Counted from the stretch's first letter, positions 1-64,000 are shown. The stretch: DNA of 64,000 nt from Macrostomum lignano (GCA_002269645.1 NIVC01000604.1:1-64000), one strand, 5' to 3'. Notes: generated from the sequence alone by a model not told the origin. A program made the numbers and translations.

Positions 1-1711
1 GCCAGGCCGGTAATCTATTCCCAGTCTGTGCATTCTCTCCCCCTGTCTCTGCCTCGCTTCCTGCCTGCCTGCCGCAGATGGCTGCGATAAGACAAATTGC
101 ACAGGTAGGCCTGTGCCGGGTCTAGAGAGGCCAAACTACATGTGCATTTTCTGAGGGAGGCGAATTACGAAATTAGTTGTCGAAGTGGATGCACTGTGCA
201 TAGCAAGGCTGGAATACCCACCAGCATTGCCCAGCATCTATATAAAATAACCCAAGCTGTGCATTTCGGTATCTGTCTCGGAGCAGAGCTTCAATTATCT
301 GCACAAGCGGGCTCTCCGGCAGAGGAGGGTCGCAAGACAGCTTGGTAGCGGCTGTTCCTGCCCATCTTTGCAGTCAGTCGTCCCCATATTCCAATTCTCC
401 CATCGCGAAGTCTGCTGCCCAATACTATTGGTTGATGGGGCAACCGTGCCGCAGCTGTCAAGTGAACAACAGAGCCCGAAACTCTTGCCCCCCCTCTGGC
501 ATGACCAGCCCATCAGTAAGTGATTTTTGTGCACTCGAACACACAGAACGTCACAATGTGGGAAACGTCGTACTCTGTGTGAACTGTGCTGTCAAACTAT
601 TTGAAGCTGTAGGAAGCTGAATGAGCTCTGGCCGAACGCGCATCACTGTGCCACTCAGCTGACACCAACCCATCCCCAGCTGACACCAACCCATCCCCCA
701 GCTGACACAAACCCATCCTCCAGCTGACACCAAACCATCCCCAGCTGACACCAACCCATCCCCAGCTGACACCAACCCATCCCAGCTGACACCAAACCAT
801 ACCCCAGCTGACACCAACCCATCCCCAGCTGACACCAACCCATCCTCAGCTGACACCAACCCATCCCTCCAGCTGACACCAACCCATCCTCCAGCTGACA
901 CCCAACCATCCTCCGAAGCTGACACAACCATCCCAGCTGACACAACGCATACCTCCAGCTGACACAACCCATCCCCAGCTGACACAAACCAATCCCAGCT
1001 GACACCAAACCATCTCCAGCTGACACCAACGCATCCCAGCTGACACACAAACCGCATCCAGCTGACACAAACGCATCCCCAAGCTCACACCAACCCATTA
1101 GCAGCTGACACAAAACGCATCCTCCAGCTGACACAAACGCATACCCCAGCTGACACAAACCCATCCCCCAGCTGACACAAACCCATCTCCCAGCTGACAC
1201 AAACCCATCCCCCAGCTGACACAAAACCCATCCTCCAGCTGACACAAACCCATATCCCAGCTGACACAAAACGCATACTCGCCTGCCCCGCAGGAATTTC
1301 GCTGCTCAGCGTCATGGAGTTCATCGAGCTGCTGTGCATCCTGATGAGCGTCTGCACCAGCCGAGACGCGGGCAAAAGGTCTTCAAACGTTGGCAGTGCA
1401 GCAGCCTCTCGAAACAGGTAGCTCAAGTTTAAGCGACCGAAACGCTTCTATGGAAAAGGATACGACTACTGCAAGTAATATACGGGACATCTGCATCGCT
1501 AAATCATTTCAGGATGCCGCAAGATTTCGAAGCCATACTAAGGTACCTGGCGAGTCTGGAGGACGAAGAGATGAGGGAGCCGGTGCGTCAGCTGCAGTAC
1601 CAGCGGCAACAGCCTCAACAGCAGCAGCAGCCGCAACAGCAGCAGCAGTTGAACTCAGCCAGAGCGGCAAGGGAGCCATCAGGCAGGCTTGGATTGCAGC
1701 TGATACCGTAG
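1..1711 (+). CDS. 3' end of an unidentified gene: candidate microexon 78-104, exon 1294-1417, terminal exon 1513-1711; product uncertain (DEG/ENaC TM2-like or TBC-domain C-terminal helices)
   Basis: AG/GT-bounded exons join in frame as ...DGCDKTNCT-GISLLSVMEFIELLCILMSVCTSRD...NR-MPQDFEAILRYLASL...QQQ...IP*. AATAAA lies at ~1849. Confidence 0.7.
657..1275. repeat. Intronic minisatellite, ~21-22 bp unit CAGCTGACACCAACCCATCCC
   Basis: Tandem copies are directly visible. Confidence 0.95.
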
Positions 1712-2169
1712 AGAGCCTCAACAGACTGTTGCGCTGAGGCGGTCACCAGAAAGCCAAAAAAGCCTTCATACTGTAGGCCCATACTGTGTCTTTGTACCTG
1801 CACTGTGCTACAGACCTCTCTACAGACCTAATCTCTACTCAATAGAGAATAAATACTTGTACATTGCAGACAGCTAAATTTCGATACGATAATAACTGAA
1901 TGCTCAAAATACGTGAGATCAGAGCGGAACCCATAGCGAATGTATATATTTATTTTGGGTAAAAAATCAACTCGTAATTATAATGTGCCCAATGAGGAAA
2001 CTTATTGCCTTAAAAAAGCAGAGTATTGCGTTGATGTCGTATTTTAACAGGTGATTGAGAAAAAATATTTTCAAAGAAAGATTTTTCACTGGATTTGGTT
2101 ATTTTTTTCTGGTGCGGTTACTAAATTTGATTGCAGCCTCTTCTGCAATTTTTTTAGCAAAAAATTTCC

Positions 2170-2575
2170 CCTTTCACCCACCACTGTTTCACCCACTACC
2201 CCATTTCACTAACAACCCCACTTCAGCCATCACCCCATTTCACTCACCACCCCATTTGACCCACCACCCCATTTTACCCACCACCCCATTTCACCCACCA
2301 CCCCATTTCACCCACCACCCCATTTCACACACCACCCCATTCCACAAACCACCCCATTTTACCCACCAGCCCATTTCAACCACCAGCCCATTTCGCCCAT
2401 CACCCCATTTCACCCACCACCCCATTTCAACCACCACCCCATTTCACCCATCACCCCATTTCACCCACCACCCCATTTCACCCACCACCCCATTTCACCC
2501 ACCACCCCATTTCAATCACCACCCCATTTCTCCCACCACCCCATTTCACCCACCACCCCATTTCACCCACCACCT
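2170..2575. repeat. Minisatellite, ~17 bp unit CACCCACCACCCCATTT
   Basis: Tandem copies are directly visible. Confidence 0.9.
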
Positions 2576-2839
2576 CAATGCTAGATCCCGCAGGTGGCGC
2601 TTACAGCTAAACATCCACAGAACGATGCTTTTCACTGTTTTAATAAACTAAAAACGACAAAGCAAACGAATAAAAAACAATATCGCGGGTGTTGTGCCGG
2701 GGGACACGGGAACGCAGTATAAAAAACCAAGTAAAAAACTGTTTGAAAATTATTTCATGCACAGAGACAAGTAGCTACTTAACTCTGATCGCATCAGATT
2801 AACCAACAAACTATCTTATCAACTTGACCTCCCAGTGCA

Positions 2840-8009
<5,170 letters not shown>

Positions 8010-9179
8010 CTTCCTCAGCTGTTGAGTGCAGTAATTAGAAAACCGAGGGCCCTGAGCCAGGGGATGCAAAAATTGCTTTGTTTTTGTAAACACGGGCAGG
8101 GATGGGCAGGCGGCCTCTGATTGGTCAGTGAGAGGGCTCAGAGCTTCCCCTCTCACTCGGCGGCTGCCTTCGGAACATTCGCGTCCGGAATAAAAAATTG
8201 GCTTTAGAAAAAAGTTAATCGAATTTAACGACTTTATCTGTATGCCCCCCTCCCCCTGTATTGACCTCCCTTATCTTCCTTCACTTCTCCTTACTCTCCA
8301 GTACTTTCTTCATCCACTTGCCATGTCACATGTCAGCCCAGTCGCTGAGTATTTGTCTGCAAGCATTCCGACTTCGCTGTAGAGATAGACTAAAGGCGGG
8401 TAGGGAGAGAGGAGACACAAGGCCTGTCAGAGTCAGGAAGCTCAGCAAGGGGCGCCGCCTTTATTCAGCCAAGGGGTCTCCTGCCCGCCTGCCTGCAGTC
8501 GGCGGACAATAAGACTGGCTAAATAATTAAGCTGGCGCTCCCCACTTGCCCAGCCTTCGGGTGGAAACCGGCTGAGAAGCAGGTCCAGCCTGCTGCGTGT
8601 GAGTGCAGATGGACAGCAGCATTGTTTTGGTCTCCAACGGAAACCATAAAACTTGCGGCACCACTAATCAGATGATGAATTGCTATTTCTCAATTAGCGT
8701 TGTTTTATCTTGGCAACATTGAAACCTGCGGCATTTCCTATGTTCCGTAAACTAAAGTCCGGCTGAACTACTAAGGTAGATGATACCTGCAGAACCGGAG
8801 TCTTCTGCGGGCTAATCAAAGGTGCGCGGCACACTGCCATCCCAGCAGACCCCCAGGTATACAGCCTTACACTTTTAACCTGTAGAGCAGACAGTAAGCA
8901 GCAAGTGAGTCCAAAGCCTAAAGTACAATTGTCGGGTTTCAGAAGCAATTTTCTGCCCAACCTCTCCTGTCCATCTCTTTTGCAAGAGGAAGCGGCTCAT
9001 TTTTTTAACAAAAAAAGTTGAGCGCCCTCAGCCGGCGGCAACCCTGGACCAGAAGTTTAAAATTGAGCAAAGACGACGGATCAATTTCCAATCTTCAGTG
9101 CCCTCCAAACGACCCTGGATTCCACTGGCCAGTTAAAACTCACACTTCACCACCTCAATCTTTATCGGTCGATCTCCTC

Positions 9180-10110
9180 TCCTTATCAACCAGCCATCTC
9201 ATTTCTTATCAACCATTCTACCCTCATTATCAACCAGCCATCTCATTTCTTATCAACCATTCTACCCTCATTATCAACCAGCCATCTCATTTCTTATCAA
9301 CCATTCTACCCTCATTATCAACCATTCTACCCTCCTTATCAACCAGCCATCTCATTTCTTATCATCAACCATTCTACCCTCCTTATCAACCATTCTACCC
9401 TCATTATTAACCAGCCATCTAATTTCTTATCAACCATTCTACCCTCATTATCAACCAGCCATCTCATTTCTTATCATCAACCATTCTACCCTCATTATTA
9501 ACCCGCCATCTAATTTCTTATCAACCATTCTACCCTCCTTATCAACCATTCTACCCTCCTTATCAACCATTCTACCCTCCTTATCAACCATTCTACCCTC
9601 CTTATCAACCATTCTACCCTCATTATTAACCAGCCATCTAATTTCTTATCAACCATTCAACCTCCTTATCAACCATTCTACCCTCCTTATCAACCAGCCA
9701 TCTCATTTCTTATCATCAACCATTCTACCCTTCTTATCAACCAGCCATCTCATTTCTTATCATCAACCATTCTACCCTCCTTATCAACCATTCTACCCTC
9801 CTTATCAACCATTCTACCCTCATTATTAACCAGCCATCTAATTTCTTATCAACCATTCTACCCTCCTTATCAACCATTCTACCCTCCTTATCAACCATTC
9901 TACCCTCCTTATCAACCATTCTACCCTCCTTATCAACCATTCTACCCTCCTTATTAACCATTCTACCCTCATTATCAACCATTCTACCCTCATTATCAAC
10001 CATTCTACCCTCATTATCAACCATTCTACCCTCATTATCAACCATTCTATCCTCCTTATCAACCATTCTACCCACATTATCAACCATTCTACCCTAATTA
10101 TCAACCAGTC
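9180..10110. repeat. Minisatellite, 21 bp unit ATCAACCATTCTACCCTCCTT with interspersed variant units
   Basis: Tandem copies are directly visible. Confidence 0.95.
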
Positions 10111-10929
10111 ACCCCATTTCTCATCAGATCTCATTGAAATCAATAAAATAAAAATCGAGAACACACCAGCCGTTCATTTTTCTGCGGATCAAAGCGCCTC
10201 TGTATTGAAAAAATAGAATATAATATAGGAGATATAATAAGCGAGCCCTGAACTCCGCTAAAGGGCAGTATATAAAGAGATATATTTGTGAAGCTGGCCT
10301 CCAATGCTCTAGAATAGAAGCAGATCTGATACATAAGCTGCGGTATCCTACAGCAGCGTACATTTATGATACCCCTGCACTGTTAGTAACACAGTAAAGG
10401 AAGCTGGCCAGCGCCGCATCAAAAATTGAGAATGCAGAGCATTAAAAATTCAACAGCTGACCTATCAAAGATATTAAGCAGATTGCATCAAAAGCAGCAA
10501 TATCTGAATCAGAATGCAGTTTAATAACAGAATTACAAAATAACGCACTGAGAAATAATAGTAAATAAACAGTAATAGTACATAAACTTCATAAATACAT
10601 AGTACATAAATAGTAAATGGCGCAATTATTACACACAATATTCTACAGAAAAAGTTTAAGGATAGATTATTCGATCGAAAATCTGAGCACAGTTGCGGAT
10701 TTGATTAATCTTATAAGCATTTTGTGCAGTCGCAAGTAAGTGCTGATCTTGTATAGATGGGCAGGTTCTGCAGCAATATTTACATCTACACACGCGCACT
10801 GCCTTTGCGCTGACCCAAACACACCGACAGTTAGCAGTAAGCTGTGGAGCAGCAGAGAAGAGCGTTGGGGCGGTTGACAACTAAACATATAAGGGTAAAG
10901 AGAATAGGGGACAGGTGAGAAAGGAAAAG

Positions 10930-10971
10930 ACAGGCAGACAGAAAGACACAGAAAGACAGACAGACAGACAC

Positions 10972-11022
<51 letters not shown>

Positions 11023-11165
11023 CACAGACAGACAGACAGTCAGACAGGCAGACAGACAGACAGTCAGACAGACAGACAGACAGACAGTCAGACAGACAGA
11101 CAGACAGACAGACAGTCAGACAGGCAGACAGACAGTCAGACAGTCAGACAGACAGACAGACAGTC

Positions 11166-11214
<49 letters not shown>

Positions 11215-11265
11215 GTCAGACAGGCAGACAGACAGTCAGACAGTCAGACAGACAGACAGACAGTC

Positions 11266-11306
<41 letters not shown>

Positions 11307-11406
11307 GTCAGACAGACAGTCAGACAGGTCAGACAGACAGACAGACAGACAGACAGTCAGACAGGTCAGACAGACAGACAGACAGACAGACAGTCAGACA
11401 GGTCAG
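10930..11406. repeat. (GACA)n / GTCA-variant microsatellite directly after the stop codon of the sushi gene
   Basis: Directly visible. Confidence 0.97.
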
Positions 11407-11407
11407 A

Positions 11408-13556
11408 TCACGCAGCGCCGTCCGCACAGTCGGCCGGTTTGCCAACGGAGCCGCACAGAGGCCGGTTGCTGGCCAGGCTGCGGCTGCTGGTGCTTTCCAG
11501 AGTCGGCAGCGTCACCGAAGTGCCGTCGCTGAAGGCCATCGTTTCCAGGGAGCTGCGACACTGGGACTGCTGCTGCTGCTGCTGCTGCTGCTGCGGCGAC
11601 GCGGCGCCCCCGGCAATGGAGACAGCCGGGGCCGGCAGGCTGACGGCGGTGGAAGTTGACAGAGTGTCCCCGTCGCACAGACCGCCGCCGCCGAGAGGTC
11701 CAGTCGACTGCAGCGGGCGCGGCCGTCGACGCGACTGGGCGCCCGAGAGGCTGCGCGACGCCGGGTTGCCCGCTTGCTGAGCAGGAGCGGCGCCAGCAGC
11801 CGCCGAGGCCGAAGCTGTTGGTGCGGCCGTCCCGCGGCCACCGCGGACAGCGGATCCGACGCCAAACAGCGCGGCTGGGTTGTCGGCGGCCACCGCCTCA
11901 TCGTAGCTGGGCGGCCTGGCGGCTGACAGCAGGCGCACCAGATCGCCTCCGCCAGCGCCGCCGGTGCCGTCACCACCCCCGACGCCGTCGTCATCGTAGG
12001 CAGCCGACGACGAGGCCCGAGGGAAGCTGCGCCGGCCGCCGGACGACGAGTCGAGCAGCAGGTCGATGGCGCCGAAGTCGTCATAGTAGTAGCCGCCGCT
12101 GGCATAACTGAAGTAGTCGAAGTCGTCAAAGTAGGCGGCGTCGCGACTGCCAGCCGACGGGGTCAGAGGCGGCGGCAGCGGCCCCAGGGAGGCAGTTGAG
12201 CCGCCGGCCGCGGCAACGATGGCAGCAGCGGCGGCATTGCGACGCGCCCGGCGCCGGCGCAGAAATCTCGCCCGGCGCAGGGCGAGCAGAGCGAGAGCCA
12301 CGGCCAGCAACAGCAGGGCCAGCACGGCGCATGGGCCCAGCACCCAGGCCAGGGTAGTCATCAGGTTGGGCGAGCCGGCCTGCCCGACTGTTGGCGGTGC
12401 AGTGGCGCACAGGGACTCCGTGCCGGGATACCAGGTGCCATTGGCCTGGCACAGGTGTGCGGTTTGGCGACCGCCGCAACTGCGCATATGGGGAAAAGGA
12501 TTCAAGTTGAAAGCATTGTGAAAGCGAAGGTGGATTCTTTTGTAAAATAGCAGCGCATCCTAGGGAATCTTAGTTTTAGTATCAGCTCAATGGCTTTTCA
12601 GTGCCAGTCTCTTAGTGCCTCAGTGCCAGTCTCTTAGTACTTCAGTGCCAGTCTCTTAGTGCCTCAGTGCCAGTCTCTTAGTACTTCAGTGCCAGTCTCT
12701 TAGTACCTCAGTGCCCGTCTGAAGCACCGAGAGCTGGCATTCAGTAAGGAGCTAGTACTAACGCTGAGGCACTGTCAGCCTTACTGTCTGCGCCACAAGT
12801 CCTCACTGTCTACTCACGTGAACACGGCCACCGAGTCTGCAAAGTAGAAATCGCAGGCCGGATTGAGGCACCTCTCGGCCGTGGCAGCAGCGGGTCGCCG
12901 GCAGCGAACCGACTGTCGAACGCATCTCGGCAGGCTGTTGCGATCCCAGCGACCAACGGCTGGCGCCGGCTTGTCAGTAGCGGCCGCAGCGGTGGACGAG
13001 CCGGAAGAATCAGCTGCACCCGGCAGGCAAGTCCACCGAGCCGGGCCCAGCAGCACCGAGTCGGCGCCGATGCAGTCCACGTAGACGCTCTGCCCGGGAG
13101 AGGCGGTGAGGTTGGACCAGACGGGCGCCAGGTCCGCCTCGGCCGGGGCCGGCACGCCGGGGACGCGGCAGGCGCCCCAAGGCAGCTCGTCGGGGATCGG
13201 AGCGGGCGACTTCGGGCAGCTCACGTCGGGATGCCAGCCGAAGCCGGGCAGGCAGACGGCGTAGCGACGCTCGGTGAAGTCGGGGCAGCCGTAGGACAGC
13301 AGGCCGCCCGGCGGCGCCTGCAGCGATGTCGATGCCGCCGAGTCTGTTGAAGCAGACGATGTCAGCAAAAGGAGGTGCAGCGGCGGCTTCGCGGACGACG
13401 GCAGGCTGGCGGAGTTGAACTCGCAGCCTGGCGAATCTGCCGCAGCGGCCGCCGCCCATGCCAACAGCGTGGCAACCAGGGGCAGCTGGGAAAGCTGGAA
13501 TTGAATGGCCCGTTTAATAAATGCAATAAGCATGAGTATCCCGACATTACCTGCAT
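11408..13556 (-). CDS. Single-pass sushi/CCP-domain membrane protein (SUSD4/6-like architecture), ~584 aa; exons 13556-13551, 13494-12818, 12479-11408
   Basis: Signal peptide MQ|LSQLPLVATLLAWAAAAAA; three CCP-like modules (C..C..W..C pattern: AVCLPGFGWHPDVSC, WTCLPG...WDRNSLPRC, LCQANGTWYPGTESLC); TM segment LAWVLGPCAVLALLLLAVALALLAL; stop-transfer RRARFLRRRR; cytoplasmic PPSY. Exon phases are consistent. Confidence 0.8.
12599..12720. repeat. Intronic minisatellite, 22 bp unit CAGTGCCAGTCTCTTAGTACCT
   Basis: About 5 tandem copies are visible. Confidence 0.9.
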
Positions 13557-13562
13557 TGAAAC

Positions 13563-14128
13563 TGCCTGTCCGCTCCCCCCCCCTACTCCCTGAATCTGCC
13601 TGTCCGCTCCCCTCCTACTCCCTGAATCTGCCTGTCCACTCCCCTCCTACTCCCTGAATCTGCCTGTCCGCTCCCCTCCTACTCCCTGAATCTGCCTGTC
13701 CACTCCCCTCCTACTCCCTGAATCTGCCTGTCCACTCCCCTCCTACTCCCTGAATCTGCCTGTCCGCTCCCCTCCTACTCCCTGAATCTGCCTGTCCGCT
13801 CCCCTCCTACTCTCTGAATCTGCCTGTCCACTCCCCTCCTACTCCCTGAATCTGCCTGTCCGCTCCCCTCCTACTCCCTGAATCTGCCTGTCCGCTCCCC
13901 TCCTACTCCCTGAATCTGCCTGTCCACTCCCCTCCTACTCCCTGAATCTGCCTGTCCGCTCCCCTCTTACTCCCTGTACCTGCCTGTCCGCTCCCCTCCT
14001 ACTCCCTGAATCTGCCTGTCCACTCCCCTCCTACTCCCTGAATCTGCCTGTCCGCTCCCCTCCTACTCCCCGAGTCTGCCTGTCCGCACTCCGCTCCCCT
14101 CCTACTCCCTGAATCTGCCTGTCCGCTC
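13563..14128. repeat. Minisatellite, 32 bp unit CCCTGAATCTGCCTGTCCGCTCCCCTCCTACT
   Basis: Tandem copies are directly visible between RPS8 and the sushi gene. Confidence 0.95.
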
Positions 14129-14379
14129 CTGTGCTCTTTAATTCCCTAACTTGCCTACAATACGGCAGACAAGAGAAAAAATGCCAAAGAAAACAAGAGT
14201 AATTTTCAATCCAATTCATCGACACAACTTTTTTTTCATACTTCAGCGATGCAGTTGCTACACACAGCAGCAAAGGTCTGAGCGCACACCAGCTAAACCA
14301 GTCTAAAAACGTCCCAAATGGTCACTGCAACATCAACAAAGGTACAGAATTATTCAGATACACAGAGCCACCGGGACAA

Positions 14380-15090
14380 CTACTTGGCCTTCTTGGCGCG
14401 GATCTTCCTCAAGTAGAAGTCCAGCTCCTTGCCCTCCAGGATGTAGCCGTCGGCGCGGCCGCACTGGCCAGGCCTGGAGGTGATGCAGGCGTACAGACGG
14501 CCGCCGGCAAACTGCTCCAGCAGGGCCTGGGGCACCTCGGCCTTCTTCTGACGCTCCAGGTACTTCTTCATGGTCTTCTTGCTGCGGGTGAACGACAGCG
14601 GAGCGTCGCCGGCCGACTTGCCAGCGGCGTCGCCTTCCGCCTTGCCGGCAGCGTCCGACGCGGCTGCAGCAGCGGCATCGGCGGCGGCCTTGGACTTCTT
14701 CTCCTTCTTGCGGGCCAGCGGCAGCAGGTAGTGCGACTCGAACCACTGACGGAACGGTGTGGCATCGATGAGCACGATGGCATTCTTCACCAGAGTCTTG
14801 GTGCGCACCAGCTCATTGTTGCTGGCATTGTACACGGTGTCGATGATGCGAGTCTTGCGGGCGACTCCGCGCGATGGCCAGCTAAAATTGCCCGTGTCCA
14901 GGCGCAGGCCTCGAAGCTTGAGACCGCCGCCTCGAACTCGAACCGTATGAACTCGCTTGGCCGTGCCAGGCAGGGCGATCCTGGTCAGGGCTGGCGGCCG
15001 GCCCAGCTCGAACTTGCGCTTCTTGCGCAGCTGCTCGCGGCGTCCGCCGGTCTTGCGGCGCTTGTGGGTGCGATCGCGGGTGATGCCCAT
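14380..15090 (-). CDS. RPS8: 40S ribosomal protein S8 (eS8), intronless CDS with an Ala-rich insertion
   Basis: [16 protein letters not shown]..., [22 protein letters not shown] and [24 protein letters not shown] are canonical eS8 motifs. Confidence 0.98.
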
Positions 15091-15147
15091 TGCTGCGGAT
15101 GTCAGTGCGGGAGAATATGACGATTTTTATTACTAAGCTCAGTAGCC

Positions 15148-15715
15148 TAGACATGACTAGTCTGCTTCCTGACATGACTAGTCTGCTTCCTGACATGATT
15201 AGTCTGCTTCCTGACATGACTAGTCTGCTTCCTGACATGATTAGTCTGCTTCCTGGCATGATTAGTCTGCTTCCTGACATGATTAGTCTGCTTCCTGACA
15301 TGATTAGTCTGCATCCTGACATGACTAGTCTGCTTCCTGGCATGATTAGTCTGCTTCCTGACATGATTAGTCTGCTTCTTGACATGATTAGTCTGCTTCT
15401 TGACATGACTAGTCTGCATCCTGACATGATTAGTCTGCTTCCTGACATGACTAGTCTGCTTCCTGACATGATTAGTCTGCTTCCTGGCATGATTAGTCTG
15501 CTTCCTGACATGATTAGTCTGCTTCCTGACATGATTAGTCTGCATCCTGACATGACTAGTCTGCTTCCTGGCATGATTAGTCTGCTTCCTGACATGATTA
15601 GTCTGCTTCTTGACATGATTAGTCTGCTTCTTGACATGACTAGTCTGCATCCTGACATGATTAGTCTGCTTCCTGACATGACTAGTCTGCTTCCTGACAT
15701 GATTAGTCTGACATA
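15148..15715. repeat. Minisatellite, 21 bp unit GACATGATTAGTCTGCTTCCT
   Basis: Tandem copies are directly visible. Confidence 0.96.
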
Positions 15716-16546
15716 ACTACTCTTTTTCCTGACATGATCAATTGAAAAGTAGAATAATCCTATTTACTAAAAACAATTGAAGCAAAACAACAAAGGTTTA
15801 AAAATGGGGCAGAAATGGTAGAAGTTATTATTTTTGTTATTATTATTATTAAATATTATTACTAATTAATTTCACATATACAGCAATATACAGTATATAC
15901 CCTAAATAAATCAGTGCAGACTGACACGGGTTGAATTGCCACTATAATAACAAAATCGTTCTACTCTCAATAGATAAAAATAGACGTCCATTCTCTTTTT
16001 TACGCTTGCACGTGGCGTTTAAGAATTGAGAAAAATCAACAACACAAATAGGATAATTGAGGAGGGGAGGCAGAGAAGACCAGCAAGCAATACTACTGAC
16101 TGGGCATTGCAGTAGTAGTATAAGAAGCAATTTGATAAAAACAAGCGATCGGAAATTGAGAAAGCAGTCATTAACGATAACTACTTTACGCATTAGCAAA
16201 ACGCATTTTGTGCTTTCATGGCGGATTCTAAGAATTACGCAGAAAAGGTGAGACAATGGGATCATGTTTGAGTTATGTGATTGAAGTTTAACTAAGCATA
16301 CTCAAGAGGGACACAAACTGGAATACGCTCGTACACAGAACAGTTTAAAAACAAAACACAAATAAATGCATGGAGTTTTTTAATGTTCTGAATAATAATT
16401 GTAAACTGAACCTGAGCCTAAGATAAGCTTTAATCCGATTTCATGATTAATAGTATTAGCTTAATTCTGCCTAGCCTAACAACCTCTACTGCGACACGGT
16501 CCTGCTTAAATTACACTAGCTAGTGATCAGTGACCCCGTTTGGTTA

Positions 16547-18163
16547 TCAAGTCAGCGAGTGAAGATTTTTATTTGGATGCTGCTGGGGCCTCTGCTGGCC
16601 AGTGAAGTTGCCGATCGGCATTCTGGGAAACTGCTGGGGCTGCTGCATCTGCGGCTGCATCTGGCCAGCCGCGGTGGACATTGGCATCGGCATGGACATT
16701 GGCGGAGGCAGGGGCAGATGATGATTGGCCTGGACAGATTGGCCAATAGGCATGGGCATCGATGCGTGATTGGTTGACAGCTGGTGCTGGTGCTGAAGAT
16801 GGTTCGGCTGCATCTGGCCCTGGCCGAGGTGATGCGGCGGCGGTGGCGGGGGCGGCGGCGGCGGAGGCACAAACCCGCCGCCCAGATGCGATGGCGGAGG
16901 CGGCGGCGGCGGCGGAGGCGGCAAAGGAAGCGAAGTGGGAATGGTTGACATGCCCTGCTGTTGCTGTTGATACTCGAATGCCATGAGCGGCGGAGGAGGC
17001 GGCGGTGGCGGGGGAGGCGGCGGAGCGGCATTAGTGACGGACGCGTACTGGTGCCAGCTGCCAGTGAGCACAGAGTTCGGCATCTGCATAGAGACGTGAG
17101 ACACCGAGCCTGGCAGGGTGTGAAGCTGCTGATGGTGCTGGAAGTGCACCTGATTCACCACCGCTTGGGCGGCGGCGGCGGCAGCGGACAGCGAGGTTGA
17201 AGCGGAGACTGTGGTCGCTGCAGGGATTGATGCGGTTTGTGCAGGTGCAGGCGCAGGAACCTGCTGCGGTGCGGCCTGCTTGGCGGCCTGGTCGGAGGAG
17301 GGCTTGGCCCGGCTGTCCTGATCAGCTCCTCCGCCGCTCCTGCCATTGCCAATACTATTGCTATTATTATTGTTACTGTTGCTATTGGCAACGGCGGCTG
17401 GCACGCTGCCGGCGCTGTTATTGCTCTGGTACATGTCCAGGATGCGATGGCAGATGCGCTCGATGAGGGGAAAGCCGAGCCCGGGCACGAACTGCTCCCA
17501 CCACTTGTCGTTGGGACCGGAGCGGCCCTCCCAATCCCGAATAGGGAAGCTGCTGCACAGACTGCCGAGGTACAGCACGGAGCAGGCGATGATCTCGGGC
17601 TCCCACTGCAGGCACAGGGTTGTGTACAGGCTGTCATTAACGAATGCCCAGGCGTGGCGAACAATGGTGCTGATTTCATCCTGGGAGCCGCGCAGCCTCC
17701 GGCCCATCTCCAGCAGGTGTTTGTACGGGTGCTCAACTATGAAATCGAATTTCAGAGTTCGAAGCATAAGCCGCTCAGTTTGCATGACCAGCTCGGCAGG
17801 GCTGCGGCCCTGAGTCTGGGAAGCAAAATGAGCAGCAAATGTCCGCTCGTCCAGGTGCTTCTGAACCGAGCGGACCAGATCGCGGCACAGTTTGGGCGTC
17901 TCTTCAACTTTGCCGGCCAGGAACAGGGCGCAGGCGGCAACCACGTAGCGGTCGTATTTCTTGAAGCTGTGCGCCATGTAGAAGCGGTGAAAGAACACGA
18001 TGCCGGTGGCTATGGTGTTGTACGTGAGCCCCAGGTCTTGGCCGCATTGCAGGATAAACTTGGCGCCTTCGCAACGGTATTTCGACTCAGTCTGTCGCTC
18101 CACGCCGTCCCGATAAGAGGGCGTGTTGAGCAACTCCTCCGCCTCCCAGTACCAGCAGGGCAT
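16547..18163 (-). CDS. CCNK: Cyclin K, intronless, 538 aa, with Pro/Gln-rich C-terminus
   Basis: N-terminus MPCWYW...TPS; cyclin box ATGIVFFHRFYMAHSF and LFLAGKVEETPK; VEHPYKHL; AWAFVNDSLYTTLCLQWEP; poly-Pro tail. Confidence 0.96.
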   Translation of the reverse strand: MPCWYWEAEELLNTPSYRDGVERQTESKYRCEGAKFILQCGQDLGLTYNTIATGIVFFHRFYMAHSFKKYDRYVVAACALFLAGKVEETPKLCRDLVRSVQKHLDERTFAAHFASQTQGRSPAELVMQTERLMLRTLKFDFIVEHPYKHLLEMGRRLRGSQDEISTIVRHAWAFVNDSLYTTLCLQWEPEIIACSVLYLGSLCSSFPIRDWEGRSGPNDKWWEQFVPGLGFPLIERICHRILDMYQSNNSAGSVPAAVANSNSNNNNSNSIGNGRSGGGADQDSRAKPSSDQAAKQAAPQQVPAPAPAQTASIPAATTVSASTSLSAAAAAAQAVVNQVHFQHHQQLHTLPGSVSHVSMQMPNSVLTGSWHQYASVTNAAPPPPPPPPPPPPLMAFEYQQQQQGMSTIPTSLPLPPPPPPPPPPSHLGGGFVPPPPPPPPPPPHHLGQGQMQPNHLQHQHQLSTNHASMPMPIGQSVQANHHLPLPPPMSMPMPMSTAAGQMQPQMQQPQQFPRMPIGNFTGQQRPQQHPNKNLHSLT

Positions 18164-18364
18164 CGGGCGCTGAGAACACTGGGTGAGTGCAAAAGTAAAC
18201 AGAACAGCTCAGTTGCTAAGCGGATGAGGGATAGGCAATTCTTGATGCTTTAACTGGAATTGGGGCAGGATAGAGTAGTGCGAGTAAAGCTTTTGACTGG
18301 ATTGCTGCACTTCTATTGATCAGAATGCAACACATAAGCAAATTATACTTATTTTACTTCTTAA

Positions 18365-19110
18365 TCCTTAATCCCTTATCTGTTATCCTGCATGCATTAT
18401 CCGTAATCCTACATCTCTTATCCTCAACCCTACATCTCTTATCCATAATCCTACATCTCTTATCCATAATCCTAAATCTCTTATCCTCAACCCTACATCT
18501 CTTATCCTCAACCCTACATCTCTTATCCTCAACCCTACATCTCTTATCCTCAACCCTACATCTCTTATTCTCAACCCTACATCTCTTATCCTCAACCCTA
18601 CATCTCTTATCCTCAACCCTACATCTCTTATCCTCAACCCTACATCTCTTATTCTCAACCCTACATCTCTTATCCTCAACCCTACATCTCTTATCCTCAA
18701 CCCTACATCTCTTATTCTCAACCCTACATCTCTTATCCTCAACCCTAAATCTCTTATCCTCAACCCTACATCTCTTATCCCTAATCCTACACTTCTTATT
18801 CCTAATCCTACATCTCTTATCCCTAATCCTAGATCTCTTATCCTCAATCCTACATCTCTTATCCCTAATGCTACATCTCTTATCCATAATCCTACATCTC
18901 TTATCCATAATCCTAAATCTCTTATCCTCAACCCTACATCTCTTATCCTCAACCCTACATCTCTTATCCTCAACCCTACATCTCTTATCCTCAACCCTAC
19001 ATCTCTTATCCTTAGTGCTACACCTCTTATCCCTAATCCTACACTTCGTATTCCTAATCCTACATCTCTTATCCCTAATCCTAAATCTCTTATTCTTAAT
19101 ACTACATCTC
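18365..19110. repeat. Minisatellite, 21 bp unit ATCCTCAACCCTACATCTCTT
   Basis: Tandem copies are directly visible. Confidence 0.96.
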
Positions 19111-19498
19111 TAATGATTTTGCCCTTCAACCATTAATCCTGGATCCCTTTAAACTACACATTACTCTTCTTCTGACACCAAAATACTAGTCTATATAACT
19201 AAATCTGAAAAATTTCTATAGAGAAACTAAACCGCAAAAATGCAAGTAATTAAGACAAAGAAAGGACAGACTTCACTGCACTATCAGTTGATAACAAACA
19301 AAGAACATTAAACTAGCATTTGTACATATAGTAGAATTTGGTTATCCAATGAATGACGCTACTGAGGCTAGCATGCATACGATCACCAAATTTGTTAACT
19401 ACATTAAACAGAAAAAAGTTGATAGATCTCTGCAAAGCTATATGGCCCTCAGTGGCAATGATAAAGGCGATTATTAGGCCAAGTTTAAGGCCAGATAA

Positions 19499-20038
19499 CT
19501 AAGCAACTGGAGCCTCGGCTGAATTCTGCGACTCCCGCAGCCGGCGCATCAGTTCAATCTTCTTAGGCACGGCGGCCGCCTGCTTCTTGGCATCTGACTC
19601 CAATTTGAGCTGCTTCTTGCAGGCCTCGGCAAGGCTGAGCCCGATCCATTCAGCCTCCTCCAGCGGCACGGCGTACTTAGCGTAGCGCTGGCGCAGCTCA
19701 CTGTCTGGCGGTAGGCGGGCCAGCGCCAGCAGCATGTCCCGCTTCAGATGCGTGCCCAGGCGCGAGTTCAGCTCCCCGTCAGAGGATGCCAGGATGTACT
19801 GATCGAGTGAGCCAGCCTGCTCGATCAGGGTCAGGGCGCGATGGCTCACAATGATGTACATCCAGCGGTTCAACAGCTCCGAGTGGAAGGGGATCCGGTA
19901 CAGGTGAGGCCTCCAGAAGCGCGGGTGAATCTAGGGAATCGTAGTGAATTGGGCGGATAGGCAACGTGTGTTATATATCTGTGCATCTATCCATTCATCA
20001 CAATCAATTAAGCAACCAATCTATCTATCTATCTACAC

Positions 20039-20075
<37 letters not shown>

Positions 20076-20078
20076 CAC

Positions 20079-20111
<33 letters not shown>

Positions 20112-20234
20112 CACATCTATCTATCTATCTATCTATCTATCTACACATCTATCTATCTATCTACACATCTATACATCTATCTATCTATCTATCTATCTAT
20201 CTACACATCTATCTATCTATCTACACATCTATCC

Positions 20235-20307
<73 letters not shown>

Positions 20308-20334
20308 CACATCTATCTATCTATCTATCTACAC

Positions 20335-20379
<45 letters not shown>

Positions 20380-20422
20380 CACATCTATACATCTGTCTAT
20401 CTATCTATCTATTTATCTACAC

Positions 20423-20479
<57 letters not shown>

Positions 20480-20912
20480 CCTACCTACCTACCTACCTAC
20501 CTACCTACCTACCTACCTACCTACCTACCTACCTCAACCATCTATCTATCATTGTAAACACATCTGGGCGAGATCTCAGCATTGCAAGCGCAGCGAAACC
20601 CACCGGACTCTCCTTCTTTCGCTGCCGGAATCCATAGACGATGCCCTCGTTAGCCCACAGGCACCGCTGAGACTCGGCTGGATAGAAAATCTGCGGCGGC
20701 AGATCAAAGTGCCGGCTGGGATAAACCCGACCGTCACTGTGCAGCACAAACGGCTGGTCGGGATGCTCCTCGGAGAACGGCTTCATGTGCACGGCCGGCC
20801 TTCTGAATGCTTTGTTTTCCATGTACCGCTTCCTAAAGTGCATCGGCAGGCGGTGCAGGGCAGCCCTCAGGTGAGGGTAGAAGAACACGGCTCGTTCAAG
20901 CTCAAGGGTGGC
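19499..20912 (-). CDS. MRPL28: Mitochondrial ribosomal protein L28 (bL28m); exons 20912-20604 and 19930-19499; start-codon exon not located
   Basis: IFYPAESQRCLWANEG, FWRPHL..FHSELL, IEQAGSLDQYIL, LKRDMLLALAR and EEAEWIGLSL resemble metazoan MRPL28. The phase-0 GT/AG junction is intact. Confidence 0.92.
20020..20550. repeat. (ATCT)n then (ACCT)n microsatellite in the MRPL28 intron
   Basis: Directly visible. Confidence 0.98.
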
Positions 20913-21519
20913 CTGAAAAATATCATTTTTATAAGGCTAAGATAAATTTCAATTAAATGAAGACTGCTACTTATATCATAGATAAATAAAATTTCACTAG
21001 GCAAGAAGTTCACAATGCCAAAAATCACTAGGCCAAAACTTAATGAGTGTGCTAGCCGCTTTGGCAATGTGAAGTTTTGGCCAATACAATATGCACAATA
21101 TGCATAATACTAGACCTTGCACAAACTCCAGATTTTGATTGAGTCGTGAACTTGACCATACTTTGGGGGTTCAAGGCGAGTATTTGAGTCAAGTCTTGTC
21201 AAGTAGTTGAATGTAATGAAAGTTTGGTAGTTAGTGAATTTCAAACCCCAACCTTGCTTGATTGTCATATTTTTGCATTAAATTTTATATTTTTCATTTT
21301 TATTTATACTTCCAAAAATAATGGATGCTCAAGTAACACTTTTAGCATAAAATCTTGCTTTTCAATTACTTTTAATCAAGCAAGATTATTGATTCATTTA
21401 AGTGAATATATTTTAGGAAATCAGAATAACTTCAAACTAAAAAATGAATTAATTTGGCATACTTGCAGATTGCAAAGCTCTTGGAAATACCAATTTTATT
21501 ATTCTATATGTATTCTTTG

Positions 21520-21676
21520 AAATCTTCTATCTTCTAATCTTCTATCTTCTAATCTAATCTTCTATCTTCTATCTAATCTTCTAAATCTATCTATCTATCT
21601 ATCTTCTAATCTTCTATCTATCTTCTTCTAATCTTCTATCTATCTAATCTAATCTAATCTATCTTCTATCTATCTA
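21520..21676. repeat. Degenerate ATCT/TTCT/TAAT low-complexity tract abutting a Helitron-like 5' end
   Basis: Directly visible. Confidence 0.85.
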
Positions 21677-22024
21677 TCTAAATATACTAAATCTCTAATA
21701 TTTGTTTGTATGCTTGAGTGTCCATAACGCTCTAGAGCGAGCAATTCTTCACCGATTTTGATCGCGTTTTCGCCAAAAGATTCAAAATTGTCTGGAAAGA
21801 AGACAGTTAAAATTTCTTGTATCTGATTCAATGCTAAAGGGATTAAATATTCGAAAAACTGTTTTAAATGGCCTTTTTCAATGCAAATTTTATCAGCGAG
21901 AAACTTCACAGTCAATTTTAATTGATTGCGCCAGAGCCAACTGATAAGAAAACTCACTGGACCCCACTTAAAGGGGGGCAATAAAAATTATTCTGGATGC
22001 TGGCAGCCAGCTCTAATTAGCTAG
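21677..22024 (+). mobile_element. Non-autonomous Helitron-like element 1
   Basis: 5' A|TCTAAATATACTAAA...TTTGTTTGTATG...CCGATTTTGAT; 3' hairpin GCTGGCAGCCAGC followed by CTAG; no TSD. Confidence 0.6.
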
Positions 22025-22604
22025 TCCTATATACTAAAAATGAAATGTCTGTAACTAGCTATGCGATAGATTTCAGAAAAAATGGCTCAACCGATTTTCT
22101 TCAAACTTGCACCATTCGATCAGAAATTTTCCTGGGACGGTACATGCATGTTGGCTAAGAAATTGCTCAATGTTAAAGGGATTAAATATTCGAAAAACAT
22201 GCTTTTTTGCAAAGGTCAAGCAGCTCTTTCGACCTGAAATGCATTGTAAAAATGCGAGAGAAAAAACTGACTGACTGAATTTCAATTCTGATAAAGATTG
22301 CATCACAAAAAGATGAAAACAGTGTCGAAAAAATGCACACAAGACTTGATTGTAATTGCGTAACCATATTGCTAACTTGAATTGAGACTGATGCTGGCTG
22401 ACTGAGAAATTGATTATGTCATAACTTTTTACTCTAACCGACTTGCTATAAGTATTGAAATATAAGGGCCACAATTCATGTTCTCCAATTAAAAAGAGAT
22501 AGCCCTGATGCGAACAGACTGGACTGCTAATGTAGCGACCTGGGTTCGAATCTTAGTAGTGCAAAAAATTTTTTTATTAAAACACTAAAAAAACACAAAA
22601 TGCT

Positions 22605-25600
22605 AAACATAAAACATGTCGAACATAAAAGAGCCACCATGTCGAACAGTAAAGAGCCACCATTTAAAACATAAAAGAGCCACCATGTCAAACATAAAAG
22701 AGCCACCATGTCAAACATTAAAGCGCCACCATGTCAAACATTAAAGAGCCACCATGTCAAACATAGAAGAGACACTGTTTCAAACGTGTACGTGACTCCA
22801 TGTCAAACATAACAGAGCCACCATGGCGAACATTAAAGAGCCACCATGTCAAATATAAAAGAGCCACCATGTCAAACAGTAAAGAGCCACCATGTCAAAC
22901 ATAAAAGAGCCACCATGTCGAACATAAAAGAGCCACCATGTCGAACAGTAAAGAGCCACCATTTCGAACAAAAAAGAGCCACCATGTCAAACATAAAAGA
23001 GCCACCATGTCAAACATAGAAGAGACACTGTGTCAAACGTGTACGTGACTCCATGTCAAACATAACAGAGCCACCATGGCGAACATTAAAGAGCCACCAT
23101 TTCAAACATAAAAGAGCCACCTTGTCAAACATTAAAGAGCCATCATGTCAAACATAAAAGAGCCATCATGTGAAACATATACGTGACTCAATGTCAAACA
23201 CAAAAGAGCCACCATGTCAAACATAAAAAAGCCCCCATTTCAAACATTGAAAAGCCACCATTTCGAACATTAGAGAGCCACCATGTCAAAAATTAAAGAG
23301 CCACTTTGTCGAACATTAAAGAGCCACCATTTCGAACATTAAAGAGCCACCATTTCGAACATAAAAGAGCCACCATGTCGAACATAAATGAGCTACCATG
23401 TCGAACATAAAAGAGCCACCATGTCAAACAATAAAGAGCCACCATGTCAAACATTAAAGAGCCACCATGTCAAACATTAAAGAGCCACCATGTCTAACAT
23501 AAAAGAGCCACCATGTAAAACATAAAAGAGCCACCATGTAAAACATTTAAGAGCCAACATGTAAAACATTTAAGAGCCACCATGTCAAACATATAGGTCA
23601 CTTTATGTCAAACATATAAGTGACTTTATGTCAAACATATAAGTCACTTTATGTCAAACATTAAAGAGCCACCATGTCAAACATTAAGAGCCACCATGTC
23701 AAACATAAAAGAGCCCCCATTTCAAACATTGAAAAGCCACCATTTCGAACATTAGAGAGCTACCATGTCAAACATAAAATAGCCACCATGTCAAACATTA
23801 AAGAGCCACCATGTCAAACATTAAAGTGCGACCATGTCAAACCTAAAATAGCCACCATGTCTAACATAAAAGAGCCACCATGTAAAACATAAAAGAGCCA
23901 CCATGTAAAACATTTAAGAGCCAACATGTAAAACATTTAAGAGCCACCATGTCAAACATATAGGTCACTTTATGTCAAACATTAAAGAGCCACCATGTCA
24001 AACATTAAAGAGCCACCATGTCAAACATTAAAGAGCCACCATGTCAAACATTAAAGAGCCACCATGTCAAACATTAAAGAGCCACCATGTCAAACATAAA
24101 AAAACCACCATTTCGAACATTAAAGAGCCACCATTTCGAACATAAAAGAGCCACCATGTCGAACATAAATGAGCTACCATGTCGAACATAAAAGAGCCAC
24201 CATGTCAAACAATAAAGAGCCACCATGTCAAACATTAAAGAGCCACCATGTCAAACATTAAAGAGCCACCATGTCTAACATAAAAGAGCCACCATGTAAA
24301 ACATAAAAGAGCCACCATGTAAAACATTTAAGAGCCACCATGTCAAACATATAGGTCACTTTATGTCAAACATATAAGTGACTTTATGTCAAACATATAA
24401 GTCACTTTATGTCAAACATTAAAGAGCCACCATGTAAAACATTAAGAGCCACCATGTCAAACATAAAAAAGCCCCCATTTCAAACATTGAAAAGCCACCA
24501 TTTCGAACATTAGAGAGCCACCATGTCAAACATTAAAGAGCCACCATGTCAAAAATTAAAGAGCCACTTTGTCGAACATTAAAGAGCCACCATTTCGAAC
24601 ATTAAAGAGCCACCATTTCGAACATAGAAGAGCCACCATGTCAAACATAAATGAGCTACCATGTCGAACATAAAATAGCCACCATGTCAAACATTAAAGA
24701 GCCACCATGTCAAACATTAAAGTGCGACCATGTCAAACCTAAAAAAGCCACCATGTCTAACATAAAAGAGCCACCATGTAAAACATAAAAGAGCCACCAT
24801 GTAAAACATTTAAGAGCCAACATGTAAAACATTTAAGAGCCACCATGTCAAACATATAGGTCACTTTATGTCAAACATATAAGTGACTTTATGTCAAACA
24901 TATAAGTCACTTTATGTCAAACATTAAAGAGCCACCATGTCAAACATTAAAGAGCCACCATGTCAAACATTAAAGAGCCACCATGTCAAACATAAAAAAA
25001 CCACCATTTCGAACATTAAAGAGCCACCATGTCAAACATTTAAGAGCCACTTTGTCGAACATTAAAGAGCCGCCATTTCGAACATAAAAGAGCCACCATG
25101 TCGAACATAAAAGAGCCACCATTTTGAACATTGCCATTTCGAACATAAAAGAGCCACCATGTGAAACATAAAAGAGCCATCATGTCAAACATTAAAGAGC
25201 CACTTTGTCTAACAATAAAGAGCCACCATATTGAACATTGAAAAGCCACCATGTCGAACATAAAGAGCCACCATGTCAAACATTAAAGAGTCACCATGTC
25301 AAACATAAAAGAGCCACCATGTCAAACATTAAAGAGCCACCATGTCTAACATAAAAGAGCCACCATGTAAAACATAAAAGAGCCACCATGTAAAACATTT
25401 AAGAGCCAACATGTAAAACATTTAAGAGCCACCATGTCAAACATATAAGTCACTTTATGTCAAACATTAAAGAGCCACCATGTCAAACATTAAGAGCCAC
25501 CATGTCAAACATAAAAGAGCCCCCATTTCAAACATTGAAAAGCCACCATTTCGAACATTAGAGAGCTACCATGTCAAACATAAAATAGCCACCATGTCAA

Positions 25601-27770
25601 ACATTAAAGAGCCACCATGTCAAACATTAAAGTGCGACCATGTCAAACCTAAAATAGCCACCATGTCTAACATAAAAGAGCCACCATGTAAAACATAAAA
25701 GAGCCACCATGTAAAACATTTAAGAGCCAACATGTAAAACATTTAAGAGCCACCATGTCAAACATATAGGTCACTTTATGTCAAACATTAAAGAGCCACC
25801 ATGTCAAACATTAAAGAGCCACCATGTCAAACATTAAAGAGCCACCATGTCAAACATTAAAGAGCCACCATGTCAAACATTAAAGAGCCACCATGTCAAA
25901 CATAAAAAAACCACCATTTCGAACATTAAAGAGCCACCATTTCGAACATAAAAGAGCCACCATGTCGAACATAAATGAGCTACCATGTCGAACATAAAAG
26001 AGCCACCATGTCAAACAATAAAGAGCCACCATGTCAAACATTAAAGAGCCACCATGTCAAACATTAAAGAGCCACCATGTCTAACATAAAAGAGCCACCA
26101 TGTAAAACATAAAAGAGCCACCATGTAAAACATTTAAGAGCCACCATGTCAAACATATAGGTCACTTTATGTCAAACATATAAGTGACTTTATGTCAAAC
26201 ATATAAGTCACTTTATGTCAAACATTAAAGAGCCACCATGTAAAACATTAAGAGCCACCATGTCAAACATAAAAAAGCCCCCATTTCAAACATTGAAAAG
26301 CCACCATTTCGAACATTAGAGAGCCACCATGTCAAACATTAAAGAGCCACCATGTCAAAAATTAAAGAGCCACTTTGTCGAACATTAAAGAGCCACCATT
26401 TCGAACATTAAAGAGCCACCATTTCGAACATAGAAGAGCCACCATGTCAAACATAAATGAGCTACCATGTCGAACATAAAATAGCCACCATGTCAAACAT
26501 TAAAGAGCCACCATGTCAAACATTAAAGTGCGACCATGTCAAACCTAAAAAAGCCACCATGTCTAACATAAAAGAGCCACCATGTAAAACATAAAAGAGC
26601 CACCATGTAAAACATTTAAGAGCCAACATGTAAAACATTTAAGAGCCACCATGTCAAACATATAGGTCACTTTATGTCAAACATATAAGTGACTTTATGT
26701 CAAACATATAAGTCACTTTATGTCAAACATTAAAGAGCCACCATGTCAAACATTAAAGAGCCACCATGTCAAACATTAAAGAGCCACCATGTCAAACATA
26801 AAAAAACCACCATTTCGAACATTAAAGAGCCACCATGTCAAACATTTAAGAGCCACTTTGTCGAACATTAAAGAGCCGCCATTTCGAACATAAAAGAGCC
26901 ACCATGTCGAACATAAAAGAGCCACCATTTTGAACATTGCCATTTCGAACATAAAAGAGCCACCATGTGAAACATAAAAGAGCCATCATGTCAAACATTA
27001 AAGAGCCACTTTGTCTAACAATAAAGAGCCACCATATTGAACATTGAAAAGCCACCATGTCGAACATAAAGAGCCACCATGTCAAACATTAAAGAGTCAC
27101 CATGTCAAACATAAAAGAGCCACCATGTCAAACATTAAAGAGCCACCATGTCGAGCATAAAAGAGCCACCATGTTGAACATTGAAGAGCCACCATGTCAA
27201 ACATTCACGATCAGCCATGTCGAACATAAAAGAACCACCATGTAAAATATAAAAGAGCTACCATGTCAAACATAAAAGAGCCATCATGTCAAACATAAAA
27301 GAGCCATCATGTGAAACATATACGTGACTCAATGTCAAACATAAAAGAGCCACCATGTCAAACATATATGACTCCATGTCAAACATATATGACTCCATGT
27401 CAAACATATATGACTCCATGTCAAACATTAAACATAAAAAAGACACCATGTCACACATAAGGGAGCCACCATTTCAAACATAAAAGAGCTACCATGTCAA
27501 AACATTATTGAGCCATTATGCCCAATATAAAAAGACACAATTTCAAACGTAAAAGGGCCGCCATGGCAAACATAGAAGAGCCACCATGTCAAACATTAAA
27601 GAGCTACCATGCCAAACATAGAAGAGCCACAATGTTAAACATTAAAGAGCTATCATGTCAAACACAAAAGAGCTACCATGTCAAACATAGAAGAGCTACC
27701 ATGTCAAACATTAAAGAGCCACTTTTTTTAAACAAAAAAGAGACACCATTTCAAACATAAAAGAAGTGTC
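22605..27770. repeat. Satellite array, 23 bp unit GCCACCATGTCAAACATTAAAGA, with a 1806-bp higher-order duplication
   Basis: Monomer period of 23 bp is visible. Identical spurious ORFs recur at +1806 (23674/25480; 25040/26846). Confidence 0.97.
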
Positions 27771-27849
27771 ATGCCAAACAAAATGGAACCATTATAAAGC
27801 TAAGGAAATTGTTGCACTAGCTACTTGTTCTCTGGTGGATGCTTGCTAT

Positions 27850-28320
27850 TTAAGGATGGATACTTGCTATCAGTGGGATGCTTGCTCATGGGGGTGGAGA
27901 GTACTTGCTATCTGAGAGGGGGTTGCTAGATATCTATAAGGTCTCTTTGTATCCAGGTTATGCTTGCTATCAGGGGTTGCTTGCTGTCTGGGGGATGCTT
28001 GCGATCTGGGGGACGCTTGCTATCTGGGGTCTGGGGGAATGCTTGCTATCTGGGGATGCTTGCGATCTGGGGGATGCTTGCTATCTGGGGGATGCTTGCT
28101 ATCTGCGGGATGCTTGCTATCTGGGGGATGCTTGCTATCTGGGGTCTGGGGGAATGCTTGCTATCTGGGGATGCTTGCTATCTGGGGTTGCTTGCTATCG
28201 GAGGATGCTTGCTATCTGGGGGATGCTTGCTATCTGGGGGATGCTTGCAGTCTGGGGGATGCTTGCTATTTGGGGATCGATGCTTGAATGCTGTCTGAGG
28301 ATGCTTGCTGTCTTGGGATG
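27850..28320. repeat. Minisatellite, 18 bp unit GGGGATGCTTGCTATCTG
   Basis: Tandem copies are directly visible. Confidence 0.93.
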
Positions 28321-29463
28321 TTTTGTTTTTAAGAGGGAATGTCTGTTGTTTTTTCTGAAGGCTTTATTTTGCTGTCTATTTGTTATTTGTAAAGAACAAG
28401 GATTCTATCCAGATGTCCCCCATCGGGGGGCAAAGATTGCTAGTGTATGTACTAAATGTAACTTGTAAATGACAAATACAAATGTAAATATACTCAGCAA
28501 CATGTTAAAGTTTCCACTTTCCCCAGATCTTAGCCCTAAGTGACGCAATTCACACCATGTCTGCAGGCTTGTATAGGCTGATTTTGCAATCAAGCTGATA
28601 TGAAGAAAAAACTGATATTATTGTATTGTCAATGATAATATTAAGAGTTAAATTGATTAATTCATTCCTTCATTCATAATTCAACTGATGAATAATTCAT
28701 CAGTTGACCACTGGCTTTGGAGTAGAAACTTTAACATGTTGCTGAGTGTATATTAAATTTATATTGTATGTGACCATAGTCTATAATAGTGCAATATTAA
28801 GTTGCTTATATATATGTTTGTTACCCATACTGCCAAGTTATGTTGCAGCAACATTGACATTTTTGCATGTTCCTGTGGAATTTTTTGCAACAAATTTAAA
28901 TGTTGCTGCAACATTGACACTTCAACATAAAAATGGTGGTTACGATAAAAACAAAACAGAAAAAAATTGATACATACTGGGCATATAGAAAGCAAGGAAG
29001 CATAAAGAAAATATTTTTTACATTTACAAGAGTTATATTCTTAGATTTAACCCAAAATAGAAAATAGCAAAAATGTTTTTTAAATAAAATTTCATGTTAG
29101 CTAAAAAATTTGCAAGCACATAAGTTGGGTAATAAAAATTCCTGGCTTGTTTCCTATTTATACTTGTGTAGGATTCTGATGCCTTGTACAAATAAGTAGT
29201 CAATCGTCATTTATGTTCACATAGGGGACTAAACCCATTTGGTTTAAATTTATTCATTGTTGCAATAAAATTAAGGAAGGCCTAATTTTTCCTAGCTCTC
29301 TAGTCTCAAGTCTAAGACTCAAGGTTAGTTAGGTTAAGTTATATTAAAGGTTTCAGTAGCTAAAATTTATTTAGACATTTTTATAAAACAATATGCTCAT
29401 AATTAATAAGTTTGATGGTGATTAGTGATCATTGTGTTTAGACCCATTATCCATCACCATGCC

Positions 29464-29647
29464 TAGGGGCATAGGGAGGAAAGGGGATAAGGGGGATGTA
29501 TCCCCCCCAAAGAGCCTGACCAAAACTTTTTGTTGCACTTTGTTGCTATACGTGCTACCATGTAAGCACTTTTACCTTGGTGTATCCCCCTTGTAGAATA
29601 TTTACCTTGGTGTATCCCCCCATGGAAAATTCCCAGCTATGCCCCTG
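29464..29647. mobile_element. hAT-type MITE (184 bp)
   Basis: TIRs TAGGGGCATAG / CTATGCCCCTG; perfect 8-bp TSD ACCATGCC. Confidence 0.88.
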
Positions 29648-30213
29648 ACCATGCCTGTGTGTTTGTTGTATTCAAAATTAAGTATAGCACAGGTTAGCAA
29701 ATCATTTTAATAAGTGGTATAGGTTTTCTGTAAAATGTTTAAACTTAAGTACATTATTATATATACTATAGGCCTTTAGTAAATTATTGATTTATTACAA
29801 ATCTAAATTATTAAGATTTATAAAATTAACCACAGCATAGTTCACATGCACACAGCACACATAGCATGCAAAGCCCTTCTACATCTCTTTCTCTCCCTTT
29901 TTCTGCCCCTTGGCTCCTTTGAAACTTCATAATAGCAATCTAGCCCTCTCAAGGAGGCTCTTTATATTACCAATTCTAGAACCAGAATCAGTTTGGATCC
30001 TCCAAGAAAAACAGCAGTATAACTATTTAACTCTGTTAATATTTGACTGCCTTAACAGCTTCACTTTGCGCAATTTTTCACTTTCTTTTTGACAATTTTC
30101 ATTCATTAATTAAGACTTTATAGCGAGTATATCCCTTTAGTTAAAAAGACAAAAAGTTATACTTTACAAATTGGTTCTGGTTCTAGAACCAGAACAAACA
30201 ATATGAAGAGCAT

Positions 30214-30500
30214 CATACATGCGCAACAGTCGGCCGAGTCGGCCGATCCGGCCGACCGATTTTGCGGCCAAACATGGAAGTCGCAAAAATGCCCACCTGA
30301 AAAACACCAAGTAGTAGTACTAAGTAGCTGACGAGACATTTTGGCTTTATAAGACAGTCATAGTTACTCCTGCCGTTTACCCAAAGTTGCGTTAATTGCG
30401 TTTTTTACATGTAAGTCACATTTTTGGCCAACAACTACGTCGCATTATTGTTAAAACTAAGTCGCACGGCCGACCGAATTTTGGAGGTCGCGCATGTATG
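30214..30500 (-). mobile_element. hAT MITE (287 bp) of the same family as the 5.9 kb element
   Basis: TIRs CATACATGCGC / GCGCATGTATG; perfect 8-bp TSD AAGAGCAT. It is an inverted full-length homolog of 31798-32083. Confidence 0.93.
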
Positions 30501-32527
30501 AAGAGCATCAAGGTTTGTGTCTTAGGCTTATTCTTTTCTAGCCTATTGTTTTCTTTTTTCATTTTTTCCTATCTATTTTCCTCTTTTCTCCTTTATCTCC
30601 TCTATTTTCTATCTTTTTTTCTTTTTTCTCTTTATTCAGCAGTAATAATTTGACAGTCTATAGAAAATAGCTATATTTTACTCAGGCTAGGCTTAGGCTT
30701 TATACTGTTCTATGTTTAATAATCTAAGATAGAACTGATAAAATGTAACAATGGCATAATATCAATAAAAAATAGTGTGACATTCAATAATCAGCTTTCT
30801 AGGTTCTAGCAATTAAAATAGTTATCAGAAAATTTGTGCATTGCTATAGAAAAAATATTGTTGACACTAATAGATAATAGTCTATTATAATATAAGCTCT
30901 TAAAACTGATGTCATATAAAAATTATGACCAATATATCATATCCTAAACCTGTAGGGAATTTACATTTATTCCCTAGGATCCCCAAGAAGTTTTTTCTAG
31001 ATAATTATATTCCCTATTATAGTAGTTTTTTCTGGTATGGGAAAACTTTTTTAGACTTATATACTTATATAAGAGTATACTTATAGACTTATTTATACTT
31101 ACATTATATATTATATATAATGCATATAATAATTATACATGGCTCCTAATTGGTATAAATATAATTTGACTAAATATATTGTTATATATTTATAACTCCA
31201 CTTCTATATTATAATGCAAAAGTTATAGTATACAAGTAGGGGTCCCAAATCCCAGATATTTTACAATCCTGGGCAAATTATGGGATTGAACAAACAAATA
31301 TATGGGAAGCTTTCCATTGTCTACAAAACAATTTCTCAAAATCAATTTGAGCATCATTTGGGTTTGTACTTTCTTAGCTTAAACTGCATTGATAAAATAG
31401 TTGAAGTTATTTCATTTTATTTCATTTAACTTTGAATTTGAAATGTATATGCTGCACTAGTGCTTTTCTGCCCCTAACACAGACCATCTCACATACACAC
31501 AGAAGCTCAGAGTTAGAACCCAATCCCCACCCCACCCCCGTTTTCTGCCCCTTTCCTTTCTTTAGCTGTGCCTGTGCCATGCAGTAGGGCCTAGGCCAGT
31601 ATGCCCAGTGTCTAGGCCATTGCCACTTAGACAGTTAGACTAGAGGACTAGACCATTTGTCTAGTGACTAATAGTGTTTGATACAGTTGATTGATAGTCT
31701 CATTGTTTTTTATTCTATAACTTCATTCCTAGGTTGCAAAAATTATCTCAAAACTATTAAGTGCTAACTGCAAGACAAAAATATTTACATTTGCAAACAT
31801 ACATGCGCAACCTCCAAAATTTGGTCGGCCGTGCGACTTAGTTTTAACAAAAATGCGACGTAGTTTTCGGCCAAAAATGCGACTTACATGAAAAAACCTG
31901 AAAGCAAAATTAATGCAACTTTGGGTAAACGGCAGGAGTAACTATGACTGTCTTTATTAAGGCAAAATGCTTCGTCAGCTACTTAATACTACTTTGGTAT
32001 TTATTTGGGTGGGCATTTTTGCAACTTACCTTGGTTGGCCGCCAAATCAGTCGTCCATATCGGCCAACTATTGTGCATGTATGGTTTTGACTCTTGTCAT
32101 TCCTTATCGTATTTGTACCCCATGTGGCACTAGAACAGTACACTTGACACGGAGTGTTTTAGGCATGATTGTACAGTGTAAGGTTGCAAAAGTGGGGAGT
32201 GGCAGAGATACATATGTATATATAGCTGTATGAGTATGATGGCACAAGCTAAGGCTAAGTCAATGCATGCAGCGATAAAAGCAGTCTGTAAAGCCAAATA
32301 GTGAAAGTTAACCTTAACTTATAGCACCTTGGCAGCCTATGCTGTCTGCCTGCATCTGATACGAGCATATAACTAAACTACCAAGGCAATTGGTTGTATT
32401 TACACTTACTTTCTGTACATGAATTGGTAAAGGTAAGGGCTTTTAAATGTTTTATTTATATAGTAATACTCATAAATCAATTTTATTTTATCACCAAAAT
32501 CATATACTCGACTTAATCTTTCACAGA

Positions 32528-34113
32528 ATGATGTACAGCCTTAGTTGTCTTTGCCTACTGATTCTAAGTGGCATCCTAGCTATCAATGGTATTCTAGCTG
32601 AGAGTGAGTGCTCAATTGTTATAAATGAGTTAAATACTGATGAGCCTAATATTGGATCTCAAGAATTTTCAGAGTTCATTGAGCTAAAGAAAGTTTGTTC
32701 TACAACTGCAATGCTATTAGGATCAGTGCCAGTGAGACTCCATGATTTTCTTCTGATTGGAGTTCAAGAATATAGCGGCGATTTTAGACGACCTGTGGTT
32801 TCATTTTCTGCTGACTTCTATCGGTCCTCGGGCTTCAAAACGGACAGCAGTTTCTTTGTTATTGCATCAAAAGGGAAGCAGGAAGCAGCAGATATGTTTT
32901 TTACCGATACATCTATTGGGTATCAGGGAAAAACTAGACATGGGCTGCCAAGTTCCGCTCCTAGTAGATCATCGCAGTCATCCATCATTGATTTTTTCAA
33001 GTCTGCTAGTAAGACAATTCCAACAGAACCAAATGCATTAAAGAATGGGAATGGTAAAAGTGCTATGGCCATTATTCTCTTGTATCAACGAGACTTCTAG
33101 ATCAGAATCGGACAGTTCAAGTTCCACAACTGCCAGTAGCATTGGAAAACTGCGACTAGCTAAAATGCATGCAACACAAAGAAGACCTGTTTATGAAGAT
33201 AAAATTATCATTGATAACTCATTAGCTGAAATTATTAGGAACAATAACAGGTGCACATTTTTGAGTCCATTTATCGTAGGCTAAGAGACAAGCCCAACTA
33301 CATCTTAAAGCCAGCAAGAGAATGGGATGAACTTGGTCATGAGGACTATTCAATAAACCGGTGCCCTGAATCCAGCAGTGAGTTACGAAAGCCTTTGCTT
33401 TTTACAAGGTGGAAACTTGGACAGTTGACTCCAGGTAGATAAAATGATTGCTCAGGTGCTCATTGGATTTTAGAGGACAATATTGAAGCCATCATAAATA
33501 CACCTTCAAGAGAAGCATGTACATTGGCAGACTCAGCATTAGCATCTGCTTCATCAGCAACAGAAAGAATCGAAATGCGACTAGCTCCTGCTCCAGCTCC
33601 ATGTTCTGAAAGCTCACACCGTAGTGAATTGGCCAGGTCCTATGAATTTTCAGAGCAAATAGCAGCTAATCGAGATCATGCTGTTCAAACTGCTGCTGCA
33701 GAAACTTCTAATTTTTGCTCTGCTGCAAATGTACAGGAAAGAAGAGAGTTGTTGGAGAATGACCAGCAAACAAGCAAACTACAAGTGGAAATTATTAGGC
33801 AAGTAAATATTCAAAGACAATCAACGAAACGATCACTTTGCCAAAGTCCTATTGTTGATTTAGATTCGAGCGACTCAAGGGGTTCAGGTGATGTTGAAAT
33901 AGTACAAGTAAATACTGCAGAAGCAGGGCCATCGCAAAGAAAAATACCATGCATAAGCACATCTGCAGACGCATGTCTAGCCACTTCAGCATCAAAGCCC
34001 TCGTCTTCCTCTATGATGGGCGAAAATATTGAAGTTTTCCCTAAAAAGGACTGGGAGGATACATCTGGTTTTCGAGAGGAGTGGTTACATTCTTTGGAGA
34101 TGCACCAGTCACA
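32528..34113 (+). pseudogene. Signal peptide + lamin-tail-domain (LTD)-like module + Ser/Ala/Glu-rich linker, carried inside the hAT element; two apparent frameshifts and one in-frame stop
   Basis: MMYSLSCLCLLILSGILAINGILA-ESECSIVINELNTDEP...EFIELK; AIILLY; DYSINRCP; TPGR*NDCSG. A 3' splice site precedes the ATG (intron 32432-32526 plausible). Confidence 0.65.
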
Positions 34114-34244
34114 GTAAGTAAATGGAAACTGACGAACTGTAAATTAATGTATAGTGTATTGTGTATTGCACTTATTAGCATATTGCTTTTAGATACTCAC
34201 AAATAGTCCAAATCCCAAAATATTCTCTAATTTGACCATTGCAG

Positions 34245-36632
34245 ATCATTTTCAAGAAAATTTGTGTCACAAGAAATGAAGACATGGTTTCAATATGTTC
34301 AAAACACCGAAGATCTATCAAGATCTGGAATACAATGTCGGATCTGCAGAAAATTTTTGAATGCACATAAGAAAAAGGAGACAAATCTAGAGAGCCAACG
34401 TAAGTTAACTTTTGCAACAGAACAAGGCTACATTCCCAAAGGTCATGCAAAAGATAGCGTACGAAGAAAACTACAGGAACATTCATCAAATACACTTCAC
34501 AGTGACGCCATAAAGTGGATGAAGGAAAAACATACTTCAGTTCTTGCAAAGCAACTCAAACAGATGAATGAGGCCGCTAGACTAGCTAAAACTAAACGAG
34601 ATGAAATAACAGCCCGAGTTTTGACAACAGTTTTTTCGCCGAAGTCAAATCTAATATTCCATTCAGTGCTCATCCAAATATGATTGATTTACAAGTAAAA
34701 AATGGGTTGGATATGGGGAGCCATCATAAGCATCGCAAAAGTGCCGCAGCAATGGTGGAATCAATCAGTAATACAATGCATCGGACATTTGTGAATTACA
34801 TTAAAAGTGCTGACAACCTTCCGATTTCTATTGTACTAGATACAACGTCTGATATTCATTCAAACAGCTACGTCATGATATACTTCAGAGTTCTTGAAAA
34901 CAGCCAACCTTTGATGTTTTTTTATCGGTTTAAACGTCTGACTGAAGTAGAGACTGGACGAAGCATTTATGAACTTCTCATCCGTTTATTTTCGGATGAC
35001 AAGCTAGAAGATGAAATCAAACGAAGGCTATGGGGGGTGACAACTGATGGTGCATCCGTAATGACAGGAAGTCGAGTGGGATTAATAAGTCAACTGAGGC
35101 CTTGGGCTAGCAAACAATTTTTTCAGCACCATTGTGCAGCGCATAAGTTAGAACTTTCAATCTATCATGCCTTTGAAATCTTCCCATTTATGCAACATCT
35201 CGATAAGAATATAAATTCTCTACACAAATTTTATATGAGCCACGCTGTTAAACGTAAGGCATCTTTGGCACAAACTTCGGAAGCACTCAACTTGGTTTTC
35301 TATGAATTAAAAAGAATATATCGTATCAGGTGGGTTGCATCGGAAGTGTCTGCTCTTGATGTGATTCGAAAGTCATACTACTTGCTTCTGACAAATTTAG
35401 AAAATATCAAATCACCTTCCTCAGGCTTTGATGACGAAAGTAAAGCAACTGCCTCTGGATTATTGAAAACATTGCAAAATGTCCGGTATTATTCATTACA
35501 TCTATTTCTCATGGACATTCTAAAATTACTGGAATTTGAGTCCTTGCAGTTTCAAAGAGCCAAGGGTACATTTATTGGCTTGCAAGAACGCCACACTAAC
35601 CTTATCCATTCACTAGAAACCTTAAAAACGAACAATGGTCCTCGCATTGTGGACTTTTTGGCTTCCTGCAAGTGTCGTCGAGTTTTGGGAACTGCAGATG
35701 GATATCCGCAGCTGGAATACCATTCAGGATGTCACACAAGAGACCTATCTTATTCTAACTTTGCTTGTCCTTCCGGCCCTGGAAGCAGCGATCCAACAGA
35801 GAGGTTTGAGTTGAAGCAACCAGGTTCTGCTGCAGACAGATCTCTAAGAAATAGATTATTTGATGCTAGTGGACGTGGCAGTGTTGTTGACATGGGAGCT
35901 TATCCAGCACTGGATGAGATTCGCAGTCGAATCATTGATAGCATAATTGATCAGCTGCGTAATTATTTTCCTGAGGATGACTACTCAATATTTAATGTGC
36001 TCAACCCAGTGTTATTGCCTAATGCTGAAACATTACATACTGTCTTTACATACAGTTCGAGAATCATACCTCTTGCTAGACGGTTTGGAATGGAAGATGA
36101 CAGCTCTGAATCTGAAACAGAGGACCATCTTTCTGATTCAGACTCTAGAGATGCAGATGCTTCAGAACGCGCTACAGAAAGGACAATCTCTGGTCAGTTC
36201 GGTCTACTCCTAAAAAGTTTGATCACTTCGCATAGTGTTGACTTCTGTGCCTACAAAGGCAAAGGTCCGGTGAAATTTTGGAGTCACTTTCTAGAGACAA
36301 GAACTGTTGAATGGCTGCCCAGAATAAAGAATCTAATTATGGTTGTGTTAACTTTGCCAATATCATCAGCTGAGGCTAAAAGAGGGTTTTCTATCTATAA
36401 GCACATTGCCTATGACAGGAGAACACGCTTGGCACCAAAAACATTGGAGCATCTACTACGGATTCGAATAAATGGGCCTCCGCTGATGAAATTTAAGCCG
36501 GATATTTATGTCAATGATTGGCTGAAAAAACACTGGCGTTCTGATGCTCCTGGAGGTCAACGGCAAAAAGAATCCAACGTAGACGAGGAAAATAAAGATT
36601 CTGATTCTGATTTGCTAAGTGGACTATTTTAA
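34245..36632 (+). pseudogene. hAT transposase (TTF-type zinc finger + DDE + C-terminal dimerisation region), inactivated
   Basis: W..Y...CRIC...EH...H zinc finger; IPFSAHPNM..LQ..NG; VLDTTSD; TTDGASVM; HHCAAH; RIRW; LPISSAEAKRGFS (catalytic E replaced by K). There is a frameshift in the T6 run at 34631-34636. Confidence 0.9.
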
Positions 36633-36974
36633 AAGTTTTTTATCAGTTTTAATCTGCTACAATTTTAATCAATTATTACAATGGTACATGCATAATCATT
36701 AAGACTACAGTTCTTCTAAGTTCATATATAAGACCGTTAGAATCTTGCAGTTTTAATTTGCTAATTAAATATTATTAAAAGTATGATTTGCAATTGTAAT
36801 AGGGCTGAAAAATTACTGCTTATAAGTTATTCTATCCCTATTTCTATTCCTTAGCCATTTCTGGCTTCGTAATTCTTAATTTTTCAAATTGATGCGTTAA
36901 TGCACACGTAGCCTACACCCTAGTAAGTGATACATTAAATTCATCCTAAACTAATCCTAACCTAATAATCCTAA

Positions 36975-37495
36975 AGATGCTCTGCGACTTAACTCAGTCC
37001 TGCTGCGACTTACCTCGGCCCTGCTGCGACTTACTCGGTCCTGCTGCGACTTAGCTCGCCCTCGGTGCGACTTAGCTCTCGCTCGGTGCGACTTAGCTCG
37101 CCCTCGGTGCGACTTAGCTTGGTCCTGCTGCGACTTAGTGCGACTTAGCTCTCGCTCGGTGCGACTTAGTTCGCCCTCGGTGCGACTTAGCTCGGTCCTG
37201 CTGCGACTTAGCTCGCCGTCGGTGCGACTTAGCTCGGTCCTGCTGCGACTTAGCTCGCCCTCGGTGCGACTTAGCTCGGTCCTGCTGCGACTTAGTGCGA
37301 CTTAGCTCTCGCTCGGTGCGACTTATTTTGCCCTCGGTGCGACTTAGCTCGCCCTTAGTGCGACTTAGCTCTCGCTCGGTGCGACTTAGTTCGCCCTCGA
37401 TGCGACTTAGCTCGGTCCTGCTGCGACTTAGCTTGCCCTCGGTGCGACTTAGCTCGCCCTCGGTGCGACTTACCTTGTCTTCAGTGCTGCAACTT
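36975..37495. repeat. Subterminal tandem array of the hAT element, ~21 bp unit TGCGACTTAGCTCGCCCTCGG
   Basis: Tandem copies are visible; the core GCGACTTA also recurs in both element termini. Confidence 0.92.
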
Positions 37496-38201
37496 ACAGC
37501 ACTTACAACTCTTTTTGTGTTTTTCTCTTTCTCTTTGCTCCCTTTTTCTCGTTTTTTCCTTTTCCTTTCCCCTTTTTCGTCTTTTGTTTTTTCGTTTTTT
37601 TTGGCGGTTAATCAATTTTGCGACTTACTTGGTTGGCCGCCAAATCGGTCGGCCGGATCGGCCGACTCGGCCGACTGTTGCGCATGTATGTTTGCAAAGT
37701 ACAAATTCTAATCCCATGTTTATCCAGATCCTAGACCCCTAATCCTGTGATACTAAACACTAACACACTAGCAAAAAGCCAGGATCCTGGGACTAGGACC
37801 CCTATTCACAAGTGCAAAAGCTAAAACTGCAATTGGTAAGTTTAAGTTTATAGTATAGTCTAAATTATAATTTAAACCCAAAAGTTAATATATTATATTT
37901 ACTCAAATATTTAACTAGTAACTATATTTATAATCTATATATCAGTGCTCTTTTTTAAGTTTAACTTATCATTTATTTTTTGTTATATCCATAAATATAT
38001 ATGCTTATACAATATAGTAATGACAATGTAAAATTTGGTGCAAATATATAATATTAATATCTTCACCAGGCTGTGATTCCCATTTGGAACATCTGAAGCC
38101 ATCTTCGCAGTATGCTCCAAGAATGCCATCTTCATCAGGCCGTGATCAACTGAGGCTATCTTCTTAGTCTGGTCATCCTAGGGCTGAATTTTTGCTTTCA
38201 G

Positions 38202-39262
38202 GTCATGCTCATCATTCATTGACAGACGAAAGATTGTCAATTTTGGAAGCCCAAGTGGACTGCCTTATTAGGTGGATAGAACGCACTAAGAGCTCTAGTA
38301 GACCCAATCAATGCATGCCTTTGGATGCCCCTGATGCAATCCTGGATTCTATACTGTTTACTGATTGGGAGGCTCTTAAAAAATGGTCAACAGCTATTAA
38401 CCGGAAAAGATCTTACATGGAAGCTATGGTATGCATGATGCTTTTTATTTCTATCACTCTATGGTTAGTCAATTTAAAAAAAACCGCTTATTCACTTCAA
38501 ATCTTGTTGCAGTACGTCTTCTTCAGGCGTCTGGATGGCAAATCCATGCATGCATTTATCTCTAACATTTTATACAAGCTCATAGCTGATAAGCTGGCAG
38601 CAAAAATGAGCCTCCACGGAGCAGCTCACAATGGGGTTTTGAAACTCCCATTTGCCAAATTGGAGCTAATGTCACTCATCACAAGTAAGTCTATCTTCTA
38701 TAAATATTGCTTTTGTCAGCCAAGTTGAGAAAACAACTGCAATTGTACAACTAAATGCAGAATGCCTACACCAGCCTTACTCGCAGATTGCCAGCGCCTG
38801 ATTGCTACAGTTGCCAATAATATCTCAGTCATATATGACAGTTATTCTGAATCTACCTGTATTCACCAAAGTAGTTTACCAACTTTATCAGTGGTGAGTC
38901 AGTCAGTCATTTTTGGCATTCTGCATCAAGCTGCATGGCTGCGGCAGATTTATTAACTTGGTTGGCTTAATTCTCAACTTTCCTGACAGAAGCAATATCA
39001 GTCTTTGGTTGTGTTTGCCAGTTTATGTCCCATACTTATTTGTTCCCAATTTTCAGATGTCATTTGGGGCACTTTTTGCCATGCTGAGGCCAATGTGATT
39101 GAACAGGCAATTGCCAATCATCTGCATCATGTACCAACTAAGGTACGACGAAGCCGGCTTTGGCAGCAACAACACATGAGGGCCACACTAGCAAATGTGC
39201 AACAAGAGGACAGTGATAAAGAAGCAACATCAGCCGAAAGTGAAGAATTTGAAGAAGAATGA
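38202..39262 (+). CDS. DUF4806/BEN-like protein, partial; exons 38202-38428, 38513-38684, 39057-39262
   Basis: Coiled segment RLSILEAQVD; RRLDGKSMHAFISNILYKLIADKLAAKMSLHG...KLPFAKLELMSLI; IEQAIANHLHH; acidic tail. GT/AG phases are consistent; the 5' exon was not found. Confidence 0.55.
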
Positions 39263-40140
39263 TGTGATTATAAGCATTAATTTGTTTTTTGTTTACTACT
39301 TAATTAGAAGTCATAGCCTATCTTAAGTCATTTGCCTATGGGGCATAAATTAACCAAGTTCTTAACTTAAAGAAAGCTTTGAGACTTCAACATCCCGTAA
39401 TATATAAATTACAATGGTGGCAGCGTTACTCTACTGAAAGTAATCAGTCAAGCATTCAAGAAACATTGATTTTGGTGTCTAAAGACCCACTCTGGACGCT
39501 CACGCCTAACGAAGACTACTTGCCTACAACAACAACTACCTTCCCCCCAGAATTGAAGACCCTGGCAGATGGAGTATCAAGGAGAAAATTCAATTCAAGT
39601 TAATCTGTGCAACTTTCTGGCTTTGCGACTGCCGAAGATAATGAAGGCGACAGTTCAAAAGTTAGAATCTGCCAACCTCCAAGCGTCAATCTAAATTTTT
39701 TCATTTTTCTACTCCTACCTCAGAATATTTTTATCCCCTGCCCCATGGTCTCAGTCTCGGGGCTAGGACTACTAGTTGGGCAATGTGCAACATGGCTACT
39801 TTGGCATTCTTTCCCCTTGGTCATTTGGTCAACAAACATTGGTGTCCCATTGCCATGTCACCATTGCCTCCCTAGTCAACAAATTTATGTCGCGTTGTGC
39901 TTTTGAGGGCACAATTTGGGCATCCATGTCATGCCTCCCCAGTTTTTGAAACTTATTCCAATAGTGTACATAATGACACACTTCAGTCATTTATGAAAGC
40001 CCATAGTCTGGATCATGGCAGGCATATGCCAGAATGAAAATTCTTGTTTTCTTAGTTTTATGTCTATGTAAAATTTAAAAAAATTTATTTTAAGCCCAGA
40101 GTTGCTTGTATGCCAATTTTTTTTAAAGAATATATATTAT

Positions 40141-40478
40141 CATACATGCCCAACCTTAAAATTTTACCTATCTAGTGCGACTTAGTTTTGTCCAGATTTG
40201 CAACTTAGTTGCTCCTAATTGCAACTTAGTTCCTCTCAATTGCTACTTAATTTTTACTTTATATGACTTTTTTGCTTTTTTCTTATCTTTTTTCTCTCTC
40301 TTCTTTTTCTTTTTCTTTCTTTTTTCCCTCCTTTTTTTACTTTTCTTTTTCTCTTCATCTCTTCTTTTTTCCCCGTAATTTTTCATTATTTGCTTTTTTT
40401 AATTTTGCAATTTACCTTGGCTGGCAGCCATTTCACCCATCCAGTTCAGACATGTTGGATAGGTGTTGGGCATATATA
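40141..40478. mobile_element. Degenerate MITE related to the CATACATG-TIR family
   Basis: Starts CATACATGCCCAACC...GTGCGACTTAG and ends GTTGGGCATATATA; TSD not clean. Confidence 0.65.
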
Positions 40479-42554
40479 TATATATCATTATAAATAAAAG
40501 TTTTTTTATCTACCATGGCAGTTTTTTGCTAAAAATTGATATTCTCTTTTTTAATTTTGTTATTCTCATAAATTTCATTAATACTTTTTTATTTTAGTTT
40601 TTAATTCTTTTTTAAAGAGCTTTTACTAGTTGAAATTTAACTACACAATTATATTAGCCCTGACATGGCTATTTTTTGTTAGCCCTGACATTCCAACTGT
40701 GTATACTTTATGTTGAACCTAAAAATTTTATATGCCAAGTGTATGCCAAGATTTTTAATGAAAAACAAAAATATAATAGAATTTTCTAGCATAAAGGCAA
40801 CCTTCTAGACTATGGGTGAAAGCAAATCATAGATCTGAGCTTAGTCTTATCTTTGATTATTACACTTGGTAGAATTCTTTACTAAGTATGGTGGATTGCT
40901 TCTTATTGCTTTTGAAGCCCATATAGCAAGCACTCTTGCAACTTTATCTTGAATTCCTATTGGATCACCAAGACATTGCAAGCTTGAATGAAATCAACAA
41001 GGCTTTTAAACCTATAGAGCTATTGTGAAGACATTATGCTAGCATGATTATATAATTTTCACTGCAATTCATGCAGTAGAGTTTGCCATATTGAAGATGT
41101 CAAGCCAAGAAAGTGACCTTGCATGGGATCTTTCCAGTTCACTTAAGCAGCATATTTAAGAATGCAGCAGACCCATAGTGACTGCAGCCAAGTTTCTCTT
41201 CTAATATAGAGCTACTAACTCAAAATATAAGCTCAATGCCATTAAATAAACTTTAATTTCTTTTACCAAGAAACTAGAACTATGTGCATATGCACAGCCT
41301 AAAGACAATGTCAATCAAACTGCTAATGAAAGTGGAGCAGCTGCAATAAGTCTTAACATGAATCTGGAATTGTCAATTTATGTTTAGATGAGTTGGCAAT
41401 ATCATCTTTACTAGCACAAGTAACTGTGTGTTCAAGACTAACTAAAGCAATTAACAGCAATTAGGTAAATCAGCAAGAGGTCTACATAGGCATAAAAGAC
41501 TAGCTGAAGTTATTTTTATAATAGAAGAATAAATAGTCTTAAAGTCAAAACCAAAGCATGATATTAGAAAGTCTAATTGCCTTGGCTATAAGACAGAGTT
41601 CCTCTGTATTGCACAGCAAAAAGGCACTTTGCTTATGCAACTATACCAAGGACTTCAGCTAATTCTATCTACAAGTGTCAAGGCTAAATATGCATTTTAA
41701 ACAAGTGGATCTTTTGTATTTAAAGTGCAATCTCAATCCTAAAGCTATATGTTCATTTGTTTTTTGTTTTATAAAATTGATGCACAAACTGGTTCTTAAA
41801 TTTCTTGATAAATACTGTTTTTAAAAATAGTTAACTAGTTCTTAAATACAAGGGGCACTACAAAAGTTTTTAGCTAGACCTCAGCTATTTGTCCTATCAG
41901 ATTAATTTTTTGCAGGCTTACAGGACAATATATATGACCATGATAAATAAAATTTCATGCAAATATCTTGTAGCATTTAGCCACTAGAGCCAGATAACTT
42001 TAGCACCTCTGCCCAATTTCCAGCAGAGCTCATGGAACTGAATTGCCAACACTTTCATGCCATGATCTTCTATGATTATTGCAGTGGCCTTAATTGCCAC
42101 CAGTGCCACAAAAGGCTGTCAGCAGCTTTCCCAGAAGCTGCTCCATCACTTGTGACCGTCAGCAGGTTTTGCAAGTTTTGTTGTGGCCAAGACTTGTTGG
42201 AAGATGAGGAGCATACAGGCCAACCTTCAACCGCCACAACACTAGAAACAGTGGCTCATGTCTGCCAGCTGGTAGAACCTGACTGGCAGATAACCTACAA
42301 GGAGATTGAGGTATCCCTGGGTATCCATTCGTTGGCCATTGCCAAAATCCTCCACAACCACATTGGCTTACGCAAGCTGACTAGTCATTGGGTGCCCCAC
42401 CTGCTGAAGCTTGAGCAGAAGCAGGCCAGGGTCAACTGGTGCTACCAGATGCTGCAGAAGTACAGCGATGGAGCATCTAAGGTGGTCGCCGACATCGTAA
42501 CATGCGACGAGACTTGGGTTTACTGCTACAAGCCAAAGTGCAAGTGCTAGTTGC

Positions 42555-43149
42555 CAGTGTTGTGGCTGACTAGAGAAGAAGATTAAATAGGCAAAATATT
42601 GTTATAAATTTTTATTATATTTATATTAGCATTTGCACCTACATAGTACATTAAGATGAAAAGATTACATGATAGATGATACAAAAATAATAATGCGCAT
42701 GATATGTAAAAACTCCAACTTATTAATTAGAAATTAGATGTTACTTGACTTTCACTAAATTAAATTTATGAACAATTTAACAGGAACCTAATCGCTTAAT
42801 AGCTAATATCATTTTAGAATTCAATTCAGAGTGGCTTGAGTGGGATATGCTGGTTGCCCCAGAGAAGTACCAGCCTTATGAGGGTTAAATTGGCCCGTGG
42901 AATGTGCTTTGCATGGAGAATGTCCTTTCTTTACTTCTTGTTACTTTCTTTAATACTTTCTAGGCTTTTTAGTCAAATTTATTACTATTTGTTTGATTAA
43001 ATATATTGGATTATTGGACTTAAAAAATGTATCAGCAATACCAAGGTCCAATACTAAGAAAAAAAGTAATGAGGTCTAATACTCCAATACTCAAATGGTC
43101 TCGGCGATACTATTGGAGTATTGGAGTATTGGACCTGTGCCTAACACTG
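42555..43149. mobile_element. hAT-type MITE inserted in the mariner ORF
   Basis: Ends CAGTGTTG / CCTAACACTG; TSD CTAGTTGC vs CCAGTTGC (7/8). Confidence 0.8.
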
Positions 43150-43453
43150 CCAGTTGCAGGTGTGGGCATTTCTGGATAAGGTGCCACCAATGAAGGTTGT
43201 GTGAGGCAGGAGCACTGGCAAGCAAATGGTTGCAACTTTTTTCTATCACTCAGGTCATATGGCAACTGTGCGGCTGCTGGACTAGCGCACAGTGACTATA
43301 GCCTGGTATATTGGCATCTGCTTGCCGTAGGTCACTCATAGCCTGAGCAAGATGCATGCAAAGTCAGGTGTCTGAGGCCTGATGCTGCATCAAGACAAGG
43401 TGAACACTCACATAGCTCAGGCAACATGGCAGTTCCTGAAGACTCAGGGACTG

Positions 43454-43988
43454 CCATAGTCAGGAAGGTGGCCTTTTTTGTCGAAAATTCCGGCATGCAT
43501 AGGCATAGCCAAAGATATTTGGCGTACATTTGGCATACATTTGGTCTGCCTTGCAACAGTTGGCGTACATTCAGCATATGCCATGTATGCCGCAAATATG
43601 TGGCATGATATGGGATATAAGGTTGGCATATGAGGCAGTGCTAATTCTCTATTATGTCTACCGTATATTCTTATTCAAATCTCTGCCAAAACTTTACGGT
43701 AATTTAAAATGGTCATTTTAATTTTAACATCTTCAGTTAAACAAATTAAAAAAGACTAAACTTGTTGGTATAGTACAGCAACCAAACTTGTCGAATATTC
43801 GTTGCAATAGAAGGTTTTTACTTCATTATAATACACTATACACGTTGTGACGTCGACAATGTTACGGTAGGGCGTATATTCGGCGTGCATTACAGTATAT
43901 TCGGCGTACATATGGTTACATTTGGCATACATAGGTAGCCCTGCCCAAATTTCATTCTGGCGTACACATGCCACCTTCCTGACTATGG
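43454..43988. mobile_element. MITE with 19-bp TIRs inserted in the mariner ORF
   Basis: Perfect TIRs CCATAGTCAGGAAGGTGGC; perfect 8-bp TSD AGGGACTG. Confidence 0.9.
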
Positions 43989-44322
43989 AGGGACTGCAAC
44001 TGACTAAGTGACTAGTCACCCGCCATACTCGCTTGATCTGGCACCATGTGACTTTTTTTATTCCCTAAAGTCAAGGACTTGCTGTGTGGTTGCCGATTTT
44101 TTACTGCAAAGGAGGCTGCTGATACATTCAATGAGATAGTAGAAGAGGTGTTGATTTCTAAGTGGCACCACTGCTTTGTCAACTGTTTTGAGAGGATGAG
44201 GTGCTATATCCAGACTGGTGGAGAATACTGCTATGAAAATTTCAGCTTCATAGCTGCTTCTGTTTAGATGTAGCTAAAAACTTTTGTAGTGCCCCTCGTA
44301 AGCATAGTTTTTGGCATCCCTA

Positions 44323-45183
44323 TAGTGTTCCGCTGCCGCGAGTTTTGACCTCCGTAACTGTAGCCGTAAGAAAGAAGCAACTTCCGTAGCCAAATTTTGC
44401 TGTCATTACAGGCTAAAAAAGTCTGTAACCGTAATTTGCCGTAACCGTAGCCGTAATATATAACAAAAATTGATATTTTTGCAATGAAAAGTGGGGCTGA
44501 CAGAAAAGGACAGATAAAAAGGATAAAAGGATAGCAATAAAACGTACTTGTTGTTCGTTCATGCATTAATATTAATTTATTTTTTCGTAAATATAATATC
44601 TTTATCTAAGTATTCTATAGCATTGTTGTATGCAATTGTATGCTTGGTGCCTTTTTCAGTTTTCTGTGTTGTGATTCTGTTTTGTTTCGCTACAATATGC
44701 TAAGGAGCTAAATGCTACATATGGCTAAGAAATAAGAATGCCAGATTCTTAGTCTCTTGCAGGCTTTGACTGGCTCTCTCTGTCTCGCTGCTATCATGCT
44801 ATTGCTATGCTATGCTATGCCGTATGCCTAATGAGAAAATTTGTGAAAAAATTCATTTTTCGTTTTCAAAAAGTTTCATAGATATTTAGAAACTTAACAA
44901 ATGTAAAATATAATAATAACTAGTAAAACAAAATGAAAACTGGTTGAAGTTGATATAAAAAAATTTTCTTTTATAACACTAAACAGTTAAAAATAAATAA
45001 TTTTTGTTACGGCTACCAATTATGCCATAATTTATGGCAAGTCTAGAAAAATCTCCGTAACCCGTAACCGTAACCGTAAGCTCAAAATATGTCCGTAACC
45101 GTAATCCATAATGAAAATACGGCTTCAAAAGTGTCGTAGCCGTAATTTGCCGTAGCCGTAGCCGTAATTACGGCGGAACACTA
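44323..45183. mobile_element. hAT-type MITE with CCGTAA/CCGTAG subterminal repeats
   Basis: TIRs TAGTGTTCCGC / GCGGAACACTA; TSD CATCCCTA vs TATTCCTA (6/8). Confidence 0.78.
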
Positions 45184-46052
45184 TATTCCTAATATTAATA
45201 GGGATTGCATAACAAAATAGAGTAGTACAAATGATTAGAAAAAAAATATTGCCATCATATGAATATTTTGAAAATTTTACAATGTAGCTTGCATCTTATG
45301 TTTAGTTTAGCCCTATAGCCTAGGCTGACTATAGTTTTTTTGCAAATCAACTTAATCAATTATAAATATAAGTATCAATTGCTCAAAATAATTAAACATC
45401 TTTTCTTATATATATCACATATATGTATACTAGCTTCCCATAGATATCAAAGCTATGCATATGAGGAGAAAAAACTCTTGGCAAATCTTATATTGCATGA
45501 TCAAACAGCTTGTCTAAGCATAGACTTTAGGTTTAGGGTGAATTCATTGAGAATCGGCCTAGGAAAAAGCTTTATCTTTAAAACAAATGGAAAATCAATT
45601 TATAAATAAAAAAGCTTGCGGTAAAAATTTAGAAAAATATACCCCAGTAAAACAGTGAATAATAAATAATGAGGCAGTCGATTAGCAATAGAATGAAAGA
45701 AAGCAGAAAAGGTTGTTGTCGTCGTTTTTGCAAAAATCATTTGCAAGGTTAAAGCAATTTAAAACAGATTTTTGTCAAAGAGTAAAATAACCTAAAATAT
45801 CTTTAAATGCAATTAAAAAAGTTTCGAAAAAACTATTTGCAATTACAAAACCTTTTTAAGCCGAAAAAAGTTCGTTTTCAAGAGTTTTTTGTTTTATGGT
45901 GCTGCTAGTGTAAATAAATTTTGACAAGAAATTTCTGCAAACATTTTTTCAATTTAGAGGGTCAGCGACGTGCCGCCGGTTTCGAAAACGTTTTTGTAGA
46001 TGCGTTAATAGAAATATCTTATTACATTGATTAAAAACGTTTAAAAAGGACT

Positions 46053-52321
<6,269 letters not shown>

Positions 52322-53087
52322 CCGCCCTTGGGAGCGCTCGACATTTCTGCTCCCATGCAGTAATTTGAATTCGCTCCGGGAGTCCTGCTAAAGTTTTCCA
52401 AGACCGTCCCATTATTCTAATTTGAGTGATCGTTTGAGTGAGCTCAAGTTCACTGTTCTCACCCTCGTTGCACTTGGTAAATTGTGCAAATATCGCTGCA
52501 GATCGGATTTTGGTGAAAATAGTTCATATTGCATTGTAAGTTATGCGCAAGGTAAGTTTAACGGGGCGCAAAACTCAAAGATAGTGTAAATTTTAGAGGC
52601 CCATTTCTTAGAAAAACACGAGTACCCTGCGGAGATAAGAAAAAATGGCATATTGTGCATGTTAAATAAAAATAATGGCAATACCCACTGCTCCAAATCA
52701 AATGCAATCAGGGATTTTGTTATCTGCGTCCTGTTATACTACAGTGGTCCTTGGCTGAAAATGAGAACATTTGAGTAGGCAGGTTTTACTAAAAAGCATT
52801 ACGGAGAATGAAAGTTTTCATTTTATCAGCACAAAAATGTTACTGCTTTTGATAGGAGGAAGACTCGATGTTTATCTTTTGATATGCCTTGCCTTTGTTA
52901 TAGCTCTATTGATATTCATAAAGCTTTTCGTTTATAGAATTAGGATTCTGTGTTGATTTTATATTTTACGTAAATTTCATATGCCTAAAAATCATGAAAA
53001 TAGCAGAACTCGAGTCATATTGAATTTATTAACCTATCTTATCATTCTGTTACACGTTTTGTTGCACAGTTATTAAGGTTTTGTAGT

Positions 53088-53405
53088 CTAGGACTCATGA
53101 CTTAAAAGGTCGGGGGTTCGATTCTTGACCCACTCGGAACAATTTGTGTCCTTGAGCAAGACACTTAACTCTGCATTGCTTCAGTTCACCCAGCTGTCAA
53201 ATGGATGCCAGCATTAGCTGGGGTAATTGAGGGTGTGTGTGGCGACCCCCCCCCCCCAGTCCTTGGACTGAACAGCCGTACGCAGCCTTCAGATGCGCCG
53301 CGCAATAGCTGCGGCTGAGCTGTCGGTTGCACATCTGCCCATTAGGGCAGGTGTAATCAATTAATAACATTAATAACATTATTATTATTATTATTATTAT
53401 TATTA
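53088..53405 (+). mobile_element. tRNA-derived SINE, copy 1 (5' truncated), with (ATT)n tail
   Basis: B-box GGTTCGATTC; central GTGTCCTTGAGCAAGACACTTAAC; homologous to 57829-58030 and 63813-64000. Confidence 0.85.
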
Positions 53406-54581
53406 AGGTAAGAATTATAGAATGGACTCATAAAACCAATGCCATATTTTTATTTTTAGGCACAGTGTACTTGTACGTAGAATAAAAAATTAACATAGAA
53501 TCCTAATTTCATCAACGAACAGCTTTATGAATATCAATAAAGCTTTAAGAAAGGCCCGTCCCGTCCTTCTAGTCGAGCAGTCCTTAAAATTTGAATGGAA
53601 ATTTAGTGCCAATAAAGTGAAAAATTCAGCTTATATCGCTAAATGCATTTTTGCATTCAACTACCTACAATGGCGTACTTTTAAAACGGTTTACAGATAC
53701 TCACCCATGCAGCCCGAGGTGCTTGCAAATCTTAGTTGGTGGCAGCTGCTCACAGCCTGAGTTGAGTGCACGGTGAAAGTTAAATCTGGCTCGTGCAGTG
53801 TTGCCGAGTCAGGCGAATACCGGATGCAGGGCTTGCCATTTCCGCTCACGCAAGCGCAGATGGAGCAGGGGGGCCCTAAGCGCCTTATAGAGGTTGGGCT
53901 TCACGCAATGCTTTTCTCTTTAAAATAGTCTTTTTGTCTTTCGTTTGAATCATTTTTTTGCATTGAAGCGCTTGTCCAATATGGGGTGAATTTGCAGAGA
54001 TTTGGTCAGTCTCTTTTTTCTCTTTTTTTTTCGCCGTAATCGTCTGCCTTTCTTTGCCGAGTTTCTGCAGGTGTTGTTCGGCTGCCAGCTGCTGATGAAA
54101 AAATTACTTTCGATTTTCTCTGCTTTTCCCAGACTCTTTTTTATTGGTTAATTCACTTGTTTTGCTTGCTCTTTGCTTTGCTATGCTCAACTAGTTGGGG
54201 TCCAGTTTACACACTCCCCCCCACAAATATATTGAACTGCTCTTGTCACTGCTGTTATTAGAAGAGTAAAATCCATATTGGCAAAATGACATCGTGCCCT
54301 CATTTGTATTGGCCTCGGAGTTGATTTCCAACTTGATTGATCAGTCCGATGCAGATAATGAGGACATGAAGCAACAAGAATGGCCGCGATAACGCATATG
54401 GGGGAAATACACCTCAAAGATAGTAGGATCGCCAAAAAACATGAGAACTTATAGGAATATGCTATCAATCTAGTAGGATTCATCTTAATTCATCATATAA
54501 TAGCGCATTGTACTTCTTATAGAGAATAAAATAACTCATATTGGGAGATTTGTGAGCATGGTGAGCACGAGTTACTCATTG

Positions 54582-57500
54582 TCAAGCATGCAGACTGTCT
54601 GAGTAGTTGACCAGGCAGGCATCTCCACAGCTGCCGTTCACCCAATCCCGCACCTTCAGCATGGCGATGCACTGCTCCACGTGTGGCCTCTCCTGTAGTT
54701 ACCAAGACAATGTGGGATTGAGCTATGTTTCCTTTGCATGAGTTGTCCATGAGTAGAGAGTAAAAAATGCAGTCAAACATCACTTAGAAAAGAAGAGATA
54801 AGAGCCAATCAGAAAGCAGTGAGGAGAGAGGCAAGAGAGCAGAAGCATGAGCACACAGGCGTAGGAAACGCACCACCCCCGCCTCACTCACCAGCACTGC
54901 GTGGTGCGTCATCTGCCGGATGAGAAAATCCACGCTCTTGTTGCCGTCCAGCAGAGCCGGCGCGAACTCCGGCGAGCCAGCAGGCGCGGAGGTGCCGTAG
55001 TAGCACTCCCACAGCATCACGCCCAGGGCGAACACGTCCGACTTGATGGAGTACTGCGGCCCGGGCGGCACCAGCTCGGGCGCCAGGTAGCCCTTCGTGC
55101 CTGCGAAGCTCGCCCCGGACATGGCCTCTTCGTTCTTGGCGAAGCCGAAGTCGCAGATGCGCAGCCGGGCGTCGCCTGGCGCACCCGTAGCCTCGCCGAT
55201 GTCGACGAGCACGTTCTCCAGCTTGAGGTCGCGGTGCAGGATGCGCAGCCGGTGCAAGTGCCGGACGCCAGCGAGAACCTGCTGGTAGAGGCCGAGACAG
55301 ACGGGCAAGACGGCGTCCGGGTCGTCCGCAACCGCGGGCACCAGCTGCTTCCGGTGCTGCTTCAACAGTTGACGAAGGTTGCCCTTGCACAGGGGCATCA
55401 TGAGGCCGATGCGGTTCAGCCTGGGAAAGTACAGGCAGCCCAGGCCGGGCAGCAGGTTCGGGTGCGGGTCATCGGCCAGCTCGCGGAGCATCTCTGCCTC
55501 GAGCAGCGCCGAGCTTGCCATGTTCGACCGGATCAGCTTCAGTGCCAGAGGCGGCTGCTGCTGGGGCAGGGCGAACACTTCCGAGAAGTATGTGCTGCCG
55601 ATTCGTTCGCCAATGAGCATCGCGTCCTCGACTTCCGTGTTGATGCCGAGGCGTCTGCAGCTCTCCGGTGGCAGCATTCCGTCACCCAGCTGCACCGCTC
55701 CGTAGAGCTTGGCATCGGCGATGAGGTTCTGCAGGCGGACGTAGATATTTTCGAGCTCCCCCAGCTGCCTTGAAGGGTCAAGCTGGTGCTGCGGCGTAGT
55801 CTGCTGCGGAGCCTTCTCCGGCAGAATGCAGTACCGGTCCACGAACTTGCTCATCTTGTCAACGTCCTGCTGTAGGAAGCGTCGCGTGGGCACAAATAAG
55901 TTTTTGTTGATGAAGCCTTTGGAGAGTTTGTCCAAGTAGTCCCAGGCATCGTCGCGCAGCTTCTCGGGTGACTCGTGCGCGCTCCTTCGCTTTGGTGCCC
56001 GTCGTTTCGACGGCTGCCGGCGGATCGCGGACACCGGCCAGATGATGGCCATTGTGATGGCAGCCAGCGGGACGAACAGCGGCATGCCGATGCCCACCGC
56101 CAAGCTCTGCGTCACACTGGACCGCATCGGCTGCCAGCCCAGCTGCCGGATGCCCACGCTGATGACCGTCTGGCTGCTCAAACTCCCCTCAAAATCCTCG
56201 TCACCGCCGACCATCTCGAAGGCGGCACGGGAAGTTGAAGCCGAGGACGACTGCGTCGGAGACGGGGGTGGCGGCGCGCAAAACGAGTCGGAGGGGCCGC
56301 AGAAAAGCAGCTCAGGGATGCACTGCGCCTGCTGCCGCAGGGCCCGAAGGTGCTGAACTCGTGACTCGGCGATGCAGCGGTCCAGCTCACTCAGAATCCG
56401 GGTGTGCCGGTTCCAGCCGTGCAGTTCCGCTGATACCATTTCCATGAGGGACCGCTGTAGCTGCTCCTTGCTCAGCTGCGGGTGCCGCAGGCTGTGCGCA
56501 ACATAGGCCGAAGCGAGACGGTCTTTGACCTGCTGCTGGCGCAGGTGGGCCTGGATCTGCTCTGACAGATTGCCAAGGCGGCTTTCAAACGAGCGCTGAA
56601 AGCTGCTCGCCGCTTTGCCTGCCGACTCCTGCAGCCGCTGCAAGTCGCCGAAGAAGCTGCGCTGCGGCCGGCGCTGCTCCTGGCCGGAGAAGTCATTCGA
56701 GCGCCGCTTGACGAGGATTCCCCGCGTCACTGCGTTGAGCGCGGTGAGGCTTTTCACCAGCTGCCGCAGGCTGTCTCGCTGCAGCTGGCTCAGCTGCTCG
56801 CTCAACAGGCCGTCCAACTGCCAATCGCCATCGACTAAAAGGCGACGCCGTCGTTCCTCAGAGTCTTTCACAAAGTCGCGCAGAGCCGCGTCAACCAGGC
56901 CGCGGCTCGTCTCGATGAAGTCCAGACAGACCGTGGCGTCGATGGCGAACCGCAGCTGGCTCTGCTTCAGCGCGACCGTCGCCTGGGTGTCATCCAAGTG
57001 CAGCAGTACGCCGTGCTCAACGGCCTCCCCAATCTCGCTCTCCGCCTCGCCGGCGTCTTCGTCAGCGGACAGGCGCTGCAGGAAGATCGCGCAGCTCGGC
57101 ATGAATCGGCGCAGTCGGCGGCGCGTGCACGGCGTCAGAAGCGGTGCCAGCACCAGCCGCAGGCTGTCTAAGCCGGGGCAGTTCGCCCGCAGCTCCCAGT
57201 CGTCAAAGACGTCGTCAAATTCGACGCAGTCTCCGGTATCCGATTCGTCTTCATCGCTGCTGGCAGTCTGGGCCTCGGCCAGCCACTGCAGGGCGGCCAC
57301 CCAGTCGATGAAGCTTCGCTGCTGCAGGTCGCCCGCATCACCTGGCCGCTGCCGGTGAAGTCGACGGAGTTTCACCACGGCGACGCGGCCGTCGTCAGGC
57401 AAAGCGGGGTCGTGCACCAGCCACAGCAGGCCGCCGTTCGCTGGCACTCGCCGGCTGCGCAGCGCCTCCAGCGATTCGCCAATCTCACCAGAGAAGCAAG

Positions 57501-57750
57501 CGGCCAGGTCGACGACCGCCCCTCGGCCGCTGAATAAGAGGCCCGGCCGGCGGTTCGCCAGCTCGGCTGAGGCCGCTTGCGAGGCCTCCGCCGACTGGGC
57601 CGCCTGCCGGCAGAGGCCGCGCTCCAGCAGCAGGCAGCCTTTGAGGCCTCTTTGGATCTCGCCGATGGCGCCGTTGCAGTAGGCGGTGAGGCGCGACTGG
57701 GACTGGGCGAACTGGCCCAGGCAGCGCTGGACGGACTCGCTCAGCCGCAT
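54582..57750 (-). CDS. Large protein kinase with long helical N-terminal region and an internal hydrophobic hairpin (DSTYK/Dusty-like architecture); exons 57750-54892 and 54692-54582, ~989 aa
   Basis: LALK, LHRDLKLEN, ICDFG, GTKGYLAPE and SDVFALG motifs. The CTG|gtgagt donor splices in frame to ERPHVEQC (subdomain XI). An acceptor lies at 57767, 16 nt before the ATG; upstream coding exons are possible. Confidence 0.88.
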
Positions 57751-57828
57751 GTCGGGATTGAATTGGCTGCGGGGGATGGGGAAAATTGTGCAGAACTTCA
57801 ATTGCTAGTTTTATCCTTGCCGGTACTG

Positions 57829-58030
57829 TTACCCAGGCAGGGGTGCAACCGACAGCTCAGCCGCAGCTATTGCGCAGGCGCATGAGGGCTGGGTACGGCT
57901 GTTCAGTCCAAGGACTGGGGGGTCACCACACACACCCTCAATTACCCCAGCTAATGCTGGCACCCATTTTACAGCTGGGTGAACTGAAGCATTGCAGAGT
58001 TAAGTGTCTTGCTCAAGGACACAAACCTCC
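57829..58030 (-). mobile_element. SINE, copy 2 (inverted, both ends truncated)
   Basis: Reverse complement of the body of 53088-53405. Confidence 0.85.
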
Positions 58031-58064
58031 AACCAAGTTGTAACGACGCTCCATGCACTAGGCT

Positions 58065-58380
58065 ACAACCCTTAACTAGGCTACAACCCTTAACTAGGCT
58101 ACAACCCCCTTAACTAGGCTACAACCCCCTTACTAGGCTACAACCCCCTTAACTAGGCTACAACCCCCTAACTAGGCTACAACCCCCTTACTAGGCTACA
58201 ACCCCCTTAACTAGGCTACAACCCCCTAACTAGGCTACAACCCCCTCACTAAGCTACTACAACCCTTAACTAGGCTACAACCCACTAACTAGGCTACAAC
58301 CCACTAACTAGGCTACAACCCACTAACTAGGCTACAACCCCCTAACTAGGCTACAACCCCCTAACTAGGCTACAACCCCT
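58065..58380. repeat. Minisatellite, ~19-21 bp unit ACTAGGCTACAACCCC(C)T(T)A
   Basis: Tandem copies are directly visible. Confidence 0.93.
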
Positions 58381-59065
58381 CGGTGCTTCAAACATGGTAT
58401 CAACGCTAACGATGGCCTAGTAGGCGCTCTTTGATGCCGTATCGATATAGTACTGTCCGCCATTTAACACCGTATTGTGCTCTTGAAATTTTAGCAATCC
58501 AAATGTGTGAAAGAATATTTTTTAAACTTTTCTTACCAATGAACTGAGCTGCAGTGAAGCCAGAAGACTGCCTATAGTTACTGGCAGAAGCAAAAGCCAA
58601 AACAGGGCGAACGGCGAATGTTTAAAAAGCGATAGATAAGATTACTGGCCCGAACATCTCGCGCCTTGAAAACTTCACGACTATGCCATATAACTATGCG
58701 GCCTTGCGACTAGGGGAGGGTCGTCAGTCCAGCGTACATCTTCGTGTACATTCTCGATTAACTCACGGCTCTGCCACGGCTTCTTTCTAAACAGAAAACT
58801 TAGTGCCTTCAATGCTGAAAGCTGCCTAAAAGTGCTGACCAAGGAATATTTTTGTCGCTTTGGTCAAGCCTAATTCTCTTTCAAGGGCCTCCAGTGGAAT
58901 TTTCCGCCCCTGATAATATCGTCATTGGTAAATAAAGCGCTGGTGCAATTTTATTGACAACCGGTTTCAAGGATGGTCAGCAAAACAGGCTGATAAACAC
59001 ATAAGATAATGCTCGTAGCGAAGTTAATAGTAAATTCAATGAATTTCCACTTGAAATAATGTCTG

Positions 59066-59302
<237 letters not shown>

Positions 59303-59911
59303 AGAACCTAGTATTATTTCTACAAAGCCACAACCGTTGCCTGAAAGGCCTGTTCTCTAACTTAAAAGCGCTTTGACTCGCAGCAGTGCTTCAGCACACA
59401 CACAGAATTATCGAAACGCAAACAGAAACGATATTATAGCCGAGCCATGTCTCAAATCCCAAGCGCCGCATGGGGATGATATTATCTAAAAACCCGGCTA
59501 CAAAAAGGAAATTTGCCAGCCCGAATCCCGGATACGCAAGATAGTTTGGAACGGTGTCGGATTTCTGAGAAAAAGTAGAAAAAGGCCACTGATCTCCCGC
59601 ATCTGCCATAGACCACACGGATTTCATGTTGCCAGTCAGATAAAGATTCGCCCTTTTATAAATCAAAAATTTTATCGCTTCCTTTCGTAACAAATGTCAA
59701 GCTTTAGAATAGTGCGCTCAACGATTGGATTGCAATGGGTGAGCTGCTCATGCCCTATCTGAGCCACAGCAGCTAAAATTATCTTAAAAGGTCAGCATGC
59801 CACTCGATGACTTAAGGGGTTGCCTCGTTGTTTCGGTGCACCAAAACTGTAGGCGATAACTAACCCGATCAAGTTGAGAACTCTCATTCGATGCAGCCAC
59901 TGGCACAGAAT

Positions 59912-60062
59912 TGCACTCGACCATAGACAACAAAGCCATGCTCTCGACCATAGACAAAAAAGCCTTGTACTCTCGACCATAGACAATAAAGCCATGTACT
60001 CGACCATAGACAACAAAGTCTTATACTCTCGACCATAGACAAAGTCTTGTACTCTCGACCAC
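59912..60062. repeat. Minisatellite, ~29 bp unit ACTCTCGACCATAGACAACAAAGCCATGT
   Basis: About 5 copies are visible. Confidence 0.85.
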
Positions 60063-61189
60063 ATAAAACTCAGACAACTAAGTAGAGAATTCAGAGCAGG
60101 TATTCCGGCAAGTATTTCTACATCTGGTGCTGATTTTTTATAAAATTATCTACTTAATTAACATTTTATTTACTTTATTGGCTTTATCGTGTGCGATCAA
60201 GTGCAGCTGTATGACAGTGACTGCTGCTGCTGCATGAACAACTGAAGTAGCTTGTAGAAGGGCGCTACACGTACTCTATTTTCTTAGAAACAAGCTGGAG
60301 GCCAGTAAGGAACGCATAGCTGGTTGTCGTACCGCCAGTGCGTTTTGAATGCTTTAAAGAACACATAAGAGCGTAGACTTGATTGTTGTTTGAGACTTGA
60401 AGCTTGTGTCTGAGTTGCTCCGTGTGAAAGCTTCTATCATGCCGTCGTAGACGCGCATGACGTCTCAAAAGCTACACTTCGCACAGTGTCGCACAGTCTT
60501 GCGTCGCTGACTGCGCGTAGATGGTACATGTACGCTGGTCAAGATTCGAACTCCGGTCACTGATAAAGATCATGCAAGGCAGTGGCTGGTCCTTCAGGCA
60601 AGCTTCAGGCAGTTTAAACGTGCTTGCGCGATGACCTGCGAGACTGAAAGATAAACACAACAGCACAACTGCACCCCAAAGCATCGGCGAGAATGCTACA
60701 GAGAATCGCTTTAGCATCGTGCATGCACAGACCAGACACGCCTATAGTCGAGTCCTATTTTGGCGTTCTAAAAGCTGAAGCCCGCCTATCCTCACAGTTG
60801 CGGGTCTGCTAACCATCAACAAGGAGACCTGCACCCGGCAACGATCCACGCATTTGACTGGTGAAATCTATTTCTGCCAACAAACTACAACAAATAGCAA
60901 GAGATAAAATAACAGTTTTAGGTCAGTGAAGCACGGGAGCCGTAGCCTAGTGGTCCATCGCGGCGCTCTGATGTGCCAGCGGCCCAGGCTCGGTTCCAAG
61001 TACAGTCACATTTATCTGGGACTAAATTGGAATCTCGGCTCCGGCTCTTTATAATGACTCGTAGTGTTAATTCTACTGCTGGAAGCCGTACAATAGTTTA
61101 ACCTGTCTATGGCCGTACCTTATGGCTGAAGGAATTTGACGAGGGGAAGCAAATGGATACCCAGTTTGGCCATAGACAACAAAACCGAA

Positions 61190-61412
61190 ATCATTGTCAC
61201 TTGTTTCTTGTCACACTTGTCATTTGTCACTTGTCACTTGTCACTTGTTTCTTGTCACACTTGTCATTTGTCACTTGTCACTTGTCACTTGTCACTTGTT
61301 TCTTGTCACTTGTGTCACTTGTCACTTGTCACTTGTTTCTTGTCACACTTGTCACTTGTCACTTGTCACTTGTCACTTGTCACTTGTTTCTTGTCACACT
61401 TGTCACTTGTCG
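61190..61412. repeat. (TTGTCAC)n heptamer microsatellite
   Basis: Directly visible. Confidence 0.95.
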
Positions 61413-62112
61413 CTTGTATTTTATTCATGAAAACGGCCCTAGCGAAACGCAGAGGGGTGAGTGAAGGCACAGTTAACTCATGTTGCCAAATTTTAACTGG
61501 ATACCGCTCTACATTTAAGTCACTGAGGACGCTTCTATCGGTCTCGATTACTCGCAGTCTTTTACAAAAGGGAACTGATTAACTTTGCGCGGATTTGAGC
61601 AGACTCTTGGACTTTTATAGCGTTCCTTATGATGGGGCGGACTAGCCATGTATGGCTTGAGCATGCAGTGAGCTCAGCTTCCTTACTGCCTGTCTCCCAC
61701 CCATCATTTGCTTCTAAATACCCTTCAGATTGAGACCAGCCAGTCCCTCTGCACCCAGCACTCCTCATCAGTTCTACTGTGAGCCCGATCTATACCGCAT
61801 TCTTTGATCCTGTCAAGAGGAGAGCCACCTCGAGGGGTTACTGACTTAATGGAAGCCGCGGCCCTGCTCTGGCTAAAACAGATTGCAGTATTCCTCAGCA
61901 GCGGCGAACCGAATAATCAAAAAAAGCTGCTAAGATTGAAGCCCCGGTCAGCCTCGAGTCCGGAGTCTCTTATTGGCTCCCGTTGCTTCGTCAAATCCTT
62001 GCTCTCGGGGCCTTGGAGTCCGCGGAGCTGATAACTCGCTCAACATCTGCAATGCAGTCTCAAGCCACGCCCAGATTTTCAGAGTCTGAACTTCAACCAA
62101 AGGCTGTAAATC

Positions 62113-63216
62113 ATGTTTGAGCTAGTCAAGTTCTCTGGCAACTGCTCGCAGGTTATCAACGGAACGGATGAGGCGGCTAACGACTCGCGCGGCGAGTTCA
62201 AAGGCGTTTTCAAACTGGCAATTATCTTGATAGGGTCGGTGAACCTTGTGCTCAACTCAATCTGCTTCTGCGTGTTCCTGCGCCACCGGCAGAAGGAGCC
62301 GATCATGCGCCTGCTGCTGCTGTTCCTATCCGCCACGGAGATGCTCGCCAGCTTCGGCATGACCAGCGTGGAGATGCTGCGCGGCCTGACGGAGATCGCG
62401 CGCGACCATGTCTTCTACGCGTCCTTCGCCGTCGCCAAGGCAACCATCGGCTACCTGAGCGCGACCTGGGTGCTGGCCAACTCGGCCCTGATGGCCCGCA
62501 ACTGGTGCATCGTGCTGATCGCTGCCACCCGCAGCGAGGTGGTGCTCCGGCCGTTCTCCCGCAACACCGGCCGCTGCTTCAACCGCCGCCTGGTGGTGGC
62601 GAATTTCGCCTGCATCGTCGGGCTCGGGCTGGCGTTCGGGCTGCCAAAGGCCTCGCAGGAGGAGTTCCACTACTGCGCCGAGACACGCCGGATTTTCAAC
62701 CGGGTGCCGCTGCTGCCGTTCGCCGGCTACAACGAGTTCTGCCTGGCCTCCATGTTCTTCCAGGCGGTGCTGCCCGTGCTGGCTGTTGGCGTCGCCTCCG
62801 TTGCCATGACGATGGGGCTGCGCCGGCACCAGCAGGGCCAGCAGGGTGGCCTGAACCCCAGCCAGCTGCAGTGCAACAAGGCCACCAGGACTGTACAGGT
62901 GCTGCTGCTGGCCTTCGTGAGCATGGAGCTGCCCATGTTCGTCATGGTGCTGGTGGGCCTGCGGCTGCCGGAGGAGAGCCGGTTCTGGGACGTGTTCATG
63001 AGCTACGCCATGGAGGTGGCCAACCTGTGCATCAATCTGGACTCCACCTGCAACTTTTTTGTCTACATGTTCACCAACTCGGCCTTCAGAGATGTTGTCC
63101 TGCGAAGGCGTGGCGGCGGCCGAGGTGGGAGAGACAACAGACAGCAGCAGCTCCTTCAGCTGCAGCAGCATCGGCAGCAGTCCTTGCTGCGTGGGAAATC
63201 GCCAAGCAATGCCTAG
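62113..63216 (+). CDS. Intronless class A (rhodopsin-like) peptide-type GPCR, 367 aa
   Basis: Seven hydrophobic segments; N-terminal glycosylation sites (NCS, NGT, NDS); TM1 N; TM3 RNWCIVLIAATRS (DRY replaced by TRS); TM6 F..MELP; TM7 STCNFFVY. Confidence 0.92.
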   Translation: MFELVKFSGNCSQVINGTDEAANDSRGEFKGVFKLAIILIGSVNLVLNSICFCVFLRHRQKEPIMRLLLLFLSATEMLASFGMTSVEMLRGLTEIARDHVFYASFAVAKATIGYLSATWVLANSALMARNWCIVLIAATRSEVVLRPFSRNTGRCFNRRLVVANFACIVGLGLAFGLPKASQEEFHYCAETRRIFNRVPLLPFAGYNEFCLASMFFQAVLPVLAVGVASVAMTMGLRRHQQGQQGGLNPSQLQCNKATRTVQVLLLAFVSMELPMFVMVLVGLRLPEESRFWDVFMSYAMEVANLCINLDSTCNFFVYMFTNSAFRDVVLRRRGGGRGGRDNRQQQLLQLQQHRQQSLLRGKSPSNA

Positions 63217-63812
63217 GTTAAACAAAAAATCAAGCTTAAGAAAAGACAAAATCTCTCTTTTTCGCTTTGCTTCGACAAGAATTCTGTTTTTTAAATCTTT
63301 TATTATGGCTTAAACAACCTCCGATTCGTTCTCAGTTTTCTGTTTGGCTCTTTTCACTTCATGATCCCACTAGCATTGCCGAATGAATTCCCATAAAATC
63401 CTCCCGCCACTTCTTCGATTAAAACGAAAAAAATCGAAACCTCGTCCAAGGCCTCGGCTTGCTCGCTGTTGTACTTTAGTGGTGCGTTTAGCCTCCATTA
63501 GTGGCGCTCCATCTTCAGTCATAAAATCCAGATATTTTTAGGGTCTCGTTTTCAACTCACAGGCCCAGTGACTGTTGAGTACGCGTGTATCTGCAGTCCC
63601 CGATGCGGCATGGGGTCAGATTACTGCGCCATAACTGCGCTTCTGCACTACATTCTGCGCTGCAGGTACGTGTATAAGAGCACCAAGTGTGAGCGTATAG
63701 ATTGAATTGCTGAAAATTCTGTCTTATGTGTATTCATGGCTCTGAAAAGTTGATGAAACAACAGGTTTTATTTGTATTGCAAAAGTCATGCAACAAGCCC
63801 AGCCAGAACCCC

Positions 63813-64000
63813 AGCTCCAGGGTTAGAGCGTCGGACTCATGACTTGAAGGTCAGGGGTTCGATTCCCGATCCCAACTCGGAATAATTTGTGTCCTTCAGC
63901 AAGACACTTAACTCTGCATTGCTTCAGTTCACCCAGCTGGAAAATGGGTGCCAGCATTAGCTGGGGTAATTGAGGGCGTGTGTGGCGACCCTCCAGTCCT
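63813..64000 (+). mobile_element. SINE, copy 3, with intact tRNA-like head (runs off the window)
   Basis: AGCTCCAGGGTTAGAGCG (A-box-like)...GGTTCGATTCCC (B-box), followed by the shared SINE body. Confidence 0.87.

Follow-up and report, generated by a model that had tools for sequence, protein, structure and literature searches.

A lamin-tail-like domain behind a signal-peptide-like leader, fused in frame to the transposase of a hAT transposon family in Macrostomum lignano

DNA transposases are nuclear enzymes that often gain a DNA-binding domain, THAP or BED for instance, at the N-terminus; in THAP-hAT (THAP12/P52rIPK) and BED-hAT proteins, the captured domains are nuclear DNA-binding zinc fingers. 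Transposon genes can also give rise to alternative products, as in the P element and Ac-type elements, where a repressor is made by intron retention. The nearest described kind to the element reported here comprises hAT transposons with a DUF4371 or FAM200-ZBED5-type core (Tip100/Buster-like, with ZNF862-like and C17orf113-like domesticated relatives), with which it shares an 8-bp target site duplication (TSD), short terminal inverted repeats (TIRs), subterminal repeats, a CCHH zinc-finger pattern preceding the core and a C-terminal dimerisation domain, as well as PF27073 and PF14291 matches among its relatives. It departs from these elements in what precedes the zinc finger, namely a leader, a domain of ~300 aa resembling the lamin-tail domain (LTD), a linker and a WEDT motif, and its identity to the nearest named hAT proteins, which lack the N-terminal module, is only 21-26%. 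We found no description of a signal peptide and lamin-tail-like domain on a hAT transposase in the literature searched, and the element is a real, apparently undescribed hAT variant.

The window, a 64,000-nt stretch of M. lignano DNA (NIVC01000604.1:1-64000), holds a hAT element at 31798-37690 with perfect 14-nt TIRs (Table 1), as a preliminary description of this DNA had proposed; its ends are called as one 22-nt inverted repeat because the TSD is palindromic. The TIR 14-mer occurs six times in the window at up to two mismatches (0.56 expected) and the subterminal 10-mer TGCGACTTAG occurs 23 times exactly (0.09 expected), while GCGACTTA subterminal repeats are present at both element ends. 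By analogy with other hAT elements, the GCGAC(T/G)TA motifs at the 5' end are likely transposase-binding sites. The 3' array has an equivalent counterpart in another copy, L010 (at 8210-8725), and a longer one in the sister copy L011, which also shares the MITE-like 5' structure. In the window this 5' unit (direct repeats D6/D7, inverted repeat I10) and the solo MITE align over their full lengths, and two MITEs are each flanked by their own 8-bp TSD; these derivatives are presumably mobilised in trans by the autonomous element.

Three further M. lignano copies carry the module inside their own TIRs and TSDs: L005 (TSD AATTTAAA), L010 (TSD TAACATCC) and L011 (TSD GCAACTAG). The window copy and L011 share 99.4% identity and differ in their lesions, and L010 holds an intact 1313-aa gene, the annotated paralogue P0194 (PAA51197.1, NIVC01003487.1). 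Another M. lignano protein, P0005 (PAA56523.1), is 100% identical to the window transposase and has precomputed PF27073 and PF05699 matches, and the 90% cluster contains at least 18 annotated fragments. The multiple copies, the near-identical sister copy and the MITEs are evidence of mobility. The window copy itself is dead, being a recently inactivated copy of an autonomous M. lignano hAT DNA transposon, and comparison with L011 reveals five lesions where the preliminary description had counted three.

Table 1. Features of the element and its surroundings; positions count from the first nucleotide of the window, and the reference for lesions is the sister copy L011.
Feature	Position	Strand	Remarks
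Solo MITE, 287 bp	30214..30500	-	TSD AAGAGCAT; non-autonomous derivative of the same family
Left TSD TTTGCAAA	31790..31797	.	identical 8-mer at 37691-37698
Left TIR CATACATGCGCAAC	31798..31811	+	100% complementary to 37677-37690; also bounds L005, L010, L011
MITE-like 5' unit, complete, 286 bp	31798..32083	+	left end plus internal degenerate right-end copy (32020-32083)
5' subterminal GCGAC(T/G)TA motifs, three copies	31832..31886	+	same motif at 5' end of intact copy L010
Start codon (ATG 32528) and signal-peptide-like leader MMYSLSCLCLLILSGILAINGILA	32528..32599	+	hydrophobic leaders at same place in relatives
LTD-like module, broken here	32600..33475	+	contains ESECSIVINELN, then EFIELK, SINRCP, TPGR*NDCSGAHWILE
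Lesion 1: 2-nt deletion, frameshift	33095..33096	+	vs L011
Lesion 2: in-frame 39-nt deletion, loses VHYMIIYARSTQN	33243	+	vs L011
Lesion 3: 1-nt deletion in T-run	33258	+	vs L011
Lesion 4: nonsense TAA	33440..33442	+	relatives with Glu (TPGxENDC)
Linker, poorly conserved; end of exon 1	33476..34113	+	ends in conserved KDWEDTSGFREEW motif
Intron, 131 nt, phase 2, GTAAGT...TGCAG	34114..34244	+	joins frame 2 to frame 1 correctly
Exon 2, hAT transposase	34245..36632	+	stop 36630-36632
CxxC...H...H zinc-finger-like region; hAT dimerisation domain	~34336-34500; ~36315-36464	+	within exon 2
Lesion 5: 2-nt insertion (TC), transposase frameshift	34636..34637	+	intact TTVYAEVKSNIPF in P0188
3' subterminal array, ~24 copies of 21-nt unit with TGCGACTTAG	36982..37472	+	
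Right TIR	37677..37690	-	reverse complement of CATACATGCGCAAC
Right TSD TTTGCAAA	37691..37698	.	matches left TSD

The two-exon gene is laid out exactly as first described, with a signal-peptide-like leader, a ~300-aa module, a linker and a phase-correct intron followed by the transposase, and frame translation after the leader reads ESECSIVINELNTDEP, then EFSEFIELK, SINRCP and TPGR*NDC. The transposase of the window copy matches Dimer_Tnp_hAT (PF05699) at 27 bits against a Pfam cut-off of 21.4 (E 4e-6), and the same domain is found in the intact P0194 (32.4 bits) and in P0024, P0029, P0054 and P0064. For the RNase-H-like core, PF27073 matches are precomputed for P0005, P0006 and P0194, and DUF4371 is detected below threshold in P0007; our local Pfam search returned no match above threshold for this region. 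A CxxC...H-x5-H pattern is present and conserved upstream of the core, and a Pfam search returned no zinc-finger family for this region, which had been described as a TTF-type zinc finger.

The relationship of the module to the lamin-tail domain emerges from comparison of profiles. A profile built from 73 module sequences aligned by hhalign with 14 Branchiostoma LTD repeats at 99.6-99.8% (E 1e-24 to 5e-29) over 182 columns, spanning the whole 184-aa amphioxus repeat. The amphioxus multi-LTD protein is itself recognised by Pfam LTD with an E value of 7.5e-95 and was reached by the module profile search at 3.5e-12; among the best 150 of 236 representatives, this surface-type protein is the nearest relative outside the transposon family, and nothing pointed to a bacterial origin. 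Direct tests gave a different picture. The window module, P0001-P0003 and P0194 did not reach the Pfam LTD (PF00932) gathering threshold, with sub-threshold matches in P0048 (E 0.024) and in 2 of 30 members tested (best E 0.016), and a PDB sequence-profile search with the module returned nothing. The AF2 model of the module is beta-rich (pLDDT 82.7, pTM 0.85); Foldseek returned no match to it at E<=0.001 in PDB or BFVD, and among its PDB results were only weak Ig-V-like matches (E>=0.03, TM<=0.41), none of them a lamin entry. Nor did hhalign against the lamin A Ig-fold, at 0.2%, detect any similarity to the lamin tail. The LTD-like assignment made in the preliminary description is thereby upheld by profile-profile comparison with Pfam-positive repeats, by which we class the module as LTD-like, and was not confirmed by the direct Pfam, PDB-sequence and Foldseek tests.

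The module extends well beyond the window. Profile searching returned 236 cluster representatives, mostly from unannotated SRA, ENA or JGI contigs, of which 119 had E<=1e-10, and every sufficiently long hit also carried a transposase of this clade; in many, both parts lie in a single ORF of 1000-1250 aa that has no intron. Transposase scores were 200-416 bits in these long module hits compared to 55-111 bits in module-less hATs, and at least 25 representatives hold both parts in one protein. Relatives of the module were found at 60% and 42% identity, together with one further carrier whose transposase is 34% identical; in the 42% relative, P0003, the reading frame continues from the module into the zinc finger. 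In L003 the module is followed by a PF27073 ORF, and in L006 an exon containing the leader and INE motif precedes a 1009-aa ORF made up of the C-terminal half of the module, the linker and the whole transposase. These comparisons indicate that the module-transposase fusion defines a whole hAT transposase clade and not the window copy alone. Estimates of omega, which are approximate given that dS is near saturation (0.9-1.3), were 0.18 for the module, 0.145 for the transposase, 0.38 for the linker and 0.07 for the WEDT junction, indicative of purifying selection on the LTD-like part that is as strong as on the transposase. Taken jointly, the identity, architecture, conservation and selection of the element are conclusions that we hold with high confidence.

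Using hydropathy heuristics and inspection by eye to call signal peptides, we found that 53 of 73 members have, just before the domain, a leader with a 10-residue window of mean KD >1.8. An uncharged hydrophobic stretch of at least nine residues is present in 37 of 65 leaders, its end lying at a median distance of 9 residues ahead of the INE motif, and visual inspection shows small residues at -1 and -3 in many leaders. About a quarter are not clearly hydrophobic, many of them resembling truncated or over-extended ORF calls. In most members, then, the leader looks like a signal peptide. Whether it acts as a working ER signal, such that the LTD-like domain would be of an extracellular or lumenal type, appears to us evenly poised; this reading is suggested because the hydrophobic leader survives complete sequence turnover (36% identity between two M. 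lignano subfamilies), because C226, C263 and C292 are near-invariant among the three or four cysteines conserved family-wide, and because the closest non-transposon relative combines a signal peptide with LTD repeats and a TM segment. The conserved cysteines could instead bind metal and not form disulfides, and no TM-like segment was found in the family linkers. For an enzyme that acts in the nucleus, carrying a signal peptide is paradoxical, and the two are hard to reconcile.

The explanation that we favour as a whole, and regard as moderately probable, is a selected fusion of signal peptide, LTD-like domain and hAT transposase whose secretory-type N-terminus was captured once. The element moves by ordinary hAT cut-and-paste transposition, as its TIRs, TSD, GCGACTTA subterminal repeats and MITE derivatives show. 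Its single gene encodes one polypeptide of ~1320 aa, starting with a putative cleavable-type signal peptide and a divergent, beta-rich LTD-like domain, continuing through a disordered linker of 115-226 aa, a conserved WEDT..F motif and a putative CCHH zinc finger, and ending with a putative RNase-H-like core and the hAT dimerisation domain. If the leader does work as an ER signal, the N-terminal module may control where, or how much, transposase is available, in that the nucleus would be reached only by molecules that escape translocation or that lack the N-terminus. An animal gene encoding a secreted multi-LTD protein probably supplied the module, captured from its 5' end along with the signal peptide. 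A stronger version, in which passage through the secretory pathway is an obligate part of the transposase life cycle, strikes us as improbable; the enzyme might, for example, be produced in somatic cells, exported and then imported by germ cells or neoblasts, or it might be retained in the ER or perinuclear lumen until particular conditions release it. Were this the case, the site of expression would be separated from that of transposition, germline silencing might be evaded, and secretion would for the first time be a functional step for a DNA transposase.

Other explanations fare less well against these data. That the module is a one-off capture or artefact, be it a transduplicated host fragment, a nested insertion or a mis-assembly free of selection, might be read from the visibly composite 5' end of this subfamily and the many lesions of the window copy, but we consider it refuted: the same gene lies between the same TIRs in independent copies with different TSDs, its ORF is intact in L010, and the module is conserved to <30% identity in >200 clusters, in every case alongside this transposase clade. 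The preliminary description had itself raised the prospect of members without the module, or of an unselected host fragment; the three M. lignano copies, the one-protein representatives and the low omega of the module speak against both. A nuclear role, in which the LTD is an extra DNA-, chromatin- or lamina-binding module and the hydrophobic N-terminus is a capture relic or structural element, is doubtful. Binding to DNA and PCNA has been reported for the lamin Ig-fold, the acquisition of DNA-binding domains by other transposases offers precedent, and some members have NLS-like basic patches in the linker (PKKKRV in P0001; KKK, RKRK and KRKER elsewhere). However, these patches are not conserved family-wide, hhalign detects no likeness to the lamin tail itself, the leader keeps its signal-peptide-like geometry and, in most members, strong hydrophobicity despite an unconserved sequence, and the near-invariant cysteines are common to the module and the extracellular-type LTD protein.

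It is also unlikely that the element makes two products, a secreted or ER-resident protein comprising signal peptide, LTD and linker, and a separate transposase obtained from an internal start, by intron retention versus splicing, or by SL trans-splicing onto exon 2. Consistent with this idea, the module/transposase junction coincides exactly with an intron, at one shared codon position, in the window copy, L001, L003 and L010, where reading through the GTAAG donor leads immediately to an in-frame TAA, and in Macrostomum-like copies a Met (MKTW...) follows the acceptor, at which the GenBank models P0006, P0188 and P0181 start. Yet the TAA is automatic from a phase-2 GTAA donor, P0003, P0007 and the many single-ORF members have no intron at the junction and read straight across it, distant members carry R, K or L in place of the MKTW Met, several lack any Met over the 60 residues that precede the zinc finger, and the annotated full-length P0194 is a fusion spliced at this very junction. 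The intron, judged from the copies compared, is confined to flatworm-like copies, and the secreted cargo with an internally started transposase that the preliminary description put forward finds no family-wide support; two products could nonetheless be a lineage-specific flatworm addition.

The selected fusion that we favour describes a clade, large and old, whose transposase follows, in frame, a signal-peptide-like leader and a domain of extracellular type, both maintained by selection, an arrangement without precedent in the literature searched. If the signal is functional, transposon self-regulation or trafficking would gain a new layer; otherwise, an LTD-like domain would have been recruited for a nuclear role independently of lamins. 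Both possibilities bear on the ways in which transposons take up host modules. The family is invisible to current annotation, its module having no Pfam hit and its proteins being listed as hypothetical. M. lignano is capable of transgenesis and possesses both the intact PAA51197.1 and matching MITEs, which makes the question directly testable.

Among known systems, the module most closely recalls the extracellular-type LTD (PF00932) protein LOC118427361 of Branchiostoma floridae, which consists of a signal peptide, ~9 LTD repeats and a TM segment. The module and these repeats have in common the motifs (I/V)(I/V)INE.N.D.P, E(F/Y)IEL, F.IG, NG..A(I/V).L, (V/L)D..VY, S..RC and TPG..N.C, and in both proteins the signal peptide directly precedes the first domain. 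Unlike LOC118427361, the transposon protein has a single domain, enlarged to ~300 aa by three insertions and bearing extra conserved cysteines, and is fused to a transposase instead of to more LTDs and a TM anchor. As in the P element and Ac-type elements, retention of the junction intron in flatworm copies would give an N-terminal product without the catalytic part; unlike in those systems, the intron is not conserved in the family and the product would be devoid of the DNA-binding zinc finger. The closest parallel for the fusion as such lies in THAP-hAT and BED-hAT proteins, in which a hAT core likewise gained an N-terminal domain that selection has maintained across a clade, whereas the addition here, with its signal peptide, looks like one from the secretory pathway.

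As the preliminary description had claimed, the element at 31798-37690 is bounded by identical terminal inverted repeats (TIRs), both bordered by the target-site duplication (TSD) TTTGCAAA; because this 8-mer is a palindrome, a repeat finder returns one 22-nt inverted repeat. Translation likewise bore out the proposed order of leader, module with the named motifs, linker, intron and transposase (Table). The sole domain that Pfam recognised in the window gene was the hAT dimerisation domain (27 bits against a cut-off of 21.4), and nothing gene-like was found on the element's minus strand. Window-specific lesions were defined by alignment with the sister copy L011 (99.4% identity, 27 substitutions in 4.9 kb). 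There are five, where three had been counted, and the copy is therefore dead, with damage beyond the earlier estimate, yet young. Just upstream of its start codon lies a 3' splice-acceptor-like sequence (tttcacag, 32520-32527), and at another locus, L001, an acceptor-like ttttgcag (~205-212) lies about 20 nt upstream of the start, an arrangement suggestive of SL trans-splicing or of an intron in the 5' UTR. All four flatworm-type copies have a phase-2 GTAAG donor that, with the intron retained, leads straight into an in-frame TAA (window 34112-34117, L001 ~1795, L003 ~1890, L010 5626-5631). Unspliced RNA would code for leader, Lamin Tail Domain (LTD) and linker only, and this TAA may be a trivial consequence of phase or the basis of a second product.

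Table. Features of the window and of the L010 gene
Feature	Position	Strand or orientation	Remarks
Cyclin-T-like ORF	16547-18163	minus	cyclin N-terminal and CycT2-like C domains
5.1-kb minisatellite	22615-27764		23-nt unit CATGTCAAACATTAAAGAGCCAC, ~220 copies
Solo 287-bp MITE, same family	30214-30500	opposite to element	own TSD AAGAGCAT
Left TIR	31798-31811		CATACATGCGCAAC; perfect inverted repeat of 37677-37690
MITE-like 5' unit, complete	31798-32083		first 286 bp, with internal degenerate right-end copy; overlooked in the preliminary description
Start codon ATG and hydrophobic leader	32528		from translation
Module motif series	directly after leader		ESECSIVINELNTDEP...EFSEFIELK ... SINRCP ... 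TPGR*NDCSGAHWILE; from translation
Lesion 1	33095		-2 nt
Lesion 2	33243		-39 nt
Lesion 3	33258		-1 nt
Lesion 4	33440-33442		TAA
Low-complexity linker	between module and intron		terminates in KDWEDTSGFREEWLHSLEMHQS
Intron	34114-34244		GTAAGT...TGCAG; frames joined correctly
Exon 2	stop 36630-36632		from SFSRKFVSQEMKTWFQYVQN...CRIC... to stop
Lesion 5	34636-34637		+2 nt
Right TIR	37677-37690		perfect inverted repeat of 31798-31811
Mariner-like transposase fragment	42032-42550		ORF with Mos1-type HTH_48 (E 1e-4)
Protein kinase domain ORF	54784-57801	minus
7tm_1-like ORF	62113-63216	plus	weak match
L010 gene (L010 coordinates)	exon 1 4001-5628; exon 2 5733-8046		104-nt GT..AG intron

Allowing up to two mismatches, the window contains six copies of the TIR 14-mer (0.56 expected), and two of them are the ends of the solo MITE, a near-exact counterpart of the autonomous element's first 286 bp. 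Such a MITE would arise by recombination between the internal and terminal right-end copies of the element. Because L011 has the identical arrangement, the MITE-like 5' unit is a subfamily trait and not a later insertion; a nested MITE as the source of the internal right-end copy was ruled out, given that this copy lacks its own TSD and that the structure is also present in L011. The 5' subterminal region carries three GCGAC(T/G)TA motifs and the 3' subterminal region ~24 tandem 21-nt units containing TGCGACTTAG, with 23 exact 10-mers in the window against 0.09 expected, and we infer that the transposase binds these subterminal repeats. The 3' GCGACTTA array measures ~1.7 kb in L011 (7700-9475) versus 0.5 kb in the window copy (36982-37472), so array length shifts fast between near-identical copies. 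A MITE-like element at 40141-40474 has a variant TIR (CATACATGCCCAAC) and a degenerate right end (GTTGGGCATATATA), and it contains a single TGCGACTTAG motif together with GCAACTTAG repeats; it probably represents a sister family.

Further copies are present in the Macrostomum lignano genome. The 650-aa ORF of the window copy is identical to M. lignano PAA56523.1, whose 90% cluster contains 18 annotated fragments of the same genome. L011 (NIVC01000016.1) has the TIRs and gene of the window copy, the TSD GCAACTAG and lesions unlike those of the window copy (two exon 1 stop codons plus an insertion of 10 nt close to the C-terminus). L005 (TSD AATTTAAA), deleted at its 5' end, represents a second subfamily, 71% identical; to that subfamily also belongs L010 (NIVC01003487.1), an apparently intact 6364-bp element with TSD TAACATCC and subterminal repeats GCGACTTA as in the window copy, adjoined by a MITE with TSD TCCAGAAA. 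Translation of the L010 gene gives exactly the annotated 1313-aa PAA51197.1, comprising leader, module, linker and transposase; this intact GenBank protein is annotated only as hypothetical or as 'HAT C-terminal dimerisation domain-containing'. Because L011, L005 and L010 each have their own TSD, everything between the TIRs, the module too, must have moved repeatedly, and anatomy and copies together show ordinary hAT cut-and-paste transposition.

With the module as query, we found proteins P0001, P0002, P0004 and P0003. P0001 (60% identical) has an intact exon 1 of 522 aa whose end falls at the intron position of the window gene, and in P0003 (42% identical) the frame stays open, with no intron, from the module across WEDTTHF to ...KTWLNYIFNAEDPSESKFQCRFC, the zinc finger. 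At the locus L003, module ORFs are followed by an intron at the same place and then by a PF27073 transposase ORF, while L006, whose transposase is 34% identical to that of the window, has an exon in which the leader precedes CSLVINEINTD...EEFIELK and a 1009-aa ORF running from the C-terminal half of the module through the linker to the transposase end. A TIR search in L006 and around the intact 1086-aa ORF of locus L008 gave no convincing pair. Scored against 1.84 billion cluster representatives, the module profile returned 236 matches at the threshold of E<=1e-3, of which 119 reached E<=1e-10. Those listed are often 1000-1250 aa long, and every long-enough match listed also has the window-type transposase over ~700 aa (200-416 bits by BLASTP), with Pfam Dimer_Tnp_hAT in four of the long matches. 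Module-less hAT proteins, retrieved with the transposase as query, are clearly more distant (55-111 bits). Since all long matches listed carry a transposase closer to that of the window than these are, the fusion defines a clade. The linkage, which the preliminary description had drawn from a single copy, thus recurs in L010, L011, L003, L006 and the long profile matches, and a one-off capture or artefact is excluded.

To this can be added dN/dS, proposed earlier as a check on the module. Between the two M. lignano subfamilies, Nei-Gojobori omega was 0.18 for the module (76% amino acid identity), 0.145 for the transposase (73.5%), 0.38 for the linker (53%) and 0.31 for the leader (36%), values that are rough at a dS of 0.9-1.3. 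The ranking is nonetheless clear, and the module is under purifying constraint like that on the enzyme.

Whether the module is LTD-like, as initially described, depends on the comparison. Pfam LTD (PF00932) was not above threshold in the window module, P0001-P0003, PAA51197.1 or 30 family members, two of which had sub-threshold scores (best E 0.016), and a module HMM run against PDB sequences gave just chance FGF1 matches (E>=0.08). An AF2 model of the module is confident (pLDDT 82.7, pTM 0.85) and beta-rich; Foldseek found no significant match to it in PDB or BFVD. Aligned by hhalign with the human lamin A Ig-fold, its sequence verified against 1IVT, the module showed no similarity (0.2% probability). 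By contrast, the module profile matched (E 3.5e-12) a Branchiostoma protein in which a signal peptide and a TM segment accompany about nine LTD repeats (Pfam LTD E 7.5e-95). When 14 Branchiostoma repeats were compared by hhalign with the module profile (73 sequences), the probability was 99.6-99.8% (E 1e-24 to 5e-29), over the entire 184-aa repeat and with all originally named motifs in register. From these profile comparisons we conclude that the module in all likelihood belongs to the extracellular 'INE...TPG.N.C' branch of the LTD superfamily, as a divergent member enlarged by insertions; similarity to the lamin tail itself is not demonstrable.

Ahead of the domain, 53 of 73 members have a strongly hydrophobic segment. 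Under a stricter criterion, which asks for a hydrophobic stretch free of charges and nine or more residues long, 37 of 65 members qualify, and the stretch ends a median of nine residues before the N-terminal INE motif. By hydropathy and inspection, many leaders are predicted to be textbook signal peptides (e.g. MTALCIFLLFVLIGSVAS/EQ and MAAFIQILALCALAVISWA/EI), and most of the exceptions resemble ORF calls beginning inside the domain or extending in from upstream. It is the character of the leader that is kept across members; its sequence is not conserved. Cysteines are near-invariant at C226 (92%), C263 and C292 (both 100%), the latter two being common to the module and the amphioxus repeats, and C7 is present in 71%. 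In the linker, 20-40 residues ahead of the WEDT motif that marks its conserved end, there is a basic patch; it reads PKKKRV in P0001 (residues ~470-476), resembling an SV40-type NLS, and has the weaker form SQRKIP in the window copy (33930-33950).

We put at roughly even odds the reading in which the leader is a functional ER signal and the module sets the localisation or dosage of the transposase. Because hydropathy revealed no TM-like segment in any family linker, a cleaved signal would carry the whole protein into the ER lumen; a stop-transfer segment keeping the transposase cytosolic was rejected on the same grounds. It seems rather unlikely that the module instead acts in the nucleus, binding chromatin or DNA with the leader unused: some linkers do have NLS-like patches such as PKKKRV, but the basic patch is not conserved family-wide. 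Slightly more doubtful still is the two-product model of the preliminary description, a secreted N-terminal protein plus a separate transposase, which is consistent with the junction intron and the MKTW Met after its acceptor in flatworm copies but fails as a family feature, as distant members lack both. A conserved internal start codon was likewise rejected, no such Met being kept across the family.

The element sits in an AT-rich, repeat-filled stretch (~20-47 kb) flanked by GC-rich, tandem-repeat-laden regions, and the host-like ORFs sit where GC content is high (50-65%) and 17-32-nt tandem arrays are densely packed. Full-text literature searches on LTD, hAT, signal peptide and M. lignano found no paper describing an LTD-hAT architecture, though Repbase entries for these elements may exist. 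The hAT part is conventional; what is apparently new is the N-terminal architecture of an LTD-like module behind a leader.
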